Shown here in pieces: positions 1 to 64,000 of a stretch of DNA of 64,000 bases. The number at the start of each line of letters is the position of its first letter. Within the stretch, counting starts at the first letter, position 1. The translations under genes were made by a program, and so were the position numbers. Location of the stretch: NCBI GenBank assembly GCA_001823545.1, contig MHUV01000003.1:6718-70717 (forward strand), given 5' to 3'. The stretch comes from Candidatus Yonathbacteria bacterium RIFCSPLOWO2_01_FULL_43_27 (GTDB taxonomy: Bacteria; Patescibacteriota; Minisyncoccia; Phycocordibacterales; UBA1550). The notes under the pieces were generated by a model, which saw only the letters and a list, made by a program, of their open reading frames with translations, did not search any database and had not been told where the DNA came from.

Positions 1-430
1 TGGTTGGTTTAGAAAATGTGAGCGTTGTTTTAAATGGTACAAAATTTTCTGTCATCCAGTCACTTTGAGCTTGAGCAACTGCTGTGCCAAGAAGTACATT
101 ATTAGCGTCATATATTCGTATTGGGAACGACGCTTCAAAATACCACGTTCCACGTGCTTCCCCTTCGGTAAGAAGAGGACTCTTAACTACCGCGCCTTCG
201 ACCGGGGTTGAAACTCTAATGAGGTCAGAGATATTTTTTACTGGTGGACATTGCGCAAACTGACACGTGGGTGCTATTCTCCCTACGGCACTTCCGTCAG
301 GACAAATCTTTACATCCATCGTACATACAACCGTTTCTGGTGGCGTTGTTTTATTAATAATAAAAAGAAACCCGAGCACGATAATAATAATTGCGATTAT
401 GACTGTGAATATAGTGAGTAGTTTTTTCAT
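1..430 (-). CDS. N-terminal part of a membrane-anchored Gmad2 Ig-like domain protein; partial, continues beyond the window start
   Basis: Minus-strand ORF absent from the track because it has no in-window stop. ATG at 430..428 gives MKKLLTIFTVIIAIIIIVLGFLF (TM anchor). The motif GEARGTWYFEASFPIRIYDANNVLLG matches the Gmad2 / spore-germination immunoglobulin-like domain signature. Confidence 0.5.
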   Translation of the reverse strand, partial: MKKLLTIFTVIIAIIIIVLGFLFIINKTTPPETVVCTMDVKICPDGSAVGRIAPTCQFAQCPPVKNISDLIRVSTPVEGAVVKSPLLTEGEARGTWYFEASFPIRIYDANNVLLGTAVAQAQSDWMTENFVPFKTTLTFSKPT

Positions 431-493
431 ATATATAGTGTACTACGCATGTTTTTCTTGTAAAGGGCTCCATCGCTAAGCGCTACTATTTTC

Positions 494-1489
494 CTAGTCC
501 TGTATTATTACCTGTGTGCCCAGATCTGCCCAATAATAAAGGATTTTTGCCTTTTCTGGACGCATATTTACACATCCATTTGAAGCAGGTCCTCCAAAAA
601 AATTATGCCAATAAGCCCCATGAATGATCGAGCCCGTGACGGTGAAGTAAAGATTCCATGGTACACCAGGTAGATCCCATGATTTTACATTCGGGCTCAC
701 CGTGTTTTCAGTACTCGTGCTGATACTCATCGCTGTACTTGTGCTCGTGAGCGCTTCAGTATCGGTGCTTGTTTCAGTTGTTAGGCTCGGAATTTCAAGA
801 GGACCTTGCATATAGCGACTTGGTGTCTTACGAAAAATAGTGAATGTGCCAATAGGTGTCGGTGACTCGTCGAGACCCGCTGAAATCGGCTCCTTCATGT
901 AGATATCCGACCCTTCGTAGGCGTACAAGGTCTGCTCAGAAAGGTCTATAAGAATATATTTATTAGTTGTTCCCGTACTTTTTTTAATAAGATCTTTTGT
1001 TCCTTCATTAAAAAATGATTGCGTATAATTTGCTGAAACGTACCAATCACTCGTAACGCGTTCTGGGTATCTAATCCATTCATCGAGAATAACCCTATAC
1101 CAGTATTGATCATTATTCTCAATAGCTTCACCAACTTTTAGTACTGTCCCGTTACGTAAGCGGGCTACCACTGAATAGTTAAGACCAGGTCCCGAGCGCA
1201 TATTTACACATGTTCCATCATAAAAAGGGCCACATGAATCAACGATTTCTACATAATGAAATAATTCTGCCTCTGTTGGAGTTGGTGGAGGAATTTTTTT
1301 TATATATTTTACTACAGGAGTGAGTGTTGCTCCGGTGATCTTTTGTTCAATCGGTATTATTGAAGCAACTTGTGGTCCATAGGAATTTGGACGAGGAATA
1401 AATAGTAAGATACCGAGCAGTATGAAAAAGATGAGTGTGAGGACTACTACGATTGCAATGAGAATTTTATTTTCTTTATATATTTTCAT
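494..1489 (-). CDS. L,D-transpeptidase (YkuD fold) with SH3b-like domain and N-terminal TM anchor
   Basis: C-terminal HGAYWHNFFGGPASNGCVNM is the YkuD catalytic His/Cys motif. CVNMRSGPGLNYSVV resembles the bacterial SH3b signature. N-terminal hydrophobic stretch ILIAIVVVLTLIFFILLGILLF. Confidence 0.75.
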   Translation of the reverse strand: MKIYKENKILIAIVVVLTLIFFILLGILLFIPRPNSYGPQVASIIPIEQKITGATLTPVVKYIKKIPPPTPTEAELFHYVEIVDSCGPFYDGTCVNMRSGPGLNYSVVARLRNGTVLKVGEAIENNDQYWYRVILDEWIRYPERVTSDWYVSANYTQSFFNEGTKDLIKKSTGTTNKYILIDLSEQTLYAYEGSDIYMKEPISAGLDESPTPIGTFTIFRKTPSRYMQGPLEIPSLTTETSTDTEALTSTSTAMSISTSTENTVSPNVKSWDLPGVPWNLYFTVTGSIIHGAYWHNFFGGPASNGCVNMRPEKAKILYYWADLGTQVIIQD

Positions 1490-1508
1490 ACAATTTCATT
1501 TTCGTTAT

Positions 1509-2099
1509 TTATTCCGGGTGATTAATTGGATATTTTTCAAATTCTGGTAGTAAGTTCTTCCCGTAAAGGAGTCGGGAAAAAGCCTCAGCCTCATATTTTG
1601 CACCATTGATACCAATATGAGGTTTTGGTTCTTCTGGAAGTCCTAGGTAGGAAAGGATTGCGTCTAAGGAAAGATCAGTGCGTTCATTTTTGTGCGGGAT
1701 AGCAATACTGCGTTTCGTTGCGTCCATATATGCCATCGTGTGTAGGTCGAGTGTGCGATATGGGAAATGCCAGCCAATATGCGCACGCGCAAATGAATCG
1801 TTCATAAAATCTCGGTCAAATGAAACATTATGTCCTGCAAGCGTCTTTTCTTCGCACTGGTTAATCCAGTGAAGGAATAGTTGCATTAACTCTTCAAGAG
1901 AGTGTTTTTTTGGATCGGTGCATTCTTGACGTGTGAAGCCGTTGACTTCGAGAGCGTCCGACATAATGCTTGCACCTTCCCACATCCTGCATTCGCCATA
2001 AAACTGACGCTCTGGATGTTCAAGCTCAACAGCACCAATACTTAAAATTGAGTGTTTTTTTGGGTCGAGGCCGGTAGCTTCTATGTCAGCGACTATCAT
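1509..2099 (-). CDS. DEDDh 3'-5' exonuclease (DnaQ / DNA pol III epsilon-like)
   Basis: Exo I motif MIVADIEATGLD, Exo II HNVSFDRDFM, Exo III H...D region. The track ORF (1509..2267) has a hydrophobic N-terminal extension overlapping the divergent nuclease gene; the ATG at 2099 (MIVADIE) is the likely start. Confidence 0.75.
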   Translation of the reverse strand: MIVADIEATGLDPKKHSILSIGAVELEHPERQFYGECRMWEGASIMSDALEVNGFTRQECTDPKKHSLEELMQLFLHWINQCEEKTLAGHNVSFDRDFMNDSFARAHIGWHFPYRTLDLHTMAYMDATKRSIAIPHKNERTDLSLDAILSYLGLPEEPKPHIGINGAKYEAEAFSRLLYGKNLLPEFEKYPINHPE

Positions 2100-2138
2100 A
2101 GGTCCAGTATAACATGAAATCGTGATACACTTATTTTT

Positions 2139-2699
2139 ATGAATAAAAAGGTTCTCTGGATTATAGTGCTTGTTTTGCTGGTGTTGGGTGGTGAAAAAGT
2201 AATAAAAGTAGACAACGAAGAGGTTCTTTCTATTCCATCGCCTCGCATTTTTCAAGAAGAAGCACATGAACCGCTAATTCAAAAGACCTTATCTACTGTT
2301 CTTCGTGTTATTGATGGCGATACTATCGAGGTGAGCCGTAATGGCATATCTGAAAAAGTACGGTTAATTGGTGTAAATACTCCAGAAACAGTTGATCCGC
2401 GCAAGAAGGTGGAGTGTTTTGGTAAAGAAGCGTCACGATTTGTAACGGACATCCTTACCGGAACATCGGTGTCTCTTGAAGCAGACGTGAGTCAGGGTGA
2501 ACGTGATCGCTATGGACGCTTACTTCGATATGTCTATCTTCCAAATGGCACACTACTCAACAAAACAATTATTGCTGAAGGATACGGGTATGAATATACC
2601 TATCGTGTTCCCTATCGTTATATGAATGAGTTCAAGGAAGCTCAGTCTTCTGCTAAAAAATTACAAAAGGGACTTTGGGCGGATGGTGTTTGTGAGTAA
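2139..2699 (+). CDS. nuc: Secreted thermonuclease (staphylococcal nuclease / SNase family)
   Basis: Signal/TM N-terminus MNKKVLWIIVLVLLVLGG. SNase core LRVIDGDTIEV...VRLIGVNTPE...GRLLRYVY...KGLWADG. Divergent from the DEDDh exonuclease gene with a ~39-bp gap. Confidence 0.8.
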   Translation: MNKKVLWIIVLVLLVLGGEKVIKVDNEEVLSIPSPRIFQEEAHEPLIQKTLSTVLRVIDGDTIEVSRNGISEKVRLIGVNTPETVDPRKKVECFGKEASRFVTDILTGTSVSLEADVSQGERDRYGRLLRYVYLPNGTLLNKTIIAEGYGYEYTYRVPYRYMNEFKEAQSSAKKLQKGLWADGVCE

Positions 2700-2775
2700 G
2701 CTGGCTTTAGTTATTTCTTATTAGCGACGTAGAGCAAGTGAAGTGAGAAAGTAGTCTTTCTCACTTCCGAGCCGA
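2700..2775. repeat. Partial copy (3'-terminal ~70 nt, inverted) of the intergenic repeat family
   Basis: ttagcgacgtagagcaagtgaagtgagaaagtagtctttctcacttccgagccgaggaagctaatacgg matches 58150-58220 and the reverse complement of 29045-29115. Contains the hairpin GAAAGTAGTCTTTC region. Confidence 0.55.
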
Positions 2776-2807
2776 GGAAGCTAATACGGATTTCGTGTAT
2801 GTAAAAA

Positions 2808-5021
2808 TCATACGGTTACGAGATCTTTTTCGACACGCTTTAATGACACGGCATTTACCGCAACTATTATTGAAGACACACTCATCAAAAGTGCCGCAAA
2901 TTCTGGACGGAGCATAATGCCAAAGCTAGGATATAGAATTCCTCCAGCAATAGGAATTGCAAGGACATTGTAAATTGAAGCCCAAAAAAGATTCTGTTTC
3001 ATTTTGCGAACTGTTGCTTTGCTTAAGGTGATTGCTCGAAGAATGTCTAATGGGTCTGATTTCATAAGAACAACTTTTGCAGTTTCGATTGCCACGTCCG
3101 TGCCTGCACCAATAGCAATACCCACATCAGATTGAGCGAGCGCGGGTGCGTCGTTGACCCCATCGCCCACCATTGCCGTAAATTTTCCTTCTTCTTGTAA
3201 TTTTTTTACGTAGCTCGCTTTATCCGCAGGTATTACTTCCGCAAACACTCTTTCTATACCAATACGACTTGCCACATTCTCTGCGGTATTTTTATTGTCG
3301 CCGGTAATCATAGCAATCTCAATACCCAAAGCTTTCAAACTCTCAACGGTTTTTATGGCATTGGGTTTTATTGGATCAACTACACCAATCACTGCTTTAA
3401 TGGACCCATCAACAGCGAGAATCATAATCGTCTCCCCTTTTTCCAGAAACTCATTTATTTTTTGTTCCAGTATACCCAGAGCAATACCCTGTTCCTTCAT
3501 AAGTCTCACGGTACCGATAAGTAGTTGTTTTCCGTCGACAACGGCCTTTACTCCCAACCCTGAAAGATTTTTAAATTTATCAACCGACTCTGGCAATATA
3601 AGGTCGCGTTTCTTAAGCTCATCGAGCACGGCACCAGCCAAAGGGTGAGATGATTTCGCCTCTGCCGCGCCGACGAGGCGAAGTGCTTCGTCTGCACTAA
3701 AACCATCCACGGTAGCGATGTCAGTTACTTTTGATTTTCCTTCGGTAAGTGTCCCAGTTTTATCAAGGACAATTGCTTGGATTTTTGAAACTTGTTCTAG
3801 TGTGGGAGCATCTTTTATAAGAATATTATGTTTTGCCCCAAGGCCAGTACCGACAGCTACGGCAGTCGGCGTGGCAAGTCCAAGTGCGTCGGGGCAAGCA
3901 ATGACAACCGTAGCAATAGCAAAAGAGAGAGCCAAAAGGAGCGGTGAACCAACTATAAAATACCAAATTATAAATACCAAAAGACCTGATCCTACCGCCA
4001 CAATGACCAAGTACTTTGCAAACCTATCGGCGATTCTTTGTCCCGGAGCTTTTGAATTCTGCGCTTCTTCAACCATCGTTACAATTCGTGCAAGAGCAGT
4101 GTCCTTGCCGATTTTTGTTGCCTTAAATTTCACCGATCCGGTAGTGTTGATTGATCCCCCAATGACCTGGTCCCCAATCCTTTTAGCCGTAGGGATCGAT
4201 TCTCCAGTAACCAAAGATTCGTCTATGGCAGTTTCTCCCTCAATAACCTCACCATCAACAGGAACCTTGTCTCCTGGCTTAAGAATGATGATGTCACCAA
4301 GTTGTATATCGGATGTGGAAACCATCATCTCTCTGCCATCTTTAAAGATTCTGGCTTGAGGCGGTACGAGATTAAAAAGTGCCTGAAGAGCGTCTGTTGT
4401 CCCGCGACGAGATCTCATTTCCATCCAGTGACCGAACAAGACGAACGTGATAAGCATGGCAGCCGCTTCGTAATAGGAATCGGTACTTCCCATAAGAGTA
4501 AGCAGGATACTGAAGCCATACGCTGCAGTAATGCCGACGGCAATGAGTACCGCCATATTCAGTATTTTATTTTTCAACGCAAAATAAGTTGAATAGAGGA
4601 AAATCCATCCGGAATAAAAAAATACCGGTGTTGTTAACATAAAGAGGAGCCACGGTAAAGGAATTGGAGATGCCAGATCAATCCTTAAAAACTCGGTGCC
4701 TAAAGGCGAATACAAAATTATAGGAATGGTGAGGATAAGCGAGAAGAAGAATTTATTCCGAATATCTATCTCCATGAGGCGAGCCATTTCCCGACCTGCA
4801 AGTCCGGTATGATCCATGCCCATCGTCATCGACATACTCATCTTGAACTTTCCCCAGAATCCCATCTTCGATATATCGCCCATTGCGTGCCCAGAATGGG
4901 CACTATGCTTTTCCTGATCATCTTTCTTAACAAGCTTCATCCCACATTTCGGGCACGTGCCGAGTTTGCCCGAAACAACCTCAGGATGCATTGGGCAGGT
5001 ATACATTTTGTTTTCTTTCAT
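2808..5021 (-). CDS. copA: Copper-translocating P1B-type ATPase
   Basis: DKTGTLT phosphorylation motif, GDGVNDAPAL, TGES-like actuator, membrane CP(D)-ALGLATP motif (IACPDALGLATP). N-terminal metal-binding region YTCPMHPEV...CPKCGM followed by a His/Met-rich linker. Confidence 0.9.
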   Translation of the reverse strand: MKENKMYTCPMHPEVVSGKLGTCPKCGMKLVKKDDQEKHSAHSGHAMGDISKMGFWGKFKMSMSMTMGMDHTGLAGREMARLMEIDIRNKFFFSLILTIPIILYSPLGTEFLRIDLASPIPLPWLLFMLTTPVFFYSGWIFLYSTYFALKNKILNMAVLIAVGITAAYGFSILLTLMGSTDSYYEAAAMLITFVLFGHWMEMRSRRGTTDALQALFNLVPPQARIFKDGREMMVSTSDIQLGDIIILKPGDKVPVDGEVIEGETAIDESLVTGESIPTAKRIGDQVIGGSINTTGSVKFKATKIGKDTALARIVTMVEEAQNSKAPGQRIADRFAKYLVIVAVGSGLLVFIIWYFIVGSPLLLALSFAIATVVIACPDALGLATPTAVAVGTGLGAKHNILIKDAPTLEQVSKIQAIVLDKTGTLTEGKSKVTDIATVDGFSADEALRLVGAAEAKSSHPLAGAVLDELKKRDLILPESVDKFKNLSGLGVKAVVDGKQLLIGTVRLMKEQGIALGILEQKINEFLEKGETIMILAVDGSIKAVIGVVDPIKPNAIKTVESLKALGIEIAMITGDNKNTAENVASRIGIERVFAEVIPADKASYVKKLQEEGKFTAMVGDGVNDAPALAQSDVGIAIGAGTDVAIETAKVVLMKSDPLDILRAITLSKATVRKMKQNLFWASIYNVLAIPIAGGILYPSFGIMLRPEFAALLMSVSSIIVAVNAVSLKRVEKDLVTV

Positions 5022-5043
5022 TGAGTGAATAGTACCTGTGGTC

Positions 5044-5283
5044 TTATGAAGTTAAGTCTTTTTTCTTTTCTTCGAACTCTTTCTTATCAATTTCACCTTT
5101 CGCATAACGTTCCTTAAGAATATCGAGTGCTGACTTAGATCTTGGAGTGTCGGAATGGTTGCCACCCCTTGCCTCTCTTGCTAACCATACAATAAAGAAG
5201 ATAACTGCGCCCCAAAAAATTATCATCATCAAACCTCCTCCGAAACCCCAGCCAAAAATGTCTCCATAGTAATTTCCCATCAT
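5044..5283 (-). CDS. SHOCT-domain small membrane protein
   Basis: One TM (LMMIIFWGAVIFFIVWLA) followed by ALDILKERYAKGEIDKKEFEEKKKDL, which matches the SHOCT short C-terminal domain. Adjacent to copA. Confidence 0.65.
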   Translation of the reverse strand: MMGNYYGDIFGWGFGGGLMMIIFWGAVIFFIVWLAREARGGNHSDTPRSKSALDILKERYAKGEIDKKEFEEKKKDLTS

Positions 5284-5423
5284 ATATTTTTTTGTGATTA
5301 ATTAATAATTAATACAAATCCATGAACTCTTTAATAGCTTCTAGATTAATTGTTACATCGACCTTTATCTATACATACTCTATACCTCCGTACCCTTTAT
5401 GTCTACTCTATGTAGCGAGTATT

Positions 5424-6404
5424 CTAGATTCCACACCCACCTTGTTGTCGTGGGGGCGCAACTGTCGCTCCATTTCCTACTCCACAACCATTTCCGCTTC
5501 TTTGTTGTGGGGGTCGAGAGACCTGGGTGGCAATTTTTGCGTATCCTTGTGCACTTGAATAATTTATGCCAAGCATTTCTTGCGGATTCACATCCTTCCA
5601 TTCGATACCCTTGCTCTTCATGTAGGATGCTATCGTGAGATAGGTATCAGGGAACCAATATGAATTGACAACCAGAGCCGCTTTCCACATATCTTGCTCG
5701 CTCGCGCCTTGTGAGGCCATAAGTTCAAGAAACCCGAGCATAGCCATTCCGTGATTGCAGTCAGGGAAGTGAGTAGAATTACCACAGCATGGTCTATATA
5801 TGCCTCTTGATACTTTGTCTACGAGGTCCTGCTGTTCGGAGGTCAGATCAAAGAATTTATGACGGCTATAATGATCCATTGCGCTACCTTGAGCGATAGT
5901 CCACCCACCCGTTGATGCAAAGTTTCCCGCACCGCCGTAGGATGGATCTGTCATCTCTCCTGATTCCAATATTGGATTTTTACTTGCGAGCCCAAGTGCC
6001 CAAAACAAATTGAGCATATACCCAGCATTTTCGTTTGTGATCGTAAGTTTTCCCTCGTTTTGACCAAGAAGGAGTTTCCTGTATTCCTCGGTAAAAGCTC
6101 CTCGCTGATCATATATGGCTATAAACTTATCAGCATCAATGGTTCCGGTACTAACAAGTTTTGATCCAAGATCACCCCAAATAACCGGAAGCTCAACGCC
6201 ACCCGAGGGTAGAACCGCTTCTTCGGCAGCCGAAACTTGTTTTGCGCTTGGTGTTTGTAGTGAACTATTCCCCGCGTTGTAGATCATCTCTCCTGCGATT
6301 ACGAATCCTGCAATAATAATGGCGGTTGGGAGCGTGTATATACCATCAACCTTTTTCGACGTTTCCTGATCTTGAATTATCTCCTCTTGAATTTCGTTGT
6401 TCAT
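5424..6404 (-). CDS. Membrane-anchored hypothetical protein with conserved Cys/His motif; candidate metal-binding
   Basis: N-terminal TM (LPTAIIIAGFVIAG). Motif RPCCGNSTHFPDCNHGMAML. Gly/Cys-rich C-terminal tail GNGCGVGNGATVAPPRQQGGCGI. No family recognised by eye. Confidence 0.45.
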   Translation of the reverse strand: MNNEIQEEIIQDQETSKKVDGIYTLPTAIIIAGFVIAGEMIYNAGNSSLQTPSAKQVSAAEEAVLPSGGVELPVIWGDLGSKLVSTGTIDADKFIAIYDQRGAFTEEYRKLLLGQNEGKLTITNENAGYMLNLFWALGLASKNPILESGEMTDPSYGGAGNFASTGGWTIAQGSAMDHYSRHKFFDLTSEQQDLVDKVSRGIYRPCCGNSTHFPDCNHGMAMLGFLELMASQGASEQDMWKAALVVNSYWFPDTYLTIASYMKSKGIEWKDVNPQEMLGINYSSAQGYAKIATQVSRPPQQRSGNGCGVGNGATVAPPRQQGGCGI

Positions 6405-6414
6405 TGTTTTGTTT

Positions 6415-7986
6415 TTATGGAGTTACATTAATATCAAGCTCTAATTTCAATGTCGGATTTGTTGCAGAATCAGTTTCTATATAGACGACCTTTTTTGCCG
6501 GACCCGCGCCTTGCGGTCCGTGCGCCGCTGGGTCTACCTCCACTTCGATTATAATTTCTTGTCCCGGTTTGACTATCTCATTTATTTTAGACGCAAGCCC
6601 GCCGTGCCCCGGCATACCAAACGGACCCTTACGAGATGTGCCATTTATAATGGTTGCTTCTGTACACATACAAGAAGTGGTAACACTGGCGATCTCTACC
6701 GAAGAACTACCAGTATTTTTTATCTTGAACGAATGACTAACTTTTCCGTTTTTCATCGAAACCGTGCCGAAATCAAAAGATTTCTCTGACGAAACAAGCT
6801 CGCTATAGTTGCCTTTGCCTGAAATTTCTGCATCTCTATACCACACACTAATCCCGTTTGGCATCTTACCCACGTTTATTTTCGCAACTTCTTTCTCCAT
6901 AGCAGTATCAATTATTGACACATCATCACTCTTGAGATTAGTAATGTACGCAAACTTCCCATTTTTAGAAACAGTAACTCCGTGAGGAGCAGACCCACTT
7001 TTGATAGCCTGTACTACGCTCATCTCCTTCAAATCAATCTTATAGATAGTATCGCCAATTGGCTGATCAAAATAGAACCCTTGATCGGCAACATACACAA
7101 AGCGTGAGTCAGGGGTAGGATAAAGCTGTACCGGTCCTTTTGCATCTTGTGGTAAATCAACGTAGCTCAATTTTGCCAAGGCAGTATCGTATACCGCTAA
7201 ACTTTTCGCGTCATACACTGAAGCTAGTGCATACTTCCCGTCTGGCGTGACACCTGTCTGCACTGCCGCACCATTGAGTGAAATGTCTTTTAAGTTGAAA
7301 CTATCGATATCAAGAACTCCCATACTTTTGCCCGACAACATCGCGATATATGCGGTTTTTCCATCTGGTGAGATACGAAGCCCATGAGGTCCACCACCTT
7401 TTTTTGTAGTAACTTCTTTCTCTACCTCAAACGAAGTAGTGTTTATTTTGTATATAATTCCCTTTTCTTGTGATGCGACAATGGCGTACCTGCTGTCGGG
7501 TGTTAAAGAAATATGCGAGAGGTGAAGTTCCTGCCCAATTTCAATCCTCTTTATAATTACGTCTGAGAATGGATCTATGACGATGACTTCGTCGTTGTTC
7601 CTTTGCATAGCCATCCCCTCCTCGCCGTGACCTGCGTTTGCTTCAGCTCTTGGTATGATACGAAACGACATTTTCATATTCTTCTCGTCTTCTGCGTTAG
7701 CGGTTACCCATACACTTTTATTATCCGGTGCAACTTGCACATTGTGTGGCATATAACTAACCGTTATGCCATCTGTATCCTTGGATAAATTTATTTTCTT
7801 TAAAACCTGTTTTGTCTGCGGATTGAGTACAGCGATTTCTCCGGAACCCTCAATTGCAACATATACTTTTTCTTCTACACGTAAGGAACTATTAATTTTG
7901 TTTTCCTGCTTGCCACTTCCGTAATTAATAATTACTCCAATTATCACGATCGCCACCAATACAATTATAATTTTAATATTTTTCAT
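6415..7986 (-). CDS. YVTN-type beta-propeller repeat protein fused to a C-terminal DUF1573-like domain
   Basis: N-terminal TM/signal. Repeated ~40-aa units with V..P DG/DS + ..Y(V/I)(A/T)N spacing typical of YVTN/lactonase-like propellers. C-terminus SFDFGTVSMKNGKVSHSFKIKNTGSSSVEIASVTTSCMCT matches the DUF1573 SC.CT signature. Confidence 0.6.
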   Translation of the reverse strand: MKNIKIIIVLVAIVIIGVIINYGSGKQENKINSSLRVEEKVYVAIEGSGEIAVLNPQTKQVLKKINLSKDTDGITVSYMPHNVQVAPDNKSVWVTANAEDEKNMKMSFRIIPRAEANAGHGEEGMAMQRNNDEVIVIDPFSDVIIKRIEIGQELHLSHISLTPDSRYAIVASQEKGIIYKINTTSFEVEKEVTTKKGGGPHGLRISPDGKTAYIAMLSGKSMGVLDIDSFNLKDISLNGAAVQTGVTPDGKYALASVYDAKSLAVYDTALAKLSYVDLPQDAKGPVQLYPTPDSRFVYVADQGFYFDQPIGDTIYKIDLKEMSVVQAIKSGSAPHGVTVSKNGKFAYITNLKSDDVSIIDTAMEKEVAKINVGKMPNGISVWYRDAEISGKGNYSELVSSEKSFDFGTVSMKNGKVSHSFKIKNTGSSSVEIASVTTSCMCTEATIINGTSRKGPFGMPGHGGLASKINEIVKPGQEIIIEVEVDPAAHGPQGAGPAKKVVYIETDSATNPTLKLELDINVTP

Positions 7987-8009
7987 TTTTTTATAGTTAA
8001 TCTGCTCAT

Positions 8010-8100
8010 AAAAGCGGTAGGTACCACAGGGTAAGCCACCCTTGTATTATTCCATTACATGGACGGTACACCTTGTCGCTCATAGTAAAAAAGCTCACTA
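8010..8100. repeat. Short member of the intergenic repeat family
   Basis: Begins aaaagcggta (the 5' terminus shared with 28841 and the rc of 58320). 8039..8073 is 35/35 identical to 28923..28957. Ends tgtcgctcatag (compare ctacgtcgctaatag). Confidence 0.55.
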
Positions 8101-8157
8101 AAAGTGGCTTATGCAGACAAAAGAAGCGTGTCGAGGTGCGACAGAGTTTCTTTTGTC

Positions 8158-8565
8158 TTAATTAAAAGATGGACTATTTATAAAAAGTGACAACCAGCGA
8201 GTAATAGCCTGTGGTCTGAATAATTTTGTACTATAATTACGGGACAAATAACGTAGTGATATACGTATATGAGATATCGACGGAAAATATTTTTGAAGCA
8301 CATATAGTACCCCTATCGTGAGTAATATTGTCATCAGTACCTGCGCGACAAATGAAGAAACAAGAACATTGGTGAATGTTTGGTACATGAAAAGAACGTG
8401 AGTGGCGGTAGATAGTGTTCCCGTTGGGCACGTAGAAGTATGGAGAGGCGTCGTAGGACAATTGTCACTCGTCATCCCGTCCATATGGTGTTCCATCGAA
8501 GAAAAGCTAAGAATTGCTCCCGCTATAAAGCCTATAAGTACTATAAATACGAGAAATTTCTTCAT
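8158..8565 (-). CDS. Small His/Met/Cys-rich membrane protein; candidate metal (Cu) binding
   Basis: Signal/TM MKKFLVFIVLIGFIAGAILS, then SMEHHMDGMTSDNCPTTPLHTSTCPTG, then a second TM. The C-terminal ~35 aa may be read-through. Confidence 0.4.
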   Translation of the reverse strand: MKKFLVFIVLIGFIAGAILSFSSMEHHMDGMTSDNCPTTPLHTSTCPTGTLSTATHVLFMYQTFTNVLVSSFVAQVLMTILLTIGVLYVLQKYFPSISHIRISLRYLSRNYSTKLFRPQAITRWLSLFINSPSFN

Positions 8566-8615
8566 ATTTCTATTCTATCACTTTCTTTTTAAAAAGTGCA
8601 AGAGTGCATCAACAC

Positions 8616-9791
8616 TTACATTATTTGATCAATAATTTTTGTTTTTAAATTTTCCACTTTTCTCGTCTTTATCCGTTTAATAAACGGATACTCAACATAG
8701 CGATATGTGAGAGAAGAAACAGATATTGTTATAACCCCGCTAAACAGTATGAGAGACCAAAATACTGTTGGTGAAATTGATGTTATCGGATAAAAATAAT
8801 CTATAGAATTTAGTATCGCAAAAAGCATGATGCTGTGAATCAGGTACACACTGTAACTTATAGTTCCTAGAAACTTTGCCACCTCTGTCTTTAATAAACC
8901 AAAAAGATCAGCACCATATACAAAAGATAAGAATACTCCAAGTGAAATAAAGTATTGGGTAAAAGAATAAGGTTTGTAGCTGATAAAATATATGAGAACC
9001 ACTCCTAAGATGGGCACCAGTGATGATATCGACTTTTGGAAAAATTTAATTTCTGGATATTTTTTATATATATGAGCAGCCATGATGCCGAATAAAAATA
9101 TAGCCCAATATCCTCTGAGTGGAGAGGAGAGAGCAAAGAAGGCTAACGGCAGTGCCATGATGAACATCTTCTTGCCTTTAAGAGAAACCGCAAGAATAGG
9201 AAGCATAAGATAAAACACCCATTCAAAAGCCAACGTCCAATGAATACCTGCGTTTATGGGAAGAACACTTATATTGTTAACAGAGGTAGTGGTAATAAGT
9301 CCGAGAGAAAGGAAGGAGAGGATACCTTTTACTGTTTCTCTGATATCTATATCTAACCCTGATTGTATGAAAATTGAAAAAATAATTATTCCCGCGGTAA
9401 AAAGATACATCGGAGCGAGACGCAAAAACCTACTTCGGTATAAAGCTCCTGCATCTATGTCTCCTTTTTGCGCAATAGCTTTTGACCAATATAGGAAACT
9501 TGTAAGAATAAAAAACAAAATAACGGCTTCCCCACCTAAGTGTCTATAAAATCTGATAGGAACAATTTCCCAAACACCACTCTGAAAATAAAAATGACTT
9601 GTCACCGCATGCTGAAAAAATACATTTATTGCTAAAAAACCTCGGAGGCCATCAAGGGACTCAAATCTGCCTCGCTCCTCCTCCTTTATAATCTTTCTGT
9701 AAAATGGAAAATTTCTTACCAATAAAATACTAAATCCCACAAGGATCCCTAAAATCAAAAAATATATCCATATCGTAGTAAAATCAAGCAT
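8616..9791 (-). CDS. Acyltransferase family 3 (OafA/YrhL-like) integral membrane protein
   Basis: ESLDGLRGFLAINVFFQH motif characteristic of acyltransferase_3. About 10 predicted TM segments. Confidence 0.8.
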   Translation of the reverse strand: MLDFTTIWIYFLILGILVGFSILLVRNFPFYRKIIKEEERGRFESLDGLRGFLAINVFFQHAVTSHFYFQSGVWEIVPIRFYRHLGGEAVILFFILTSFLYWSKAIAQKGDIDAGALYRSRFLRLAPMYLFTAGIIIFSIFIQSGLDIDIRETVKGILSFLSLGLITTTSVNNISVLPINAGIHWTLAFEWVFYLMLPILAVSLKGKKMFIMALPLAFFALSSPLRGYWAIFLFGIMAAHIYKKYPEIKFFQKSISSLVPILGVVLIYFISYKPYSFTQYFISLGVFLSFVYGADLFGLLKTEVAKFLGTISYSVYLIHSIMLFAILNSIDYFYPITSISPTVFWSLILFSGVITISVSSLTYRYVEYPFIKRIKTRKVENLKTKIIDQIM

Positions 9792-9879
9792 CTAGGAATG
9801 TTGGTATCTTTTCAAGAAATATATTATAACAAATAAACACCGAATTGTATCGATGATTATTTGTTTAAATGCTGATTTA

Positions 9880-10377
9880 GTTGAGATACGGTGAAGTCTC
9901 GGTCAAGCGCTCGCTCGTCGCCTTATTTGCGGTAAATGAATCGGTCACAGATATTTTGTTCGCCCCTCGGTGAAGTCTCGGCCAAGAACATTTTTCCTCG
10001 TCGTCACTCGAAAAATTTCTCGGCCCTGCTCGGATGACCCATTCTACTGAATGGGTGCCCATCCTCGCTTTCGATTCCTTCACCTACCACGCAAACAATC
10101 GTCGCTCAATGCTCTGCATTGTTCTCCTTGTTTGCGGTAAATGAATCGGTCACAGATATTTTGTTCGTCGTCACTCATAAGATTCCGCGGTCACAGGTAT
10201 TTTTCTGCTGAAAAATCCCGCGACCCCTCCTCGCGCCGTCGCGCTCCGGCCTTGCGAAAGCTCCAAGTATTCGCTTTCTCACCCGGCTCGTGGTCTCGCG
10301 TGTTCGCTCGACAACACTCCGCCCTTCGATTCCTTCACCGTCGTAAAGCGTTGCTTTACGATACCCCTCGTTCACTG
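9880..10377. repeat. GC-rich repeat-rich non-coding island downstream of tRNA-Trp
   Basis: Exact 37-nt direct repeat tttgcggtaaatgaatcggtcacagatattttgttcg at 9926..9962 and 10131..10167. cggtgaagtctcgg at 9889 and 9968. cgtcgtcactc at 10000 and 10166. Inverted copies of the tRNA-Trp 3' end (ttcgattccttcacc) at 10069..10084 and 10325..10340. Hairpin cgtaaagc-gtt-gctttacg at 10342..10360. Confidence 0.6.
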
Positions 10378-10448
10378 CGGGCGGTGAAGGAATCGAACCC
10401 TCGACATCGGTTTTGGAGACCGAAGTTATACCATTTAACTAACCGCCC
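10378..10448 (-). tRNA. trnW: tRNA-Trp (anticodon CCA)
   Basis: Reverse complement GGGCGGT-TA-GTTA-AATGGTA-TAAC-T-TCGGT-CTCCAAA-ACCGA-TGTC-GAGGG-TTCGATT-CCTTC-ACCGCCC-G gives a full cloverleaf of 71 nt. CCA is not encoded. Confidence 0.85.
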
Positions 10449-10541
10449 TATCTTCGCGAGTATAGCAAAGTTTAGATGAAAAATGAAGGTGTGGACGACT
10501 ATACAAAAAAATACCCCTTGCGGAGTATTTTTTACGGAGTA

Positions 10542-10700
10542 TTATTTCTTTACTTCTTTGTGCACGGTGTGCTTCTTGCACCACTTGCAAAACTTTTCAA
10601 GTTCTATCTTTCTGGTGACGAGCTTCTTGTTTTTGCGTGACCAGTAGTTGACGCGCTTACAATTTTTACAGCCAAGTTTAATAAGTTGATCTTGTGACAT
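10542..10700 (-). CDS. rpmG: 50S ribosomal protein L33
   Basis: Manual translation gives MSQDQLIKLGCKNCKRVNYWSRKNKKLVTRKIELEKFCKWCKKHTVHKEVKK, the L33 zinc-ribbon pattern (C-x2-C ... C-x2-C). Missed by the ORF track because it is 52 aa. Confidence 0.8.
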   Translation of the reverse strand: MSQDQLIKLGCKNCKRVNYWSRKNKKLVTRKIELEKFCKWCKKHTVHKEVKK

Positions 10701-10721
10701 AAATTTAAAATATATACCAGA

Positions 10722-11120
10722 TTATACTGTTGCTTCTGTTGCTTCTTCTTTTGATTCTGTCGCAGTTTCAGCTACTACAGATTCTACGGTTGCTTCGTTT
10801 GCTACAGGTGCAGGTGTCGCCTCTACTGCAGGAGCTTCCTTGATTATAGGAGTCTTCTTGCCGAGTACGTTAATTTTCTTTCCTGTTACTGCTTTGAGAT
10901 CAAGGAGAATGTTGTGAACAGTTCCTGAGGCAATCGCACCTTTTGAAATCCAGTGCTTTGCGCGCTCAACGTTGATTACGGGCTTTCCCTTGCGAGCGTC
11001 ATACATACCAAGGATTTCGAGGAAATTCCCTGTCTTTGGTTTTAATTTTGAGTCAGCGACGATAACACGAAATGATGGATCATTCTTTCGTCCGACGCGT
11101 TGTAATCTGATTGATAACAT
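10722..11120 (-). CDS. rpsP: 30S ribosomal protein S16 with Ala/Glu/Thr-rich C-terminal tail
   Basis: MLSIRLQRVGRKNDPSFRVIVADSK is the canonical S16 N-terminus. The track ORF has a 12-aa upstream extension. Confidence 0.85.
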   Translation of the reverse strand: MLSIRLQRVGRKNDPSFRVIVADSKLKPKTGNFLEILGMYDARKGKPVINVERAKHWISKGAIASGTVHNILLDLKAVTGKKINVLGKKTPIIKEAPAVEATPAPVANEATVESVVAETATESKEEATEATV

Positions 11121-11197
11121 AAAAACCATCCTATCAGAAAGCAGTGAAATGGTCAAGCGCCACTGGAAATATTACATTTTTTGAGCATCCAGCGCCC

Positions 11198-12058
11198 TTA
11201 TAAAGGACACACTTTCCCTATTTCTTGTATCACTTTTTCGATCCTTTCTTCGGGGAAACCGAGGGTACGGAGAGGGGTGTCGTTATCCCTAATAGAGCGA
11301 CACATTACGATTCCTTGTTCTAGAAGGTCTGTTTTTTCTTGTGCGGTAAGAGTAGAAAGGAAGGTTAAAGGATGTACCCCCGTTTCAATAATAAGATCCT
11401 GTAAGTTGCCCTGTTCCGGATAGTCCCAACCAATAACGGTGAGTCCTGTGCACTGCGCATAGGCAATTGCATCGCTCGTCAGTTTTGTGTTAGTAATTAA
11501 CCATCCCTCGTGTATCTTTGGTTCGTCACCATCTTTTACATCGTGACCTTTTTGAAGATCAAGAAAACGTGCATAGACATAGAGGGCAATCTTTACGTCA
11601 CTCTTGATCCCCTGCTGATTATGAAATTTACATTCTGCAAAGACATGACGTTCATCTTTTTCCATCAGAATATCAACCTCGTGTGACACACAAAAACCAG
11701 AGAGGACGACTCCGGTTTGTGTGTGGAACCCTTTTTTCTTGAGGACTTCAGCAACAAATTTTTCAAAAGGAAAGCCACTCGGGCCAAGATCCATTACGGC
11801 TTTACGAAGCGAGTAACGTACCGCTACAGGAAACGTCTTCTTTTCAAGAATATCAAACGCGTGTTTATATATTGCAGATGTCGTCATCCCATTTTTAAGT
11901 TCAGGAGTGATGTGATCCACGACCATTTGAATAGTTTCTTCGTCTGCTCCAGATCTTACAAGCGAACGCCTCAATTTCTTAACTGAAAAAGGTTCGCGCT
12001 CTCCGGAGTTTTTAATAACCCATGCAACTTCAGTATTGTTGTGTTCATTGTTTGTCAT
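11198..12058 (-). CDS. ATP-cone domain fused to an Mrr-cat (PD-(D/E)xK restriction-endonuclease-like) domain
   Basis: N-terminal VIKNSGEREPFSVKKLRRSLVRSGAD is an ATP-cone. The central FEKFVAEVLKKKGF...EVDIL...ECKF block is an Mrr-cat nuclease core. The likely start is MTNNEH at 12058, avoiding overlap with mnmA. Confidence 0.65.
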   Translation of the reverse strand: MTNNEHNNTEVAWVIKNSGEREPFSVKKLRRSLVRSGADEETIQMVVDHITPELKNGMTTSAIYKHAFDILEKKTFPVAVRYSLRKAVMDLGPSGFPFEKFVAEVLKKKGFHTQTGVVLSGFCVSHEVDILMEKDERHVFAECKFHNQQGIKSDVKIALYVYARFLDLQKGHDVKDGDEPKIHEGWLITNTKLTSDAIAYAQCTGLTVIGWDYPEQGNLQDLIIETGVHPLTFLSTLTAQEKTDLLEQGIVMCRSIRDNDTPLRTLGFPEERIEKVIQEIGKVCPL

Positions 12059-12096
12059 AACGCTTCTATTGTCGCATATTGAAGGAATACTGACAA

Positions 12097-13197
12097 TTAT
12101 TCTTCGACAATTCCACCACCAACACACTCACCCTCGTTATACAACACAATGGATTGCCCTTTGTCTACAATAACCGGCTTGAGGAATTCTATAGTGATTA
12201 TGGAGTCACGATATACGAGACGGCAGGGATACAGTTCTCCGTGGTAGCGTACCTGTGCGGTGTATGATTGCACTGTAGAAGGAATAGTCCCTGCACAGAA
12301 ACTTGTTTGAGAAATAGGCACCGTTGTTCGTTCACACGAGAGTGAGTTTTTTATTCGATGAGCAACGGTGATTGTGTTTGCCTCAAGATCCTTTGAGACA
12401 ACATAATAGGGCACTTCCTCGGTTGTTTTTTGGCTAATTACGAACCCGTGTCGTTCACCAAGGGTATAGAAGTACGCACCACGATGTGTGCCAATAGTTT
12501 CTCCTGCTTCGTTTAGTACCGCACCTTCCTTTTCGGTAATATAATGTGCGAGAAAATCCTTCATATCAAGTTTCCCTACAAAGCAAAGACCCTGACTATC
12601 CTTCTTTTCTGCAACAGGAATATTAAATTTCTTTGCCAGTGTGCGCACGTGTGTTTTTTTGTATTTGCCAATTGGGAAAAAAGTTTTTGATAATTGTTCC
12701 TGCATAAGTGTCCATAAAAAGTATGACTGATCTTTAGCTTCATCTATCCCCGTGAGGAGCTGATAATACGGGTGTGGTGCTTTTTTATTGTATGCCACCC
12801 GCGCATAGTGCCCCGTGGCGACAGCATCAGCACCAAGGGCTTCAGCTCGACGAAAAAATGCACCGAACTTTACTTCCTTGTTGCATAACACATCTGGGTT
12901 TGGGGTACGTCCTGCTTTGTATTCACGAATCATATAATCAGCAACATATTCCTTATATTCTTTTTCAAAATCCCACGTTAAAAGTGGAATACCTAAGTGT
13001 GCAGCAACACGCAACGCATCACGACGTTCTGCCTCCCATGTGCACGGTAAAAAATCCGGTTGCCATACCTTCATAAAGACCCCGACGACGTCATACCCCT
13101 CTTTTTTAAGAAGTGCAGCCGAAACCGAGCTGTCAACGCCTCCCGACATCGCTACAAAGACCCTTTTTTTGTTCTTCATCATAAGCTCTTTTAGCAT
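12097..13197 (-). CDS. mnmA: tRNA-specific 2-thiouridylase
   Basis: PP-loop SGGVDSS, catalytic-Cys context CNKEVKFGAFF, C-terminal barrel; full length. Confidence 0.9.
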   Translation of the reverse strand: MLKELMMKNKKRVFVAMSGGVDSSVSAALLKKEGYDVVGVFMKVWQPDFLPCTWEAERRDALRVAAHLGIPLLTWDFEKEYKEYVADYMIREYKAGRTPNPDVLCNKEVKFGAFFRRAEALGADAVATGHYARVAYNKKAPHPYYQLLTGIDEAKDQSYFLWTLMQEQLSKTFFPIGKYKKTHVRTLAKKFNIPVAEKKDSQGLCFVGKLDMKDFLAHYITEKEGAVLNEAGETIGTHRGAYFYTLGERHGFVISQKTTEEVPYYVVSKDLEANTITVAHRIKNSLSCERTTVPISQTSFCAGTIPSTVQSYTAQVRYHGELYPCRLVYRDSIITIEFLKPVIVDKGQSIVLYNEGECVGGGIVEE

Positions 13198-13210
13198 ACA
13201 TCATAAGTAT

Positions 13211-13253
13211 TAATAAAGGAACCTCGGGGCAAAGCTCCGAGGTTCCTTTATTA
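13211..13253. terminator. Perfect 17-bp stem hairpin, intrinsic-terminator-like
   Basis: taataaaggaacctcgg-ggcaaagct-ccgaggttcctttatta. Confidence 0.5.
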
Positions 13254-13273
13254 CCGCACATTCAAATTTTGAG

Positions 13274-13801
13274 CTATAGAGAAATTTGAACAATTGAGGC
13301 TATGAATTCAGCTGAGGTACCAATACTTTCCTTACTCATCACCATAACATAATCTCCATTTTTTATGTCGCTAACACCGAGCTTGGTACCAGCTTCTTTC
13401 TTGGCAAGTAACTCTAATTTCAAAATTTTTGTTTCTCCGATTATCTTTATCGTTCTATCTCTCAAGTAGCTGGAAATGAACACCTGATCGTTGCAAGTTC
13501 CCAATGATTCGCTAGAAGGTTGGATCTTTATAAAATCGGCACCAACCTCAACGACCGTACCGCTGATTTCATTGGAATTTTGTACCCTACTTTTTAAATC
13601 TGCTTCCTCTTGTGCAATATCCTTTGGGTCACGACTTCCGTTTTGGTTAGTATTTGACTGGATTTCTCCTGTATTGGTACTCAATTCTTGACCAATCATA
13701 TTTCGCACATAATATCTTGTGGCAAAAAAACTTGTAGCAGAAGCAGCAACAACGACTACGATGAGATTTAGTGCTTGGTAGAAAACTTTTCTGTTATCCA
13801 T
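13274..13801 (-). CDS. Hypothetical N-terminally anchored protein
   Basis: TM LNLIVVVVAASATSFFA, then a polar region; no recognisable motif. Confidence 0.4.
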   Translation of the reverse strand: MDNRKVFYQALNLIVVVVAASATSFFATRYYVRNMIGQELSTNTGEIQSNTNQNGSRDPKDIAQEEADLKSRVQNSNEISGTVVEVGADFIKIQPSSESLGTCNDQVFISSYLRDRTIKIIGETKILKLELLAKKEAGTKLGVSDIKNGDYVMVMSKESIGTSAEFIASIVQISL

Positions 13802-13825
13802 GATGATGGTAAATATTTATGTTAA

Positions 13826-14791
13826 TTAAAAATTTGTGTCTACTGAAGTCCAATTTTCAGGAAAACTTCCGAAGCTTAAAACTACATTGTTTCTCACTTG
13901 ATATTTAGTATTACTTGTATCTGTTTCTTCTAAGCAATACATTCGTGTAGTGGGTCCGGTGCATGTACTGTTCGTATAGACTAACGCTGTTCTATTACCG
14001 CTGGATGTACAATTTATATTTGTAAAATCAGCTTCTGTATGAATAGTTCCTGTGGTGTAATTCCTATAGGTGGGAATACAGACATTGGCTCCAGTGTTCC
14101 AGTCCTGTTGCAGGGTGTATAAGTTAATACTTGAAGGCATTCCTGAGCCATAATTGTCGCGACAATTTAACATAAAAACCCAAGAAGCTCTCTCAAAAAA
14201 ATTACATGTTACGGAATAATTAACAGGAGCATTTACCCAACCAAAACTCTTTTTATTAATAGAGGCATTGAGATATCCACCAGAAGTACCCCATACATTA
14301 CTCGTGACGGTGCCAGTTTTTGTGCAAAACTTGGTTTGGTTCCTTGCAAGAGTCACCGTACTGCCATCAGCAGCACACGTTGCTACACATTTATCAGCAT
14401 TGCAAGTAATAAGTCCTGTGCCACTGCTGCTAGAAGTCACAGAAGTATACAGTGCTCTCCATTCTGTGCCATTACAAATTTCTACGTTATTAATTGCAGA
14501 GTTGTAATGTATTGATCCCGTGTTTGTCGCCGTGCAGGGAGTGGGTATCGAATCATTACCTATTCTGATACTTCCTCCAAAGACCGCGCTGTTGATAACA
14601 TTTAACGCCCCAACAGTCAGATTGCCGACTTTAGTTTGTGCTAGTGATGAGGTATTAATTGGACTGGTAACACCAGGGACTGGATTAGGAGGTGTAACGG
14701 TTGGTGGAGTCCATGCATATGCTACGCCACACAAAAGTGCTGTTACTAAAAATACAACTAATGTCTTTAATGATGTGCTGATTGTGTTCAT
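13826..14791 (-). CDS. Secreted Cys/Thr/Asn-rich hypothetical protein
   Basis: Signal peptide (LKTLVVFLVTALLCGVAYAW), a Pro-rich linker, many Cys. Confidence 0.45.
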   Translation of the reverse strand: MNTISTSLKTLVVFLVTALLCGVAYAWTPPTVTPPNPVPGVTSPINTSSLAQTKVGNLTVGALNVINSAVFGGSIRIGNDSIPTPCTATNTGSIHYNSAINNVEICNGTEWRALYTSVTSSSSGTGLITCNADKCVATCAADGSTVTLARNQTKFCTKTGTVTSNVWGTSGGYLNASINKKSFGWVNAPVNYSVTCNFFERASWVFMLNCRDNYGSGMPSSINLYTLQQDWNTGANVCIPTYRNYTTGTIHTEADFTNINCTSSGNRTALVYTNSTCTGPTTRMYCLEETDTSNTKYQVRNNVVLSFGSFPENWTSVDTNF

Positions 14792-14899
14792 TAATTTAAT
14801 AAATTATTAATAAGTGAGAACGTGTTTCAAATACATGCATATATAATACACTCTTCATGTTAGATATACAACAAAAATATCGTCTAATTTTTAATTATA

Positions 14900-15949
14900 T
14901 TATTTTATATATTTTGTTTTGTTAACCTTATGTTCATCGAACGTGCGCGCGTAGTGTAGTATTCCTTTTTCGTCCGAAAGGTAGTAGAGGTAAGGAGATT
15001 CTTTTGGTTTGATAGCAGCACGAATGGTGGAGATGCCAGGATTGCCGATAGGACCAGCGGGAAGTCCTTTATTTTTGTAGGTATTATACGCAGACTTCAT
15101 TGCAAGGTCTGTTTGAGTAAGCTCACTCGATGTTTTACCAAGTAAATAATAAAACGGAGCATCTACCTGAAGGGGGATCCCTTTTTCAATACGTTTCCAA
15201 AGAATTCCTGAAACAAGCGCTTGATCTTCTTCTGTTTTGGCCTCCTTTTCAATAATCGACGCCATAATAATAATTTCACGCTCAGTATGTCCTGAAGCTT
15301 CGATAAAAGGTGTCCACGGCTCAATTTTTTTCTTAAATTCAGTACTCATTACGCGTATGACTTCATCAGTGTTGGCGCTTGCATTAAAGAAATAGGTATC
15401 TGGAAATAAAAATCCTTCTTGTGTACGTGCACGGTCGGTAAAAAAGCGGGCGTCGAACTTTGAAAGGAGTGGTGAGAGAGTATCAGCAATACTTTGATTT
15501 GATGTTCCTTCAGGGATAGTGACTTTCACCATAGGAATACCTGAAACACCACGTACGATACGCATTGAAATACTGCATGCCCCTACAGGTTTTTTGAAAA
15601 CATAATCCCCCGCCATAATATGTTTATCGCCTCCTAATACTGTCATACATACTTTAAACATAAAGCCTGAGCGAATAATATTCTTTTCTTCAAACGAGAG
15701 CGCTACACTACCTAATGGCGAACCTTTTTCTACTGTAATAGTTTCATTTGAAGGAAACTGTCGTGGTGGAACTAAAAGATAAGCAAAAAAAGAAACGAGT
15801 AACACAAAAATAATTATTAGTACAAATAATATTTTTGAAGACCGTGTTGAGAGTCCGAGGCTCCCCGCAATCATTGAAAAAGGAATTTTTTTGAAAAAAT
15901 TTGTATTTTGTGGCGTTTGTGGTGGGTGTTCCGGTAGTATTTGATCCAT
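14900..15949 (-). CDS. mltG: Endolytic murein transglycosylase MltG (YceG family)
   Basis: TM anchor, then YceG motifs IPEGTS, ASIIEKEA, LQVDAP, NTYKNKGLPAGPIGNPG, YLYYLSDEKGILHYARTFDEH. Confidence 0.8.
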   Translation of the reverse strand: MDQILPEHPPQTPQNTNFFKKIPFSMIAGSLGLSTRSSKILFVLIIIFVLLVSFFAYLLVPPRQFPSNETITVEKGSPLGSVALSFEEKNIIRSGFMFKVCMTVLGGDKHIMAGDYVFKKPVGACSISMRIVRGVSGIPMVKVTIPEGTSNQSIADTLSPLLSKFDARFFTDRARTQEGFLFPDTYFFNASANTDEVIRVMSTEFKKKIEPWTPFIEASGHTEREIIIMASIIEKEAKTEEDQALVSGILWKRIEKGIPLQVDAPFYYLLGKTSSELTQTDLAMKSAYNTYKNKGLPAGPIGNPGISTIRAAIKPKESPYLYYLSDEKGILHYARTFDEHKVNKTKYIK

Positions 15950-15965
15950 GGTGAATGCGTTTTTG

Positions 15966-17249
15966 TTATATTGGTAAGTTTACCGGTGCCTCGCTCTTGT
16001 GTGAAGGAATGCGACCGAATGTTGGTGTCTGAGAAACACCTCCTGGGAAATGGAAGATCGTTGCAAGTTCCTCAGTAGTGAGCGTGAATGGCTTCAATTT
16101 GCGTGGTAAATAAAACCATGAGCGGTGCTTATACGCATCAAACTGAATCTTCCTTTTTTCTGAAATGCGTTTATTTTTACTAAAGTAAAATTTGGGGAAG
16201 AATATATAATCTTCAAATGTTACATATGACTGCCATGGGTAGTCAAAACCAGCAGTCTGGTTGAGGAGGCCGAAACCGTTAAGGTTACTTGAAGAAAATG
16301 CACCCCACAACACACCGAGCGCTCTACTGTGAACACCTATATTAAAATTTTCTTTTTTCGCAAGATACATTGCGCGCACTCCGCAATCAAAACCGGTTTT
16401 CCCAACGCTTCGCTCAATGGCTGCTATGGTATCCAGCTCCCCTCTTGTTTTCAAAAGCATTTTGAATCCAACATCTTCCCCTTCTTTCTTCTCCCCTTCT
16501 TTGAGCTTTGCGATGATGTCCTTTGCTTCATCTTTCCAATCACCCAAGCTGCCATCCTTCTTTTTGTATCTTTTTTCTGCTGCGCGTACAAGAATCTGAA
16601 TCCAAATCTGCTCACCTTTTCCTATTGAGCCAAGGTATTCTATTATTGAAGTAATAGGGTCAATTTTGTATTCTTCTTTAATACCTTCTTTGTCGAGCCC
16701 GTAGTCAACATAGGTTTTAATGGGGTACGGGTCGGCCTTTACGAGCTTATAGTCACGACCAACAACATCCCACGCACTACCTTCGCCATGATAATCAACA
16801 TAGCGTGTATAGTCAGGAACTTCGTAGATTTCAATGTCTGGATATTGCGCGTAAAGCTGTGCCTCAATAATGTTTTTATACGTGGCAGCAGAACGAATAA
16901 AAAACTTAACGTTCCCTTCGAGAGAAACTATTTCTAGAGAAAACCAATCTCGTACCCTGCCCTTAGTATACCAATCCCACCAATTGCCTTTTCCTGTTTG
17001 ATTGAGTGCGTTCAACATTATCTCCATCGCAAGAGGAGATTTATTTACTTCTTTTGGAACTTTAATTTCAAGCAAGACCCATTTTATTTTTGAGCGCCAC
17101 TGTGCTTGAATATAATGCACCCATGATTTCCATAGAACGTACGCAAAAACAACAGGTCCCCAGTACGGAAACCACTGAAGAATTATGATGAGATATATCG
17201 CTAGGTTACTAAAAAGTTTGCTGAATCCGAGTGTTTGAATAACATTCAT
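15966..17249 (-). CDS. Hypothetical conserved membrane-associated protein (427 aa)
   Basis: Long ORF with strong coding character and an N-terminal hydrophobic segment. No motif identified by eye; the C-terminal ELATIFHFPGG stands out. Confidence 0.4.
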   Translation of the reverse strand: MNVIQTLGFSKLFSNLAIYLIIILQWFPYWGPVVFAYVLWKSWVHYIQAQWRSKIKWVLLEIKVPKEVNKSPLAMEIMLNALNQTGKGNWWDWYTKGRVRDWFSLEIVSLEGNVKFFIRSAATYKNIIEAQLYAQYPDIEIYEVPDYTRYVDYHGEGSAWDVVGRDYKLVKADPYPIKTYVDYGLDKEGIKEEYKIDPITSIIEYLGSIGKGEQIWIQILVRAAEKRYKKKDGSLGDWKDEAKDIIAKLKEGEKKEGEDVGFKMLLKTRGELDTIAAIERSVGKTGFDCGVRAMYLAKKENFNIGVHSRALGVLWGAFSSSNLNGFGLLNQTAGFDYPWQSYVTFEDYIFFPKFYFSKNKRISEKRKIQFDAYKHRSWFYLPRKLKPFTLTTEELATIFHFPGGVSQTPTFGRIPSHKSEAPVNLPI

Positions 17250-17293
17250 ACACTACATCATACAATAAAGTATGAAAAGTAAAAAGAGCGGTT

Positions 17294-17338
17294 CCATATT
17301 AAAAAACCTCGCCATGGTGGCGAGGTTTTTTAATATGG
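17294..17338. terminator. Perfect 21-bp stem palindrome flanked by A-run and T-run (bidirectional intrinsic terminator)
   Basis: ccatattaaaaaacctcgcca-tgg-tggcgaggttttttaatatgg. Confidence 0.6.
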
Positions 17339-17342
17339 AATG

Positions 17343-18371
17343 TTATGCAAGTATATACTTCCCTTCTTTTGTTTTTTTGAAAATCTTTGGATCTTGCAGG
17401 TTTACAAAGACAGTGTTTTCTTTGACATAACGCTCTTTGAGCACACGATCTATGATGTCCTTTTTCGAAAGTGGGCCTTCTTTTTTGAGAATTTTAGCAA
17501 TGACATCTTTAACGATTCCCTGCTCGTATCCCCACGAAGAGAGTGCGTATAGTCCGCGTCCAACGAGAATAAAACGAGGGTCTTTAATAAGTTCGTTGTG
17601 GCAAGTAGCAATATGAGCTTTTTTATCAAAAACTTGAGAAATTGATTTAGCAACTTCTGTGAAGTGCATTGGTGAGCCATGCTTACGAAGCACCAAATAT
17701 GCGTAGTCGCGCATACCACGTGCACTTACATTGTGTGATTCCGACCTCCCCCATTCGCCAAGCGGATTCTTTGAAATGGTTTTTGAGAGTGAGAGCCAAC
17801 GCTTGGTAATCTCTTCGTTCTTGTATGTATCTGATACGTCTTTGAGATGATTGAGGAACATCGCGATAAGTTCATTTTCGGGAATAAGTTCGTCTTGCGA
17901 AAGTGACTCATAGAGCGTGCGAAGTGCATCATGCACCTTCATTGAAATTTTGTCATCAACAATCCATCGATGATGAAAATGTTCATTCTCTTTTTCTCGA
18001 GCAAATTCATCGCCAAGTACCAAGAGGAAGTAGAGATGGTTTTGTGTGCTAGGATCTTTGGAAATATGCATCAAAAAATCTTCCTCACACACTACGCCAC
18101 CCATAGAAACAACAAGGTTGTGGAGCTCCGTAAAAACCCCTGCCTCTTTCTTGAAGATGTCAGATTTTTTTATGGTCGCAAGTGCAAAATTTTCTATCTG
18201 ACGCACACGCTCGCGGGTGATGTGATAAATATCGCCGATTGCTTCAAGAGTCATTCGGTCGGTATTATCTCCTAGTCCATAACGCTTGATAATGACATCT
18301 AGGTTGCGTGGAGGTAGTGTAGCGATAAGCCTTTTTACTACTTGCTTTGGCTTAAAAGTAATTGCGGACAT
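17343..18371 (-). CDS. DNA-binding protein: sigma-70 region-4-like HTH plus C-terminal HARE-HTH-like winged helix
   Basis: N-terminus LEAIGDIYHITRERVRQIENFALATIKK matches a sigma70 r4 HTH. C-terminus HFTEVAKSISQV...LIKDPRFILVGRGLYALSSWGY resembles HARE-HTH, as in RpoE-delta. Confidence 0.5.
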   Translation of the reverse strand: MSAITFKPKQVVKRLIATLPPRNLDVIIKRYGLGDNTDRMTLEAIGDIYHITRERVRQIENFALATIKKSDIFKKEAGVFTELHNLVVSMGGVVCEEDFLMHISKDPSTQNHLYFLLVLGDEFAREKENEHFHHRWIVDDKISMKVHDALRTLYESLSQDELIPENELIAMFLNHLKDVSDTYKNEEITKRWLSLSKTISKNPLGEWGRSESHNVSARGMRDYAYLVLRKHGSPMHFTEVAKSISQVFDKKAHIATCHNELIKDPRFILVGRGLYALSSWGYEQGIVKDVIAKILKKEGPLSKKDIIDRVLKERYVKENTVFVNLQDPKIFKKTKEGKYILA

Positions 18372-18502
18372 AGGTTATTGGTTAAATTACAATGATTAAA
18401 TGTTATGTTTACTATTGGTACTTTTTATCACTAAAGGAGCATAAAGTCAAGAGGTGGGTTTACAAGCACTGAGGTTGAGTTTACGCTTATTGGTTTCTAT
18501 CG

Positions 18503-21340
18503 TTACCCCGTAACAATATTTATTAATTTACCCTTTACGATAATGATTTTTTTGATTTCCTGACCCCCTACCCATTTCACTACCATTTTTTCCTCCAGCG
18601 CGAGTTTCTGTATTTCCTCGTCAGAGGCAGATAAAGGGACGGTAATTGTTTCGCGTACTTTGCTGTTTACCTGAACGACAATAACGATCTCTTGCGCAGT
18701 CGTTTTTGATGGATCGTAGGTTGGCCACCGTGAGAGGTTGATTGACTCTGCGTTCCCGAGTGTATGCCATAGCTCTTCCGTAATATGTGGCGCAAATGGT
18801 GATAGGAGCACGAGGAGTGTTTCGTACTGTGAACGAAGTAGAACTGTTGCCTTCTCCATTTCATTTACCAAAATCATTAGCGCTGAGATTGCGGTATTGA
18901 AGTTAAATGATTCAATATCTTCCCCTACTTTTTTTATTGTCTTATGGAGAATTGACTCTACATCATGTGTGTCCCCTGCCGTGACAATTTTTTCTTGTAA
19001 ACGCCATACCCGCTCGAGAAAACGACGTGGTCCAATAATACTTTCGGTACTCCACGAAACAGATTGAGTAAATGGCCCCATAAACATTTCATACATGCGC
19101 ATCGTGTCTGCACCGTACTGATGGACCACATCATCAGGATTTATGACGTTGCTCCAGCGTTTGCTCATCTTGCGTCCATCGTTTGCCATAACCAAACCGA
19201 CGTTATATAAACGATTAAAAGGTTCCTCGTAATTCACCACCCCAAGATCGTACAAAAACTTATGATAGAATCGCGCGTAAATAAGGTGGCGCGTAGCGTG
19301 TTCAGCTCCACCGACATACATATCTACCGGTGACCAATATTGTTCTTTTGTATGCTCAACAAGTGCCGTGTCGTTCTTTGGATCCATATAACGAAGGTAG
19401 TACCACGATGATCCAGCCCACTGAGGCATCGTATTTGTCTCGCGTTTAGCAGGACCGCTACACGTTGGACAGGTCGTGTTTACCCAATCGGCAATATTCG
19501 CGAGTGGAGATTCTCCCGTTCCCGTAGGTTCGTACGATTCTACTTTTGGAAGAACTACGGGTAATTCATTTTCTGGTACTGCAACAACACCGCATTTTTC
19601 ACAGTGTACAAGGGGAATTGGTTCGCCCCAGTATCGTTGTCGTGAAAATACCCAATCCTCAAGACGGTACTTTGTTGTCCATTTCCCTTTTACAAAATGC
19701 GTGATATTTTTCTTCGCCTCTTCATTTGAAAGACCATTGAAATCACCAGAGTTAATGAGTACGCCACTGTCAATGTGTACCGCATCTTTTTCCTTGAGAC
19801 GAAGGAGCCAAATATCCATTTCCGCATGACACATCGTCACGGGGTTAATTTCTGATTCATCAAGCCATACGATGTCATTGTTTTCCTCTTCTTCTTTTGT
19901 AATCGAAGAACGCTCTTCATCTACCAATTCAGCATAGACCGCCGTGGTATACGAAACTCTGTTCTGGTCCTTATGCGCTGCAAAATACTCCGCGCGTACT
20001 TGCCCACCCAAAATTTGCTCGTTAGTGATATTTTTGTATCCCGTCTCCTCTAAAAGTTCTCGTCGCGCAGCATCAAGAACACTTTCTCCTTGTTCGACGC
20101 CACCCATAGGAAACGTAGTCCACCAATACTTCTTAGATTTCAAGCAAAGAAATTTCCCATTACGAGGATTTCGTATAATAACGTGCACATTTTCTCTTGT
20201 TACACTTTTCTTGCCGAGAACAGGAGGATTTCTCTTGTCGACTCTCTCAGGAATAATAACTTCTTTAACAGGAAGATGGTATTTTTTTGCAAAGGTAAAA
20301 TCTCGTACATCGTGTGCGGGTACTGCCATAACCGCTCCCGTACCGTAATGCGCAAGAACATAGTCTGCCACATACACAGGAAGCTCCTCGTTATTTGCGG
20401 GGTTTATCGCTATTACTCCTTTGAGCTGTACGCCTGTTTTTTCTTTACCAACAGCAGTGCGCTCTATTTCTGTTTTTATTTTTACCGCATCGCAATATGC
20501 TTCTACTTCGCTTTTATTAGAAACTTCCTCAAGGAGTTCACTCACGAGGGCGTGTTCTGGTGCCAATACCACATACGTCGCACCAAAAAGTGTGTCAGGA
20601 CGCGTCGTGAACACGGTAATTTTCTTGCTACCTCCCTTAATAAGGAAATCAATTTCCGCGCCTTCACTTCGCCCAATCCAATTTCGTTGTGATTCTTTGG
20701 TTGATGCGGGCCACTCAAGTTTATCGAGATCGGTAAGCAAACGGTCTGCGTAGTCGGTAATACGGAGCACCCACTGACGCATAGGTTTTTTCTCGATAAG
20801 GGTATCACATCGCTCACAACGGTCTCCGTCGAGGTCTTCGTTTGCAAGTCCCGTCAAGCATTTTGGGCACCAGTTAATAGGCTCATACGATTCATAAGCA
20901 AGACCTTTTTCGAACATTTTAAGAAAAATCCACTGTGTCCAACGATAGAAGTGCGGGTCAGTAGTATTTACTTCGCGTGACCAATCATAATCAAACCCCA
21001 GAATGGAGAGCTGTTCTTTATAACGAGCAACATTTTGTGCCGTCATAACCATCGGGTTAATTTTCATCTTGAGGGCGTAGTTTTCTGCGGGTAAACCAAA
21101 TGCATCAAAGCCCATAGGGTGAAGTACATTGAATCCCTGTAGTCTCTTCATACGAGAATACACGTCGGTTGCAATATAGCCCTTAGGATGCCCAACATGG
21201 AGACCCTCTCCAGAGGGATATGGGAACATGTCTAGTACATAGCACTTTGGTTTACTGATATCCTCTTTTGTATGATATAAGCCTGCCTTCTCCCATTGTT
21301 CCTGCCATTTCTTTTCTATCGTTCTGTGGTCGTAATTCAT
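18503..21340 (-). CDS. leuS: Leucyl-tRNA synthetase carrying an internal Nudix-box-containing insertion
   Basis: PYPSGEGLHVGHPKGY (HIGH), editing-domain TRPDTLFGATYVVLAPEH, KMSKR and the anticodon-binding domain are all present. A ~145-aa insert sits between AHDVRDFTFAKKYHLPVKEVI and GVLINSGDFNGL and contains GGVEQGESVLDAARRELLEETGY. Confidence 0.9.
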   Translation of the reverse strand: MNYDHRTIEKKWQEQWEKAGLYHTKEDISKPKCYVLDMFPYPSGEGLHVGHPKGYIATDVYSRMKRLQGFNVLHPMGFDAFGLPAENYALKMKINPMVMTAQNVARYKEQLSILGFDYDWSREVNTTDPHFYRWTQWIFLKMFEKGLAYESYEPINWCPKCLTGLANEDLDGDRCERCDTLIEKKPMRQWVLRITDYADRLLTDLDKLEWPASTKESQRNWIGRSEGAEIDFLIKGGSKKITVFTTRPDTLFGATYVVLAPEHALVSELLEEVSNKSEVEAYCDAVKIKTEIERTAVGKEKTGVQLKGVIAINPANNEELPVYVADYVLAHYGTGAVMAVPAHDVRDFTFAKKYHLPVKEVIIPERVDKRNPPVLGKKSVTRENVHVIIRNPRNGKFLCLKSKKYWWTTFPMGGVEQGESVLDAARRELLEETGYKNITNEQILGGQVRAEYFAAHKDQNRVSYTTAVYAELVDEERSSITKEEEENNDIVWLDESEINPVTMCHAEMDIWLLRLKEKDAVHIDSGVLINSGDFNGLSNEEAKKNITHFVKGKWTTKYRLEDWVFSRQRYWGEPIPLVHCEKCGVVAVPENELPVVLPKVESYEPTGTGESPLANIADWVNTTCPTCSGPAKRETNTMPQWAGSSWYYLRYMDPKNDTALVEHTKEQYWSPVDMYVGGAEHATRHLIYARFYHKFLYDLGVVNYEEPFNRLYNVGLVMANDGRKMSKRWSNVINPDDVVHQYGADTMRMYEMFMGPFTQSVSWSTESIIGPRRFLERVWRLQEKIVTAGDTHDVESILHKTIKKVGEDIESFNFNTAISALMILVNEMEKATVLLRSQYETLLVLLSPFAPHITEELWHTLGNAESINLSRWPTYDPSKTTAQEIVIVVQVNSKVRETITVPLSASDEEIQKLALEEKMVVKWVGGQEIKKIIIVKGKLINIVTG

Positions 21341-21349
21341 ATGCTTGTG

Positions 21350-22345
21350 TTATTTTGTTGGTATCTTATCAATTGGCGGGTACCGCTCTGGGTCTATAGT
21401 TCGTTCGAAACACGCGTGTCCTTTTTTGTGATGCCAATTATCTATTTTTTCTCCTTTTACATCAATAACTGCTACAGGGTATGGTCGCGATATCATGTTT
21501 GACGATCCATCCATTGTTGTGCGACTTTGTCCATTAAATACTGCGCACAACTGGAACGAAAGCGATGATGAACCCTTATACTCGTATGCTTCTTTTGTTT
21601 GTGGGTCTGTGGGTAACATAAAACCAGAAATAGGATCTGAGAGGTCACTTAATTTTTCTGGCAATCTTTTTTTCTGCTGCCAATAATTTACTACTTGCCA
21701 TTGAATATTCTGCAGGTCATTTACCCGCTGTGTATCATATCGTGCCAGACGCGCCTGTCGTGGTGTCCCTACGATAAAAAATCCTGAGATTACGGTACCA
21801 GCAACAATTACCGCAACCGCAACACCAACATAGAATATACGTCGCGGAAAATGTGTCCAGTATCCTTTCATGTCTGCAAGAAAATGTGCAAATACAATGA
21901 TTGCAACAATAATTACCGTTGCAATTTTCAAGAGGAAACGTGCGGTAAGCTCTTCGCCGTTCAAAAAGGTACTCAAGAGTACAATAAGAGTTCCCGCAAT
22001 TGTTGCACCTGAGACAAACAACGTGAATACGAGTGCCCATCGGCGCACCCAAATCTCCTGTCGCGTGGAATCAATAGATATGGTGTGGCGAATAACGCGC
22101 ATCAACACGAGGAATACCGGAACCGCAACGATTACCATTGCCATATAAGCACTGATACCGCTCTGGTAAGGGTCGATTTGGTATCCTCTCAGTGGATCGG
22201 GGTAAAGATAATTAATATACTGAAACACAAGATTAATAAACGCAATAATACTTGTATAAAATGCACCCATTGCGCCCACCCAAAGAAAGAAATCCTTAGG
22301 GGCTACGCGCGCACTTTTCCCTGGTTGTGTGGTAAGTGTTTCCAT
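21350..22345 (-). CDS. Multi-pass membrane protein, hypothetical
   Basis: 6-7 hydrophobic helices in the N-terminal two thirds, with a soluble C-terminal domain. Start taken at METLTT. Confidence 0.45.
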   Translation of the reverse strand: METLTTQPGKSARVAPKDFFLWVGAMGAFYTSIIAFINLVFQYINYLYPDPLRGYQIDPYQSGISAYMAMVIVAVPVFLVLMRVIRHTISIDSTRQEIWVRRWALVFTLFVSGATIAGTLIVLLSTFLNGEELTARFLLKIATVIIVAIIVFAHFLADMKGYWTHFPRRIFYVGVAVAVIVAGTVISGFFIVGTPRQARLARYDTQRVNDLQNIQWQVVNYWQQKKRLPEKLSDLSDPISGFMLPTDPQTKEAYEYKGSSSLSFQLCAVFNGQSRTTMDGSSNMISRPYPVAVIDVKGEKIDNWHHKKGHACFERTIDPERYPPIDKIPTK

Positions 22346-22434
22346 ATACAATACTATACCCCACATTTAATTTCCCGACAATATTGTTATTGCTTCTCAA
22401 AAATAATTTGTGTGATAGAATACGAGTAAATTAT

Positions 22435-22863
22435 ATGGAGAATAAAAAAACAAAAATACTGATTATTGACGACAATGAGATCATTCGCATGATGTTCTCC
22501 AATATTTTCTGGTTACACGGTCTTGATGATACGTATGAACTTAATACTGTTGCCCGCGCAGATGAAGCACTAAAACAAATAGATGATCCATCTTCACGTC
22601 CTGACATTATTTTTATGGGACTCGTGATGCCATTTGAAAAAGGTGGCAAGGTAACACCAAGTGTCGAAGCAGGATTTACGATTATTAAGCATATCAAAGA
22701 AAGCTCTGACCTCTCTCGTATTCGTATTATTGTCCTCTCGGGATATCAAGATGCTGAGTTTCAACAAAAAGCGCTCGATATGGGTGTCGAACACTATCTC
22801 AAAAAGAGTGAGAGTATGCCACAAAATATTCTTGAATTAATTCGCTCGCTCCACCAGTCATAA
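22435..22863 (+). CDS. Stand-alone receiver (REC) domain lacking the phospho-acceptor Asp (pseudo-receiver)
   Basis: KILIIDDNE (acidic pocket DD), SGY (T/S87 equivalent) and HYLKK (K109 equivalent) are present. The D54 position reads DIIFMGLVMP (Gly in place of Asp), followed by an unusual insert FEKGGKVTPSVEAGF. Confidence 0.6.
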   Translation: MENKKTKILIIDDNEIIRMMFSNIFWLHGLDDTYELNTVARADEALKQIDDPSSRPDIIFMGLVMPFEKGGKVTPSVEAGFTIIKHIKESSDLSRIRIIVLSGYQDAEFQQKALDMGVEHYLKKSESMPQNILELIRSLHQS

Positions 22864-22867
22864 TATT

Positions 22868-24169
22868 ATGAGTACCCCTCTCGTAAAATTAGAGAATGTA
22901 AACTATTACTACAACCGCGGTAAACCGTCGGAGGTACATGCGTTGAAAAACATTAATATCGAGATCCCACGCGGTGGATACGCAGCGTTCTTCGGTCCTT
23001 CTGGTTGTGGAAAAACAACACTCACTTATTTGATTGGTGGTATTGAAACTGAAAACACCGATAGCGGTAACATTTTGATTAACGGTCGTGACCTACGTGG
23101 CCTCGAAAAGAAAGAGCTTGCGGTGTATCGCCAGATCGGTGTAGGTATTATCTTTCAGCAGTTCAACCTTTTGCCCTCCCTTACCGTACTTGACAATGTC
23201 GCTCTTCCGATGGCATTTCTAGGTATTGACGTTGAACGCCGAAAAAAGGAGGCATTGAAACTTCTTGATCGTTTCGGTATGACAAAATATTCTGCACGCT
23301 TCCCTTCTGACCTTTCAGGAGGACAGCAACAGCGCGTAAGTATTGCACGTGCGCTTTCCAATAACCCCCCGCTTATTATCGCTGACGAACCGCTCGGTAA
23401 TCTCGATTCTGAAAATGCAAATAAAGCGCTTGAGTTCTTGAAAGAGCTGAACGAAAAAGACGGGCGTACGATTATTATGGTTACACACGAATCATGGTCA
23501 TTACGTGACGCGCGTCTCGTCATTTACCTCAAAGATGGCGAGGTTATACGAACTGATGAGCCTAAAAATAAAATTGACGCCAAGAAATCACTCTCTGAAC
23601 ATTTTTATAAACAACTCTACCCCGAGAGCCCACCGGAGAACCTTATGGCGCAATCTCTTTCCAGTATGCTTGCGCGCGGGTTGTCAGGACAAGAAATAAA
23701 GCGCTTCGAGCTATTCCTCGCAGAGCGCCTCAAAGGAAACATTACTTCGGAGCATTTCATTGATTTCCTCGACCAGCCTTTTAAAGATGGCGGATTAGGA
23801 CTCTGGAAACAGCGCGCTATTAAAATCTCAGAAACAGTTGACGAACTCGCTCATAATCGTAAAAAAGTAGAGGATGTTTACCACGAGCTTGAGCGTAATC
23901 CCGAAGTTCCCCTCTATGAAGAAATATCCAAAATGCGTGACTGGCTCTTGAGTAGCTATTCGGGTACCCTGGACGAAATTGGACGCGTTCGTTTCGATGA
24001 GGCCGTTGAGGATCGTATTCGTAACGTCATCTCATCTGAACATTTCTGTCGCGTTCTCGAACTTCCCCGTAAAGACTTTGGCGTTGGACTTTCTATGAGC
24101 GCTATTCGTGGCATCTCAGAGCGACTAGAATCGGCTCTTACCGGAAAAAAATATCAGGTATTACACTAA
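22868..24169 (+). CDS. ABC transporter ATP-binding protein (MacB/LolD/FtsE-like) with a ~200-aa duplicated C-terminal extension
   Basis: Walker A GPSGCGKTT, signature LSGGQQQRVSIARAL, Walker B LIIADEP, H-loop VTHE. The C-terminal extension has two homologous modules, ITSEHFIDFLDQPFKDGGLGLWKQRAIKISE and ISSEHFCRVLELPRKDFGVGLSMSAIRGISE. Confidence 0.85.
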   Translation: MSTPLVKLENVNYYYNRGKPSEVHALKNINIEIPRGGYAAFFGPSGCGKTTLTYLIGGIETENTDSGNILINGRDLRGLEKKELAVYRQIGVGIIFQQFNLLPSLTVLDNVALPMAFLGIDVERRKKEALKLLDRFGMTKYSARFPSDLSGGQQQRVSIARALSNNPPLIIADEPLGNLDSENANKALEFLKELNEKDGRTIIMVTHESWSLRDARLVIYLKDGEVIRTDEPKNKIDAKKSLSEHFYKQLYPESPPENLMAQSLSSMLARGLSGQEIKRFELFLAERLKGNITSEHFIDFLDQPFKDGGLGLWKQRAIKISETVDELAHNRKKVEDVYHELERNPEVPLYEEISKMRDWLLSSYSGTLDEIGRVRFDEAVEDRIRNVISSEHFCRVLELPRKDFGVGLSMSAIRGISERLESALTGKKYQVLH

Positions 24170-24215
24170 GGTTGCGAGTCCATCTGTTTTTTATTTTATT
24201 TAACAACACCACATT

Positions 24216-25466
24216 ATGGAACCAACCATCACCAAGCAACCTGAAAAATTAAAAGTTGATACGGGGCACAAATTATCTGTGTGGGATCTCCTCAAGCTAT
24301 CCTTACGCGTTTTTCGTACCAAACCTGCTCGTACGATTCTCACCATTCTTGGTATGTCTGTCGGTATCGGAACTGTTGTGTTTCTTGTGTCACTCGGATA
24401 TGGTCTCCAGTACATCTTGATCGGTCGCCTTATTACCAGCGAAGACTCACTTATTACGATTGAGGCTTCGTACCCATCTGAAAGTGGAAAAAGTATCGAT
24501 GCAAAAAAAGTAGAGGAAACGAAACACGTTCAAGGAATTGCTAGCATAAGCCCTGTTGCTGAGTTTATGGGTGAAGTTTCTATTGGTGATAAATCACGCG
24601 GTATTATTCCTATTATGCGTGTTGTTCCTGCTACTTATTTTAAGATGGCAGGCGCAAGTCCCGACATTGGAGAAGCATTTACCGAAGACACTCCAGGTGC
24701 CGTTCTTTCAGCAAAAGCGCTGATGCTCTTCGGTCTTCCTGCCGATAAATCAATTCTCGGTGAAGAAATTACCGGAAGTGTCTATTATCAAAAACCCGAC
24801 GGCTCAACAGAAGAAGTGATAGTTTCAAGAATGAAAATTCGCGGTATTTTTACTGACGACCGCGAAGACCCTCTCGCCTATATCCCCTACACCTCTGTCG
24901 CACAACCACCAACGTATTTTAAAAGCATGCTCATCAAGGCACGCGATATCAATTTCGTAGAGCCTCTTCGTGATACATTAGAAAAAGAAGGGTTCCTCAT
25001 TAGTGCAAAAGTTGACCTTGTTAAGCAAGCGCGCAAGATTACCAACGCGCTCACCACGGTGCTGATGGTTTTCGGTACCGCCGCACTTATTGTGTCAGCA
25101 ATTGGAATGTTCAACACTATGATCGTGGGCTTCCTTGAACGTATTTACGAAGTGGGCGTTATGAAATCGCTTGGTGCAACAGACAAGGACGTTCAAAATT
25201 TGTTCTTGATGGAGTCATTTATCATTGGGTTTCTCGGAGGAGTGTCGGGAGTTCTCTTGGGTATGGGGGGAGGTTCGCTTATTAACTTCGTTATGAGTTC
25301 TCTCTCAAAAGGAAGTGGTGGTCTTACCCTCACGCTCTTTATTACCCCAACGTGGTTTATTATTGCGACGCTCATCCTCTCATCGTCAATCGGTGTTATC
25401 TCTGGTTTTTATCCTGCACGACGCGCGTCGTATCTTTCGCCGCGTGAAGCGTTTGTACGCAAATAG
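24216..25466 (+). CDS. ABC transporter permease, FtsX/MacB family
   Basis: N-terminal TM, a large periplasmic domain, and C-terminal FtsX-type 3-TM bundle (LGATDKDVQNLFLMES...). Confidence 0.85.
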   Translation: MEPTITKQPEKLKVDTGHKLSVWDLLKLSLRVFRTKPARTILTILGMSVGIGTVVFLVSLGYGLQYILIGRLITSEDSLITIEASYPSESGKSIDAKKVEETKHVQGIASISPVAEFMGEVSIGDKSRGIIPIMRVVPATYFKMAGASPDIGEAFTEDTPGAVLSAKALMLFGLPADKSILGEEITGSVYYQKPDGSTEEVIVSRMKIRGIFTDDREDPLAYIPYTSVAQPPTYFKSMLIKARDINFVEPLRDTLEKEGFLISAKVDLVKQARKITNALTTVLMVFGTAALIVSAIGMFNTMIVGFLERIYEVGVMKSLGATDKDVQNLFLMESFIIGFLGGVSGVLLGMGGGSLINFVMSSLSKGSGGLTLTLFITPTWFIIATLILSSSIGVISGFYPARRASYLSPREAFVRK

Positions 25467-25488
25467 ACAGATAGTCAACAGACAACAG

Positions 25489-25519
25489 AAAAACCCCGCA
25501 AATAATTTGCGGGGTTTTT
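25489..25519. terminator. Bidirectional intrinsic terminator between convergent permease and ychF
   Basis: aaaaaccccgcaaat-a-atttgcggggttttt, with A-run and T-run flanks. Confidence 0.7.
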
Positions 25520-25537
25520 CTGTTGCTCTCATTAAAT

Positions 25538-26635
25538 TTAAATTTTAAACTCCATCACATCACCATCCTTGACGATATATTCTTTTCCTTCAGTTCGTAC
25601 CAACCCTTTTTCGCGTGCAGATCCGTACGAACCTGCGTTAAGAAGATCTTGCCAAAATACCACCTCAACACGAATAAACTTATCTTTAAAATCGGTATGA
25701 ATGGCGGTACCAGCGATAGGCGCGGTGCTTCCTTTGTGGATGGTCCATCCGCGTGTTTCAACCTCTCCGGTGGTAAAATAGGTCATAAGGCCCAACATTT
25801 CGTAGCTCTTTCGAATAAGATTATTAATCCCGTCATCTTTAACCCCGAGCTCCCCACGGAACATTTCTTTTTCTTCGCCTTCAAACTGAGAAAGCTCGTG
25901 TTCTACTCCCGCATCTACCACCACATAATGCGCTCCAAGAGATGCTAGGTATGCAAGGAGCTTATCGAATCGCTCATCACCCAGCTCGTCTAGATTGCGT
26001 CCGCCAGCTTTTTTATTAAGCACGTAGAGAATCGGCTTCATTGTAAGGAGGTGCATACTTCGCACAATCAATGCATCGTCTTCTGAAAGCGATACAGAGC
26101 GTGCGAGCAATCCCTTATCGAGAGCTTCTAGAATCTTTGTAAGTACTTCTTTTTCTTTTATCGCGCCTTTTTCGCCACGCTTCACATCACGCTCGATATT
26201 GGCGAGTCTTTTTGCAACAGTCTGCTGGTCAGCGATAACAAGCTCAAGATTGATCGTTTCAATATCGGATACAGGATTAACGTGCCCGTGCACATGGATA
26301 ACATTATCATCTTCAAAAATACGCACCACCTCGGCAATAGCATCTACTTCGCGAATATGTGAGAGAAATTTGTTTCCGAGCCCTTCACCTTCACTCGCAC
26401 CTTTTACGAGTCCTGCAATGTCTACAAATTCAATAATTGCGGGAATTGTTCTCGAAGTATGCGAAAATTCTGCAAGTTTATATAAACGCTCGTCAGGCAC
26501 GGCAACAACCCCCACCGATGGATCAATAGTACAAAATGGATAGTTCTCTGCTGGAACAGATTTTTTTGTTAATGCGTTAAAGAGTGTCGACTTCCCCACA
26601 TTAGGAAGACCGACGATGCCGATTGCAAGTGCCAT
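25538..26635 (-). CDS. ychF: Ribosome-binding ATPase YchF (Obg family) with TGS domain
   Basis: GIVGLPNVGKSTLFNALT, NYPFCTIDP, the FVDIAGLVKGAS... G-domain, and a C-terminal TGS region. Confidence 0.9.
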   Translation of the reverse strand: MALAIGIVGLPNVGKSTLFNALTKKSVPAENYPFCTIDPSVGVVAVPDERLYKLAEFSHTSRTIPAIIEFVDIAGLVKGASEGEGLGNKFLSHIREVDAIAEVVRIFEDDNVIHVHGHVNPVSDIETINLELVIADQQTVAKRLANIERDVKRGEKGAIKEKEVLTKILEALDKGLLARSVSLSEDDALIVRSMHLLTMKPILYVLNKKAGGRNLDELGDERFDKLLAYLASLGAHYVVVDAGVEHELSQFEGEEKEMFRGELGVKDDGINNLIRKSYEMLGLMTYFTTGEVETRGWTIHKGSTAPIAGTAIHTDFKDKFIRVEVVFWQDLLNAGSYGSAREKGLVRTEGKEYIVKDGDVMEFKI

Positions 26636-26734
26636 ATATTTTTATATCTTTTGATACTCGCATTTTTTGCAGGAAAACTCAAGTAAATCTACAAATTTCA
26701 ATATTTTAATCTATATAAATAAGTGCGCATAATA

Positions 26735-26764
26735 TTGACAAATAGAAAAAATATCTCTATGCTG
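26735..26764 (+). promoter_or_regulatory. Candidate sigma70-like promoter
   Basis: TTGACA at 26735, then a 17-nt spacer, then TATGCT. Followed by RBS aagggggt and the ATG at 26817. Confidence 0.35.
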
Positions 26765-26816
26765 TATAGAGAAGGTTTTTGTAAAAATCATTGCCAATAG
26801 GCACAAGGGGGTAAAA

Positions 26817-27308
26817 ATGGAAGAGAGCAAAAGAAACGAGAAGCTGTATTGTCTGTTTCAAGAGCTTGGCGGATTTTATCCTTCCATGGGCACCATTTTT
26901 CTTCCCGAATCTGAACGCATAGAAGAGTTGATGAAAAGACTCGAAGCGTACCAGAAAAAAGAGAAGATTGATTCCGCTCAAAAGGTAGCAAGACTTCTTC
27001 CTGAGCCTCAGCGGACAAATGAGTTAAAGAAGATTTTTGAATCATACCGAGAGAGGAGTAAATACAAAGAGGCAGAAGAAGTAGCACTGCTTCTTCCCGA
27101 GCCACACAGAAGTGATTCACTAGTAATAGTCCTCAGATTTTATTTTGATCAATTTTCGGTTGATAACCCCCTGAGGATCGTACGTATCCTTCAGGAACCT
27201 CAGAGGGCAAATGAGTTAATGAAGATGCTCGAAGTGTGCATCGAAAAATACAAGCACGAGGATGCTCGAAAAGTGGCAGATGTAATCCTCGAAGACTATA
27301 GAAAATAA
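26817..27308 (+). CDS. Hypothetical protein with three to four ~40-aa tandem internal repeats
   Basis: Repeats KVARLLPEPQRTNELKKIFESY, EVALLLPEPHRSDSLVIVLRFY, LRIVRILQEPQRANELMKMLEVC. Strong RBS. Confidence 0.5.
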   Translation: MEESKRNEKLYCLFQELGGFYPSMGTIFLPESERIEELMKRLEAYQKKEKIDSAQKVARLLPEPQRTNELKKIFESYRERSKYKEAEEVALLLPEPHRSDSLVIVLRFYFDQFSVDNPLRIVRILQEPQRANELMKMLEVCIEKYKHEDARKVADVILEDYRK

Positions 27309-27328
27309 CCCGCTGTGCCACAAAACGC

Positions 27329-27366
27329 AAGAGGTCACACAAAATGTTGTGTGACCTCTTTTTTTA
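27329..27366 (+). terminator. Intrinsic terminator
   Basis: aagaggtcacacaa-aatg-ttgtgtgacctctt followed by ttttttt. Confidence 0.7.
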
Positions 27367-27384
27367 AACACCCTAACAATAAAA

Positions 27385-27609
27385 TTACTGCATTATCTTT
27401 TGCAATTCTGCTTGATGCGCGCGCATCACCTCAAGTGCTGCGGCCTGTTCTGAACGGCCACTTTTTACTTTTGCTTTGATTTCGTCGCCAATTTTCTTGA
27501 ATATTTCAGGATTCTTGCCCACAATATCAACAATGCGATCAACTTCGCTTTCGGGTAACCCCTTTAATTGCCTTTTTACTACTTGTTTTAATAAGAAATC
27601 TTTAATCAT
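27385..27609 (-). CDS. Small hypothetical protein (74 aa)
   Basis: MIKDFLLKQVVKRQLKGLPESEVDRIVDIVGKNPEIF... The longer track version overlaps the MFS gene start, so the ATG at 27609 is preferred. Confidence 0.35.
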   Translation of the reverse strand: MIKDFLLKQVVKRQLKGLPESEVDRIVDIVGKNPEIFKKIGDEIKAKVKSGRSEQAAALEVMRAHQAELQKIMQ

Positions 27610-27660
27610 ATATTTGAATTGTGTTATAATAGCACAAAATAAAAGGTAATCAAACAACCC

Positions 27661-28833
27661 ATGCCACACCATCCCGCAAAAAAAACAATGCTCCTTCTTG
27701 TGTATCTTGCAAGTTTTCTTTATTCGTTCCACTACGCACTCCCCCTCTATATCGAATCGTCATTCATTGCCCAGTTTCTTTCCACAGAAGAAATGATTGG
27801 CGTTATTTTTTCTATTGCCGCAATCATTTCTGTGGTAAGTATTTTTTTCTTTCCGAGAGTTCTTCGAAAATTTGGAAATTATCGTACCACGCTTGCAATT
27901 ATGGGGCTGGAAATTGCAACCCTTCTTTCGCTGGTGGCATTTTCAATACCGCTTGTTGTGGTGGGTCTCTTTATAGTACACCAAGCACTCCTTAGTCTTA
28001 TATTTTTAAACCTCGATACTTTTGTAGAGTCATACTCAGACAACCAGTCAACAGGAAGCATCCGTGGTGTTTTTATGACGGTTCTCAATATCGCGATAGC
28101 GATTGCGCCATTCCTTGCGGGACTTATGCTTACGGACCACGATTTCTGGAAAGTCTATCTCGCGGGAGCAATATTTATGTCCCTTTGCTTTCTGGTGATT
28201 GCGAAAAATTTTAAACACTACATTGACCCACAATACCTCGTGCCAAAGTTTAAAGATACAATAAAAACGGTGCTGAAAAGCCACGACCTTCATTCTGTCA
28301 TCTTTCTTCATTTCCTGCTCGCCTTCTTTTTTTCATGGATGGTAATTTATACACCTATCTATCTCAATAAGCACATTGGCATACCTATGAGTGATATCTT
28401 GAGCGTCATCATTCCTGTAGCACTCCTTCCCTTCATCTTTTTTGAAGCAATATTAGGCAGAATTGCGGACACGAAACTGGGAGAAAAGGAAATCGTTACT
28501 ATGGGGTTCCTTTTGATGGCAGTTGCCACCATGGGACTTTCGTGGATCACCTCAACCAGTGTTGTAGTATGGGCAGTTGCACTCCTTATTACCCGCATTG
28601 GCGCGAGCGCTGTAGAGTCTATGATTGAGAGTTATTTTTATAAAAAAGTAGGCCCCGAAGAAATCAATCTCGTAACCTTTATGCGTATGGTACGCGGAAG
28701 CGCTTATATTGTCGGACCACTTCTTGGCTCGCTCGTACTTTCGTTCATCAATTTCCGCTTCCTCTTTTTTACGCTTGGAATTATCGTTCTTACCAGTATC
28801 CCCTACACGCTCACGATCAAGGATACTAAATAA
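27661..28833 (+). CDS. MFS transporter
   Basis: 12 predicted TM helices in a 6+6 arrangement. Confidence 0.8.
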   Translation: MPHHPAKKTMLLLVYLASFLYSFHYALPLYIESSFIAQFLSTEEMIGVIFSIAAIISVVSIFFFPRVLRKFGNYRTTLAIMGLEIATLLSLVAFSIPLVVVGLFIVHQALLSLIFLNLDTFVESYSDNQSTGSIRGVFMTVLNIAIAIAPFLAGLMLTDHDFWKVYLAGAIFMSLCFLVIAKNFKHYIDPQYLVPKFKDTIKTVLKSHDLHSVIFLHFLLAFFFSWMVIYTPIYLNKHIGIPMSDILSVIIPVALLPFIFFEAILGRIADTKLGEKEIVTMGFLLMAVATMGLSWITSTSVVVWAVALLITRIGASAVESMIESYFYKKVGPEEINLVTFMRMVRGSAYIVGPLLGSLVLSFINFRFLFFTLGIIVLTSIPYTLTIKDTK

Positions 28834-28840
28834 AAGCGGT

Positions 28841-29115
28841 ATTTACCCCGAGGCAAAGCCCCGGTCAAAATGTGTTCGCTTCGCTCACCAATTTACCGCC
28901 CCAGAGGGGCAGGGTATTCAACCCTTGTATTATTCCATTACATGGACGGTACACCTTTTGGATTTTCTTTTCGTGATTACACGCAATAAAATCTCAAAAG
29001 GTCTTGCGAAGCTCCATGTATTCGCTTCTCACCTCGGCTCCCTGGCCGACTGCTGTCAGCGGGTTAGGCGGAAATGAGAAAGATTACTTTCTCATTTCAC
29101 TCGCTCTACGTCGCT
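28841..29115. repeat. Full-length (long variant) copy of the intergenic GC-hairpin repeat family
   Basis: Termini aaaagcggtatttacc ... ctctacgtcgctaatag. Hairpins CCGGGGC-ttt-GCCCCGG (as its complement here), CCGCCCC-aga-GGGGC(A/G)GG and GAAATGAGAAAG-attac-TTTCTCATTTC. Versus 58150-58320 (inverted) it carries a ~130-bp internal insertion that includes the 35-mer shared with 8039. Confidence 0.65.
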
Positions 29116-29120
29116 AATAG

Positions 29121-30122
29121 TTACCTACGACGTATTTTTTGAGTGACCCATTTTAACGCGCGGTACAAAATATAAAATACCACTACATAAAAAATAACCT
29201 TATATTCAAAAAAATACTGCAGTACCGCGAGCACAAAATAACTTACGTACGCAAGAGGTTTCTCTGCTTCTGTACGCACCGTCTCGGTAAATGGTTTTTC
29301 CTTTTGAGTCGAGATTGCCTCTGTAGGAATACGATTACGCTCATTAAGTGCATCTATTTCTTTTGATTTTTCTTCTTTTGCAAGTTTAAATTGATATCCT
29401 TCACTAATACGAAAACGCTCAACAATATTTGAACCTGATGAAACTGCTTCTTTTATTGGTTCAGGAATTTTTGAGTCCACTACACTCATAGCGTTCTCTA
29501 CGACGCCTAGATTTTTAGTTCCCGTTGCGGTCTGCGCGCGCGCTTCAATAAGTTTTAGCTCTTTATCATCCGAAACACCATTACCATCAGAATCTTTTTT
29601 AAGTGGGTCGGTGCTATTTTTAATTTCATCAATATCTGAAACATTATCGTTATCATCATCCAGATCATCAGTATTTCCTATACCATCTCGGTCAGTATCA
29701 AAATCAATAGCGAGTTCATTCTTTGCCGTTTCTATGTTTTCAAGCACAATAGGTCGTTTTTTCCCTCCCGTACCAACCGCATGCACCCCAGAAAGGCGCG
29801 CGGTGATGGTATGCTTGCCGTCCTTTGCAACCCAATCAACCCACACATCACGGGCGCGACCTCCGCTCGCAAGAGAAAAATCTGTTTTACCAATTAAAAT
29901 TCCGTTATCTAGAAATTCAACAACGCCAATCAAGTCCTCTGAGCTTCCATTGAAAATAATGGTATAAATGCGAATACTATCCCCTGAGAAAAAAGGACTT
30001 CGTGAGTACCAAATATTAGAGGGGGCAAAGCCGGCATTTTTTAAAGGAGTATCAACTGCGTATACAGGAACCACGGTCGCAACAAAAAATAAAAGAATTG
30101 CAAAAAAAGATTTCATAACCAA
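29121..30122 (-). CDS. Secreted protein with thrombospondin-type-3-like Ca-binding Asp repeats and a C-terminal TM anchor
   Basis: Signal peptide MKSFFAILLFFVATVVPVYA. DTDRDGIGNTDDLDDDNDNVSDIDE...DSDGNGVSDDKE match the DxDxDG calcium-binding repeat. Hydrophobic C-terminus. Confidence 0.55.
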   Translation of the reverse strand: MVMKSFFAILLFFVATVVPVYAVDTPLKNAGFAPSNIWYSRSPFFSGDSIRIYTIIFNGSSEDLIGVVEFLDNGILIGKTDFSLASGGRARDVWVDWVAKDGKHTITARLSGVHAVGTGGKKRPIVLENIETAKNELAIDFDTDRDGIGNTDDLDDDNDNVSDIDEIKNSTDPLKKDSDGNGVSDDKELKLIEARAQTATGTKNLGVVENAMSVVDSKIPEPIKEAVSSGSNIVERFRISEGYQFKLAKEEKSKEIDALNERNRIPTEAISTQKEKPFTETVRTEAEKPLAYVSYFVLAVLQYFFEYKVIFYVVVFYILYRALKWVTQKIRRR

Positions 30123-30139
30123 GATATGCTCCTAGTATA

Positions 30140-31129
30140 TCATCTTTCAGATTCTGACGAAGGTGCAGAAATGTATGTTTTTCGTTCCTCATCCTTTTCT
30201 TCTTTTTGTCCCTCTTCTTTACGAGTTTCCTTACGTCGTTCGTATTCGGCTTTCTTTTCTTTGTTTCTTTTCTCAAGATTTTCGCGTACTTCTCGAATAT
30301 CATCTATCGTCTTCTCGAGAGATTCTGTGCCGCTCTTTTTTATGCGAATACTATTAGTATCCTCACTCGGGCGCTTTTCACGCTCTGTATTATTAATACT
30401 ATTTTCTATCTTAACCGATGGAGTACTCGTAGATACGGTTGTACGAACTCGCTCGGTCTCTTTTTTGAACTTAGAAGATTTCTTTATCTCTACGTTAGCT
30501 TGCTTGTCCTCGTCATTATCTTGCTCACTTGTCTTTTTATGGATATCCTCAAGAAGTTCTTTTTCGTAAGTTTGAAGTACCCGCGCAAGATTTTCAGCGA
30601 CTTCAAGCGCTCGCTCGTCATCATCGTTATCGTCAAACTCCACAATGCGCCTCTGTGCACGTTCAGCATATTTTCTCACATTCTTACGCGCAAACTCCTT
30701 GGTCTCTGACGGGATACTCTCGAGTGATCCAACTTCCTTCATTTCCGTGAGACGGCGTTCCACAAGTGCAATATCCCATTCTGCTTTCGCTTGTGGGGTA
30801 ACCGCCACCACGCCACGTACACGCTCATTTACCCCCGTTTTAACAGGATAGAGCACATTCCCAGGGAGTGCCCCTTCTGCCGCAAATGAAACTGTTCCTC
30901 CAATAAGAATACCGCCAATCACAGTAGCGGATAGTACCTTAAATCCGCGCGCCTTTCGCATAAATGAGTATGGGGAAACCACGGTACGCGAATTCTTCGC
31001 TTGGGATGTGTGCGCAACAGGGTTCTCTTGCGCAAATTGCAGAAGTGCCTGACGCATTGCGGATTTTTCCTCGACAGTAAGACGCACTTCGCGTGAACCT
31101 TTTTTAAATTGTTTAAGCAAATTTCTCAT
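30140..31129 (-). CDS. Putative membrane-anchored anti-sigma factor with a highly charged KE-rich C-terminal tail
   Basis: Immediately downstream of, and overlapping by 17 nt, the ECF sigma gene. Single TM (VLSATVIGGILIGGTVSFAA). The extracytoplasmic domain LPGNVLYPVKTG... is of the type seen in sigma-associated proteins. Confidence 0.45.
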   Translation of the reverse strand: MRNLLKQFKKGSREVRLTVEEKSAMRQALLQFAQENPVAHTSQAKNSRTVVSPYSFMRKARGFKVLSATVIGGILIGGTVSFAAEGALPGNVLYPVKTGVNERVRGVVAVTPQAKAEWDIALVERRLTEMKEVGSLESIPSETKEFARKNVRKYAERAQRRIVEFDDNDDDERALEVAENLARVLQTYEKELLEDIHKKTSEQDNDEDKQANVEIKKSSKFKKETERVRTTVSTSTPSVKIENSINNTEREKRPSEDTNSIRIKKSGTESLEKTIDDIREVRENLEKRNKEKKAEYERRKETRKEEGQKEEKDEERKTYISAPSSESER

Positions 31130-31622
31130 ATAATGTTTTTGTTTTTTCTATTGCACGATGAATGCGTACGGAGACCACATTTTCAGTTTCTCCTGTAACT
31201 CGTGCAATCTCTTTAACCGAAAGTCCGTCTACGTGTCGCATCACCAACACCTCACGATATTTATCAGGAAGTGTTTCAATGAGTGCTACGAGACGTTGTG
31301 AAAGATCTTTGGTCTCAAGGTCTTCTCTAAAATCGACTCCCACGTCAAACCCGATTTCTTCCTGCATCTGATCCAATGAAAATGATTCTTTTTTACGATA
31401 CTCATCGATAATCAGATTGTTAGCAATTTTGTACAAAAACGCACGCTGATTCACAATTTCTTTCTCTTCTGCAAGATATTTCCAGAAACGAATAAATGTC
31501 TCTTGAGTAACATCTTTTGCCTTATCTCTATCCGATAGGCGGAAAAAGCAATGCCGAAAGATCACGTCGGCAAATTCATCGTACGACTTTAAAAAATACC
31601 CCTCTTTGGCCTGATCTTTCAT
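31113..31622 (-). CDS. RNA polymerase sigma-70 factor, ECF subfamily
   Basis: Region 2 (FIRFWKYL..., YKIANNLIIDEYRK) and region 4 (LPDKYREVLVMRHVDGLSVKEIARVTGETENVVSVRIHRA). Confidence 0.85.
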   Translation of the reverse strand: MKDQAKEGYFLKSYDEFADVIFRHCFFRLSDRDKAKDVTQETFIRFWKYLAEEKEIVNQRAFLYKIANNLIIDEYRKKESFSLDQMQEEIGFDVGVDFREDLETKDLSQRLVALIETLPDKYREVLVMRHVDGLSVKEIARVTGETENVVSVRIHRAIEKTKTLYEKFA

Positions 31623-31663
31623 TACTTCTTAATCTAATACAAAAGACGGCGTTGCGCCAGTTT

Positions 31664-31705
31664 TCTTACAAAAAGATGCCGAGACTGAGCTCGGCATCTT
31701 TTTGT
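31664..31705. terminator. Perfect 19-bp-stem palindrome; bidirectional terminator
   Basis: cttacaaaaagatgccgag-actg-agctcggcatctttttgtaag. Confidence 0.6.
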
Positions 31706-31713
31706 AAGAAACT

Positions 31714-31926
31714 CTACATAGTCTGCACAGTGCACGTCTTGCACTCACTACTATGCGTTACCGCAAAGTAGATTGCAGAAAGTCCCACAAGTGCATATAC
31801 AACCTTTCCTGCTATGGAGCCTGCACCAAGGATCATATCGACAACATTATAACCAATTGCGACAAGTCCCCAATTCAAACCACCAACCACAAGGAGGATG
31901 AATGCGATAATATGTAATATTTTCAT
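31714..31926 (-). CDS. DUF378-family small membrane protein
   Basis: GGLNWGLVAIGYNVV motif; two TM helices. Confidence 0.55.
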   Translation of the reverse strand: MKILHIIAFILLVVGGLNWGLVAIGYNVVDMILGAGSIAGKVVYALVGLSAIYFAVTHSSECKTCTVQTM

Positions 31927-32013
31927 TTTATTTTTTAAAAAAATTACTTATCGACCTTTCTCTTATAAGTATACACCTTCCCATAATACGTGCGAGAGTA
32001 CCTGTGTATAACC

Positions 32014-32721
32014 TTACGCTTCCCACATGACTCGAATACGCGCCATAATTAAACTTGTTGCATTTTTTAATTCCTCAAGCGTGGGTGGGCGTCCTTCTTT
32101 GAGGGCAGTCTCAAACACCTCTGATGAAGCAATAGGCGCACCATAGGAAACGGTAATCGTTCGCTTCCTTAAAAAAATCTCTCGTAATGTTATTCGATAG
32201 TCCCCACGAATAGCGACGGGGATAACAGGAACTCCTGTGCGCCATAAGAGATGCGCAACGCCAGGTTTTCCTTCGCCAATAAATCCATCTCGCGTAATTT
32301 TTCCTTCAGGGAAAATACAAACACTTCTTCGGTCGTTCAGAATCTTAATATGATGTCGTAAGGCAAGATCGTAGTCACCCAAACCAACGGTAGCAGGATA
32401 TGCGCCCCATAATTTGAAAAAAGTTCCTCCGTATAAAATTTGTTTGAGACTAAATCTTTTTTTACCGTCACGAAGATAGAATGCCGTCTCGCGAGAGACA
32501 TAGAACATCGGCATCAAGCGTGACAGAAACGGCAATGTTGCCGGCACGAGAATAGGATTGAGCTCGCTGGAATGATTCACCGCAAAAAGAGCACCATTTT
32601 TCATTCCACGCACGTGTTCTAATCCTCTAATGCGAATGTGGGTAAAAAAACGAAATGCAATCCACGTACACGGATACACAAGTGTCTGAAAAACCAAAGG
32701 TGTAAAATATATAAATTGCAT
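32014..32721 (-). CDS. plsC: 1-acyl-sn-glycerol-3-phosphate acyltransferase (PlsC / LPLAT family)
   Basis: NHSSELNP (the NHxxxxD-box equivalent) and FPEGKITRDG motifs. Confidence 0.7.
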   Translation of the reverse strand: MQFIYFTPLVFQTLVYPCTWIAFRFFTHIRIRGLEHVRGMKNGALFAVNHSSELNPILVPATLPFLSRLMPMFYVSRETAFYLRDGKKRFSLKQILYGGTFFKLWGAYPATVGLGDYDLALRHHIKILNDRRSVCIFPEGKITRDGFIGEGKPGVAHLLWRTGVPVIPVAIRGDYRITLREIFLRKRTITVSYGAPIASSEVFETALKEGRPPTLEELKNATSLIMARIRVMWEA

Positions 32722-32792
32722 AATGTAATATTTTGGTTTGATTGCTATACATTATAACATATTTTATACAAAATAGCAAGTACTTATATCAA

Positions 32793-32825
32793 CAAAAAAA
32801 CCGGCAAAATTACCGGTTTTAATGA
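32793..32825 (-). terminator. Intrinsic terminator after rplU
   Basis: aaccgg-caaaatta-ccggtt, with a T-run on the minus strand. Confidence 0.55.
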
Positions 32826-32831
32826 GGAAAA

Positions 32832-33146
32832 TTATTTGATTGCGTCAATCTTCACTTTAGTAAAAGGCTGACGATGGCCATTTTTCTTGAAATAACGGCT
32901 CTTTTGGCGGTAACGGATAACCGTTACTTTTTTACCCATACCTTCTTCGACGATGGTCGCCTCTACGGTTGCCCCAGGGACCAATGGCATACCAACGGAT
33001 GTCTTTACTCCACTATTCACAAGAAGAACTTGGTCGAAAACTACCTTGTCCCCTTTTTTGGTGCCATTAAGCTTTTCAATCACCAAAGACTCGCCTGGAG
33101 CGACCTTGTACTGCTTGCTACCTGTTTGTATTACTGCGAAATTCAT
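32832..33146 (-). CDS. rplU: 50S ribosomal protein L21
   Basis: MNFAVIQTGSKQYKVAPGESLVIEKL is the canonical L21 N-terminus. Confidence 0.85.
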   Translation of the reverse strand: MNFAVIQTGSKQYKVAPGESLVIEKLNGTKKGDKVVFDQVLLVNSGVKTSVGMPLVPGATVEATIVEEGMGKKVTVIRYRQKSRYFKKNGHRQPFTKVKIDAIK

Positions 33147-33269
33147 AATTCCAATATAGTACACGAAACGTAATAAAAATGCAAGTGGATAGGATTGACA
33201 TTATAAGACAATATCTGGTATAAAGCCTCCAGAAGTTCATAATTAAAATTAAATGATAGGAGGGACATT

Positions 33270-34001
33270 ATGTCAGGAACAGTATCAATAATTTACCCGA
33301 GGATAGGTGAAAAGATTCAGGTTGTTCATTCCACGTATGGCTATGCCTCAGGATACCGAAAACCAAAAAGTATCCCCGAGCAAGTAAATACTCTCTGTGG
33401 CGTGTTTCCTCATATCACACGAGAACTTCTTGGCACATCAACAACTACGAAACCAGTACCTGCTTTTGCAGAGGGATTATTCGTTATCCCTCACTGGGGA
33501 CTCATCGCACAGACCTACGCCAGCGCTGTTTTGGCTGCACTTGAAGAACTTGAAGCAGTGCGAGGAAGCAAGATTTGCAAGTACTACCGTGGGGAAATAG
33601 GGAGTGAAAACTTCAGGCGAAACTTCAACACCGAACGAGCACTGAGGAGCATTCACGGAGGTGACGAGGATTGGTGGCACAAAGTATTCACGATCCCCGC
33701 TCAGTTTGGTATTCAGTACCGTGGGGCCTCTTCGCACTGGGCAAAAAGAACATTTACAAAGTGCGAGTTCGGTCTCGGACTTTTTGAGGTCATCATTATG
33801 CTCATTACCCACCCTGAGCGCCTCAGCTGTAACGACGATCTCTGGATTGAATGTCCTGGAGACAGTTATTCATTCACTCCCGATAACGATCCTCTCAGTA
33901 CACCATTTCTCAACATCATTGATGGCGAGATTGGTGTCGGTACTGTGCCAACATATGAGCCAGGAGCACGTTATGGCTCGGCAACGTTGTTTCTTCCATA
34001 A
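33270..34001 (+). CDS. Hypothetical protein (243 aa)
   Basis: Strong RBS (taggaggga) 8 nt upstream; coding-like composition; no motif recognised. Confidence 0.45.
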   Translation: MSGTVSIIYPRIGEKIQVVHSTYGYASGYRKPKSIPEQVNTLCGVFPHITRELLGTSTTTKPVPAFAEGLFVIPHWGLIAQTYASAVLAALEELEAVRGSKICKYYRGEIGSENFRRNFNTERALRSIHGGDEDWWHKVFTIPAQFGIQYRGASSHWAKRTFTKCEFGLGLFEVIIMLITHPERLSCNDDLWIECPGDSYSFTPDNDPLSTPFLNIIDGEIGVGTVPTYEPGARYGSATLFLP

Positions 34002-34016
34002 GGTTCTCTCTAATAA

Positions 34017-34054
34017 AACAAAACTACCTACAATACACCGTAGGTAGTTTTTTA
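34017..34054. terminator. Bidirectional intrinsic terminator
   Basis: aaaactacctac-aatacacc-gtaggtagtttttt. Confidence 0.65.
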
Positions 34055-35179
34055 TTACTCCTCCATCCTTGGTTTATCAATCAAAAGGGGCTCTATACCT
34101 GCAGATTCACCGGTGATTTTTACCACGTCTTTGTCTACTTTTTTCAACTCCTTATATGCGGATGTATAGTGGTTCACCGTGGTACCGAGCGCATTACCAA
34201 GCTTTTTCATATAATCTTCATATGCGGTAAGGTGCTTGCGAAGCTCTTCAACGCGACCGATAATAAGCTGTGCTGATTCTTCAATCTTAAAGGCGCGAAA
34301 ACCATACAATACTGATTGCAAATATGCTGAAAAGGTTGTTGGCGATACGATGATCACCTTTTTTTCATTAGAAGCATAGTCAATAAGTGACCTCGTGTTT
34401 ACTTTCACTGAACCGACTTCATTGACGAGAAGGTCGTAGTAGATTCCTTCCGCTGGGATGAACATAAATGCAAACGGAAGCGTTCCTTCGGCAGGACGAA
34501 CATACTTTGCTGTTTCATCAATACGTTTTTTGAGATCATTTTTGAATTCCTTTTCCAACTCTTCCTTTCGCGTTTCGTCAGTTTCGTTTACGACGCGGTT
34601 ATAATTATCGAGTGAAAACTTTGCATCAACAGGAATCATTCCATCCTTGGTAAGGATGACCGCATCCACCATATCACCATCCTTGAACTGATACTGAAGC
34701 TTGTATGCCGTAGGGGGTAAAATATTTGAAAGAATGAGCTCGAGTGCCGCCTCGCCGAGCGCTCCACGTTGCTTTTGGTGTTTGAGAACCTTTTCAAGAT
34801 TGTGGAGTTGGTCGGTAATGGACAGCACTTGCTTTGAAGTTTCGTTGGCAGTCGTCATTTCTTTTGCCACACCCAAAAGATTGCGCTCTACTTGTTCATT
34901 GATTTGACGAATAAGTTTCTGTGATTCAGTAAATTGCGTATATACCGCCTGTTGCATTTCTTTGTTGGTTGCTCCCATTTTCTCATCTACTGTTTTCATA
35001 AAACTACCAAGTTGTGATTGAAAATTTCCAATCTGGTTTTGAATGAGCAGAAGTGCCTCATTCTGTGGCTCGGGGGCAGAACCTTGAGAAACTGATTTAT
35101 TTTTCAAATACAAGACAAAAACAACAGCTGAAGCAACTCCCACCACAAGCCCGATAAGAATAAGGAAAAGTGGTGACAT
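34055..35179 (-). CDS. rmuC: DNA recombination protein RmuC
   Basis: N-terminal TM, coiled coil, and the RmuC core (QRGALGEAALELILSNILP..., PVDAKF, MFIPAEG). Confidence 0.8.
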   Translation of the reverse strand: MSPLFLILIGLVVGVASAVVFVLYLKNKSVSQGSAPEPQNEALLLIQNQIGNFQSQLGSFMKTVDEKMGATNKEMQQAVYTQFTESQKLIRQINEQVERNLLGVAKEMTTANETSKQVLSITDQLHNLEKVLKHQKQRGALGEAALELILSNILPPTAYKLQYQFKDGDMVDAVILTKDGMIPVDAKFSLDNYNRVVNETDETRKEELEKEFKNDLKKRIDETAKYVRPAEGTLPFAFMFIPAEGIYYDLLVNEVGSVKVNTRSLIDYASNEKKVIIVSPTTFSAYLQSVLYGFRAFKIEESAQLIIGRVEELRKHLTAYEDYMKKLGNALGTTVNHYTSAYKELKKVDKDVVKITGESAGIEPLLIDKPRMEE

Positions 35180-35181
35180 AA

Positions 35182-35409
35182 TTATATAGCAAGCATCGCG
35201 CTCAAATTATTGAGGAGCATAGGAATCGCAAACAGTAGCCCTACTAACGGAATAATAAAAAGTGCGAGCGTAACGATAAGGGTCCACATAAAATACTTTC
35301 GTGTTTTTTCCACTGACACAAACACTTTTTGCAAAACTTCGTTTTGTACCGCAATTTGTCGTAAGATTTCTTGTTCCATAATACGTATCTTACTACATAC
35401 GTAGTCCAA
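35182..35409 (-). CDS. Small membrane protein, hypothetical
   Basis: 75 aa with two TM helices in the C-terminal half. Confidence 0.3.
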   Translation of the reverse strand: MDYVCSKIRIMEQEILRQIAVQNEVLQKVFVSVEKTRKYFMWTLIVTLALFIIPLVGLLFAIPMLLNNLSAMLAI

Positions 35410-35457
35410 AAAAAAGCGGCCACCTCGTGTGAGATGACCGCCAGAAAAAACTAGTAG

Positions 35458-36012
35458 TTATTGGTTCTTTGAAATTACTTTTTCCTGATACATTCTCTCG
35501 TCAGCGAGTCTTCTAAGTTCGTGAAAATCACAAACTCCTTCAGATGTAGAAGATACCCCGACCGAGAGTTCAACATTGGTTTTTCCTGCAAAAACCATGC
35601 TGGTAATCTTCTCGATTACTTTATTTGCTACGTGCTTTGCAATAAGAAGGTCGCTCGCAGGAAGGATAACGATGAACTCGTCCCCGCATGGCCGTGTGAC
35701 GATATCACTCGCCCTCACGACCTTCTTTAAGAATGTAGCCACCTCTCTGAGTACAACGTCGCCGACATCGTGCCCGTGCGTGTCGTTTATTGACTTGAAA
35801 CAATCAAGGTCAATAAACAGTACTGCAAGTGGCGCGTCCTGTCGCTTCGCCTGAGCAAGCGCGCGAGTGACTTCAACTTCTAATCCTCGACGATTTAAAA
35901 TTCCCGTCAGAGGATCGATTAAAGAGAGACGCTCCGCGTCAGCGAGAGTTTTTTTAAGTTCCCTCACTTTCTGTTCTAGTTCTGCAATCCTTTGTTTGGA
36001 CACGTTCGCCAC
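35458..36012 (-). CDS. GGDEF-domain protein with non-canonical active-site motif (CGDEF) and intact RxxD I-site
   Basis: DPLTGILNRRG, FIDLDCFKSINDTHGH, RASD I-site, then RPCGDEF. N-terminal coiled coil. Confidence 0.7.
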   Translation of the reverse strand: MANVSKQRIAELEQKVRELKKTLADAERLSLIDPLTGILNRRGLEVEVTRALAQAKRQDAPLAVLFIDLDCFKSINDTHGHDVGDVVLREVATFLKKVVRASDIVTRPCGDEFIVILPASDLLIAKHVANKVIEKITSMVFAGKTNVELSVGVSSTSEGVCDFHELRRLADERMYQEKVISKNQ

Positions 36013-36136
36013 CTCCTAATGCAATTTTTTATAATTATCTAAATAAAAGTATAGCATATTCAAGACTAAATGTCAATGTCTTTACCTCGCCCCTCTTAAA
36101 CGGTATACTACACAACATAATAATCAATATATAACT

Positions 36137-36592
36137 ATGACACTACACGAACAAATCAAAGGCGAAGTAAAACAGGCAATGCTTGCAAAAGATACGGTTA
36201 AACTTTCTGTCGTACGCGGAATGGTATCAGCGTTTACCAATGAGCTCGTTGCTACGGGGAAAATGCCACAAGACATCCTCGATGATGCAGGGGTACTCAA
36301 GGTTATCAAAAAACTTGCTAATCAACGCAAGGATTCGATTGATCAGTTCGAAAAAGGTGGTCGCCCTGAACTCGCCGACGGTGAACGCGCAGAACTCGCT
36401 ATTCTTGAAAAATATCTCCCTGCACTAATGTCACGCGAAGACATTAAAAAAGTTGCCATTGCGAAAAAAGAAGCGCTTGGTATTACCGACAAAGCAAAAG
36501 CAGGTCAGCTTACCGGCGCCATCATGAAAGAGCTTGGAGGCAACGCAGACGGCAACGACGTAAAAGCAGTTGTGGAGGAACTCCTCGCGTAA
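36137..36592 (+). CDS. GatB/YqeY domain protein
   Basis: EQIKGEVKQAMLAKD...LSVVRGM...ANQRKDSI..F...GR.ELA..E..E...L..YLP is the typical YqeY pattern. Confidence 0.8.
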   Translation: MTLHEQIKGEVKQAMLAKDTVKLSVVRGMVSAFTNELVATGKMPQDILDDAGVLKVIKKLANQRKDSIDQFEKGGRPELADGERAELAILEKYLPALMSREDIKKVAIAKKEALGITDKAKAGQLTGAIMKELGGNADGNDVKAVVEELLA

Positions 36593-36593
36593 T

Positions 36594-37790
36594 TTATTTG
36601 AATTTTCCTCTCAACGTGCGGTGGTATCCTATAGCAAAACGGTGTGCCTCGCTATTAGCCAATAAAATATCACGCTCATTAAATCCAAGGTCCGACCTTG
36701 GATTTTTTAGTATCTCGCGTGGGCGGTGGTGTTCGTCTTTCACTACTCCAACGACAGGGATCGCAAGTCCCCACTCCTTCATAAGACGCAACGCCAAATT
36801 CATTTGTATTGTTCCCCCATCGACAACAATAAGTTTTGGCAGAGACCACTCAGTATGCTCGAAACGACGCGTGAGCACCTCACGAAGCGAAGCAACGTCA
36901 TCGTTAGTACTCGTCCTCAATTTAAACTTGCGATACTCACTCTTTTTTACCTCGCCATCTTCCACCACGACCATCACCCCAACAGCATTCGTACCAGAAA
37001 TATGCGCTATATCATAAGCCTCAATCCTGCCAAGGTCCGACCTTGGCAGGATTTCTGATTTGAGGAGGGCAACATCTTGGATATGTTTGAGGGCAAAAAT
37101 AGTTTTTTTGAAACGAGATGCCTCTTCAAATTTAAGGGCACGCGCGGAGTTCTTCATCTCTCGCTCAAGTGCACGAAGGAGCGCTGTCTTCTTTCCCTCA
37201 AAGAAAAGTTTGATATGTCGAATCGTTTTTGCGTATTCAGTACGTGACACGTTTCCGGTACACACTCCAGGACACAACCCTATTTGCGCGTTAAAACAAG
37301 GCTTGCCTGAGTTTGGTGCACATCTGTCACGAAACGGAAATATCTTGCGCACTAAGGAGAGCGCTTCACGAAGCACGCCCCCTTGTGGAAATGGCCCAAA
37401 AGAATACTTCACTTCATCACTTCGCACGCCAAGCTCTCTACTTCGCATCGTCACGACTCGAGGAAACTCTTCTTTGGTAATCACGACGTAATTAAAACTT
37501 TTATTGTCTTTTTCTTTTGTATTATACGGTGGTTGATGTTTTTTAATGAGGTGTGCCTCGAGTATCAATGCTTCAAGAACAGAATCTGTGGTAATAAAAT
37601 CAACTGTTTTTGCTGTCTTCACCATGCCCGTAATGATCGGCCCACGGGTCTCCACGAGATCACGACGAAAATAACTCGCGACGCGCGTCTTGAACGAGGC
37701 TGCCTTGCCAATATACAATATTGAGCGCTTGGGTCCACGGAAAATATAGACCCCAGGAGCATCGGGTAATTTTTTATCTAGGTTTTTCAT
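36594..37790 (-). CDS. uvrC: Excinuclease ABC subunit C, short form lacking the C-terminal (HhH)2
   Basis: GIY-YIG (GVYIFRGPKRSILYIGKAASFKTRVASYF), a Cys-rich region, the UVR domain, and an RNase-H-like endonuclease domain. Ends at ~398 aa. Confidence 0.8.
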   Translation of the reverse strand: MKNLDKKLPDAPGVYIFRGPKRSILYIGKAASFKTRVASYFRRDLVETRGPIITGMVKTAKTVDFITTDSVLEALILEAHLIKKHQPPYNTKEKDNKSFNYVVITKEEFPRVVTMRSRELGVRSDEVKYSFGPFPQGGVLREALSLVRKIFPFRDRCAPNSGKPCFNAQIGLCPGVCTGNVSRTEYAKTIRHIKLFFEGKKTALLRALEREMKNSARALKFEEASRFKKTIFALKHIQDVALLKSEILPRSDLGRIEAYDIAHISGTNAVGVMVVVEDGEVKKSEYRKFKLRTSTNDDVASLREVLTRRFEHTEWSLPKLIVVDGGTIQMNLALRLMKEWGLAIPVVGVVKDEHHRPREILKNPRSDLGFNERDILLANSEAHRFAIGYHRTLRGKFK

Positions 37791-37819
37791 TGTAATTATC
37801 ATATGGTACAATAATACAT

Positions 37820-38071
37820 ATGGAAAAAGAACCATTTGAAAAGACTCCTCAAGGAATTGAGCAGAGGATCTCAGACCTTATCAGAGAGATGCAGGAAAAA
37901 TATAGTACATACTACGATGATTTAGACCCCGCTGACCAAACGACATGGAACGAATTGTCCCGTTTTGCCAACATTGAGAAAGATCAGGACGAAAAGAAAC
38001 GAATCGTTCTCGAAGAGAGCCTCATTTCTTTCCTTGATTTTTTACAATCTACCTACGGTACAAAAGAATAA
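37820..38071 (+). CDS. Small acidic hypothetical protein
   Basis: 83-aa ORF in the uvrC-uvrA intergenic/divergent region; weak RBS. Confidence 0.3.
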   Translation: MEKEPFEKTPQGIEQRISDLIREMQEKYSTYYDDLDPADQTTWNELSRFANIEKDQDEKKRIVLEESLISFLDFLQSTYGTKE

Positions 38072-38077
38072 TAATTT

Positions 38078-40651
38078 TTACTTCTTTTTTAGCACCTTCT
38101 TGAGGTATTTCCCTGTATGGGAATGTGTATTTGCAGCGATTTGCTCAGGAGTACCCCGCGCAACGATCTGTCCGCCCCCTACCCCACCCTCGGGACCAAA
38201 ATCAAGCACGTAGTCTGCACTTTTTATAACATCCATATTGTGCTCAATGAGTAGCACGCTGTTGCCTTTATCAACAAGTTTTTGCAAAATTTCAATAAGT
38301 TTACGTACGTCTTCATAATGAAGTCCAACAGTTGGTTCATCGAGAAGGTAGATTGTACGCTCAGCAAAAGGACGGTAGAGCTCTGAAGAGATTTTAACAC
38401 GCTGTGCCTCGCCACCAGAAAGTGTGGTTGCTGATTGCCCAAGCTTCAAATACCCAAGTCCTACCTCATTCAGTGTTTTGAAACGATCGTAAATTGCGGG
38501 AATATCCTCAAAAAACGTGAGTGCTTCTTCGACGGTCATTTCGAGCACGTCGAAAATATTCTTTTTTTTGTACTTTACCTCGAGTGTTTCTTTATCGAAT
38601 CGTTTTCCGCGACACACATCGCACGTTACATACACCGTTGGTAAAAAGTGCATTTCAACCGCAATGAGCCCATTACCCTGACAGGTCTCACATCGACCAC
38701 CTTTTACATTAAAAGAAAAACGTCCCGGCCCCCACCCACGCAAGCGCGCCTCCTCGGTTTCCGCAAAAATATCACGAATAAAGGTAAATGCACCCGTGTA
38801 GGTTGCGGGATTAGAACGGGGGGTGCGTCCGATAGCAGACTGATCAATAAGCACCGTACGGCTCAAATATTCCGTGCCGGTAAAACTTTCACAATTAAAA
38901 ATCTGATTAGTGCGATACTTGTATTCCAAACGCGCTTGAAGATTTTTGTGCACTATTTCGTACAAGAAGGTAGACTTTCCTGAACCAGAAACACCCGTAA
39001 TAGCAACGAGTTTACCGAGAGGAATTTCCGCATTAAGATTTTTTATACTAAACGCTGCACCCTCACGAATACGCAGATGCCCGCGATCTTGCGCGCGACG
39101 TGCATGAGGAATCTCAACCACAGTATCTCCACGCAGATAATCGAGCGTAAGTGATTTATATTTTTTAGGATTGGTAATGAGGTCATCAAGATACCCTGCT
39201 ACCACGATATTACCACCATGCACCCCCGCCCCTGGGCCAATATCCACCATATAGTCCGCAGAGAAAATAGTATCCTCATCGTGTTCAACCACAATGATAG
39301 TGTTGCCGAGATCGCGTAATTCTTTCAGGGTTTTAATGAGGCGGTCATTGTCTCGCTGATGAAGACCGATAGTCGGCTCATCGAGCACATAGAGCGCGCC
39401 CACAAGACGTGAACCGAGCTGTGATGCCAGACGGATGCGTTGTGCCTCACCACCAGAGAGTGTGTTGGCGCGTCGGTCGAGAGTAAGGTAATCAATCCCC
39501 ACGTCAAGCATAAAGCGAAGACGGTTTTCAATTTCCTTTACCACTGGCACCGAAATATCTTTATCACGCGTAGATATTTTCAAGTGTGCAAAAAAATCAC
39601 TTGCTTCACGAATTGACATGCGGGTCACCTCGACAATATTCTTGCCACTGATGCGTACATTTAGGGCTTCTTTACGCAAACGAGCACCTTCACAGTCAGG
39701 GCACGCTTCTTTGCCAAAAAAATGTTTCGTGCCAAGACCATTACAAAGTGGACACGCGCCGTAGGGAGAATTAAACGAAAAAAGACGTGGCTCTATTTCT
39801 GGATATGAAAAACCATCATTGGGGCACGCAAAACGATTGGACATAATGGTGTCTTTGAGAATTGTCGTATCTTTTGCAAACACAATACGTACCAAACTTT
39901 CAGATTCAGTAAGTGCACGCTCCATCGCCTCAGCAAGACGCGCGCGCCCTTTTTCGTTCTTACCAGCAAAGTCTGCTATGCTGATTTCATCAACCAGTAC
40001 ATCAATCTCGTGCTTTTTTGTCTTTGAAAGAATGATCTGCTCGCGAAGATTTTTCATCTCGCCATCAATGCGCACCAAAAGGTACCCTTTGCCAAGGAGA
40101 TCGTAGAGAAGCTGATAGTATTCGCCCTTGCGCCCACGTACAATGGGTGCAAAAATTTTAATAGTGTCAGATTTTTTTCCAACAGCTCCCTTCACATCTT
40201 CCATAATGAAATTCAAAATTTCCTCGTTACCAAGACGCTTGATTTCTTCTCCACACACGAGACAATAAGGTTTTCCAATACGCGCATACAATACACGAAG
40301 GTAATCGTAGATTTCGGTAATCGTCGCCACGGTCGAGCGTGGATTTGATGAGTGTGATTTTTGGTCAATAGAAATTGCCGGCGAAAGACCCGTGATTTCA
40401 TCCACGTCGGGCTTTTGCATTTGATTCAAGAACTGACGTGCGTATGCGGAAAGTGACTCAACATAGCGTCGTTGCCCCTCTGCAAAAATCGTATCAAACG
40501 CAAGGGATGATTTTCCTGAACCAGAGAGACCTGTAAAAACCGTCATCGTGTTGCGCGGTATTTCAACAGAAATATTCTTAAGATTGTGCGTGCGGGCACC
40601 ACGAACAGTGATTTTATCCAGCTCTTTTATTTTTTTATGTTCCGATCTCAT
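38078..40651 (-). CDS. uvrA: Excinuclease ABC subunit A
   Basis: Two ABC ATPase modules ([24 protein letters not shown]; LSGGEAQR in both) and zinc-finger Cys clusters. Confidence 0.9.
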
Positions 40652-40740
40652 TGTTGACAGATTGTATCATATATGCTATTTTTTGCAAAGAAGAGGAGTG
40701 TTTCAACACAAAACCCTATCTAGAAACAAGGAGGTTAAAG

Positions 40741-41265
40741 ATGAGTCTAAGCACGCCGAAGTACCTTACCAGGGAAACCGCCGAAGAAGCAATAGACACG
40801 GCATTAATTATGGTTGCAGGAGAATCGTCGCCATTAAAAAGGTGTTTCAACTCTCTTTTCCCTCAGTGCCATATTACGGTGCTCGTGCCAGGAATGGAGA
40901 GCCATCACCTTGAGGACATCCTCAAATGGCCGAACTTCCCCATCCATGCTGTTTCTCTCTGTGAGAGAAGTATAGGCCAATCCATATGGAAACATCGCTA
41001 CGACGAAATCGCGAAATGCAAAGCGCTTCAGCTTTGGGCGGACCGAAACGATGACGGGACAGGATCCATTCCACACCTACTCTTTTCGGAGGACACGCCC
41101 TACTGGGGTGGCGTCAAGCGTAAAGGAATCGTCGTTGCTTGTTCAGGTTTTCATCCATGGTTCGACAAGATGATCTCTGGTATTATCGCTGACATCATGA
41201 TCGGACTGGCACACGATGCCTACGAAAATGACAGTGCCCGAGTATCAGATGACTTTTTGAGCTAA
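40741..41265 (+). CDS. Hypothetical Cys/His-containing protein (174 aa)
   Basis: RBS aaggagg 6 nt upstream of the ATG at 40741. Divergent from uvrA. No motif recognised. Confidence 0.45.
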
Positions 41266-41285
41266 CTTTTCGTGAAGAAAATTTT

Positions 41286-41322
41286 AAAGGGTTACCCGCA
41301 ATATTAAGGGTAACCCTTTTTT
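41286..41322 (+). terminator. Intrinsic terminator
   Basis: aaagggttaccc-gcaatattaa-gggtaaccctttttt. Confidence 0.65.
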
Positions 41323-41431
41323 ATTTTTAGGCGGAATAAACCCTGTAAATTAAAAATAGAAATTCTAATTACTGAGTGTTATACTTCTTAACGACGAGTG
41401 ATGGACACATGGAACAATAAGAAATAAAAAT

Positions 41432-41695
41432 ATGTATATAAAAATATTAGTCTCACTGATGGGAGTACTTATGTCGATCGGCTACTATCCACAAGCGTAC
41501 ATAATCTGGAAAAATAAATCATCACAAGGTATTTCCATTTTGACCTACTCAATATTTAGCGTTGGAACTTTTGTGTGGACGATCTACGGATTCTATCTTC
41601 GTGACGTACCAATCATATTAAGTTTTATTCTTGGAGTGGTCGGCTCGTGGCTTGTTCTTGGCCTGACGCTGTATTATAAGAGGAAGAAAATATAA
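41432..41695 (+). CDS. SemiSWEET / PQ-loop family 3-TM transporter
   Basis: 87 aa with three TM helices and the PQ motif GYYPQAYIIWKNK in TM1. Confidence 0.65.
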   Translation: MYIKILVSLMGVLMSIGYYPQAYIIWKNKSSQGISILTYSIFSVGTFVWTIYGFYLRDVPIILSFILGVVGSWLVLGLTLYYKRKKI

Positions 41696-41710
41696 TTTTT
41701 CGTGAAGAAA

Positions 41711-43726
41711 TTACTTTAAAAGTTGCTCCTTGAGCACCAAGATCTCATCACGAATGATCGCCGCGGTTTCAAAATCAAGTTCTTTCACCGCCTTTGACAT
41801 TTCTTTTTCTTTTAACTTAATGAGCTTTTGAGGATCTTTGGCAAAAACTTGCGCATCGATATCCACGTTCATTTTCACCGCTTTCGTATGTTCGCTCTCG
41901 AGATGTTCAGTAATGTCGCCCAATTTTTTAATAATCGTTTTCGGCGTTATGCCATGCTCCTTATTGTATGCCTGCTGAATTGCACGACGACGATTGGTTT
42001 CTCCCACAGCACGTTCAATTGAGCCGGTGATGTTGTCCGCGTAGAGAATGACGCGCCCCAGCACGTTACGGGCCGCACGACCAATAATCTGAATGAGCGC
42101 CGTCTCTGAACGCAAGAAACCTTCCTTGTCGGCATCCAAAATTCCAATGAGCGTAACTTCTGGAAGATCGAGCCCTTCACGGAGAAGATTTACTCCCACC
42201 AAACAATCAAACGTACCTCTTCGAAATTCGGTGAGAATCTGAATACGCTCAATCGTTTTAATATCACTGTGAAGATATTCTGCCTTAATTCCCTCTCCTT
42301 TTAAATACTCAGAGAGATCTTCTGCCATCTTTTTCGTAAGAGTTGTTGCTATTACACGTCCACCTTTCTCAACCGCATTTTTTACTTCAATAATGAAATC
42401 TTGTATCTGTCCTCGGTATGATCCTTTTTCTTGTATCGGTCGCAATGAGATTTCCGGATCAATAAGTCCTGTCGGACGAATAATTTGCTCAACAATTTGC
42501 TCACTCGTTTCGCGCTCGTGCGTGCTTGGCGTTGCTGAGGTGTAAATCACCTGCCCCACGCGTTCAGTAAATTCCTCAGACCGTAGAGGTCTATTATCAA
42601 GTGCCGATGGTAAACGGAAACCAAACTCAACCAACGTTTTTTTACGTGATTGATCACCGGCATACATACCACCAATTTGTGGAATCGTAACGTGCGATTC
42701 ATCGATGATGGTAAGAAAATCTGGTTTACCATTCTTTGTGCGGGGGAAATACGAAAGAAGCGTATCAGGCGCTGACCCTGCTTCACGACCCGACATATGG
42801 CGAGAATAATTTTCGATACCATTACAGTAACCAACTTCACGAATCATGGCGAGGTCGTAATTGGTGCGACGCTTGAGACGCTCTGCCTCGAGGAGCTTCC
42901 CTTCTTTCTCAAACTTTTTTAACTGCGTAGCAAGTTCTGCTTTAATTTTTTTAATTGCGCGGTCCTTTTCCGCCTTGTTGGTGATAAAATGTTTTGCAGG
43001 AAAAATAAAAATATCTGTTTCAGTCCCCACAATTTTTTGCGAAATAGGATCCACCTTATTGATTGACGCAATCCCTCGTGCATCGAGCACAATACTCCAA
43101 ATCATCTTTTCTGAAACAGGCATAATTTCCACGAGCGAACCAATGGAACGAAATGTTCCGGGCGTGAGGTCGGCATTAGTACGCTCGAAATGAATTGCAA
43201 TGAGTTTTTGCATCAACGCTTTGCGGTCAATTTTTTGCTTTACGGAAAGTTTTAGATTTTCTTTCTCGTACTCTGCAGGCGAACCAAGACCGTAAATACA
43301 CGACACCGACGCAACAATGATCACGTCACGACGCGTGAGGAGCGATTGCGTTGACGCGTGACGTAGGCGGTCAATTTCTTCGTTGATCTGCGCGTCTTTT
43401 TCAATATAGGTATCTGTCACGGGCATATATGCCTCTGGCTGATAGTAATCGTAGTAGGAAACAAAATAGTGGACAGCGTTGTTCGGGAAAAATTCTTTGT
43501 ATTCTTGCGCAAGCTGTGCGGCAAGTGTTTTATTGTGCGCAATAACGAGTGTAGGCTTGTTCACCTTGGCGATCACATTTGCCATCGTGAAGGTTTTTCC
43601 TGAGCCTGTGACCCCAAGGAGTGTTTGGCGCGAAAAACCTTTCTCGAGGCCTTGTACGAGCTTTTTAATGGCCTTGGGCTGGTCACCTGCCGGTGGCCAA
43701 TCTGATTGTAGGTTAAACGAGGTCAT
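41711..43726 (-). CDS. uvrB: Excinuclease ABC subunit B
   Basis: GVTGSGKTFTMAN, helicase motifs, beta-hairpin region, and a C-terminal UVR domain (ETAAIIRDEI). Confidence 0.9.
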   Translation of the reverse strand: MTSFNLQSDWPPAGDQPKAIKKLVQGLEKGFSRQTLLGVTGSGKTFTMANVIAKVNKPTLVIAHNKTLAAQLAQEYKEFFPNNAVHYFVSYYDYYQPEAYMPVTDTYIEKDAQINEEIDRLRHASTQSLLTRRDVIIVASVSCIYGLGSPAEYEKENLKLSVKQKIDRKALMQKLIAIHFERTNADLTPGTFRSIGSLVEIMPVSEKMIWSIVLDARGIASINKVDPISQKIVGTETDIFIFPAKHFITNKAEKDRAIKKIKAELATQLKKFEKEGKLLEAERLKRRTNYDLAMIREVGYCNGIENYSRHMSGREAGSAPDTLLSYFPRTKNGKPDFLTIIDESHVTIPQIGGMYAGDQSRKKTLVEFGFRLPSALDNRPLRSEEFTERVGQVIYTSATPSTHERETSEQIVEQIIRPTGLIDPEISLRPIQEKGSYRGQIQDFIIEVKNAVEKGGRVIATTLTKKMAEDLSEYLKGEGIKAEYLHSDIKTIERIQILTEFRRGTFDCLVGVNLLREGLDLPEVTLIGILDADKEGFLRSETALIQIIGRAARNVLGRVILYADNITGSIERAVGETNRRRAIQQAYNKEHGITPKTIIKKLGDITEHLESEHTKAVKMNVDIDAQVFAKDPQKLIKLKEKEMSKAVKELDFETAAIIRDEILVLKEQLLK

Positions 43727-43849
43727 GATTGAAAATTATAACACGAAATGGTGCTTTTTGAAAGATGCGCGGCGCCGATGCACGGCAGTGCATACCTTCC
43801 TGCTCCAACAAAGTACTCCTTAGTAAAGATATGTTATCTGAAGAAAACA

Positions 43850-43887
43850 ATATCGACGTATAATATACTATAGTATATTATACGTCG
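43850..43887. repeat. 38-bp perfect AT-rich palindrome in the uvrB upstream / DKNYY downstream intergenic region
   Basis: atcgacgtataatatactatagtatattatacgtcgat is exactly self-complementary. Confidence 0.5.
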
Positions 43888-43965
43888 ATATTTATTTTAT
43901 TTATAATTTATAACAAGCAAACAAAAAAGTTGCTTAGTTATTTCCTAGCTCTATGGAAGTTGCAA

Positions 43966-44685
43966 TTAAATAGAAACCGTACCGGTAATGACCGTATTCG
44001 CGTTAACCGCACAAAGAGAATTATGAATACACGTGCGTGGATCAACACATTGACCCTCATCATTCAATACTTTTTCGCCATCAAGGAAAATACAATTTTT
44101 ATCTTTGGTGGTTACTCTAATTGGGCAATTATTCTGATCATTACCACAACCGATACCAAATTCCGTTAAAAACTCAAAGGTCTCAGGGTCAGCATGGGGC
44201 AACATTTGTCTTCCGATATATACATACTGCGCGTCGGCACCATACGCTGGTGTACGGACACCATATCGTACTCCCCCATCGTAAAGAACTCGGAATGTTT
44301 GGGGATCTGCAGAACGAATTTTTTCTACAACAACTGAAGATCCATAGCGATACACATCACTCATATCATACACAGCATTTACGTCCGCCCCATACGAACC
44401 TCCGGGGAGCAATGTAAATGATTCAATATCAAGACCTGGGGGCGTAACGAGTACTACACCATCGTAATAAAGATGTTCATTATCTTTATTAAGAGAACCA
44501 AATATATTATGTTGAGGACATACTGACGTTGCAACGCGCGCCGACTCAACACCACATCTCGTTGATATTGATGGAGGAATACGATTACCAACATACGAAC
44601 GCACCAATCTTGAATATTCTATCTCAGAAAAAATAAAAATTACTGACAACACAATAAACGAAATTACTATCGCAGTTCTATTCAT
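43966..44685 (-). CDS. DKNYY-repeat family secreted protein
   Basis: N-terminal TM/signal. Repeats NKDNEHLYYDGVVL...GLDIESF, AQYVYIGRQMLPHADPETFEF, KDKNCIFLDGEKV match the DKNYY motif. Confidence 0.55.
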   Translation of the reverse strand: MNRTAIVISFIVLSVIFIFSEIEYSRLVRSYVGNRIPPSISTRCGVESARVATSVCPQHNIFGSLNKDNEHLYYDGVVLVTPPGLDIESFTLLPGGSYGADVNAVYDMSDVYRYGSSVVVEKIRSADPQTFRVLYDGGVRYGVRTPAYGADAQYVYIGRQMLPHADPETFEFLTEFGIGCGNDQNNCPIRVTTKDKNCIFLDGEKVLNDEGQCVDPRTCIHNSLCAVNANTVITGTVSI

Positions 44686-44795
44686 GTGCTATAAGTATAG
44701 CATCTCTATTGGTAATGCCAATAAACGAAGTATGGTTGACTAACATGTCATAAGGTAGTATCTTTTTAAAAGACAAAAAAAACGGAGGTGCTGTT

Positions 44796-45179
44796 ATGGA
44801 TAATCCTGTTTCATTTGTTTGCCCAATTTGCAAGAACACGAAATACGGGGAGGTACTCCGAGAACCGGTAATGATGGGTGGAAGAAACGCAGTAAGTCAT
44901 CACTACTGCACGAAATGTACGTTCATGTTTCTTTTCCCAACGTCTTTCACTGAGCCAAAGAATGAATTGAATTCAACTACAGTGCTGTACTCAAAGGAAC
45001 GCTGTAAGCACACAACAACCATCAGAACCGCAGGTGGAGAGCTTCAAGTGATGTGCGAAAAGAGGAAAGGTCACGAAGGGATGCATCAACGCTCGGCTCA
45101 CCAGCTTGACAGCATCAAGGAAGACGAGCTCAAAACGGGATGGGAAATATCCTGGGGAGAATGGGGATCTACTACATAA
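44796..45179 (+). CDS. Small zinc-ribbon protein
   Basis: RBS aacggaggtg. CPICKN...CTKC pair of CxxC motifs. Confidence 0.4.
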   Translation: MDNPVSFVCPICKNTKYGEVLREPVMMGGRNAVSHHYCTKCTFMFLFPTSFTEPKNELNSTTVLYSKERCKHTTTIRTAGGELQVMCEKRKGHEGMHQRSAHQLDSIKEDELKTGWEISWGEWGSTT

Positions 45180-45211
45180 AGATGTGTGCAAATTTGACAA
45201 AGGAGATGCCT

Positions 45212-45445
45212 ATGTCGAGAAAAGAAAATAGAGCCAAGGCCAAAGCCAAAAGGAAGTCAGGTACAATATGCAACGGTTGTGGGAAGAACCGCGATGTGCG
45301 TGGCCACTGCTGGACATGTGTTTCTGCGACAAGAGACCATCTGTATGAGCGCTTTCTTGCAACACTGAGAGACGACCAGCAGAGAATTTTCTTCGCTTAT
45401 CAGAAGGTACGGGAACAGTTTATCTCCATGGTCATCCTTGATTAG
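45212..45445 (+). CDS. Small basic Cys-containing protein
   Basis: RBS aaaggag 6 nt upstream. MSRKENRAKAKAKRK...CNGCG...CWTC. Confidence 0.35.
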   Translation: MSRKENRAKAKAKRKSGTICNGCGKNRDVRGHCWTCVSATRDHLYERFLATLRDDQQRIFFAYQKVREQFISMVILD

Positions 45446-45472
45446 AATTTCTTCGAGACCTTCGAGACTCAG

Positions 45473-47183
<1,711 letters not shown>

Positions 47184-47277
47184 ACCGATAACCTATCATC
47201 ATTGACTGAAATAGTAAACATTGGTAATCTTTCTGGAGATAGTATGAATTTAAAAAAATGCTTAAGGAGGAGTTTTT

Positions 47278-47562
47278 ATGGGAACTAGTGAAAAAGTAGA
47301 ATCTGCTGCTTGCCGTGAGTGCGATTGGGACGGGAAGTGTCCTATACACTGCATCCACCTTAAAGGAAAAATAACTGCAGACGAGACTCAAAAAGAAATA
47401 TCCGAAACACCAGCAGCTTGCCGTGAGTGCCAGATAGACCAGTGCCCTCTGCACTGCAGGCATTTGGGAGTAAGGGTACCGGAAACAGAAGCCCGAAAGG
47501 AAGCAGTAACTGCACCAAAAACTCTCGACTACCTCAAGGTAAAAGGGGGCCACGATGTCTAA
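47278..47562 (+). CDS. Small protein with two tandem Cys/His-rich repeats (AACREC-x4-6-CP-[IL]-HC-[IR]-HL)
   Basis: Strong RBS aaggagg with a 7-nt spacer. Repeats AACRECDWDGKCPIHCIHL and AACRECQIDQCPLHCRHL. Confidence 0.5.
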   Translation: MGTSEKVESAACRECDWDGKCPIHCIHLKGKITADETQKEISETPAACRECQIDQCPLHCRHLGVRVPETEARKEAVTAPKTLDYLKVKGGHDV

Positions 47563-47737
47563 GCCTAAAAAAGACAACGTAATACATGTAGACTTCAAAA
47601 AGTGGAAGAGAATACTCCCTAAGAAAAAACTAACCGACAGGGATATTACTCGCGCCATCGTGGGGAACATTAAGGAAGATTATTTGTCCAAGATCATCAA
47701 GCATCGCAAGAAAAAACCACCGAAGGGGGCTCTATGA
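47555..47737 (+). CDS. Small basic protein, translationally coupled to the preceding gene
   Basis: ATG overlaps the stop of the upstream gene (ACGATGTCTAA). RBS aaaaggggg. Lys/Arg-rich. Confidence 0.35.
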   Translation: MSKPKKDNVIHVDFKKWKRILPKKKLTDRDITRAIVGNIKEDYLSKIIKHRKKKPPKGAL

Positions 47738-47752
47738 GCCCCCTTCTTTTTA

Positions 47753-48892
47753 TCAATCACGAATCACGTTTTTTATAACATCGACAATTCCCCGATCAAA
47801 TGCCTCAGGAAGAACTTGGTCTGGTTGTGGATCTTTTACATATTCTGCGATCGCGTGTGCTGCATCAATGAACATTTTTTGTTTAAATTGCTTTATGCGA
47901 TTATCGAGCGCTCCACGGAAAATACCGGGGAATGCAAGTGAATTATTTATCTGATTAGGGAAATCAGAACGTCCTGTAGCAACGATAAACGCACCCGCTT
48001 CCTTCGCAACATCAGGCATGATCTCGGGAATAGGGTTAGCGAGAGCAAAAATAATTGGGTTCTTCGCCATCGTGCGGACCATTTCTCCCGTAAGAAGCCC
48101 GCCCTTCGACACCCCGATAAAAATATCGGAATCACGTAGGACTTCATGCAATTCACCTTGGACCTTCTCAGGATTAGTTGCGCGTGCAAGAGTTTGCTTT
48201 TCCATATTCAGATTTGCACGACCATCATAGAGCGCGCCCTTTGAGTCACACACGATAACATTTTCAAAACCATAGGCGAGTAAAATTTTTGTAATAGCTG
48301 TACCTGCCGCCCCTGCACCATTCATCACCACGCGCACATTCTCTTTGGTACTTCCCCGCAGTTTGAGTGCATTGATAAGTCCCGCAAGAACGATCGTCGA
48401 CGTACCATGCTGATCGTCATGCATAACAGGGATCGGGAGTTCGGCACGCAAGCGCTCTTCTATTTCAAAACAACGTGGCGCAGAAATGTCTTCGAGATTG
48501 ATTCCACCAAAACAGGGAGCAATATTTTTCACCAACGCAATGATCTCCTCAGTATCTTGCGTATTCACACAAATAGGAAAAGCGTCGATACCTGCAAATT
48601 CCCTAAAGATAGCTGCCTTCCCTTCCATGACGGGAATAGCTGCATGTGCGCCAAGGTTCCCGAGACCGAGGATCGCAGAACCATCCGAAACAACAGCGAC
48701 AGTGTTTCCTTTTATCGTGTAATCGTATGCAAGTTTTTCATCACGACCAATCTCGCGCGAAACCTCGGCTACACCAGGCGTGTAAGCAAGCGAAAGTTCT
48801 TCTTTGCATGTGAGGGGCACTTTGCTTACCACTTCTATCTTGCCACCATGTAAGCGATGGAGGTCAAGAGATTTTTTATAGATATCATTCAT
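47753..48892 (-). CDS. NAD(P)-dependent malic enzyme (short ~380-aa form)
   Basis: LSLAYTPGVAEV, GLGNLG, and the Rossmann motif RVVMNGAGAAGTAI. Confidence 0.85.
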   Translation of the reverse strand: MNDIYKKSLDLHRLHGGKIEVVSKVPLTCKEELSLAYTPGVAEVSREIGRDEKLAYDYTIKGNTVAVVSDGSAILGLGNLGAHAAIPVMEGKAAIFREFAGIDAFPICVNTQDTEEIIALVKNIAPCFGGINLEDISAPRCFEIEERLRAELPIPVMHDDQHGTSTIVLAGLINALKLRGSTKENVRVVMNGAGAAGTAITKILLAYGFENVIVCDSKGALYDGRANLNMEKQTLARATNPEKVQGELHEVLRDSDIFIGVSKGGLLTGEMVRTMAKNPIIFALANPIPEIMPDVAKEAGAFIVATGRSDFPNQINNSLAFPGIFRGALDNRIKQFKQKMFIDAAHAIAEYVKDPQPDQVLPEAFDRGIVDVIKNVIRD

Positions 48893-48895
48893 GTG

Positions 48896-49738
48896 TTAGT
48901 AATAATACTTTAGTCTTGCGTACGAGAGGGCGCCATATAAGCCGCCAAAATCAGCAAGTTCAGCTTTTTTAATTTCGGGAATTTTTGGAAATATTTTAAG
49001 AATTTCGGTGAGATGTTTTTTTACTGCTGGGACGGGGATACCCACCTCCTTCATCATTGAGCCACCGAGCACGATAATATTGGGTGACCAGTGTACGGTT
49101 GTGTTCGCAAGACCATACGCGAGATATTTTGCTAATTCATCCCATACCGTATCGTCGTGAATTTCGTACGGCTTTTTCCCAAAACGTTTCTCGATCGCGG
49201 TACCTGAAACATACGCCTCGAGATCGTTTCCTTCACATGTTGGACACAGAGTGTTATCAGGATCGATGATCTGATGCCCTGGTTCAAAACCAAGAGCGCT
49301 CTCGTCGATTGTGCCATTCACGATACGCACCCCTCCCACGCCAGTACTTATCGTCAAATAGACGACAATATTATGATCACGTCCTGCACCATAGTTTGCT
49401 TCCCCAAGCCCTACGAGTGCCGCATCATTTTCAATACTTACGGGTACGTTAAATGTTCCCGCAAGTGCTTCTCTAATATTGTGATCTATCCACCCACCCA
49501 AATTTGGACTTTTGATAAGTTTTGCCTTATCGGGATCAAGAGGCCCTGCAACTCCTCCCACAATTGCCTCAATAGGCGCACCTTGAGAAAGATTACTGAT
49601 AATGTTCTTCAGTGTCTCAATTCCCTCTCCAAAATCCTTTGGGGTATTAACAATGACGGGTTCAGCAAGGAATTTCTTACGGTCTGCAGAAACAACGCGC
49701 ATTTTCGTACCTCCAATATCGAATAATATATACATCAA
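48896..49738 (-). CDS. ROK-family sugar kinase (glucokinase-like)
   Basis: FDIGGTKMRV, ENDAALVGLGE, GVGGVRIV and a Cys/His zinc motif region. Confidence 0.75.
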   Translation of the reverse strand: MMYILFDIGGTKMRVVSADRKKFLAEPVIVNTPKDFGEGIETLKNIISNLSQGAPIEAIVGGVAGPLDPDKAKLIKSPNLGGWIDHNIREALAGTFNVPVSIENDAALVGLGEANYGAGRDHNIVVYLTISTGVGGVRIVNGTIDESALGFEPGHQIIDPDNTLCPTCEGNDLEAYVSGTAIEKRFGKKPYEIHDDTVWDELAKYLAYGLANTTVHWSPNIIVLGGSMMKEVGIPVPAVKKHLTEILKIFPKIPEIKKAELADFGGLYGALSYARLKYYY

Positions 49739-49771
49739 GCCATTTTACCAGAACAAGAACTAAAAGTGAAT

Positions 49772-51766
49772 TTACTCACCCGTATACAGCGGATTGCACT
49801 TTAAGCAAATACCGAGCTCTTCAAGACGATTAAGGTATTTTATAATCGTTGCAACGTATTCAGAATGGCTCCACGTGAGGGGTGCTGCCGAAAGTTGAGC
49901 ACCTGTGTGAGGATGAATCTGTTCTGAAAGAACTCCAGATGATGTCGCATATTTTGTTGCCCACGCAAGCCATTTATGCACCTCACCAAAATCAGACTCC
50001 TTTTTAGCACGTTCGATATAGTATTGTGCAAGCCAAAGTGTCGTAATGAACCACGGATTTCCAGGCACATCCTCAATTGATCGATAATAGCGGTCACCTT
50101 CATACCTCACAACACCAGAAACCCCCGTCTTGCACACAAGACGATTTTCTACATTTTTAATCGTCTGTACAAGACGAGGATCATCAACAGACAGTACCCC
50201 AAACGCAAACACTCCATATACGCTCGACATATCCAATGTATGATCGTACACGATGGTTCCCTCGTCGGTAATATTTATCATTTTTACAAAGAAACCCTGC
50301 GATTCATCATAGAGATACATTAAAATTGCTTCTCGAATTTCATTTGCAGCAACGGTATACGCGTGCTCACTTTTTTCTTTGCCAAGTAATTTTGCAAATT
50401 TAGCCGCCGCAATGAGCGCACCATACACCGACGCGGAGGTGAAGGTATGAATACCAAATTTTTCTTCCCACAAGTCATACGATGCCTTTGGTAGACGAGT
50501 TTTTTGATCACGATACTCCACCATAAAATCAGCAGCCTGTTTAATGAGCGTGTCGTACACACGTTCAATAAACTCAAGATCACGCGACTGCTCATAATGC
50601 TTCCAGAGCGCGAGAAGCACGAGGGCTGTTTCGTCTTCCTGAATAGGGAATTCAATTTTTCCATTTCGAACCCATGGATGCCACGAGCTTCCCAACGATT
50701 CATCGGGACGATATTTGTGCATAAAATACCCGCCGTCAGTGATAACATGACTACAAAATTCAAAAAAACGTTCTGCAACGTTATGCTCGCCGGTTATATC
50801 AAACGACTGTGCAGAAAACGCACCATCACGAGGCCACATATAGCAGTACGTATCACGACCATCTTGGAGCATATCGGAATCAGATGATGCAATAATAGCA
50901 CCACGGTTGTCAGCGTGGGTACGCATAACGAGGAGCGAACGTTTAAAAAGGGTGATCTCACTTTGGGTTAACCCATAGAAACTATAATTATATTTACTAA
51001 CCCACGCACGCCAATAATCCTTGGTAGTCCGCACCAGATGTTCAGGTTTCTTTAATAAAACATAATTATTAAGGCCAAGTGCTTCTTTGATAGACTTAGC
51101 AATAGCCATCCAGTAGTAAACCGTTTTTTCTTCATTCGGCTGAAGCTCTACATAAAAACCGATTACCGAATCTGTTGGCCCATGTTCAATATGATTTTTT
51201 GACAACAACCCATCTTCAGCATCTTTATAGCTTCCTTCCCTGCCCTCTATTTTAAAAATACCTGTTGTGTAATCATCGAATCCTCCTGCCCCAGATGCGC
51301 CATTGATAAGGAATACACGCTTGCCATTATAGTGAACAATCACATTGTGAACAGGGTCGTAATACGCCGTATCGCCACGATGGGATTCATATATTTCGAA
51401 TTCGTGATTAAAGAAAAGCTTTACCGTGCGTGCACGATCGCTTTTGTTTTGAATCGTCACCGCGCGTAGAAAAATATTTTTTTCATTATAAACAGTATCT
51501 GACAATGATAAAGTCACGCCGAGTGCATTGTTTTCTGCGGTTGTTTCGCCAACGAGAGAATCTTTTGTAAGCGTCGTGTTGATATTCCAGTTTGGATGTC
51601 CGAACCAATTGAGTTGATGGTCCACAAACACACCGACACGATGCGTGTAGTGCCCACCGAGATGATTTTCAAGACCAATGTAGGGAAAGTAGAGGTCACG
51701 CACCTGCGCATACTTATCCATACCAACGAGCATGTTCCCATTGCCGAGCGTGAGAGATTTTGGCAT
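49772..51766 (-). CDS. Glycoside hydrolase family 15 (glucoamylase/glucodextranase-like) with N-terminal beta-sandwich domain
   Basis: LGNGNMLVGMDKYAQV start and the (alpha/alpha)6 catalytic domain signature regions (DLWEE, WLAQYYI). Confidence 0.75.
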   Translation of the reverse strand: MPKSLTLGNGNMLVGMDKYAQVRDLYFPYIGLENHLGGHYTHRVGVFVDHQLNWFGHPNWNINTTLTKDSLVGETTAENNALGVTLSLSDTVYNEKNIFLRAVTIQNKSDRARTVKLFFNHEFEIYESHRGDTAYYDPVHNVIVHYNGKRVFLINGASGAGGFDDYTTGIFKIEGREGSYKDAEDGLLSKNHIEHGPTDSVIGFYVELQPNEEKTVYYWMAIAKSIKEALGLNNYVLLKKPEHLVRTTKDYWRAWVSKYNYSFYGLTQSEITLFKRSLLVMRTHADNRGAIIASSDSDMLQDGRDTYCYMWPRDGAFSAQSFDITGEHNVAERFFEFCSHVITDGGYFMHKYRPDESLGSSWHPWVRNGKIEFPIQEDETALVLLALWKHYEQSRDLEFIERVYDTLIKQAADFMVEYRDQKTRLPKASYDLWEEKFGIHTFTSASVYGALIAAAKFAKLLGKEKSEHAYTVAANEIREAILMYLYDESQGFFVKMINITDEGTIVYDHTLDMSSVYGVFAFGVLSVDDPRLVQTIKNVENRLVCKTGVSGVVRYEGDRYYRSIEDVPGNPWFITTLWLAQYYIERAKKESDFGEVHKWLAWATKYATSSGVLSEQIHPHTGAQLSAAPLTWSHSEYVATIIKYLNRLEELGICLKCNPLYTGE

Positions 51767-51791
51767 GCAATAATTATACTAGATAAAAAAA

Positions 51792-51898
51792 TAAATAGAA
51801 GCGGTATTTATCCTGTGGCAGGTCCCCGAACAAAAAAGATTACATTCTTTTGTCTTTGCCAACGACGCAAATTTACTAATTCGTCTACGTCGCTCATA
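51792..51898. repeat. Probable divergent member of the intergenic repeat family
   Basis: Starts agaagcggtatttatcc (compare aaaagcggtatttacc) and ends ctacgtcgctcataac (compare ctacgtcgctaatag). The internal sequence is unrelated. Confidence 0.4.
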
Positions 51899-51907
51899 AC
51901 AAAAAAA

Positions 51908-51937
51908 TAACCCGTACCAAAACATCGGTACGGGTTA
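51908..51937 (-). terminator. Intrinsic terminator
   Basis: taacccgtacc-aaaacatc-ggtacgggtta, with an A-run upstream on plus (a T-run on minus). Confidence 0.6.
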
Positions 51938-51955
51938 TTATGCAAACAAGAAAAC

Positions 51956-52639
51956 TTACCTTAAGTACGTAAACGACAGCAGAACGCCGAGCATTATATA
52001 CAGCACGATGCTCGCGATCCAGTATTTCATTCCCTTTTCTTTTTTTTCCTGCCGTCCGATGACATACACTGTCGGAGCGATAGATATAGCGAACAAAAAA
52101 GTAGAAAGAAAAGGGGCGACGGGCTTGATGGCCAACAAAGAAAACACCAGTCCCAAAACAGCTGCCACCGAAGCACACACATCGTATATAGGTGCTTCAA
52201 AACGAGGATGCCTCATGTTCAACAAAAACGTTGCCATAAACGCGAGGATCCACCAGACAATGAACGGACTGAAGACGACCGAACTCGAAAGAACCGTCGG
52301 ATCATTGATCATCTTGACCTCCTTATTGTCCAGATAGTAAACAACGCCACTATACGCAACGAGGTCTCTCTTGAGACCGAAAAGACTTATCATTCCCTTA
52401 GGAACTTCACGAGTCAACACGGGAATAAATTCCCCAGGAGACTTGATCGCCTTTTTTATGCTATCAATATACCTTTGTGCTTCATCGGTGATATTGATGC
52501 CCGCAGATTCCCAATGGTCAGCGCTGACCGCATAGCGGTATTCACCACGTTGTTTCATTTCTACTGCAATTTGGGCAAAAGCAGAATTCCCAATACAGCC
52601 CACGAGAAGTGCGGTAAGTAGTACCACAAACACCTTCAT
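51956..52639 (-). CDS. Membrane protein with signal peptide and a C-terminal multi-TM region, hypothetical
   Basis: Signal MKVFVVLLTALLVGCIG, a soluble domain, then four TM helices. Confidence 0.4.
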   Translation of the reverse strand: MKVFVVLLTALLVGCIGNSAFAQIAVEMKQRGEYRYAVSADHWESAGINITDEAQRYIDSIKKAIKSPGEFIPVLTREVPKGMISLFGLKRDLVAYSGVVYYLDNKEVKMINDPTVLSSSVVFSPFIVWWILAFMATFLLNMRHPRFEAPIYDVCASVAAVLGLVFSLLAIKPVAPFLSTFLFAISIAPTVYVIGRQEKKEKGMKYWIASIVLYIMLGVLLSFTYLR

Positions 52640-52711
52640 TTATTACATTCCTCCTCTTTCTAATTTTTTAGAACCTCTATATATTGATATATCACACAAG
52701 AAATAAATTGT

Positions 52712-54013
52712 CTATTTTTTCTTTTTTACAACAGGTTTCTGTACTGATTTTGTAACCTTTTTTCCAGATTTTACGTTTGCCTTCATTCCGAGATCACTTT
52801 TTCGCGTCGTGCGTAATTTTAAATCCTGAAGTGCATTCATATACGCGATGAATGCTTCGTAAGGGGTGTTATAGGGATTAAAATATTTATGCACATCGCC
52901 ATCATTGAACCATTTGGTACACATATAATAAAAATGATCTGAAGTCTGCAAACGACGCCAGTCGTCAATAAGTTTTTCATCTCCAGACGCAAGGACATCC
53001 TCCTCGAGTTTATAGACCGTATCGAGCGCATCGTGTTGCATCGGGTTCGAGAGCCACGCAGAGAGATCACGCTCTACATCTGCCCATGACATAAAATGGT
53101 GTACGTCGAGCTCGGCAACCGTATCATAGCGCGCCACCGCTTCAGATGGCGTCACAAAATCATTATCGGGATGTTTGTAAATCTCTTCTGGCAAATGACG
53201 AAGGAAATTAAAAATGCCCGTGTCCTCCCACTGATGTTCTCCAAATGTCTCGTAGTCCATAAAGAGATTGATTACATTCCCGTTGCCGTTAACTTGCGAT
53301 GCCCACTCTGCAAACTTTGGTGCGGTAAGAGGAAAATCTGCCCAATCTCTTGAAGAAAAACGAAACGCAATATCATCCGAAAGACGATAATTTTTCAGAA
53401 GAAGCTTAAGTTTTTTTGTTCCTTGGGGACGATAGAGGAAGTTGGGACTTCGCCAACCAAGCACATGATCAGCGCCTTCGGCAATGATCCCCTTGTACCC
53501 CATCTTCTCAACCTCGTGTGCGAGCGCGTTGTTGTAAATAAGTTCAGTATTACGAAAAATAGTTGGCGTGACACCAAAAAGTTTTTTGACTTTTTCACGA
53601 TGGAGTGCAACCTGACGACGAAACTCCTCGGGAGAATACAAAAATGAAAGTGAATGATAATACGTTTCTTCAAGTACTTCTACGCGACCCGTTGCCACGA
53701 GCTTTTGAAAAGACTTCAGTGTTTCAGGGCTAAACATTTCCAACTGTTCCAAAAACACACCAGAAAATGAAAAACTCGCTTTAAACTCAGGATGCTTATT
53801 GAGAAGTTCAAGAATCACCGCATTTGCAGGAAGGTAGCATTTCCCTGCTACTTTTTCGAGAATTTTCTTGTTGTTGATTGAACGTTCTGAGTTGTCGTTG
53901 AAATATTCGCTATCGTTTCCAATATCAAATACGCGATAGTCTTTTACGCGGAACGGCTGATGTACTTGGAAATAAAAACAGATTGACGCCATAGTCTTTA
54001 GTATACCACGCAT
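52712..54013 (-). CDS. Glycoside hydrolase family 57 (alpha-amylase / alpha-glucan-active)
   Basis: N-terminal ICFYFQVHQPFR (the GH57 HQP signature) and GH57 catalytic region blocks; Lys-rich C-terminal tail. Confidence 0.75.
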   Translation of the reverse strand: MRGILKTMASICFYFQVHQPFRVKDYRVFDIGNDSEYFNDNSERSINNKKILEKVAGKCYLPANAVILELLNKHPEFKASFSFSGVFLEQLEMFSPETLKSFQKLVATGRVEVLEETYYHSLSFLYSPEEFRRQVALHREKVKKLFGVTPTIFRNTELIYNNALAHEVEKMGYKGIIAEGADHVLGWRSPNFLYRPQGTKKLKLLLKNYRLSDDIAFRFSSRDWADFPLTAPKFAEWASQVNGNGNVINLFMDYETFGEHQWEDTGIFNFLRHLPEEIYKHPDNDFVTPSEAVARYDTVAELDVHHFMSWADVERDLSAWLSNPMQHDALDTVYKLEEDVLASGDEKLIDDWRRLQTSDHFYYMCTKWFNDGDVHKYFNPYNTPYEAFIAYMNALQDLKLRTTRKSDLGMKANVKSGKKVTKSVQKPVVKKKK

Positions 54014-54080
54014 AAAAAATTACAAAACAAAATGCCGAGAGTCGTCAGAGACCCTCGGCATGAAATTTCCTTCTCGCTTA

Positions 54081-54608
54081 CTACCATGGAAAATAGAGCA
54101 CCTCAGGAAATTCAAAATGCTCAAGGACGTCCCTTTCAGTGATGCTCTTTTTGCCTCTTTCTTTCATTTTCTTGGCAAAAGTACTATGCGTTCTTACAAA
54201 CGGTGCATCAGTCATAATGTAGTGCTTTAACGAAAGAAACGTCCTCAATTCTTCATAGGTAACAATTCCGCTCTTTTCAGAAACTTTTACACATAAAGAA
54301 TCTCCCTCATCGAAGCATGTCGCTTCAATGGTTGAGTGTGACCAAAAAGTTCCTGCGATCCTCTCGTTAAAACACGACCTCACGATCGGGTCACGGGGTA
54401 TCTGTGGCAACTCTCGTGCCACAATAGAACAGGACAGGGGTTTATCTCCAAAAAACTTCGATGTAGTTATGGAGATTTTACTGCCTACCAACTCAAAGAA
54501 CGGAGGAAAGTTAGAGAGACTGATTGGACGCCCTCCCTCCTTGATGCTTACGAAGTATTTCATGCCGTTCGTACTTACGACAGTGAACCGTACATTCAAT
54601 CTTTTCAT
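54081..54608 (-). CDS. Hypothetical protein inside the glucan gene cluster
   Basis: 175 aa; no motif recognised. Confidence 0.35.
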   Translation of the reverse strand: MKRLNVRFTVVSTNGMKYFVSIKEGGRPISLSNFPPFFELVGSKISITTSKFFGDKPLSCSIVARELPQIPRDPIVRSCFNERIAGTFWSHSTIEATCFDEGDSLCVKVSEKSGIVTYEELRTFLSLKHYIMTDAPFVRTHSTFAKKMKERGKKSITERDVLEHFEFPEVLYFPW

Positions 54609-54688
54609 GTCCTCCTCCTTTTATAAGGTTGTTAGAAGCTGTATCTTCTAACAAGTTATCACACTATGTAATATTTGCAACACAGAAC

Positions 54689-55897
54689 TTACATCCCCCC
54701 GCACAACACCCGCGCATAGTAATCAATACACTTCTTGCTCGCGGTATCCCACGTTACCTTTTTTACTTCTTCACGACTATTCCCCCAAAGTGTCTGCCAC
54801 AAAGAACGGTGTGATACGACACCTAGGATTTTATTTGCCATATCTTCGGTATCCCAAAAGTCTGTCTTGAGTGCGTGTGTTAGAACTTCTGACACTCCTG
54901 ATTGTTTTGAAATAAGCACCGGTGCACCTGCAATGATTGACTCTAAGGGGGTGATACCAAATGGTTCTGAAACAGATGGCATTACAAAAAGGTCTGCTGC
55001 TTTGTATACCGCATTAAGATCATTTCCTCGCAAGAATCCTACAAAAATTACGCGATCGGAAATACCAAGATGCGCTGCCTCGAGCATTATCTGGCGCTCC
55101 ATATCGCCACTCCCCGCAACCAAAAACAAAACGTTGGGATTATGTTCGAGTACGCGCTGTGCCGCGCGAATAAAATACTCTGGACCTTTTTGTATCGTAA
55201 TCCTTCCCGCAAAAAGTACAATCTTTTGCCCACTTCTTTTAATTTCCATCAAACGTTCCGGAATGTCTGCGTAATCACATTCATCAATACCGTTATGGAT
55301 TACTTCAATTTTATGTGCGGGAATACCGTAGTGCTCTACGATCTTTTGTTTGGTAAAGTTACTCACCGCGATGATACCGTCTGCTTGTTCCATCGCCGAG
55401 CGCTCGATATCATACACCTCCTGATTGACCCCCTGCCCTCCCGTGCGATCAAACTCCGTAGCGTGCATATGAAGGATGAGCGGTTTCCCTGAAACCCGCT
55501 TTGCCTCAAGTCCCGCAAGAAACGAGAGCCAATCATGTGCGTGGATGACATCAAAATGTTCTTTTTTCGCTATTTCACGCGCTCGAAGCGCATAGCGACG
55601 AACTTCTTGGAGAAGAGTGTTACCGTAAATATCACGCAAAAATGCATCTCGTTCGCGAATGTACCCCTCAGAGGTAACGTACGGTTTGAGCGACGATGCA
55701 ACTTCATGGAAAGTCACCCGACGTTCGTCTGCAAAGACCATTTTTGCATATGATGATGAAACACCAACTTTTTTAGGGAGTACAAAGATAACTTCTATGT
55801 TACGTCCTGCGAGTGCACGTGTAAGGCCAAAACACGCGGTACCTAAGCCGCCGCTGTTATGTGGAGGAAATTCCCACCCGAACATGAGTACGCGCAT
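54689..55897 (-). CDS. GT-B glycosyltransferase (GT4/GT5-like; glycogen/alpha-glucan synthase-like)
   Basis: N-terminus MFGWEFPPHNSGGLGTA; C-terminal E-x7-E retaining-GT motif region (SEPFGITPLESIIAGAPV). Confidence 0.75.
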   Translation of the reverse strand: MRVLMFGWEFPPHNSGGLGTACFGLTRALAGRNIEVIFVLPKKVGVSSSYAKMVFADERRVTFHEVASSLKPYVTSEGYIRERDAFLRDIYGNTLLQEVRRYALRAREIAKKEHFDVIHAHDWLSFLAGLEAKRVSGKPLILHMHATEFDRTGGQGVNQEVYDIERSAMEQADGIIAVSNFTKQKIVEHYGIPAHKIEVIHNGIDECDYADIPERLMEIKRSGQKIVLFAGRITIQKGPEYFIRAAQRVLEHNPNVLFLVAGSGDMERQIMLEAAHLGISDRVIFVGFLRGNDLNAVYKAADLFVMPSVSEPFGITPLESIIAGAPVLISKQSGVSEVLTHALKTDFWDTEDMANKILGVVSHRSLWQTLWGNSREEVKKVTWDTASKKCIDYYARVLCGGM

Positions 55898-56052
55898 ATT
55901 AATAATGTAAAAGTGTTATTGCTAATTGTAGCATATGTGTGCAAAGAAAAAATAAATAGAACGTGTGGAAAACGCATCGTACTCACCATCAATACACAAC
56001 ACAAAGGTGGTATACTCATAACAAGGTCATAGAACCCCTAAAAAATTAAACT

Positions 56053-56244
56053 ATGTTGAACAATCATATTTATAATTTACTCCTTCAGGCAACCGAAGAA
56101 CATAAAAGTCTCTGGCGTATTAAAAGTAACTACCACGATGACGCAAAAGACTGCGCGGAGTGTTCGGTGTTTTGGGAAAAGCTCGCGAAAGACAAGGAAC
56201 AACATGTGGCAGAAATTGAAGAAATGATTAAGAAGCACTTATAG
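56053..56244 (+). CDS. Small hypothetical protein
   Basis: 63 aa, followed by the hairpin terminator tccgcaaa-cacagca-tttgcgga. Confidence 0.3.
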   Translation: MLNNHIYNLLLQATEEHKSLWRIKSNYHDDAKDCAECSVFWEKLAKDKEQHVAEIEEMIKKHL

Positions 56245-56329
56245 AGAATTTTATTTGTCGAGCACGTTAAAATATCCGCAAACACAGCATTTGCGGAGTA
56301 TTTGCATTTTTATACAAAATATGTTATAA

Positions 56330-57058
56330 TTGTACTCAATGAAACAAGAACCTCTTATCTATCCTGTACGCCTCAACCGATACCTCGCCCACAAGGGGCT
56401 CGCAACACGTCGCGGTGCTGATGAACTTATTGAAAAGAAACTCGTAACTATCAATGGCACGGTTGCAAAACTCGGCGATAAAATTAACGAGAAAGATGTT
56501 GTGATCGTAGCTCCATCTGTACTTGCTAGCATCTCAAAGCAGTATCGCTATATCGCCTACCACAAACCGTGTGGTGTTTCCACAGATGTTCAACCAGGAT
56601 CACAGTCAATCTCTTCTGAACTTCCAGCACTTCGCGGTCTCTTCCCTCTTGGTCGCCTCGACAAAGCATCACACGGACTTATTATCCTTACCAACGATGG
56701 GCGCCTGACCGAACGTCTTCTTCATCCTTCGCACCATCACGAAAAGGAATACCTCGTGCGTGTTGATAAGCCTATTACGGATTCATTCATTCGCCATCTT
56801 GAACATGGTATTCTCATTGAAGGATATAAAACAAAACAAGCAAAGGCGCGACGCTCTGGCGAAACTATTTTTTACATTACGATTGTCGAAGGCAAGAAGC
56901 ACCAGATCCGCCGTATGTGCACCGCTGAGGGATACCAAGTCAAGGACCTCAACCGTGTGCGTGTGATGAACATCAAACTCGGTACCCTCAAAGAGGGTGC
57001 TTATCGATCTATTGAAAAAGACGAACTCTCAACGTTCCTCAAAAACATCGGGCTTTAG
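56330..57058 (+). CDS. Pseudouridine synthase, RsuA/RluB family, with S4 domain
   Basis: S4 domain RLNRYLAHKGLATRRGADELIEKKLVTING, then HKPCGVSTD and GRLDKASHGLIILTNDG (catalytic Asp). Confidence 0.8.
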   Translation: MYSMKQEPLIYPVRLNRYLAHKGLATRRGADELIEKKLVTINGTVAKLGDKINEKDVVIVAPSVLASISKQYRYIAYHKPCGVSTDVQPGSQSISSELPALRGLFPLGRLDKASHGLIILTNDGRLTERLLHPSHHHEKEYLVRVDKPITDSFIRHLEHGILIEGYKTKQAKARRSGETIFYITIVEGKKHQIRRMCTAEGYQVKDLNRVRVMNIKLGTLKEGAYRSIEKDELSTFLKNIGL

Positions 57059-57074
57059 AATACAAGAAGAGAAT

Positions 57075-57719
57075 TTAAACGAAAATCGCAAGAAGTTTTG
57101 TCGGATCCCCGTCAGGAATTTCGTAATCAAATTTTTTACCAAGGTCTTTCTTTTGATTAAAAGCAACATACCCTCCTACGCGCTCAATTACGGGCACTTG
57201 AGTAATTGAATTTGCAACAATCGCGATGTCGCTAGGTGTTACAGAAAAAGTTTCGGCGAGAGCTTGGATCGCGTCTCCTTTGTCGTAACGATTAAACTCC
57301 TGCACCAGATTTCCTGTCACCATATCATTCTCATACTCAAATACTGTCCCTTGTGCAAAATCAAAGTCATATATTTCCTCAAGCGCATCAACAACAAAAT
57401 CCGGATGCGCAGTCATAACACCCACAACATAACCACGACGCCTTAGCTCAAGAATTACCTCCTGAAATCGTGGACGAAGATATTCTGAAAGATATTTAAC
57501 GGTGAGAGCGGTAATCTTTTCTTTTTCAACTCCACGAAAAAGTTCTGCGTACTGTGCAAGCCCCCATGGCCCTACTTCCTTCCTTTTTTCATATTCCTCC
57601 TGAATCATCCGTGCATCGTGCTCTTTTCCCAACACACACAAGATATCAAACATAGGATTACTACCATCCTTAAGAAGAATTCCTCCGACTCCAAAAATAA
57701 TTATCTTTGGTTTTTTCAT
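57075..57719 (-). CDS. HAD-like fold protein lacking the nucleophile Asp (possible pseudo-phosphatase)
   Basis: Motif I position reads FGVGGILL instead of FDxDGTLL. A K...GD motif is present (YDKGDAIQAL). Motif IV reads IVANSIT instead of GDGxND. Confidence 0.35.
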   Translation of the reverse strand: MKKPKIIIFGVGGILLKDGSNPMFDILCVLGKEHDARMIQEEYEKRKEVGPWGLAQYAELFRGVEKEKITALTVKYLSEYLRPRFQEVILELRRRGYVVGVMTAHPDFVVDALEEIYDFDFAQGTVFEYENDMVTGNLVQEFNRYDKGDAIQALAETFSVTPSDIAIVANSITQVPVIERVGGYVAFNQKKDLGKKFDYEIPDGDPTKLLAIFV

Positions 57720-57751
57720 AAGTTTATTTACGCACGTACCATCTCCTATTA

Positions 57752-58114
57752 CTAAAAGTGGTTTATCAAAAGAAGAATACCGATAATAGAGGTAACCACC
57801 ACGGTAAAAAGAACATACCCTGCCATCGTATCTTTTATCTTGCCAATCACCGGGTCAAAACTTGGTTCTATCTTGTTGCAAATGTCTTCAATTGCAGTAT
57901 TTACAATTTCCGCAGAAAGTACCGCGCCAATACACCCAAGCAGGATGACCCACTCAATAATTGAAAAGCGAAGAATGCCCGCACCTACGACCAAGACAAG
58001 TCCGATAACCAATTCGATACGAAAACTGAGTTCTTCGCGCCATACTGTGCGAAGTCCGTTCATTGCCCACCCAAAGCTCTTGATAAGTTTGTTCATCATT
58101 AATAATAATACCAA
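57752..58114 (-). CDS. dgkA: Diacylglycerol / undecaprenol kinase, prokaryotic DgkA family
   Basis: 120 aa with three TM helices; WREELSFRIE and AEIVNTAIE motifs. Confidence 0.7.
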   Translation of the reverse strand: MVLLLMMNKLIKSFGWAMNGLRTVWREELSFRIELVIGLVLVVGAGILRFSIIEWVILLGCIGAVLSAEIVNTAIEDICNKIEPSFDPVIGKIKDTMAGYVLFTVVVTSIIGILLLINHF

Positions 58115-58149
58115 AAACCACCTTCGAACAAAAGGTGGCTCTCGGTATG

Positions 58150-58320
58150 TTTATTAGCGACGTAGAGCGAGTGAAATGAGAAAGTAATCTTTCTTATTTC
58201 CGAGCCGAGAAGCCAATACAAGGGTATAATACCCCGCCCCTCTGGGGCGGTAAATGTGTGAGAAGCGAATACATTTTGACCGGGGCTTTGCCCCGGGGTA
58301 AATACCGCTTTTATCTATAC
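58150..58320. repeat. Short-variant copy (inverted relative to 28841) of the intergenic GC-hairpin repeat family
   Basis: ttagcgacgtagagcgagtgaaatgagaaagtaatctttcttatttc...ccgcccctctggggcgg...gaccggggctttgccccgg...taccgctttt. Confidence 0.65.
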
Positions 58321-58326
58321 TCGATA

Positions 58327-60120
58327 TTAATTCTCTTGTGTTTCAATTGGTTCAACAATCGATGATGGAGCGGTCGTCGGAGCAACAAACGTTCCTGTTT
58401 CTCCGGGTGGTGGTGGCATCACGGGAGGAGGATTCCACTCTCCAGAAGGCATAGTACTTCCTTCTTTATAAAACGGCATCTCGCCATCACGCGGTGGCAT
58501 ACCTTCATCACCTATCGGCGTACCATTATACGGTGGTGGTGGTGGCATGTTTCCATACTGAATATCTCTTTGCATATCAAAGGGTATCCCTTGCGCGCGA
58601 GGGTCCATCATTGGTCTGTCCTGATATTGAGGATCTATTAGTCTTCGTGGATCGAATTGAGGCCTTTCTCGTGGATGGAATAAAGATGAGGAAGTTCCCT
58701 GCCCTCCCTCAAATTTCGGAGGCATCATCTGCCCACGAAAATCCTGCGGTGGCATGTTTCCGCGCGGTCCTTCAAATTCACGCATACAAGTACTTACCGC
58801 TTGCCCGATAGCACCATCTTTACCGATCTGTGCAGTTCCTAATTCACGAAGAGCATCCTCGCCAACTTTATCTTTTACACATTCCTCAACCTGAGGAGGG
58901 AACATTTTTCCTTGGGGACGACCTTGCATAAAGGGCGCACCTCCACGAGGTGATGAAGTACTGCCCCCTTGTATGAACGGCACACCAAAACCTTCTCCGT
59001 CAGGACGCATCATTCCCGGGAATCCCATTCCTTGTGGCGCACCCTCTCTTTGTTCGTTCGGAGCACCTAAAACGCTTTCAAAACAACCGCGCATCTTCTC
59101 GCCAAAATCACGTTTGGGTGTTTGTCTGCCTGCGATCATTTGATCAAGAGCATCCTTCCCGACGACTCCCTCAAGACATTGTTTAATCTCGGCAGGTGCG
59201 TTCACAATCCCCTCTCTAAAACGCGTAAGACCCTCTTCCATCCGCGCTTTATCTTCAGGTCTGACAAGATCGTGTTCTTCAGCAAACTGCATACATTCGT
59301 CTTGATGTTCACTGCAGTATGTGTCGCATTGTTCCTTACCACGACATCCGCCAGGACCTTTACCACCAGTCTTTTTGATCATCTCTAAATCTGAGGGTGG
59401 AATGAGGTCATTCTCCTCACCGAATTTCAAACACTTCTCCATTATTTCATCACTTACAGGGTTCTCACATTGCTTAAAATCTTTCGGTGATTTGAAGGGT
59501 GCCTTTCCTTCTTCAATAAGTTTAAAAACCTTCTCGGCCTGAGCTCGGTCAACATGTGGAGGTAATAACCCCGCCTTTTCTGCAAACGCAAAACATGCAC
59601 GCGCAATGCCAACATTTTTTGGTTCTTCGCACATTTGTTTACACGACTCACCACTTGTACATCCTTCAGGTAGCGCCACACCACCCGCGAGTGCCTTCAC
59701 TACTTTTTCCGCTTCTTCAAGCTCCTGCCCTTTAAGAAGTCCGTGTGATTTACCGTACGTGACACATTCATTCATATTCTCCGGAGTGTCACAATAAGTA
59801 CGACAGCTTTTCTCCGGATCAGCCGTATTCGTCGCGCAATTACCAGGACCACCATCTTTCATGGCGATCTCTTTGCGGTCCATGCGCTCTTTTTGTTTCT
59901 CTTTTGCACTACCGACACCGTACGAGGCGGCAAAATCTTCACATGCATTTTGATGTTCGGAGACATCACAATATGCTTTACATGAAGTTTTGTCGGTACA
60001 TCCCCCAAGTTCAGTAATCGGGTACTCTATATCGAAAATAGATTTTGCGTATGCTGTCGTGGCGAACGCAGCAATCACGACAAACGAGCCAACAAACAAT
60101 TTATTTGAAAGGATTTTCAT
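58327..60120 (-). CDS. Secreted protein with 4-5 tandem ~45-aa Cys modules and a Pro/Gly/Met-rich low-complexity C-terminal half
   Basis: Signal peptide. Modules GGCTDKTSCKAYCDVSEHQNACEDFAASYG, GNCATNTADPEKSCRTYCDTPENMNECVTYGKSHGLL, EGCTSGESCKQMCEEPKNVGIARACFAFAEKAGLL, GGCRGKEQCDTYCSEHQDECMQFAEEHDL. Then PGMM/PPPP-rich sequence. Confidence 0.55.
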   Translation of the reverse strand: MKILSNKLFVGSFVVIAAFATTAYAKSIFDIEYPITELGGCTDKTSCKAYCDVSEHQNACEDFAASYGVGSAKEKQKERMDRKEIAMKDGGPGNCATNTADPEKSCRTYCDTPENMNECVTYGKSHGLLKGQELEEAEKVVKALAGGVALPEGCTSGESCKQMCEEPKNVGIARACFAFAEKAGLLPPHVDRAQAEKVFKLIEEGKAPFKSPKDFKQCENPVSDEIMEKCLKFGEENDLIPPSDLEMIKKTGGKGPGGCRGKEQCDTYCSEHQDECMQFAEEHDLVRPEDKARMEEGLTRFREGIVNAPAEIKQCLEGVVGKDALDQMIAGRQTPKRDFGEKMRGCFESVLGAPNEQREGAPQGMGFPGMMRPDGEGFGVPFIQGGSTSSPRGGAPFMQGRPQGKMFPPQVEECVKDKVGEDALRELGTAQIGKDGAIGQAVSTCMREFEGPRGNMPPQDFRGQMMPPKFEGGQGTSSSLFHPRERPQFDPRRLIDPQYQDRPMMDPRAQGIPFDMQRDIQYGNMPPPPPYNGTPIGDEGMPPRDGEMPFYKEGSTMPSGEWNPPPVMPPPPGETGTFVAPTTAPSSIVEPIETQEN

Positions 60121-60358
60121 ATTCGTTTTTGAAAGGATTAGTCTTTTCTAAAGGATTCACGGCAGGGACTGCAGCAGTGGCAGGATTGGTCTCTGGCGCA
60201 ACAGAAAGAGTATTTTCAACGACCTGTTCTATCGCTTGCGTGGTGTCGAGAGCTTGCTCTCTGGCTTGCTGTGTTGGACGCATAACCGTAAACCAGTACG
60301 CGACCCCAACGATTGCGATAAGGATTGCAACGATTTCTATAATCTTTTTTGTATTCAT
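60101..60358 (-). CDS. Small single-TM protein
   Basis: MNTKKIIEIVAILIAIVGVAYWF...; C-terminal NPFK repeats. Start chosen at the internal ATG to avoid the long upstream overlap. Confidence 0.3.
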   Translation of the reverse strand: MNTKKIIEIVAILIAIVGVAYWFTVMRPTQQAREQALDTTQAIEQVVENTLSVAPETNPATAAVPAVNPLEKTNPFKNEYENPFK

Positions 60359-60518
60359 ATTTTCATTAAAAGTGCTTGTGTCTAGTAATACCGTATATTG
60401 TATCGCCAATGCGGAAGATATGCGAGGATCGTTGTCCACACCCCACCACCCACCATCGGCAAAGTCATACAAGATGGTTGCATTTTTAGTGAATTTTAGT
60501 ATTATACCTATTACATAT

Positions 60519-60591
60519 TCCGTGATAGCTCAGTCGGTAGAGCGCCTCGCTGTTAACGAGGATGTCCCAGGTTCGAGCCCTGGTCACGGAG
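60519..60591 (+). tRNA. trnN: tRNA-Asn (anticodon GTT)
   Basis: TCCGTGA-TA-GCTC-AGTCGGTA-GAGC-G-CCTCG-CTGTTAA-CGAGG-ATGTC-CCAGG-TTCGAGC-CCTGG-TCACGGA-G; 73 nt. Confidence 0.9.
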
Positions 60592-60604
60592 CAAAAACAG
60601 TTAT

Positions 60605-60640
60605 GCCCCCGATATGAAAATATCGGGGGTTTACTGTTTT
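60605..60640 (+). terminator. Intrinsic terminator immediately after tRNA-Asn
   Basis: gcccccgatat-gaaaa-tatcgggggt followed by ttactgtttt. Confidence 0.7.
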
Positions 60641-60940
60641 CTCACGTGACCAGGGCTCGAAAGACGGAGGTCGCGAAGCCGATTTGAGCAAAGCGAAAAT
60701 CGTAGACCGAGTCGGGGTCGAGAGTACTTATGAGCAAAGCGAATTAGTAACTCGTGACCGCGCCCTGGTCGGCAAGCATTGATTAAGGGCTCGAACGCCG
60801 GAGCTATACCGAGCGAGCTACTCCGTGCGTCCGCACGGACGCTCTAGGAGCACAAAAGGTAGCGAGGCGGTGCCCAGACCGAGGCGAGTGACGACGAGCT
60901 GAGAGTCGAGGGAGAGATCCCTGGTTGTGTGGTTAGCAAA
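60641..60940. repeat. GC-rich repeat-rich non-coding island downstream of tRNA-Asn
   Basis: An inverted copy of the tRNA-Asn 3' end (cgtgaccagggctcgaa at 60645..60661, 17/18 match). Internal repeats gagcaaagcgaa (x2) and gtgacc(ag/gc)g..cctgg. Shares words (gagtgacgacga, cgagcgagc, gaccgag) with the tRNA-Trp island. Confidence 0.55.
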
Positions 60941-60941
60941 A

Positions 60942-60984
60942 AACACCCATACGAATATGGGTGTTTTTTGCTACCTTGAATAAG
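60942..60984. terminator. Perfect 16-bp palindromic hairpin, bidirectional-terminator-like
   Basis: gcaaaaaacacccata-cgaa-tatgggtgttttttgc. Confidence 0.6.
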
Positions 60985-61034
60985 ATTCAAACCTATTGAC
61001 ATTAGTGAACGGCTCACATATAGTATAAATATCA

Positions 61035-61568
61035 CTACGAAAGAGACCCTGATGTAGATACGTCTACATTGGGGGCTTTTTCTTTTAATCTCACGGTAGA
61101 AAATTTATGATAATGTTCGTTCAAAAACGTTATTTCAATATTTTTATTTTTTAACAAAATAGAGCACTTCTTTTCGTCGGGAGCTACGACACGATTAATT
61201 ACTTTGTTGTCTTGCAAAAACTGTACCAAACACCCAAAATCACCATCACCTGTTACTAAGATACAAGAAGTAAATGCTTTCATATAAAAATCGGAAACTG
61301 TCTTGAGCACCAATTCCGCGTCACAATTACCTTTAACCGTTCCTTCAAATGAAACTGTTTGTTTAAAAACAAGAATAAAACCACACTCCTGAAGATACTC
61401 GTAAAAGGATGTCCTGCTTGGAACAAGGCCAATAAAAAGATAGACGTTCGCTGGATTATATTTTTGACGAAGCCATCCGCGAAACTTTTTATAGTCTATT
61501 TCAAAACTAAGCTCTTTTGCTGAGCGATAGAGATTATTTCCATCAATATAAATATTGATTTTATTCAT
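61035..61568 (-). CDS. NYN/LabA-like domain protein (putative RNase)
   Basis: IYIDGNNLY and VTGDGDF motifs, with PIN-like spacing. Confidence 0.65.
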   Translation of the reverse strand: MNKINIYIDGNNLYRSAKELSFEIDYKKFRGWLRQKYNPANVYLFIGLVPSRTSFYEYLQECGFILVFKQTVSFEGTVKGNCDAELVLKTVSDFYMKAFTSCILVTGDGDFGCLVQFLQDNKVINRVVAPDEKKCSILLKNKNIEITFLNEHYHKFSTVRLKEKAPNVDVSTSGSLS

Positions 61569-61707
61569 TACATAATTTTAACACACAAAGCCTAATTGTT
61601 TCCATCGATAATTACTTGCCAAAGTGCAGTCTTAGTCGCACGTCTATATTCATATATTTCCCCTCCCCTTGCTATTTATCCATTAAAAGTGCAGACTCCT
61701 CTTATCT

Positions 61708-62154
61708 ATGACAAAATACAATAAACCAAGCAGTGGGAAGAGTTTTGGCGAGAAGAGAAGCAAGCCTTCATTTGGCGGTAGCCGTTCTGGTGCATCGAGT
61801 TTCAGTAAGAAAAATTGGAGTGGAAGTAGATCGAGTGATGGCCCTGTCACCCTCCACAAAGCAACTTGTTCCGAATGCAATAAAGTATGCGAAGTACCTT
61901 TTCGGCCAATGAGCGGAAAGCCTGTCTACTGCAAAAATTGCTTTAACCCTGCAGGGGGAAGTTCTCGGGATGACAGAAGTGGAGACCGATTTCAAAAGAA
62001 AGAATTCAGTCCACGTAGCTCATACACTCCTCGTTCTGAAAACAGTACGGACAACAATGGTGCAATAATGAAGCAGTTAGAACTCATCAACACTAAACTC
62101 GAAAAACTAGCACGCACCGTAGAGTCTTTGACGAAGAAAAATTCAGACGAATAG
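61708..62154 (+). CDS. Ser/Gly/Arg-rich protein with a CxxC-x17-CxxC zinc ribbon and a C-terminal coiled-coil
   Basis: N-terminal low-complexity SFGEKRSKPSFGGSRSGASSFSKKNWSGSRSS. ATCSECNKVCEVPFRPMSGKPVYCKNCF. C-terminal IMKQLELINTKLEKLARTVESL. Confidence 0.45.
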   Translation: MTKYNKPSSGKSFGEKRSKPSFGGSRSGASSFSKKNWSGSRSSDGPVTLHKATCSECNKVCEVPFRPMSGKPVYCKNCFNPAGGSSRDDRSGDRFQKKEFSPRSSYTPRSENSTDNNGAIMKQLELINTKLEKLARTVESLTKKNSDE

Positions 62155-62199
62155 AGCATTAAAAATGCATATTGGTTATTTTTTAAAAATTAAATTGTT

Positions 62200-62382
62200 A
62201 TGAAAATAATTAAAGTAACACACACATTACTTGCCCTCGTATCAGGAGTGCTTCTCATAGGGTACGGTGGTTGGGATGACAGCCCTGGTGCTCAAGGTAT
62301 CGGGCTTCTTACCATCATCGGGAGTATCATACTGATTGTATCTATGTACCGAAATTCAAGAAAGGTAAAAGATCTCCGCTAA
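62200..62382 (+). CDS. Small two-TM membrane protein
   Basis: 60 aa with two hydrophobic helices. Confidence 0.3.
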   Translation: MKIIKVTHTLLALVSGVLLIGYGGWDDSPGAQGIGLLTIIGSIILIVSMYRNSRKVKDLR

Positions 62383-62485
62383 ATTCTTACCGCCCATACT
62401 TCCCTGACAAAAAAGCCGCTACGACATAAGCACGGATTATTAAGACATCCTGATGTTATATTTTCCAATGTGGCAAACCGGAAAG

Positions 62486-63103
62486 TTAGAACCCCAGTTT
62501 TTCATTCACAAAAATAACGTGAGATTTGCGTCCCATAAACGGCTGTTCTTTGTTAATGACCAGCATTTTGGAAATATAACTGCCACCCATACCGACTGAT
62601 TTCATGCGCTCGTCCTCCAGCGGGTATACGTATTCTTTAAGGCGAGCGATTGCCGTATCAAGATCAGATGTAATTTTTTGTAAACCGACAACAAAGATGA
62701 GATTGGGAGATGTAAAGACGAGATGAGGAAGCTGACTGCCGGAATTGGAGGCGACAACGATTTCGCCTGTTTCCGTAACGGCATGCGCACTGCCTAAGTA
62801 AAAATCAGACAAGACTGATTGCTTACGAAGCTCAGCTTGTTTTATATGATCCTTTTCGGCAAGGATAGTCGCGTGCAGATTGTTCCATCCGTGCTTACCT
62901 TCCCTGAGATAGTCAACAAAGCCTATTTCCTCAAGCGTACGGGATGATCCATTCATTACTGATGCGCCATGGGGTATCAATGTTTTGATTTTTTCGAGCG
63001 CTTCAACACGAGATTCTACAAATTCCGGCAAATGACCGCGCTCTTTAAGTGAGGCCATCGTCTTTTGAATTGATTCTTTTGATGCGAGTATGTTGTATTT
63101 CAT
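62486..63103 (-). CDS. LUD-domain protein (LutC/YkgG-like)
   Basis: Overall LUD_dom pattern: a C-terminal GxGxxG-like MGGSYIS and conserved Arg/His positions. Roughly 205 aa. Confidence 0.6.
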   Translation of the reverse strand: MKYNILASKESIQKTMASLKERGHLPEFVESRVEALEKIKTLIPHGASVMNGSSRTLEEIGFVDYLREGKHGWNNLHATILAEKDHIKQAELRKQSVLSDFYLGSAHAVTETGEIVVASNSGSQLPHLVFTSPNLIFVVGLQKITSDLDTAIARLKEYVYPLEDERMKSVGMGGSYISKMLVINKEQPFMGRKSHVIFVNEKLGF

Positions 63104-63447
63104 AACTTTTATTGATTATGTTTGCGTGCTAAATTTGTTGCCAGTTTTTTGAGCAATCCGGCCATACAGGAAACATTAACCGAATACAGCACACCTCTTG
63201 GTCTTGTCGCTCATCCTCGACTAAATTGGCGGACTAAAAGACTTTAAGGTGTTGAGACACGGCTGATTGAGAGAGGTTAATCTTCGTGACGATTTCTTTA
63301 CATAAGTCTGTTATATACAAATATTAGAATATCGTAATATATAATGCAATGGCCTTTTGTCTGAGTAAATACCTTTGTGCTAAGTTCGCAATTATGATCG
63401 AAGGTAAACTATTTGCGCTGGTCTTGTGTGGGGTATATTATTAATAT

Positions 63448-64000
63448 ATGCAATTAAATCCATTGACTCCAGAGGAAGAAAATGTGATAGAAAGGAAAGG
63501 AACGGAAAAGCCTTTTTCTGGACAATATGACAATTTTACTCGAGAGGGTATCTATCTCTGTCGACGGTGTAACTCCCCTCTTTATGAATCTAAAGATAAA
63601 TTTGACGCGCATTGCGGTTGGCCAAGCTTTGATAATGAAATAGAGGGTGCAGTAAAAAGACAGGTTGATAAGGACGGTTTGCGGACGGAAATAATTTGTG
63701 CCACGTGCGGAGCTCATCTTGGACACGTATTTGAAGGAGAGAACATGACAGAGAATAATGTCAGGCATTGTGTGAATTCTCTCTCGATGCAATTTATACC
63801 AACAGAATTTGGAGAGAACGAGGATCATTCCGCTGTTTTTGCCGGAGGGTGCTTCTGGTGTTTAGAGGCAGTGTTTAAGGAAATTAAAGGAGTGTCGTTG
63901 GTGATACCCGGATACTCTGGCGGACATATTTCAAATCCGAATTATGAGAGAGTAAAGAAAGGTGACACCGGCCATGCCGAATCAGTAGAGATAAAATACG
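63448..64000 (+). CDS. msrAB: Peptide methionine sulfoxide reductase MsrB-MsrA fusion; 3' partial, runs off the window end
   Basis: Manual translation: MsrB zinc and catalytic motifs CRRCNSPLY...HCGWPSF...[12 protein letters not shown]...RHCVNS, followed by the MsrA active site [13 protein letters not shown]...GYSGG. Confidence 0.85.

Follow-up and report, generated by a model that had tools for sequence, protein, structure and literature searches.

Organization of the cluster

Inspection of open reading frames and their translations places five consecutive genes on the minus strand within positions 2808-8565 of the window (the whole stretch of DNA analyzed, 64,000 nucleotides), as an earlier note on this DNA had reported. 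They encode proteins of 737, 79, 326, 523 and 135 residues, and the motifs quoted in that note for genes 1, 3, 4 and 5 were each found in the translations. The host is a tiny bacterium from groundwater. The features are:

2718-2776, no strand: repeat module D, a hairpin with a perfect 12-bp stem where the nuclease and ATPase genes converge (repeat comparison, folding)
2808-5021, minus: gene 1, P1B-type heavy-metal ATPase, 737 aa (TIGR01511, E1-E2_ATPase and HAD)
3888-3896, minus: codons of the TM6 CPD motif, residues 376-378, at the canonical CPC/CPH metal-selectivity position (ATPase alignment)
4923-5003, minus: N-terminal HMBD metal-binding motif YTCPMHPE...CPKCGM, residues 7-33, then a His/Met-rich stretch (PF19335, 43.5 bits)
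5044-5283, minus: gene 2, small protein of 79 aa that crosses the membrane once and has its SHOCT domain on the cytoplasmic side (PF09851, 37 bits)
5424-6404, minus: gene 3, membrane-anchored extracytoplasmic protein, 326 aa (homologue family, AF2 model)
5427-5516, minus: C-terminal arm of gene 3, Gly-rich and disordered, carrying the fourth of the conserved Cys residues (pLDDT and alignment)
5613-5843, minus: residues 188-264 of gene 3, predicted to form a CcmH-like subdomain of three helices in which the Cys/His loop joins helices 1 and 2
5739-5795, minus: invariant gene 3 motif R204-P-C206-C207-x-N209...D215-C216-N217-H218-G219 (62-sequence alignment)
6415-7986, minus: gene 4, membrane-anchored seven-bladed YVTN propeller plus DUF1573 Ig-like domain, 523 aa (PF21783, PF07610)
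6418-6798, minus: gene 4 DUF1573 domain, residues 397-523, with TSCMCT, KGPFGMPGH and DPxAHGPxG (PF07610)
6661-6675, minus: TSCMCT of the DUF1573 domain
6838-7872, minus: gene 4 propeller domain, residues 39-383, with invariant H81, H155, H158, H201 and H335
7609-7680, minus: disordered Met/His-rich insert in the propeller, NMKMSFRIIPRAEANAGHGEEGMAMQRN (pLDDT)
8008-8074, no strand: repeat fragment in the gene 5/gene 4 spacer, in which the start of module A runs into module C (repeat comparison)
8158-8565, minus: gene 5, two-TM membrane protein, 135 aa (homologues in related loci)
8167-8199, minus: conserved cytoplasmic tail of gene 5, RWLSLFxNSPS
8386-8496, minus: outward Cys/His loop of gene 5 (H26, N35, C36, C46)

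The earlier claim that two copies of an intergenic repeat flank the cluster did not hold up. The stretches at 2718-2776 and 8008-8074 are different modules with no sequence in common; the second falls within the cluster itself, whose limits the repeats do not mark. The first is the last hairpin module (D) alone of a modular intergenic repeat with fuller copies at 28827-29119 and 58152-58318; it is 92% identical to 58151-58209, inverted relative to 29069-29119, folds at -27.1 kcal/mol (z = -3.7) and is probably a 3'-end stem-loop. The second is 94% identical to 28910-28957. The 171-nt spacer between genes 5 and 4 folds with z = -2.7, and the gene 5 stop is followed by a separate strong hairpin distinct from the repeat stretch.

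An unusual copper-type pump and four companions

Profile searches with the gene 1 product gave 584.8 bits against the NCBIfam model TIGR01511 (cut-off 397) and detected the E1-E2_ATPase and HAD domains, and TGES, DKTGT, GDGVNDAP, YN(x)4P and MSVSS are all legible in its translation. The earlier description of a CopA-type P1B ATPase thus stands for the family and for the N-terminal metal site, but not for a canonical CopA, since TM6 carries CPD rather than CPC. Among the partner ATPases of the related loci fetched for comparison, alignment finds CPC in the large majority, CPH in 15 and CPD in 9 (eight fetched loci plus gene 1 itself); these form three Cu-type classes, all related to gene 1. We class gene 1 as a predicted Cu-type P1B pump with an unusual CPD motif. 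The public model of this gene, at 727 aa, has its start inside the HMBD motif. For gene 2, the PF09851 match bears out its description as a SHOCT-domain membrane protein, and a homologue is found in 24 of 80 related loci.

Gene 3 matches no Pfam or NCBIfam family even at E<=5 and nothing in a PDB sequence search, and structure comparison of its AF2 model (pLDDT 86.9) returned no overall PDB match. It nevertheless belongs to a large family, with more than 6194 homologues, 597 clusters at 50% identity and relatives in at least 589 species genomes, the best 80 being nearly all from Patescibacteria. Both its Cys/His motif, RPCCGNSTHFPDCNHGMAM, and its Gly/Cys tail are read in the translation as previously described. 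Across 62 sequences of 31-54% identity, the columns R204, C206, C207, N209, D215, C216, N217 and H218 are invariant; most of these diverse members have exactly four cysteines, and the conserved set comprises one His and four near-invariant Cys, three of them strictly invariant. C307, in the C-terminal arm, is an invariant column of the MAFFT alignment, inspection of the tails shows a Cys among the last 1-5 residues in nearly all 62 members, and the arm is doubled in the window's protein (GCGV...GGCGI), where residues 311-326 have pLDDT below 50. This tail resembles the sulfur-carrying arms of SoxY and DsrC. Fusion partners within the family include a CPxC membrane protein, CxxC membrane domains, rhodanese and DsbC_N.

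The reading of gene 4 as a YVTN propeller fused to a DUF1573-like SC.CT domain agrees with Pfam matches to the YNCE propeller PF21783 (71.1 bits) and to PF07610 (52.5 bits), and fusions of this type occur in more than 100 Patescibacteria protein clusters. The AF2 model has a pLDDT of 84.9. The five invariant His are predicted to line the hub, with Q243, Q287 and N377 in the other blades, and the two known propellers with hub copper centres, those of NosZ and thiocyanate dehydrogenase, are structurally close to that of gene 4. Residues 103-126, the Met/His-rich insert, have pLDDT below 50, and H120 within it is nearly invariant. TSCMCT is present in 62/62 DUF1573 ORFs of related loci, and some family members are selenoproteins in which UGC (U, selenocysteine) takes the place of the Cys motif, with selenocysteine at its first Cys, which marks the CxC as a reactive site.

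Gene 5, whose MEHHMDGM...NCPTTPLHTSTCP motif is confirmed, also lacks a Pfam or NCBIfam match at E<=5 and represents a new family of predicted two-helix Cys/His membrane proteins. Of the families proposed earlier for genes 3-5, DUF1573 and the propeller were matched, both in gene 4, and PCYCGC, CopC, PCuAC and CusF were not; no match placed genes 3-5 in an established non-metal family. The earlier term "periplasmic" is right in locating these proteins outside the cytoplasm, as expected from their N-terminal anchors, but "extracytoplasmic, membrane-anchored" is preferable because the host belongs to the Patescibacteria and probably has only one membrane.

A conserved neighbourhood in relatives

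Conservation of the neighbourhood in relatives, the decisive check and one that the earlier note had proposed, is clear and strong. Of 80 species-level loci with a gene 3 relative, 60 have a P1B ATPase, as do 33 of the 35 whose flanks extend 6 kb or more in each direction; the pump invariably shares the strand of gene 3, and the median gap is 2.4 kb. All 393 of 393 neighbour matches in the 80 loci are co-directional with gene 3, and the order g5-DUF1573-...-g3 is fixed. The usual companions are, besides the ATPase, a gene 5 homologue (66/80, immediately upstream of the DUF1573 gene), DUF1573 (55/80), a CsoR/RicR-type repressor (40/80), the DsbD/CcdA-like membrane protein p259 (55/80), HMA-DsbD_2, in which CopZ-like HMA domains are fused to DsbD_2 (35/80), and a CupA-like chaperone. 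Every one of the 39 cupredoxin ORFs has C...CxMxM, the motif of CupA, a Cu(I) chaperone whose sites are taken from PMC5646241. A CPxC membrane protein, p151, is found in related operons and is fused to gene 3 in some.

The window's cluster differs from these operons. Its propeller gene is found in 0/80 of the gene 3 operons sampled, and it has no CsoR, neither of the DsbD-like proteins and no CupA-like chaperone, so that neither copper regulation nor a source of reductant is evident in the window. Elsewhere, a lone gene-4-type propeller (locus L093) precedes a SHOCT-CopA-HMA_DsbD2-CupA-like-multicopper oxidase-CsoR array, with the gene 2 homologue between propeller and CopA, and another locus (L090) has the gene-5/gene-4/gene-3 triad with no ATPase within 7 kb.

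A candidate module for extracytoplasmic copper handling

We favor the view that the cluster handles copper outside the cytoplasm by means of thiols and works together with copper efflux, to which we assign a probability of about 45%; it is best explained as a pared-down form, with a propeller, of a copper operon widespread in Patescibacteria. The earlier proposal of an accessory metal-resistance or trafficking module is thereby supported, by the conserved neighbourhood and the copper-specific companions, with metal binding putative. Genes 3-5 adjoin copper pumps in related species by the hundred and are therefore probable new components of the way bacteria handle copper, and the copper reading is supported by companions that are independently copper-specific (CsoR/RicR, the CopZ-like HMA, the CupA-motif cupredoxin). 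Counting against it are the absence from the window of a CsoR repressor, DsbD-like proteins and a CupA-like chaperone, the triad in L090, the putative nature of the metal sites and the sequence-based substrate assignment of the CPD-type pump.

The analysis establishes the genes and their motifs, how they are conserved and grouped, the predicted folds, and the outward orientation expected from the N-terminal anchors; that the ligand is copper, which protein passes it to which, and any redox step are what we infer from this arrangement. Gene 1, with its CPD motif, cytoplasmic HMBD and Met/His-rich N-terminus, would pump Cu(I) from the cytoplasm, and genes 3, 4 and 5, in the same membrane with their working parts outside, would hold the exported copper at thiolate/imidazole sites, barring it from re-entering the cell and from oxidizing surface proteins. 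Gene 5 may contribute the outward H...NC...C loop on its two-helix protein and its conserved cytoplasmic tail; gene 4, the DUF1573 CxC, the propeller hub and the floppy Met/His loop; and gene 3, the vicinal Cys206-Cys207, Cys216 and His218 on the CcmH-like loop, served by the Cys of the flexible Gly-rich arm. Convergence of the gene 3 Cys/His residues, or of the gene 4 hub His, into a metal site is putative. In the commoner operon form, p259, HMA-DsbD_2 and p151 would keep the thiols reduced and CsoR would turn the operon on at high copper.

Genes 3-5 might instead be mainly thiol-disulfide oxidoreductases that mend or protect the copper-misoxidised cysteines of surface proteins, an unlikely explanation that is still the strongest of the alternatives. 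In Salmonella, ScsB/ScsC/ScsD are induced by Cu, and Scs proteins not only bind Cu(I) but also act as oxidoreductases (PMC10907172), a dual nature that fits; the one solved structure like gene 3, CcmH, is a thiol oxidoreductase, one or two DsbD/CcdA-like proteins occur in most related operons, DsbC_N is fused to one gene 3 family member, and selenocysteine, as in some DUF1573 proteins, is typical of redox proteins. However, the cluster has no thioredoxin-fold protein, and with no DsbD-like electron importer in the window, a catalytic reductase would lack an evident electron source. Moreover, the vicinal CC, third Cys, His and swinging-arm Cys resemble a metal or cargo site more than a CXXC pair, and envelope repair gives the propeller no role.

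Less probable is a reading in which gene 4 encodes a copper enzyme of its own, akin to NosZ and thiocyanate dehydrogenase and holding a His-bound centre at its hub, with the ATPase and genes 5 and 3 supplying copper and perhaps, via the Cys arm, sulfur; the cluster would then be a biogenesis pathway for gene 4 or neighbouring cuproproteins and not a resistance module. The gene 4 segments 'KRIEIGQELHLSHISLT' and 'PHGLR' align with NosZ segments 'KRIHDNGDLHHVHMSFT' and 'IHGLR', which probably carry the CuZ ligands His79/80 and His128 of 1fwx. Consistent with such a role are an L-NosZ-like gene (300 + 65 bits to NF052460) between gene-5 and gene-4 homologues beside an HMBD ATPase (L091), an unfused cupredoxin whose CuA motif is perfect, encoded after a long gene-3 fusion (L087), the likeness of the gene 3 tail to sulfur-carrying arms and the rhodanese fused to one family member. 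Yet L091 is a single, frameshift-ridden contig, gene 4 scores 74 bits against NF052460 (cut-off 700), the propeller is missing from the sampled gene 3 loci, and a CsoR-type repressor stands first in those operons, pointing to induction by excess copper. To our knowledge, Patescibacteria generally have no respiratory chains to feed such an enzyme.

It is improbable that the metal is another thiophilic one (Hg, Ag, Cd or Zn), with the CPD Asp altering pump selectivity and the Cys pairs acting like those of Mer proteins. CPD is unlike every characterised selectivity motif, MerA has vicinal Cys pairs and C-terminal Cys arms, and the HMA-DsbD_2 partner weakly matches MerTP and MerP, but gene 1 retains the Cu-type TM7/TM8 signatures YN(x)4P and MxxSS and exceeds the Cu-subfamily cut-off, no mer genes are present, and CPC/CPH pumps, the CsoR/RicR-type repressor, the CupA-type chaperone and a multicopper oxidase share the same accessory genes. 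That genes 3-5 are unrelated surface proteins beside a pump by accident, for which one could cite L090 and the contextual basis of their functional assignment, is already contradicted by the conservation statistics: the ATPase frequency in fully flanked loci against the ~2-3% we would estimate for a gene present once in a genome of ~1 Mb, the co-directional neighbours, the fixed order and the fusions linking components.

Comparison with known systems

Among solved structures, gene 3 has a single counterpart in CcmH / NrfF / CycL (PF03918), of cytochrome c maturation. Gene 3 differs in having a vicinal CC, a third Cys and a His in place of CXXC, an extra 130-residue N-terminal domain of unassigned fold and the Cys-bearing arm; HMMER-level similarity is absent, and the loci examined contain no c-type cytochrome maturation genes. 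NosZ, including the clade III lactonase-type L-NosZ, and thiocyanate dehydrogenase are, like gene 4, seven-bladed propellers, with His-bound hub copper centres, whereas gene 4 has His at just ~3-4 of the seven CuZ positions and ends in DUF1573 with CxC rather than a CuA cupredoxin.

Like the cluster, the Scs system (the DsbD-like ScsB, ScsC and ScsD; PMC10907172) comprises copper-linked envelope proteins with reactive cysteines, and it shares DsbD-like membrane electron transporters with the cluster's canonical relatives, in which Cu(I) binding and disulfide exchange may likewise combine. In contrast to Scs, the Cys proteins here are CcmH-like helical, Ig-like DUF1573 and two-TM proteins with no thioredoxin fold, are linked in cis to an efflux ATPase and belong to hosts that are probably single-membrane bacteria.

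Gram-positive cop operons (CsoR/CopY - CopZ/CupA - CopA, sometimes with extracellular Cu-binding lipoproteins such as CopL/YdhK) have the same core, a Cu-type P1B ATPase, and share with the cluster's commoner relatives the CsoR/RicR-type repressor, the CopZ-like HMA and a membrane-anchored C...CxMxM cupredoxin. The window, by contrast, has no repressor or chaperones, its pump has CPD and HMBD rather than CPC and HMA, and the cop operons described so far contain nothing equivalent to genes 3, 4 and 5. CPD itself has been recorded as a novel P1B-3 subtype (PMC5552934). The Rhizobiales P1B-3-like ATPases of that study, catalogued with their function uncharacterised, have in common with gene 1 the TM6 CPD, YN(x)4P, an MSxSS-type TM8 and few N-terminal histidines; gene 1 adds the HMBD, a Met-rich N-terminus and dedicated accessory genes.

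A conserved gene neighborhood around a copper-type ATPase

Translation of the region places five consecutive minus-strand genes exactly where the earlier note had put them, and all of the motifs that it quoted can be read in the products of genes 1-5:

2808-5021, minus strand: gene 1, P1B ATPase, ORF of 737 aa
5044-5283, minus strand: gene 2, SHOCT-domain protein, ORF of 79 aa
5424-6404, minus strand: gene 3, ORF of 326 aa
6415-7986, minus strand: gene 4, propeller-DUF1573 protein, ORF of 523 aa
8158-8565, minus strand: gene 5, ORF of 135 aa

The encoded proteins are identical to those of a Parcubacteria population from Rifle groundwater that carries two deposited names, Candidatus Azambacteria GW2011_GWA1_44_9 and several Candidatus Yonathbacteria bins. 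Identity across both names spans 2139-9791 of the window, flanking nuclease and acyltransferase genes included. Because these flanking housekeeping genes are equally identical, horizontal transfer between “Azambacteria” and “Yonathbacteria” was ruled out in favor of one organism under two names, and a single population thus appears to have been classified into two candidate phyla.

The family of gene 3 is very large, with more than 6194 homologs at E≤0.001 (the best 120 being 64-100% identical to gene 3), 597 clusters at 50% identity and relatives in at least 589 species-representative genomes. The best 80 gene 3 loci, almost all of them from Patescibacteria, were searched with the proteins of the window and with neighbors taken from the first loci fetched.

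Neighbors of gene 3 in its best 80 loci, many of which lie on short contigs
P1B ATPase: 60 of 80
DUF1573 protein: 55 of 80
p259 (259-aa membrane protein): 55 of 80
CsoR-type repressor: 40 of 80
HMA-DsbD_2: 35 of 80
Cupredoxin: 31 of 80
SHOCT protein: 23 of 80
p151 (150-aa CPxC membrane protein): 20 of 80

All 393 neighbor matches run in the same direction as gene 3, and the ATPase is present at a median distance of 2.4 kb in 33 of the 35 loci (94%) that have at least 6 kb on both sides. The earlier note would have given up its proposal if the neighborhood were not conserved across relatives; clearly, it is conserved. An iterative search of the locus ORFs additionally recovered the gene 5 family in 66 of the 80 loci, always directly upstream of the DUF1573 gene. 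The usual order is CsoR - ATPase - (SHOCT) - gene 5 - DUF1573 - p259 - (p151) - gene 3 - HMA-DsbD_2 - cupredoxin. In the window the arrangement is shorter: a propeller precedes the DUF1573 domain in one fused protein, and CsoR, p259, p151, HMA-DsbD_2 or any other HMA or DsbD-like protein, and the cupredoxin are encoded nowhere in its 64 kb. This short variant recurs in three Yonathbacteria-type loci (L003, L004 and L089). At a further locus (L090:6298-9287), a triad of gene-5-like, propeller-DUF1573 and gene 3 genes sits among housekeeping genes with a metal ATPase absent within 7 kb, so the triad can stand apart from the pump.

A Cu-type pump of the CPD subtype

Profile searches find HMBD, E1-E2_ATPase and HAD domains in gene 1, and its translation contains TGES, DKTGT, TGDN and GDGxNDxP, making it a P1B heavy-metal P-type ATPase. 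It scores 601.6 bits against TIGR01525 (cut-off 346) and 584.8 bits against the copper subfamily model TIGR01511 (cut-off 397). Its TM7 and TM8 segments carry, as CopA does, the motifs YN(x)4P (ASIYNVLAIP) and MxxSS (LLMSVSS); YN(x)4P and MSVSS are TM7/TM8 marks of Cu pumps. TM6, however, has CPD at residues 376-378 instead of the Cys-Pro-Cys of CopA, and the N-terminus consists of an HMBD domain (PF19335, CPMHPE...CPKCGM) and then a His/Met-rich stretch in place of CopA's HMA domain with its CxxC. The CopA equivalog model NF007952 gives 572.6 against a cut-off of 1316. Nor does the protein have the CPH motif and His-rich N-terminus of CopB (P1B-3), given its CPD and a Met-rich N-terminus with few His. 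Gene 1 is therefore a Cu-type P1B ATPase that nevertheless fails two defining features of CopA. It is closest to the uncharacterized CPD subtype of PMC5552934, which has few N-terminal His and was catalogued, without characterization, in Rhizobiales. The public model of the ATPase gene (727 aa) omits the first 10 codons of the ORF, so that it begins within the CPMHPE motif (window 4992-5021); the 737-aa reading restores the complete HMBD domain.

The product of gene 2 crosses the membrane once and has a cytoplasmic SHOCT domain (PF09851, residues 52-77; 37 bits against a cut-off of 27); homologs of it are found with the ATPase in about one third of the loci.

The partners of gene 3 in other genomes also point to copper. 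Among the fetched loci, the large majority of partner pumps have CPC in TM6, 15 have CPH and nine have CPD (eight loci plus the window); CPC and CPH are signatures of Cu-ATPases. The copper sensor RicR/CsoR is the closest match of the operon repressor, and DsbD_2 carries a fused HMA domain of CopZ-like type. All 39 cupredoxin ORFs contain C...CxMxM, the motif of the two Cu(I) sites in the pneumococcal chaperone CupA (C74, C111, M113 and M115; PMC5646241). The membrane helices of p259 contain HPCS and CxFPC motifs, and it gives weak matches to DsbD and TsoB, consistent with a CcdA/DsbD-type electron transporter. At another locus (L093:2183-9247), a complete cop operon opens with a gene-4-type propeller that has no DUF1573; after it come SHOCT - HMA-CopA - HMA-DsbD_2 - CupA-like cupredoxin - multicopper oxidase - CsoR.

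Gene 3 contains a probable CcmH-like module

Neither gene 3 nor gene 5 has a Pfam or NCBIfam match, even at E≤5. The families that the earlier note suggested for genes 3-5 did not materialize: PCYCGC/CYCXC (PF13798) matches neither gene 3 at this threshold nor any of 62 members of its family, and there are no Pfam or NCBIfam matches to CopC, PCuAC, CusF or CopZ in genes 3-5. A PDB sequence search with the gene 3 profile returned only a chance-level match, and Foldseek found nothing significant in the PDB for the gene 3 model (best E 0.8).

The alignment of the 62 members (31-54% identity) is invariant at W135, R204, C206, C207, N209, D215, C216, N217, H218, G219 and C307, and most members have exactly four cysteines. 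In the AF2 model, which is confident (pLDDT 86.9, pTM 0.80), an anchor helix (24-44) at the N-terminus precedes an ectodomain that is mostly helical, and the Gly-rich tail is disordered. That tail contains the fourth conserved Cys, which in nearly all members falls among the final 1-5 residues (endings such as ...GGGCGV and ...GGSCGA are typical); the tail is duplicated in the protein of the window.

As in CcmH, whose reactive loop lies between helices 1 and 2, the model has a three-helix bundle with a loop at that place. The match is in sequence register: helix 189-201, a 16-residue loop and helices 217-231 and 236-250 correspond to CcmH helix 1, the LRCxxC loop, and helices 2 and 3, and within the loop R-C-P-K-C-Q-N...D-S-N of CcmH aligns with R-P-C-C-G-N...D-C-N of gene 3. 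Profile-profile comparison (hhalign, 121 CcmH sequences) returns the same alignment, but at only P=0.0036, and Pfam CcmH (PF03918) finds no match among the 62 members at E≤10. The LRCxxC redox motif itself is replaced by YRPCCGN, which keeps the Arg and the second Cys, whereas the first Cys is shifted to give a vicinal pair. Because the alignment is the same but its P value weak and a Pfam match lacking, we speak of a CcmH-like module, probably a remote homolog and not a member of the CcmH family, on the basis of fold similarity and weak profile signals. Natural fusions of the gene 3 domain, to p151 (CPIC...NCC), to membrane domains with TGCTVCG or AGCPSCG, to rhodanese and to DsbC_N, point the same way.

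As encoded at L001:7517-7972, p151 is a membrane protein of about 150 aa without family assignment, with CPIC in its first helix and ...KMKNCC at its extreme C-terminus; its fusion to the gene 3 domain is seen in protein P0128. A distant gene 3 relative of 497 aa, with a fused N-terminal membrane domain bearing CxxC, is found at L087:5097-9913. Its neighbors are CsoR, a protein of 173 aa rich in Met and His, an ATPase that lacks an HMA domain, and a membrane-anchored cupredoxin that stands alone and has the full CuA motif H...CxxxCxxxHxxM.

Genes 4 and 5

Gene 5 has two TM helices, an outward loop with invariant H26, N35, C36 and C46, and a basic cytoplasmic tail ending RWLSLFxNSPS. This architecture is constant in its family: TM, H...C...C, HH, TM, and a tail with ...WL(S/A)Lx(E)NSP(S/T).

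Profile matches divide gene 4 into a YNCE/YVTN propeller, whose models score above cut-off, and a DUF1573 domain. In its model (pLDDT 84.9), an anchor helix is followed by a propeller of seven blades (39-383), YVTN/YncE-like in type and with a disordered, Met/His-rich insert at 103-126, and by an Ig-like DUF1573 domain. In 43 homologs, H81, H155, H158, H201 and H335 are invariant and H120 is nearly so. The invariant His stand at the start of the innermost blade strands, where other blades have Q243, Q287 and N377.

A weak alignment with Paracoccus denitrificans NosZ pairs ELHLSH of gene 4 with DLHHVH, and PHGLR with IHGLR, segments that in NosZ (1fwx) carry CuZ ligands. On this mapping, H155, H201, H335 and possibly H81 would presumably be equivalent to ligands and L156, Q287 and N377 would replace the others, such that about three to four of the seven CuZ positions would be His in gene 4. 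The full set of seven His is thus missing, the C-terminal domain is DUF1573 instead of a CuA cupredoxin (CxxxCxxxHxxM), and the L-NosZ model NF052460 gives 74 bits against a cut-off of 700. With few CuZ His, no CuA domain and so low a score, gene 4 is therefore not a nitrous-oxide reductase, and fold similarity and weak profile signals suggest a more distant relationship to NosZ.

The DUF1573 assignment is clear (PF07610, 52.5 bits against a cut-off of 26.1), and TSCMCT is invariant in all 62 related DUF1573 ORFs. Selenoprotein members of DUF1573 have U-G-C at that Cys site (PMC9312934, PMC13188914), which marks the CxC site as chemically active. The propeller-DUF1573 fusion occurs in more than 100 protein clusters. 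Full-text literature searches found no paper on the function of DUF1573, and none connecting such a cluster with DUF1573 or with CsoR in Patescibacteria.

Intergenic repeats

Two copies of an intergenic repeat had been thought to flank the cluster. These stretches have no sequence in common, and one of them, the second, is internal; both are parts of one modular repeat with further copies in the window:

2718-2776: terminal hairpin module only
8008-8074: different portion of the same repeat, between genes 5 and 4
28827-29119 and 58152-58318: fuller copies
51791-51848: further copy

The repeat family is built of four hairpin-forming modules (A to D) and lies directly after stop codons; copies differ in their subset of modules, occur in both orientations and match no Rfam family. 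Since the two stretches hold different modules and one is internal, a role as mobile-element boundaries of the cluster was ruled out. Both repeat-bearing spacers fold into stable stem-loops (z = -3.7 and -2.7) that probably act at the RNA level without delimiting the module. No CsoR operator was recognized by eye in the cluster spacers, and a promoter and terminator scan of 2600-9900 gave counts at chance level. Elsewhere, a GC-richer non-coding stretch of about 500 nt (9877-10376), downstream of tRNA-Trp (10377-10448, minus strand), contains two pairs of direct repeats (9918-9962 with 10123-10167, 96% identity; 9992-10023 with 10159-10190) and has no Rfam match even at E≤1.

Discussion

Our preferred interpretation, held tentatively at a probability of about 0.45, is that the cluster encodes an extracytoplasmic, thiol-based copper-handling module coupled to efflux. 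The conservation, co-direction, fusions, motifs and folds of these genes are observed; copper as the ligand, the order of transfer and any redox step are inferred. According to this proposal, the ATPase would expel Cu(I), which would then be bound and handed on outside the membrane by gene 5, the DUF1573 CxC, the hub and loop of the propeller, and gene 3, whose CC/C/H site would work with a swinging Cys arm. The full operon adds DsbD-like proteins, which would maintain the thiols in reduced form, and CsoR, through which it would be induced. There are analogies for the parts assigned to gene 3: vicinal cysteines bind Cu(I) in Cox17, and C-terminal Cys arms ferry cargo in MerA, SoxY and DsrC.

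The same reactive cysteines might instead serve an Scs-like repair of copper-damaged thiols. We think this unlikely, although it is the strongest of the alternatives: the window lacks both the DsbD-like electron importer and the thioredoxin-fold partners of an Scs-type system, DsbD-like proteins being confined to the canonical relatives and a thioredoxin fold being seen nowhere.

Less likely again is a cuproprotein assembly line with gene 4 as the enzyme. In its favor, one single Patescibacteria-like contig, full of frameshifts, has a lactonase-type NosZ-like gene (L091:5382-6973; propeller 300 bits and CuA domain 65 bits to NF052460) between a gene 5 homolog and a 66%-identical gene 4 homolog, beside an HMBD ATPase and a YHS protein, and at L087 the long gene 3 fusion is followed by the cupredoxin with its perfect CuA motif. 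However, the propeller is found in none of the best 80 gene 3 loci, most of which are headed by a copper-sensing repressor. In its most developed form, which strikes us as a long shot, gene 4 would be an as yet unrecognized extracytoplasmic copper enzyme derived from a propeller of the NosZ/thiocyanate-dehydrogenase type. A dedicated line would build its hub center: the CPD ATPase would supply the copper, with gene 5 and gene 3 as the other members. Gene 3 would then be a CcmH-derived carrier of copper, and possibly sulfur, on a SoxY/DsrC-like C-terminal Cys arm, and the same gene 3 and gene 5 machinery would serve neighboring L-NosZ-like and CuA proteins in some Patescibacteria. If this were true, organisms thought to lack respiration-type copper enzymes would make and use them.

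That the module handles a different thiophilic metal seems quite improbable, and no mer, czc or ars genes were seen. Chance adjacency can be dismissed almost entirely in the face of the shared direction and recurrence of the neighbors.

Little is known of the fate of copper after its export from a Gram-positive-type cell. Three families without a described function, those of gene 3 and gene 5 and the long-orphaned DUF1573, are here linked to such pumps across at least 589 genomes at species level. The interest of the cluster rests on the size and conservation of the gene 3 family, which has thousands of members and no Pfam model, on a first functional context for DUF1573, and on the possible link to a NosZ-type copper propeller. 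The conserved Cys and His residues form a defined set. A CcmH-like module would be working outside cytochrome maturation, and the CPD-type P1B ATPase now has natural partners. Patescibacteria genomes are tiny, yet a copper operon of up to ten genes has been kept in them, which implies strong selection. Should the propeller prove to be a copper enzyme, or the module to mature neighboring L-NosZ-like or CuA proteins, the cluster would be relevant to the accessory genes still missing for clade III nitrous-oxide reductases.

Among known systems, the cluster most resembles a cop operon of Gram-positive bacteria to which envelope proteins with reactive cysteines, comparable to the Scs set, have been added. 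A copper-homeostasis operon is thus of a known kind; what is new are the accessory families of genes 3-5 and the unusual CPD pump that they accompany.

Follow-up and report, generated by a model that had tools for sequence, protein, structure and literature searches.

What is the GC-rich, non-coding island that follows the tRNA-Trp gene at this locus, and why does it hold inverted copies of the 3' end of that very tRNA? The locus lies in a window (the whole 64-kb stretch of DNA that was analysed) and is read on the minus strand, where rpmG (10542-10700, Pfam L33 in the gene table) is followed by tRNA-Trp(CCA) at 10377/8-10448 (ARAGORN; Rfam 67.6 bits), in which the CCA end is not encoded. The GC content of the island (9870-10376) is 0.52, that of the window 0.42, and the island ranks among the 500-nt windows that are richest in GC. 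It contains a 37-mer that is repeated exactly at 9926-9962 and 10131-10167 (chance expectation 0 matches), the copies being spaced by 205 nt, and the repeat extends to 42 nt with one mismatch or to 45 nt with two. In addition, CGGTGAAGTCTCGG occurs at 9889-9902 and 9968-9981, and TCGTCGTCACTC at 9998-10009 and 10165-10176. The sequence TTCGATTCCTTCACC is found on the plus strand at 10070-10084 and 10325-10339 and on the minus strand inside tRNA-Trp (10383-10397), yielding three matches compared to 0.21 expected, a number reached in 0/100 shuffles. The tRNA-proximal copy is part of a perfect 16-bp inverted repeat (10325-10340/10382-10397), and the sequence cgtaaagc-gtt-gctttacg forms a hairpin at 10342-10360.

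The original prediction had placed the tRNA, rpmG, the GC-rich non-coding island and the 37-nt repeat at their correct positions, and the two pairs of repeated words, the 16-bp inverted repeat with the tRNA 3' end and the hairpin are confirmed as well. The inverted copies of the tRNA 3' end that it listed are both present, with the first starting at 10070 instead of 10069. The expectation that secE-nusG should follow tRNA-Trp is untrue for this lineage, since the genes 3' of rpmG and tRNA-Trp are varied among relatives. Two ways of explaining the island away, namely that the 37-mer is an ordinary dispersed repeat or that close relatives lack the island, find no support: the 37-mer has no further copy elsewhere in the 64-kb window, and relatives carry homologous islands.

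A protein-coding island was rejected, as the three open reading frames are without a Pfam match and overlap covarying stems, which agrees with the earlier view that they are not credible genes. At gathering and permissive thresholds of Rfam 15, only tRNAs pass, so that the island has no match to a known RNA; the best other score in 9700-10600 is 21.7 bits against 60. The islands of the relatives L003, L098, L025 and L091 likewise returned tRNAs only. Candidates such as tmRNA, RNase P, SRP, 6S, ribozymes, group II intron domains and HEARO fall below the Rfam gathering thresholds, and a hammerhead or other ribozyme or a K-turn, considered because of a three-way junction and a GGA/GA loop, has no Rfam support. 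ARAGORN, run at 90% thresholds with introns of at most 250 nt and in tmRNA mode, detected no tRNA pseudogene, intron-containing tRNA or tmRNA in 11 islands. A phage or plasmid origin was rejected too, the tRNA itself being the sole similarity of the island to such DNA.

The inverted tRNA copies are an integral and recurrent part of a unit and not a peculiarity of the Trp locus. [quoted passage not shown] A conserved two-stem core follows, and D', which repeats the tRNA 3' end in direct orientation, comes last. The core starts with TCGAA-RGRCGGAG, followed by stem A with a GGA/GA internal loop and by stem B, which has the base GGGTCG..CGTGACC and a conserved G.U pair. Cores are complete, ~90-125 nt long and built of covarying stems, with whole units measuring 100-250 nt. 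A covariance model of the core, R1, gave 16 matches in 1.26 Mb searched on both strands, all of them 3' of tRNAs and on the tRNA strand, and 10/16 were outside the training sequences. With filters off, the significant matches in the window are confined to its two tRNA islands. Among six alpha cores from four genomes and three tRNA types, 15/22 pairs are compensatory. Three units folded with z-scores between -5.8 and -7.0 and an Asn unit with one of -2.9, while the D-loop-I segments form near-perfect hairpins of 70-110 nt (z -5 to -14.5 at six loci, DNA parameters). The sense strand is purine-rich and is more stably folded than the antisense strand in 11/11 islands. Furthermore, D' is followed by an intrinsic terminator at the Asn, Gly, Thr and Leu loci, as is expected if D' is the displaced original tRNA end. 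The unit family, which is confined to tRNA gene 3' ends in Parcubacteria/Paceibacteria, is previously undescribed, and a literature search yielded no relevant prior description of such a tRNA-linked family.

The Trp island consists of two complete units, one nested core and a partial duplication, all on the minus strand. D, the 3' part of tRNA-Trp (positions 54-73; 10377-10397), is the 5' arm of a 73-nt palindrome (10325-10397; fold z -8.9). The tip of this D-loop-I palindrome of unit 1 is a perfect 8-bp hairpin, CGTAAAGC-AAC-GCTTTACG (10342-10360), which is evident in the sequence and in folds and is without a U-tract. The opposite arm, I1 (10325-10340), is an inverted copy of tRNA-Trp positions 54-69, reads CGGTGAAGGAATCGAA on the tRNA-sense strand and is 16/16 complementary to 10382-10397. 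Core segment 1a (10267-10329), comprising the TCGAAGGGCGGAG motif and stem A, matches R1 with filters off (E 8e-4) and is orthologous to the L003 alpha core (92.7% identity across 96 nt). Core segment 1b (10189-10257) is compact and complete (TCGCAAGGCCGGAG .. GGGGTCGCGGG-hairpin-CCTGTGACC; R1 39.7 bits, E 2e-7) and apparently nested within unit 1. Core segment 1c (10152-10188) is a stem-B-only remnant (partial R1 match, E 0.017) that ends in GAGTGACGACGAACAAAATATCTGTGACC; alpha-type units share this conserved right end, which is also found in L125, L123 and L003. A hairpin module in this region, GAGAAAGC..GCTTTC (10248-10289), is shared with an intergenic island at 29000-29040 (43 nt, 88% identity), where one base pair is lost on both sides.

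Unit 1 runs out in repeat copy 1 (10123-10167; 45 nt including the 37-mer), which contains the unit right end ..ATCTGTGACC together with D'1 (10130-10147), a degenerate direct copy of the tRNA-Trp 3' end that reads GATTCATTTACCGCAAAC in the sequence; the homologous site in L003 is a perfect 20-nt copy, CGATTCCTTCACCGCCCGCA. The loop/hairpin of unit 2 (beta) lies between D'1 and I2 (10085-10129), and its inner hairpin CAATGC-AGA-GCATTG covaries with L003. I2 (10070-10084) is the second inverted copy and covers tRNA-Trp positions 54-68. The unit 2 core (9980-10074), with stem A GGATGGGCACCCATTCAGTAGAATGGGTCATCC and a stem B carrying the loop GAGTGACGACGAG, was outside the R1 training set and scores 48 bits (E 5.6e-8), and 17/62 of its pairs are compensatory in comparison with L003 and L098 (three Trp beta units). 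The unit is closed by CCGAGACTTCACCG (9968-9981), in which positions 61-69 of the tRNA 3' end are repeated directly as a partial copy; it is homologous to ..GCCGAGACTTCACCGCGCCCGCA in L003. The adjoining segment (9889-9962) is a local duplication made up of repeat copy 2 (9918-9962), CGAGCGAGCGCTTGA and a second CCGAGACTTCACCG (9889-9902), where L003 has a single copy. The 37-mer is a conserved unit right end plus a degenerate tRNA 3' copy, duplicated recently. On the tRNA strand, no terminator-like hairpin with a T-run is met before 9838-9855, just beyond the island.

The same architecture is found on the plus strand in the tRNA-Asn island of the window (60593-60940). From position 54 onward, tRNA-Asn(GTT) (60519-60592; ARAGORN and Rfam) provides the 5' arm of a palindrome of 90 nt (60572-60661) that is centred on a terminator hairpin (60606-60629) and folds with a z-score of -14.5. 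Asn unit 1 (60645-60775; R1 89.4 bits) comprises I, CGTGACCAGGGCTCGAA (60645-60661), an alpha core (60657-60759) and a degenerate D', GCGCCCTGGTCGGCA (60760-60775). Asn unit 2 (60787-60973; R1 29.9 bits, E 4e-5, outside the training set) has a short I, GGGCTCGAA, a core (60791-60913) and D'', TCCCTGGTTGTGTGGTTAGCA (60918-60938), and is closed by a strong terminator (60934-60973). No strain variation was seen at tRNA-Asn, the contigs being identical except for N-runs. Part of the sequence of the window is also present in the Paceibacteria assembly GCA_001825065.1.

Among related genomes, the architecture recurs at tRNA-Trp in L003, L098, L123, L125, L126 and L137, at tRNA-Gly in L098, at tRNA-Leu in L025 and L123 and at tRNA-Thr in L082, while L091 retains a remnant only. 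Synteny via S16 yielded only L003, nearly all of 80 species representatives being without rpmG/tRNA-Trp beside rpsP, and L33 homologues were a better route to related tRNA-Trp loci; a metagenome scan with the tRNA-Trp 3' end gave 16 matches, mostly unrelated, of which L091 and L098 were useful. At every element-bearing locus examined, I and D' match the local tRNA. The core family is found behind Trp, Asn and Leu tRNAs, and related cores behind those for Gly and Thr, with inverted-match scores of 22-44 downstream of tRNAs compared to at most 18 upstream. The D' copies in the window are degenerate, and perfect ones span 23 nt in L025 and 19 nt in L126; across loci the duplicated length ranges from 13 to 23 nt. 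At the same tRNA, unit type and number vary between relatives. L098 is without the tRNA-proximal unit, and repeats of the tRNA 3' end mark both edges of this indel; in L003 they are perfect over 20 nt. This indel could also be a deletion between direct repeats instead of an insertion. No genome carries near-identical cores at two different tRNAs, and a recent burst is therefore not apparent.

The reading that we favour, with a probability of about 0.42, is that the Trp island is an array of structured non-coding elements of tRNA 3' ends, stacked by site-specific insertion with the help of a trans-acting enzyme. The stacks of units probably arose through repeated site-specific insertion into the tRNA gene end; mobility itself, a single-stranded intermediate and the position of the crossover are what we infer. 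Each unit would insert site-specifically into the T-loop/3' end of a tRNA gene, the incoming element replacing the tRNA 3' end with a functional one of its own and adding a hairpin or terminator, and the previous tRNA 3' end would be shifted downstream to become D'. Repeated insertion would then produce stacked units, with the newest adjoining the tRNA. D and I would be the two arms of a hairpin carried by the element, so that, once folded, the single strand would resemble the end of the tRNA gene in duplex form. If strands were exchanged in the 5' arm of this hairpin, the result would be exactly the order D-loop-I-body-D' that is observed, and this is how CTXphi integrates at dif. In CTXphi, two inverted target-like sites fold into a hairpin attP (PMC3089051). 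Furthermore, single-stranded DNA inoviruses are predicted in the candidate phyla radiation (CPR), and inovirus prophages have been recorded with att sites in tRNA genes (PMC6813254).

The recombining enzyme would have to act in trans; the gene tables of the 64-kb window hold no recombinase, Rep, transposase or reverse transcriptase, and an autonomous relative of the units with open reading frames was not found. Pattern scans found no unit copies in viral contigs either: the tRNA 3' end matched a phage tRNA that is rich in GC and unrelated, the alpha-core pattern had 0 matches, and the 7 matches of a gamma-core pattern all represent one unrelated coding sequence in GC-rich phages and are therefore chance matches. 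Several points count against insertion. At 150-250 nt, a circle would be very small for anything that replicates, a single recombinase would need to handle many different tRNA sequences, the D-I palindrome of Trp unit 1 has a 21-nt asymmetry, the purine-rich loops and G.U pairs are equally compatible with RNA, and the joint change of D and I is not accounted for.

The need to handle many targets is addressed by a tentative and somewhat unlikely proposal, according to which the elements would be a hitherto unrecognised miniature mobile class that integrates as folded single strands into the tRNA T-loop, with targets chosen by nucleic-acid pairing and not by a sequence-specific integrase. D would rebuild the tRNA and I would pair with it, and target choice set by pairing would explain how one core family occurs at Trp, Asn and Leu tRNA genes and related cores at those for Gly and Thr. 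In a variant of this proposal, the units could also be expressed as RNAs that mimic an acceptor arm.

Expression is central to a second explanation, which we regard as unlikely, in which the island would be a tRNA-linked structured non-coding RNA, transcribed as a long tRNA 3' trailer and processed to a putative functional RNA. I would pair with D' in a helix of 12-17 bp, which would imitate the acceptor/T-stem stack of the tRNA and close a three-way junction. This acceptor-arm mimic could be cut by RNase P and RNase Z, or by similar enzymes, to release an RNA of ~130 nt, with candidate roles such as a regulator, decoy or sponge. Functional tRNA-trailer RNAs are known, such as 3'ETS-leuZ, as are tRNA-like processing signals, such as plant t-elements and mascRNA. 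In agreement with this, the units are co-oriented with the tRNA in every case, the first terminator-like site on the tRNA-Trp strand comes past the island, no promoter-like site was seen within it, and all four compact units that were folded are predicted to have the I:D' closing stem and the junction. The covariation, the conserved G.U pair, the purine-rich loops and the strand bias in stability also fit an RNA, as does the retention of the discriminator base and the following 'CA' in D'. However, strong intrinsic terminators separate the tRNA from I at the Asn, Thr and Gly loci, and different unit types are stacked behind a single tRNA. The patchy presence of the units, their varying number and type among close relatives and the frequent degeneration of D' or I do not befit an essential host RNA, and the units have neither an Rfam family nor a tRNA-like call at relaxed thresholds.

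Returning to insertion, the original prediction had listed decayed scars of integration into tRNA-Trp as one possibility, beside a structured non-coding RNA and a structure for tRNA processing or regulation, and of its options the scars come closest: direct repeats flank the units and the L098 indel is present, but random decay does not agree with cores that are complete and covarying. Its remark that no integrase is left holds for the gene tables covering the window. Taken literally, as prophages or genomic islands of tyrosine integrases that have been almost wholly deleted, leaving att-adjoining sequence, decayed scars are improbable. Tandem fragments are present, and direct repeats of the tRNA 3' end that start in the T-loop are reportedly the classic signature of tRNA-targeting integrases. 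On the other hand, complete units of similar size, in which a covarying core abuts I and D', would not result from random deletion at 12 loci, an inverted copy is foreign to classical attP/attL/attR sites, and there are no integrase remnants and no phage or plasmid similarity. Passive local rearrangement, by quasi-palindrome template switching at the tRNA terminator and unequal crossing-over with neither an element nor a function, would suit D-loop-I palindromes centred on terminator-like hairpins, the clear recent local duplication in the window (the 45-nt repeat and the second CCGAGACTTCACCG) and the Arg-rich open reading frames, as at tyrT, but is very improbable, since it cannot account for a covarying core common to different tRNAs and genomes, leaves the fixed inner boundaries unexplained (I ends at the T-loop and D' begins near position 56/57), meets no head-to-tail array in TRF and is already disfavoured by the covariance-model result.

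Genomes of the CPR are small and have few recognisable mobile DNAs, and the units are a compact, conserved non-coding family at many tRNA 3' flanks in which the target is copied both ways. If the units are mobile, hairpin-mediated single-strand integration would extend from dif/attI sites to tRNA genes, with a trans-acting recombinase that reads structure or pairing instead of sequence, which would be of interest for programmable insertion. Should the units be RNAs, they would form a new class of tRNA-linked RNA. The units also matter to annotators of CPR genomes, as they give rise to spurious Arg-rich open reading frames and their long palindromes fall at contig ends and N-runs in some assemblies; the covariance model can be used to mask or catalogue them.

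Several known systems resemble the units in part. TIGR arrays have 8-12-nt dual repeats and 9-nt spacers in 36-nt units beside a Tas/Nop gene (PMC12045711). A CRISPR or TIGR array was rejected here on unit size and for lack of periodicity; the two copies of the repeat lie 205 nt from each other, and the neighbouring genes include neither Nop nor Cas. Like REP/BIME/REPIN sequences and MITEs, the units are short, GC-rich, hairpin-forming, non-coding, intergenic and modular, but their terminal repeats are inconstant and copy the local tRNA, and the core is found only behind tRNAs. A MITE was rejected because the terminal repeats (I/D') are locus-specific and the duplicated length is not fixed, and a REP/BIME-like dispersed repeat because the R1 core occurs only in tRNA-downstream islands (1.26 Mb) and the 37-mer nowhere else in the window. 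The genome of the window also has a dispersed REP-like repeat family.

Downstream of E. coli tyrT lie 3.14 copies of a 178-bp repeat, in which the final 19 nt of each copy come from the 3' end of tRNA-Tyr, and these repeats hold the Arg-rich tpr open reading frame. Direct tRNA 3' end copies repeated downstream and Arg-rich open reading frames are thus common to tyrT and the units, but the tyrT repeats are confined to a single locus, head-to-tail, without inverted copies and without a family across tRNAs. In the Trp island, TRF detects no tandem repeat and the alpha and beta units differ, yet one local duplication is present. Plant mitochondrial t-elements, mascRNA and 3'ETS-leuZ share with the units an acceptor-stem-like helix beside a tRNA and a transcript that tRNA-processing enzymes could shape, whereas the units are without a cloverleaf or T-loop mimic; we know of no sequence-matched copies of the neighbouring tRNA in any of these three.

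The elements of tRNA-targeting tyrosine integrases are similar in that direct repeats starting in the T-loop flank the insert, the tRNA is restored and insertions stack downstream. Direct repeats of the tRNA 3' end likewise flank the units, perfectly in L003, L025 and L126. In contrast to such integrative elements, the units are 100-250 nt long and non-coding, have no integrase or kb-sized cargo, and add an inverted target copy and a conserved two-stem core. An integron cassette with attC, which would have R''/R' core sites (RYYYAAC/GTTRRRY) and intI close by, was rejected, as GTTRRRY is absent from 9880-10376, and neither Xer nor intI genes occur in the gene tables of the window. A further likeness is with CTXphi and other IMEX and with integron attC, in which an inverted target-like pair folds into a hairpin mimicking the duplex target, arrays are formed and the structure is strand-specific (PMC3089051). 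D-loop-I supplies such hairpin-capable inverted target sites at six loci, and the integrated order predicted for CTXphi/IMEX, target - loop - inverted copy - body - target (PMC3089051), is the order found at the element-bearing tRNA loci examined. Unlike CTXphi and attC, the units, for which a single-stranded form is putative, are directed to a tRNA gene instead of attI or of dif with its XerC/XerD-binding arms, and have a body of only ~100 nt.

The tRNA-Trp(CCA) gene (10377-10448, minus strand) comes after rpsP and rpmG and is followed, as the original prediction had it, by an island of raised GC content (0.52 at 9880-10376, the 500 nt past the tRNA on the minus strand, compared to 0.42 in the window) whose ORFs have no Pfam match. 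Both exact copies of the 37-mer direct repeat described for this island were recovered (9926-9962 and 10131-10167); chance alone would produce none. The repeat grows to 45 nt if two mismatches are allowed. Two plus-strand copies of TTCGATTCCTTCACC, claimed as the reverse complement of the tRNA 3' end, were likewise found (10070-10084 and 10325-10339), and a third lies within tRNA-Trp on the minus strand, giving three matches compared to 0.21 expected. The nearer copy and tRNA-Trp positions 54-69 form a perfect 16-bp inverted repeat, and the proposed perfect 8-bp hairpin is located between that copy and the tRNA 3' end. Since the island sequence is identical in independent assemblies, an assembly artefact is excluded.

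On the tRNA-sense strand, the island is built from units of five parts: D, hairpin, I, core and D'. D covers the tRNA 3' end, starting around T54, with a few trailer bases, and I is its reverse complement. D' is a direct copy downstream that spans from near tRNA position 56/57 to a few bases beyond the discriminator; it is perfect in the closest relative L003 (20 nt) and in the related loci L025 (23 nt) and L126 (19 nt), is degenerate elsewhere, and is normally followed by another terminator. D, trailer, hairpin and I make up a continuous quasi-palindrome of 70-110 nt (folding z of -5 to -14.5), in which the hairpin at the Asn, Thr and Gly loci is a true intrinsic terminator. The core of ~90-125 nt opens with TCGAA-RGRCGGAG and contains a stem A with a conserved GGA/GA internal loop and a stem B with the base GGGTCG..CGTGACC and a conserved G.U pair. 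TCGAA is kept even with a divergent tRNA T-loop, as at L082 Thr, and thus belongs to the element itself instead of being a tRNA-derived copy.

Behind tRNA-Trp, all on the minus strand, the first unit consists of the tRNA itself as D, the hairpin (10342-10360), I1 (10325-10340), core segment 1a with stem A (10267-10329), a nested compact core 1b (10189-10257) preceded by a hairpin module common to 29000-29040, a stem-B remnant 1c (10152-10188) and a degenerate D'1 (10130-10147). The second unit comprises a hairpin (10085-10129), I2 (10070-10084), a core of the beta type (9980-10074) and the partial D'' CCGAGACTTCACCG (9968-9981), and is followed by a local duplication (9889-9962) and the first terminator-like site (9838-9855). 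The 37-mer joins the conserved right end of alpha-type units (..CGAACAAAATATCTGTGACC), also present in L125, L123 and L003, to a degenerate D', and its second copy is the product of the local duplication.

The same arrangement is found behind the sole other tRNA in the window, tRNA-Asn (60519-60592, plus strand). Here, a terminator hairpin is followed by CGTGACCAGGGCTCGAA, the reverse complement of tRNA-Asn's own positions 54-70, by a GC-rich stretch that has words in common with the Trp island, by degenerate direct copies of the tRNA-Asn 3' end and by a second, final terminator. This two-unit island (60572-60973) contains a 90-nt palindrome (T54, terminator, inverted copy) and two cores. Among the loci used for comparison, the arrangement is present behind tRNA-Trp in L003, L125, L126 and L137 (an array of ~750 nt), tRNA-Trp and tRNA-Gly in L098, tRNA-Trp and tRNA-Leu in L123, tRNA-Leu in L025 and tRNA-Thr in the distant relative L082. 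S16 identity is 96% between the window and L003, and 82-87% between the window and named Yonathbacteria MAGs; the host belongs to the Parcubacteria and is Yonathbacteria-like. In local alignments, inverted copies reach scores of 22-44 in the ~200 nt that follow element-bearing tRNAs, mostly within ~70 nt, compared to at most 18 in upstream controls. The arrangement is absent at the sampled L132 Tyr and Trp, L138 Trp and Leu, L126 Leu, L137 Leu and Ala, L082 Thr-CGT and L091 Leu, and at L091 Trp the unit is reduced to a 17-nt right-end remnant. In this small sample, element-bearing tRNA genes (10377-10448, 60519-60592 and related loci) encode no CCA and have trailers beginning with C, mostly CA; no element accompanies the CCA-encoding tRNAs (L132 Tyr and Trp, L082 Thr-CGT). 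A different long palindrome follows L138 tRNA-Trp (2652-2790; GTCATTCCCGCGAATGCGGGAATC ... GATTCCCGCATTCGCGGGAATGAC) and has no relation to the tRNA sequence.

Aligned across four genomes and three tRNA identities, six alpha-type cores show compensatory changes in 15 of 22 pairs. The covariance model R1, built from these cores and run on both strands of 89 Parcubacteria sources (1.26 Mb), gave 16 matches at E <= 1, all in tRNA-downstream islands and on the tRNA strand. Ten lie outside the training set, including window 9980-10074 (E 5.6e-8) and 60791-60913, L003 7288-7382, L098 436-530, L123 5814-5904 and two in L137. Searching the 64-kb window without filters gave six significant segments only, all in the two tRNA islands. 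The Trp beta units of the window, L003 and L098 show compensatory changes in 17 of 62 pairs, with the adjoining L33 gene nearly unchanged. Furthermore, in all 11 islands folding favours the sense strand over the antisense strand, and the sense strand has more G than C and more A than T; structure therefore matters on the tRNA-sense strand, either as RNA or as single-stranded DNA. The strand bias and G.U pairs are compatible with a tRNA-linked structured RNA, the Trp strand has no terminator before the island end, and in the predicted fold a three-way junction is closed by an I:D' helix of 12-17 bp that mimics the acceptor/T-stem stack. However, at other loci strong terminators precede I, the units are distributed patchily and their copies decay, making an RNA possible but rather unlikely.

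In L098, the beta unit directly follows tRNA-Trp, and in L003 and the window an alpha unit sits between tRNA-Trp and the same beta unit. The edges of this indel are the repeated tRNA 3' end, beginning in the T-loop, although deletion between direct repeats could also have produced the L098 state. The units behind tRNA-Trp vary among relatives in type and number (alpha+beta, beta, alpha, delta-like, long array). Such turnover, degenerate copies and mixed types stacked at one tRNA are the expected output of site-specific mobile DNA. Scars of large integrase-bearing elements are an improbable source, as the cores are uniform, complete and covarying and no integrase remnant was found. Passive quasi-palindrome formation with unequal crossing-over, as at E. 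coli tyrT, accounts for the local 45-nt duplication but leaves a core common to different tRNAs and genomes unexplained, and is very improbable. Known RNAs, CRISPR/TIGR arrays, attC sites, MITEs, REPs and pseudo-tRNAs each miss a defining feature.

Several other repeats and palindromes occur in the window and in related loci. A separate dispersed intergenic repeat family (window 2698-2787, 8027-8074, 28827-29119 and 58132-58317; copies 85-98% identical; for example TATTAGCGACGTAGAGCGAGTGAAATGAGAAAGTAATCTTTCTCATTTCCG) recurs in distant Parcubacteria (L039, L079, L028) and within the L137 tRNA-Trp array, and is not matched by R1. Hairpins with variable AT-rich stems and the conserved loop GAGCGAAGCGA, which includes the GCGAAGC mini-hairpin sequence, number 20 in 1.28 Mb compared to about 1 expected (L014, L016, L017, L018, L019, L027, L091, L098; window 28876, 60686, 60732), and often stand right behind stop codons, followed by CCCAGTTAAATGATTTC. 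Between rpmG and tRNA-Trp, L003 carries a ~400-nt non-coding insertion (6590-6985) that the window lacks, containing a perfect 54-nt palindrome (6864-6917) and having no Rfam match. A core-like module in L091 (9360-9470, minus strand; GGGGTCGGG-hairpin-CCCGTGGAGG .. GAAAACCGTGGGTTTCC), similar to the cores behind L098 tRNA-Gly and L082 tRNA-Thr, lies directly past the rpmG stop codon and not behind a tRNA. Near-perfect intergenic palindromes of 43-51 nt (88-100%) at window 13211-13253, 17292-17340, 25483-25525, 31662-31711 and 43849-43892 are probably bidirectional terminators. In other samples, the palindromic islands behind tRNAs coincide exactly with a contig end (L002, 6465) or N-runs (L105, L104), and CPR assemblies are apparently broken up by these elements. 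The gene tables also list a Pfam NUDIX domain in the 945-aa leucyl-tRNA synthetase (18503-21340, minus strand), an unusual combination.

Full-text literature searches found no account of elements that flank tRNAs and bear matched inverted and direct tRNA-end copies, and Rfam 15 holds no family of such units. There is a real chance that they are either a novel RNA family or miniature elements of a novel class, and the clear, recurrent and structurally conserved pattern makes it worthwhile to look directly for the enzyme or RNA. As mobile DNA, a unit would start as a single-stranded circle in which D and I are the two arms of a hairpin. One strand exchange between the hairpin 5' arm and the tRNA gene would yield, in order, the left flank, the tRNA 5' part joined to element D, loop, I, body, the element joined to the old tRNA 3' end, and the right flank. 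This is the observed order D - loop - I - core - D'; the old terminator would end up after D' and the newest unit would adjoin the tRNA. The window gene tables contain no recombinase, Rep or reverse transcriptase, no autonomous relative was found, and searches of viral contigs and for phage/plasmid similarity found no viral or plasmid copy; the acting enzyme, the single-stranded form and present-day mobility are therefore what we infer. Single-stranded DNA inoviruses are predicted for CPR hosts, and att sites in tRNA genes are on record for inovirus prophages (PMC6813254). In CTXphi, integration at dif proceeds through a forked hairpin formed by two dif-like sites in inverted orientation, the same route as proposed here for the tRNA units (PMC3089051). 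Taken together, we rate the units as extending two known themes, site-specific elements at tRNA genes and hairpin-mediated integration.

What the first reader, a model, noticed from the sequence alone, without database searches (positions are those of the whole stretch)
19781..20218. Nudix hydrolase-like module inserted inside leucyl-tRNA synthetase
The 945-aa LeuS ORF (18503..21340, minus) is intact and carries every canonical LeuS block: HVGH, the CP1 editing domain (TRPDTLFGATYVVLAPEH), KMSKR and the anticodon-binding domain. In E. coli LeuS the blocks 'AHDxRDxxFAxKYxLPxKxVI' and 'GVLxNSGxFxGL' are about 20 residues apart. Here they are separated by ~165 residues. The extra ~145 aa (protein positions ~375-520) contain a letter-perfect Nudix box, GGVEQGESVLDAARRELLEETGY (G-x5-E-x7-R-E-U-x-E-E-x-G-U). 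That makes this an aaRS with an embedded pyrophosphohydrolase-like domain rather than a neighbouring gene. Nudix enzymes hydrolyse Ap4A and related dinucleotides, which aaRSs produce, and also NAD/CoA RNA caps. A fused module at this site, near the KMSKS/catalytic domain junction, could act on aa-AMP or ApnA by-products, or be a regulatory sensor.
Basis: partly seen in the sequence, partly recalled or inferred. Interest (0 to 1): 0.8.

Follow-up and report, generated by a model that had tools for sequence, protein, structure and literature searches.

The report
Nudix enzyme nested inside leucyl-tRNA synthetase
An intact leucyl-tRNA synthetase from a Patescibacteria-type bacterium has a complete, conserved Nudix pyrophosphohydrolase domain inserted into a loop of its proofreading domain, and the same Nudix family is also fused to or encoded next to other tRNA synthetase genes, which suggests an undescribed link between tRNA charging and nucleotide by-product clean-up.

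Summary

It sits inside the CP1 editing domain, 15 residues after the editing motif AHDxRD, not at the KMSKS junction.

It is not an artefact. The identical protein is on 21 contigs. All 80 loci fetched of at least 116 matching GTDB species genomes carry it in frame at the same site. Insert dN/dS is 0.04, against 0.06 for the rest of the gene.

New findings:
- Relatives carry up to three Nudix copies plus alpha/beta-hydrolase, HAD or DUF559 inserts at other LeuRS loops.
- The same narrow Nudix family is embedded in a class II ProRS.
- 7 of 10 free-standing members sampled lie immediately beside an aaRS gene. One lies 3 nt upstream of an insert-less leuS.

Best reading: an active Nudix that works with aaRSs. 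It probably clears dinucleoside polyphosphates of the Ap4A type. The substrate is not proven.

I found no published description.

The parts
18503..21340 (-). leuS ORF, 945 aa, a single uninterrupted reading frame
   Evidence: ORF. (TIGR00396, 1025 bits against cut-off 548). (identical protein on 21 contigs).
21188..21199 (-). HIGH signature (HVGH, aa 48-51) of the aminoacylation site
   Evidence: Invariant in the family alignment.
20255..20686 (-). CP1 editing domain, N-terminal part (aa 219-362; Pfam PF13603 profile positions 1-147 of 185)
20591..20608 (-). Editing-site threonine-rich motif TTRPDT (aa 245-250)
   Evidence: T245, T246, R247 and T250 are invariant.
20300..20317 (-). Editing-site motif AHDVRD (aa 342-347), 15 residues before the insert
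   Evidence: A342, H343, D344, R346 and D347 are invariant.
19778..20254 (-). The inserted segment (aa 363-521, 159 aa), which replaces a 14-18-residue loop of solved LeuRS structures
   Evidence: AlphaFold insert-only model has pLDDT 95.8.
19841..20197 (-). Nudix domain core (aa 382-500, Pfam PF00293)
20036..20104 (-). Nudix box GGVEQGESVLDAARRELLEETGY (aa 413-435), the catalytic metal-binding helix
   Evidence: E428, E431 and E432 are 98-100% conserved in 208 site-C copies.
19958..19993 (-). Family-specific motif AEYFAAHKDQNR (aa 450-461). It has an aromatic residue 17 positions after the box, and K457, N460 and R461 are near-invariant.
   Evidence: These positions are shared by embedded and free-standing members.
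19661..19777 (-). CP1 editing domain, C-terminal part (aa 522 to about 560, including GVLINSG), which resumes after the insert
   Evidence: aligns to Thermus residues 377 onward. (the insert-less relative L094 has PF13603 positions 1-185 contiguous).
19157..19171 (-). KMSKS signature (KMSKR, aa 724-728)
18617..18958 (-). Anticodon-binding domain (aa 795-908, PF08264)

Best explanation
The gene encodes a working leucyl-tRNA synthetase with a third, independent catalytic module. A catalytically competent Nudix pyrophosphohydrolase is nested in a variable surface loop of the CP1 editing domain, and CP1 is itself an insertion in the Rossmann catalytic domain.

The Nudix belongs to a narrow family found in Patescibacteria-type and possibly DPANN-labelled genomes. 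The members of this family work together with aminoacyl-tRNA synthetases in general. They are fused into the synthetase (LeuRS at several sites, ProRS) or encoded directly beside it.

Most likely mechanism: when the synthetase's aminoacyl-adenylate reacts with ATP or another NTP instead of tRNA, it forms dinucleoside polyphosphates (Ap4A, Ap3A, Ap4N). The attached Nudix cleaves these on the spot to AMP plus NTP or NDP. This returns adenylate to a cell that probably cannot make nucleotides de novo, and it prevents accumulation of Ap4N or Ap4N-capped RNA.

Shown: the fold, the intact catalytic box, purifying selection, the exact insertion site, clade-wide conservation, and the genomic link between this Nudix family and aaRS genes.

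Inferred: that the Nudix is enzymatically active, that it acts on by-products of the synthetase, and that the substrate is an ApnN.

For: 2. Selection. E428, E431 and E432 are 98-100% conserved in 208 site-C copies. Insert dN/dS is 0.038 against 0.063 for the rest of leuS, measured against L011. Insert mean pairwise identity is 0.49, similar to the anticodon-binding domain at 0.47.

3. LeuRS is intact. HIGH, KMSKS, TTRPDT and AHDxRD are all present and invariant.

4. Not an artefact, and ancient. The identical protein is on 21 contigs from different samples. At least 116 GTDB species genomes match. All 80 fetched loci carry the Nudix in a stop-free frame; in 74 of them both motifs are found and REx2EE lies 84-85 residues after AHD, and most show LeuRS motifs on both sides.

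5. Link to aaRSs.
- A free-standing homologue (P0196) lies 3 nt upstream of a leuS that lacks the insert. This is the split-gene counterpart of the fusion.
- P0142 lies 1 nt upstream of a leuS that has the insert, in the same synteny as the window.
- Other free-standing members lie immediately beside thrS, proS, argS, alaS and a MetRS-like gene.
- That is 7 of 10 sampled. The probability is about 1e-7 if 4-6% of genes have an aaRS neighbour.
- The same family (34% identity, E 6e-27, shared motifs) is embedded in a class II ProRS.
- Extra copies occur at three or four other LeuRS sites.

6. Substrate lean.
- The best profile hit in the PDB is lupin Ap4A hydrolase 1F3Y (E 3e-8).
- RppH, which hydrolyses Ap4A and removes Np4A caps (PMC10148737), is the top characterised fold match.
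- There is an aromatic residue 17 positions after the box, at the X-loop position that correlates with ApnA activity (PMC5389931).
- aaRSs are the main cellular source of Ap4N (PMC7705103, PMC10148737).
Against: - No Nudix subfamily model reaches its threshold. The best RppH model scores 31 bits against cut-offs of 116 or more.
- The similarity to Ap4A hydrolase and RppH is about 20% identity and is concentrated on the Nudix box.
- The best structural neighbour, 2AZW, is uncharacterised.
- The +17 aromatic residue is Tyr in only 54% of site-C copies and Phe in 42%.
- LeuRS is in the low Ap4A-synthesis class, and ArgRS, one of the neighbours, is in the undetectable class (PMC10148737).
- The insert can be lost cleanly. 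P0005 is 87% identical outside the insert and lacks it. About 15 Yonathbacteria-type relatives also lack it.
- Unrelated domains (alpha/beta hydrolase, HAD, DUF559) are inserted in other LeuRS loops, so this lineage tolerates passenger domains.
- Two free-standing homologues sit next to fpg or dUTPase/thymidylate-metabolism genes, which suggests nucleotide-pool sanitation instead.
- The spatial relation of the Nudix site to the synthetic and editing sites could not be measured, because the tools return no coordinates.
Confidence: 0.4

Rival explanations
1. Passenger fusion. The Nudix is an ordinary housekeeping enzyme, for example nucleotide-pool sanitation of the MutT/NTP-pyrophosphatase type or ADP-sugar hydrolysis. 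It is simply hosted in a permissive LeuRS loop. The only gain is guaranteed co-expression in a tiny genome, and there is no mechanistic link to aminoacylation.
For: - This LeuRS clade also hosts alpha/beta-hydrolase, HAD and DUF559 domains at other loops.
- An IleRS hosts a histidine-phosphatase domain.
- The host loop varies in length in relatives that lack the Nudix.
- P0005 shows a clean loss, and Yonathbacteria-type LeuRS lack the insert.
- Free-standing homologues lie next to fpg/mutM and near dUTPase, thymidylate kinase, ThyX and dCMP deaminase.
- PDB sequence neighbours include proteins named MutT and NudI.
Against: - The same narrow family (646 representatives at E<=1e-3) was fused independently into a class I and a class II synthetase.
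- It was duplicated within LeuRS at several sites.
- Free-standing members are immediately adjacent to six different aaRS genes in 7 of 10 samples.
- It is kept at exactly the same LeuRS site in all 80 loci fetched of the 116 or more matching species genomes, under strong purifying selection.
- MutT and ADP-ribose pyrophosphatase family thresholds and motifs are not met (direct reading of the sequence).
Confidence: 0.25
2. RNA-end enzyme. The Nudix acts on RNA rather than on free nucleotides. It could be an RppH-like pyrophosphohydrolase or decapping enzyme for 5'-ppp or Np4N-capped RNA. More speculatively, it could repair tRNA whose acceptor end carries a blocking pyrophosphate. In both cases it would use the synthetase as its tRNA/RNA-binding platform, since CP1 is the domain that receives the tRNA 3' end.
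For: - E. coli RppH is the best characterised fold match, and RppH models are the top NCBIfam hits, although below threshold.
- Dcp2-type decapping enzymes are also among the profile hits.
- The insert lies 15 residues from the editing-site Asp, in the domain that binds the CCA end (the role of CP1 is my knowledge).
- aaRSs can themselves install Np4A caps on RNA, and RppH removes them (PMC10148737).
Against: - There is no direct evidence of RNA binding.
- In ProRS the domain sits between the anticodon-binding domain and the C-terminal domain, and many members are free-standing. CP1 geometry is therefore not essential.
- Mature tRNA 5' ends are monophosphates after RNase P processing (my knowledge).
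- The tRNA 3'-pyrophosphate repair idea rests only on my recollection of toxSAS toxins.
Confidence: 0.15
3. Non-catalytic module. The Nudix fold serves as a nucleotide-binding sensor, or as a structural or protein-interaction domain that modulates editing or aminoacylation, without hydrolysing anything.
For: - A few lineages have degenerate boxes. Examples are P0106 (R to A), P0070 (E to S), P0026/P0036, and one-residue deletions in P0032, P0051, P0091 and P0116.
- A substantial minority of site-A copies have substitutions at box positions E419 (Gln in 37%) and R427 (Arg in only 55%); P0008's second site-A copy lacks the box.
- Non-enzymatic Nudix proteins exist (PMC5389931).
Against: The metal-binding glutamates E428, E431 and E432 are 98-100% conserved, and R427 is 93% conserved, in 208 site-C copies. 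The window's box is perfect. dN/dS is 0.038.
Confidence: 0.05
4. Artefact. A chimeric assembly or an unnoticed frameshift has joined leuS fragments to a separate nudix gene.
For: None found. Short-contig fragments in the databases (for example P0121-P0123) only reflect truncated contigs.
Against: - The identical 945-aa protein is on 21 contigs from different projects and assemblers.
- All 80 species-level loci have one stop-free frame through the Nudix.
- There is no compositional break across the insert.
- The full-length AlphaFold model is confident through both junctions.
Confidence: 0.01

Closest known systems
Canonical bacterial LeuRS (Thermus thermophilus 1H3N/2BYT, E. coli 4AQ7, the 877-aa LeuRS 6Q89)
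   Same: Same domain order and all catalytic and editing motifs. E 6e-228 to 1H3N. CP1 is inserted in the Rossmann fold.
   Different: A 159-aa Nudix domain replaces a 14-18-residue CP1 loop. The roughly 58-residue segment Thermus 580-637, which I recall as the leucine-specific domain, has no counterpart. The review PMC13114784 lists the LeuRS editing domain as insertion-exclusive and never a host. Here it is a host.
RppH/NudH and asymmetric Ap4A hydrolases of the Nudix superfamily (E. coli RppH 4S2W/7SP3, lupin 1F3Y, Aquifex 3I7U, Thermus Ndx1)
   Same: Nudix fold and box, with an aromatic residue about 17 positions after the box. These are the best characterised sequence-profile and fold neighbours. 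They hydrolyse the dinucleotides that aaRSs make (PMC10148737).
   Different: Only about 20% identity. No equivalog threshold is met. The window's domain has its own signature (R382, W407, K457, N460, R461, W492) and is embedded in a synthetase rather than free.
NadM-Nudix bifunctional NMN adenylyltransferase/Nudix hydrolase (NCBIfam NF003786; described in PMC7824862)
   Same: A HIGH-superfamily adenylyl-transferring enzyme is fused to a Nudix that degrades an adenylylated dinucleotide. This is the nearest published logic for 'maker plus Nudix breaker in one chain'. There is a weak hit (E 2e-5).
   Different: That Nudix is appended as a terminal domain, not nested, and the partner is NMNAT, not an aaRS. 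The score is 23.9 bits against a cut-off of 397, so the window protein is not a member.
Class Ia aaRSs with an extra enzymatic domain (NCBIfam NF040702, 'isoleucine--tRNA ligase, N-acetyltransferase domain-containing')
   Same: This is a precedent that bacterial class Ia synthetases can carry an accessory enzyme domain. The model name appears.
   Different: The domain type is different (GNAT). Its position and function were not examined here. The window protein scores 73.7 bits against a cut-off of 1999.
Human LysRS / Ap4A / NUDT2 axis
   Same: It works alike in principle. An aaRS makes Ap4A and a Nudix hydrolase removes it (PMC7705103, PMC10148737).
   Different: The proteins there are separate, and the system is regulated as a signalling pathway. 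Nothing here shows signalling.
2AZW, MutT/nudix family protein of Enterococcus faecalis
   Different: 17-18% identity, free-standing, and named only generically as a MutT/nudix family protein in the PDB entry. It gives no substrate assignment.

Membership tests
Bacterial leucyl-tRNA synthetase (TIGR00396 leuS_bact) | Whole-protein HMM score above the curated cut-off | tested here: met
   1025.1 bits against 548.4.
Bacterial leucyl-tRNA synthetase (TIGR00396 leuS_bact) | Class I signatures HIGH and KMSKS | tested here: met
   HVGH aa 48-51 and KMSKR aa 724-728. Conserved in the family.
Bacterial leucyl-tRNA synthetase (TIGR00396 leuS_bact) | CP1 editing domain with the threonine-rich motif and the AHDxRD aspartates | tested here: met
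   PF13603 scores 216 bits. TTRPDT and AHDVRD are present, and T245, T246, R247, T250, D344 and D347 are invariant.
Bacterial leucyl-tRNA synthetase (TIGR00396 leuS_bact) | Leucylation of tRNA-Leu and hydrolytic editing | not testable with these tools
   Needs biochemistry.
Nudix hydrolase superfamily (PF00293) | HMM score above the gathering threshold | tested here: met
   60.1 bits in the whole protein and 63.2 bits for the excised segment, against 21.1.
Nudix hydrolase superfamily (PF00293) | Nudix box GX5EX7REUXEEXGU | tested here: met
   GGVEQGESVLDAARRELLEETGY, aa 413-435.
Nudix hydrolase superfamily (PF00293) | Alpha/beta/alpha Nudix fold as an independent domain | tested here: met
Nudix hydrolase superfamily (PF00293) | Metal-dependent pyrophosphohydrolase activity | not testable with these tools
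   Inferred from the conserved glutamates only.
RppH / ApnA-hydrolase subfamily | Score above the curated equivalog cut-off (NF001934-NF001938) | tested here: not met
   The best scores are 30.9 and 31.1 bits, against cut-offs of 116-259.
RppH / ApnA-hydrolase subfamily | Conserved Tyr in the X-loop, about 16-18 residues after the Nudix box (PMC5389931) | tested here: inconclusive
   The window has Y452 at +17. Across 208 site-C copies it is Tyr in 54% and Phe in 42%.
RppH / ApnA-hydrolase subfamily | Hydrolysis of Ap4A/Ap5A or 5'-ppp/Np4N-capped RNA | not testable with these tools
   Needs an enzyme assay.
MutT 8-oxo-(d)GTPase | Equivalog HMM cut-off (NF008044) | tested here: not met
   19.3 bits against 148.
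ADP-ribose pyrophosphatase subfamily | Subfamily HMM cut-off, and a Pro about 15-16 residues after the box (PMC5389931) | tested here: not met
   TIGR00052 scores 20.9 bits against 79.55, and NudE 23.9 against 169. Positions +15 and +16 are Ala and Glu (read directly from the sequence).
NADH pyrophosphatase subfamily | SQPWPFPxS motif downstream of the box (PMC5389931) | tested here: not met
   The motif is absent from the insert sequence.
NadM-Nudix bifunctional enzyme (NF003786) | Equivalog HMM cut-off | tested here: not met
   23.9 bits against 397.
Intein / mobile insertion | Cys/Ser/Thr at the N-terminal junction, His-Asn plus Cys/Ser/Thr at the C-terminal junction, and Hint or homing-endonuclease domains | tested here: not met
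   The junctions read ...KEVI|IPERVD... and ...KEKDAV|HIDSGV.... Only NUDIX is detected in the insert. There is no compositional break.
Known anti-phage defence proteins (PADLOC) | Significant match to a defence-system model | tested here: inconclusive
   Only a weak generic hit to the candidate model PDC-S07, 27.4 bits.

The most novel reading that the evidence does not exclude
This Nudix family is a dedicated, previously unrecognised partner of aminoacyl-tRNA synthetases in ultra-small prokaryotes. It gives the synthetase a third active site that works in cis on products of the adenylate chemistry. It could cleave Ap4N before release, remove caps from RNA that the synthetase has Np4-capped, or unblock tRNA acceptor ends. 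Under this reading the multi-hydrolase LeuRS proteins (up to three Nudix copies plus alpha/beta-hydrolase and HAD domains, up to 1558 aa) would be integrated quality-control and salvage machines rather than accidents of fusion.
Probability: 0.3. Interest if true: 0.85.

Novelty: new variant of a known kind. Interest (0 to 1): 0.7.

Why it matters
Whether Ap4A and related dinucleotides made by aaRSs are signals or merely damage by-products has been debated since their discovery in the 1960s. A large, diverse lineage wires a Nudix hydrolase directly into LeuRS, and independently into ProRS, or keeps it beside aaRS genes. That gives a natural system in which producer and presumed destroyer are physically coupled. 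The coupling can be tested with one recombinant protein and two point mutants.

For aaRS structural biology, this shows that the CP1 editing domain can itself host a full enzyme. That makes a three-level nested architecture and contradicts a recent generalisation that this domain is never a host (PMC13114784).

For the biology of Patescibacteria, it adds a clade-wide and so far unremarked feature of an essential gene. It also reveals a family of LeuRS proteins decorated with several hydrolase domains. Automatic annotation currently names all of these just 'leucine--tRNA ligase'.

Tried and rejected
1. Assembly or frameshift artefact. Rejected.

2. Intein or mobile element. Rejected: no splice-junction residues, only a Nudix domain, no compositional break.

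4. The 'Tyr at +17' ApnA signature. Only loosely met, with Tyr and Phe in roughly equal shares.

5. Word-indexed homologue search with the insert alone. It returned only 5 hits. The exhaustive representative search was needed.

6. First genome scan with the 29-sequence insert alignment. It failed because the alignment was too diverse. It worked with 8 closer sequences.

7. AFDB fold search. The library was not available.

8. PADLOC defence models. Only a weak generic hit.

9. Literature. Seven searches found no description of a LeuRS-Nudix or aaRS-Nudix fusion.

10. dN/dS against more distant relatives. Synonymous sites were saturated, so only L011 was usable.

11. Geometry of the Nudix site relative to the editing and synthetic sites. 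This was not possible because the structure tool returns no coordinates.

12. Whether the Nudix copies at different LeuRS sites are independent captures or internal duplications. Nearest-neighbour analysis shows site-specific clusters (A with A in 35 of 38, C with C in 191 of 208) but does not settle the order of events.


Full report
**1. The observation**

The ORF at 18503..21340 on the minus strand is open for 945 codons. It scores 1025 bits on the bacterial LeuRS equivalog TIGR00396 (cut-off 548), in two stretches. Pfam finds these domains:
- class I catalytic domain;
- LeuRS editing domain PF13603 at aa 219-369, covering profile positions 1-147 of 185;
- anticodon-binding domain at aa 795-908;
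- NUDIX domain at aa 382-500, 60.1 bits against a gathering score of 21.1. The excised segment alone scores 63.2 bits.

Motif positions are: HVGH 48-51, TTRPDT 245-250, AHDVRD 342-347, Nudix box GGVEQGESVLDAARRELLEETGY 413-435, KMSKR 724-728. This is the only Nudix box in the six-frame translation of the window.

Against Thermus LeuRS (1H3N), window aa 3-362 align to residues 4-362 and aa 522-719 to residues 377-579. So 159 residues stand where Thermus has 14. The 877-aa LeuRS 6Q89/7NTY has 18.

The insert is aa 363-521, nt 19778..20254.

**2. Where the insert really is**

That is wrong. The editing-domain profile is interrupted at position 147 of 185 and resumes after the insert. An insert-less relative, L094, matches positions 1-185 without a break. 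The Nudix is therefore nested in a loop of CP1, 15 residues after the editing-site AHDxRD motif.

This loop varies in length in relatives that lack the Nudix. CP1 is itself an insertion in the Rossmann fold, so this is a three-level nesting. A recent survey lists PF13603 as an insertion-exclusive module with no instances as a host (PMC13114784). This clade is an exception.

**3. Is it real, folded and under selection?**

- The identical 945-aa protein is encoded on 21 contigs from different samples and assemblers.
- GC content shows no break across the insert.
- The full-length AlphaFold model has pLDDT 87.4 and pTM 0.75. The insert blocks score about 87-94 and the junctions 81-90.
- The insert alone folds with pLDDT 95.8 and pTM 0.88.
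- Foldseek finds 494 PDB chains at E<=1e-3, all Nudix.
- In 76 family members of about 950 aa, the insert has mean pairwise identity 0.49. The anticodon-binding domain has 0.47 and the catalytic core 0.72-0.74.
- Against the closest species-level relative (L011), dN/dS is 0.038 in the insert and 0.063 in the rest of leuS.
- The metal-binding glutamates E428, E431 and E432 are 98-100% conserved in 208 site-C copies. A few lineages have degenerate boxes.

**4. Distribution**

- Of the best 120 LeuRS homologues (53-92% identity), 104 carry PF00293. Sixteen proteins of about 800-837 aa do not; those that carry a source name are labelled Yonathbacteria or Minisyncoccia.
- A scan of one genome per GTDB species found 116 matching loci with two narrow peptide patterns. 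Record titles include Paceibacterota, Taylor-, Wolfe-, Kaiser-, Wildermuth-, Yanofsky-, Kerfeld- and Moraniibacteria.
- All 80 fetched loci have the Nudix in a stop-free frame. In 74 of them both motifs are found and the REx2EE core lies 84-85 residues after AHD; most show LeuRS motifs on both sides. This fits one ancestral insertion at this site.
- P0005 is 87% identical outside the insert. It keeps the flanking remnants IIPGRIDD...ESVYIDSG but lacks the domain. This is a clean secondary deletion, and it shows that LeuRS does not need the insert to stay intact.

**5. LeuRS in this clade hosts inserts at several sites**

The larger homologues (1061-1558 aa) carry further inserts at defined positions, given here in window numbering:

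| Site | Position | Inserted domain |
|---|---|---|
| A | about aa 207 | one or two extra Nudix copies |
| B | about aa 235-240 | Nudix, alpha/beta serine hydrolase or DUF559 |
| C | aa 363-521 | the window's Nudix |
| D | about aa 585 | inserts of about 130-200 aa; alpha/beta-hydrolase families in P0081 and P0107 |
| E | about aa 613-632 | HAD or Nudix |

Some proteins have three Nudix boxes. P0105 has Nudix copies at site A but none at site C. Copies cluster by site.

**6. The Nudix family and its link to synthetases**

The exhaustive search of 1.84 billion representatives with the insert found only 646 proteins at E<=1e-3 and 160 at E<=1e-10. About 110 of the best 150 are LeuRS proteins or LeuRS fragments. 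About 27 are free-standing proteins of 126-207 aa.

Embedded and free-standing members share a signature: R382, W407, GG, E419, RE, EE, GY, [YF][FY]452-453, K457, N460, R461, E484, W492.

I sampled the genomic context of ten free-standing members:

| Protein | Context |
|---|---|
| P0142 | 1 nt upstream of a leuS that has the insert, same synteny as the window |
| P0196 | 3 nt upstream of a leuS without the insert (the split-gene counterpart of the fusion) |
| P0214 | beside a thrS-type gene |
| P0174 | beside proS |
| P0183 | 12 nt after argS and near an ileS |
| P0224 | 40 nt before a MetRS-like fragment |
| P0218 | 97 nt before alaS |
| P0175 | two genes from a ProRS that has the same Nudix embedded at aa 399-538 (34% identity to the window insert, E 6e-27) |
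| P0158 | follows fpg |
| P0154 | beside another Nudix gene |

Seven of ten are immediate aaRS neighbours. The probability is 2e-8 to 3e-7 if 4-6% of genes have an aaRS neighbour. The neighbour frequency is my estimate for a genome of about 800-1000 genes.

The ProRS fusion is rare: 5 of 120 ProRS clusters have it. It is therefore an independent event in a structurally unrelated class II enzyme.

**7. What it most likely does**

What all these synthetases share is adenylate chemistry. aaRSs are the main source of Ap4A and related Ap3-5N (PMC7705103, PMC10148737). Nudix enzymes, including RppH, are the asymmetric ApnA hydrolases and the Np4A-decapping enzymes (PMC10148737).

The family's nearest characterised relatives are of that type:
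- lupin Ap4A hydrolase is the best profile hit (E 3e-8);
- RppH is the best characterised fold hit;
- an aromatic residue sits at +17 in the X-loop (PMC5389931).

I therefore favour a synthetase-coupled ApnN hydrolase that recycles adenylate and prevents Ap4N accumulation or RNA capping.

The evidence is indirect, with these weaknesses:
- no subfamily threshold is met;
- the similarity is concentrated on the Nudix box;
- the +17 residue is Tyr in only about half of the copies;
- LeuRS is a weak Ap4A producer, and ArgRS makes none, in classical assays (PMC10148737);
- the lineage tolerates unrelated passenger domains;
- some free-standing homologues sit with DNA-repair or dNTP-metabolism genes.

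Rival readings are a passenger housekeeping Nudix, an RNA- or tRNA-end enzyme, and a non-catalytic module.

aa-AMP is an unlikely substrate because it is an acyl-phosphate, not a diphosphate (my knowledge).

**8. Novelty**

Seven full-text searches found no description of a Nudix domain in LeuRS or any aaRS. Public records call these proteins 'leucine--tRNA ligase' or 'class I tRNA ligase family protein'.

The nearest published logic is the HIGH-superfamily NMN adenylyltransferase fused to a Nudix (PMC7824862). NCBIfam also lists an IleRS with a GNAT domain.

I rate this a new variant of a known kind. The enzyme and the domain are both known. The nested architecture is undescribed, and so is the association of this Nudix family with aaRSs.

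**9. Verdict**

- Observation: confirmed.
- Interpretation: partly supported. The domain identification is right, the location is wrong, and the ApnA idea is plausible but unproven.
- Interest: 0.7.

Noticed in passing
Relatives P0008, P0011, P0044, P0045, P0049, P0053, P0056, P0061, P0081, P0107, P0118 (window-protein sites at about aa 207, 235-240, 585 and 613-632): LeuRS proteins of 1061-1558 aa carry up to three Nudix copies plus alpha/beta serine-hydrolase (PF06821/PF00561), HAD (PF13419) or DUF559 endonuclease-like (PF04480) domains, inserted at four or five distinct loops.
   Followed up: partly
L097:2762-4693 (+): A 643-aa archaeal-type ProRS has the same Nudix family embedded between the anticodon-binding domain and the C-terminal domain (aa 399-538). 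Only 5 of 120 ProRS relatives have it. Many of the relatives that lack it are labelled Nanoarchaeota or Woesearchaeota, so the family may span both CPR bacteria and DPANN archaea.
   Followed up: partly
L008:6094-9648 (+): An 1184-aa IleRS carries an inserted histidine-phosphatase domain (PF00300). It is flanked by three or four separate Nudix genes, argS, thymidylate kinase and dUTPase.
   Followed up: no
L093:3451-5303 and L094:492-3217: A free-standing 161-aa Nudix (P0196) lies 3 nt upstream of a leuS whose editing domain is uninterrupted. This is the split-gene version of the window's fusion, in the same YchF-DUF5671 neighbourhood.
   Followed up: yes
L096:356-2764 (P0005): A LeuRS 87% identical to the window protein outside the insert has precisely lost the Nudix while keeping junction remnants (IIPGRIDD...ESVYIDSG). 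There is no Nudix gene in the short upstream flank.
   Followed up: partly
window 19166..19186 (-), aa 719-725: The window LeuRS has no counterpart of Thermus residues 580-637, which I recall as the leucine-specific domain. Only about 5 residues bridge the gap just before KMSKR.
   Followed up: no
window 14900..22366 (-): The gene order DUF5671 - leuS - sigma70_r4/HARE-HTH protein - DUF8128 - YceG is conserved in relatives. In some relatives a free-standing Nudix sits between DUF5671 and leuS. In the window that gap is 9 nt.
   Followed up: partly
P0076 (Yonathbacteria LeuRS, 837 aa), same CP1 loop: A relative that lacks the Nudix has an unrelated extension of about 30-40 residues in the same loop. 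This confirms that the loop is a variable, permissive site.
   Followed up: no
P0030 / L074, and many L0xx record titles: Taxon labels on several MAG records that carry this bacterial-type LeuRS look unreliable. Examples are 'Nanoarchaeia archaeon', 'Thermodesulfobacteriota', 'Gammaproteobacteria' and 'Fimivivens'. They probably reflect binning or labelling errors.
   Followed up: no
window 38078..40651 (-) and 41711..43726 (-): Genes similar to UvrA and UvrB lie downstream in the window, and a P-type heavy-metal ATPase is at 2808..5021. These are ordinary housekeeping context. tRNA-Trp (10377..10448) and tRNA-Asn (60519..60592) are the only RNA genes detected.
   Followed up: no
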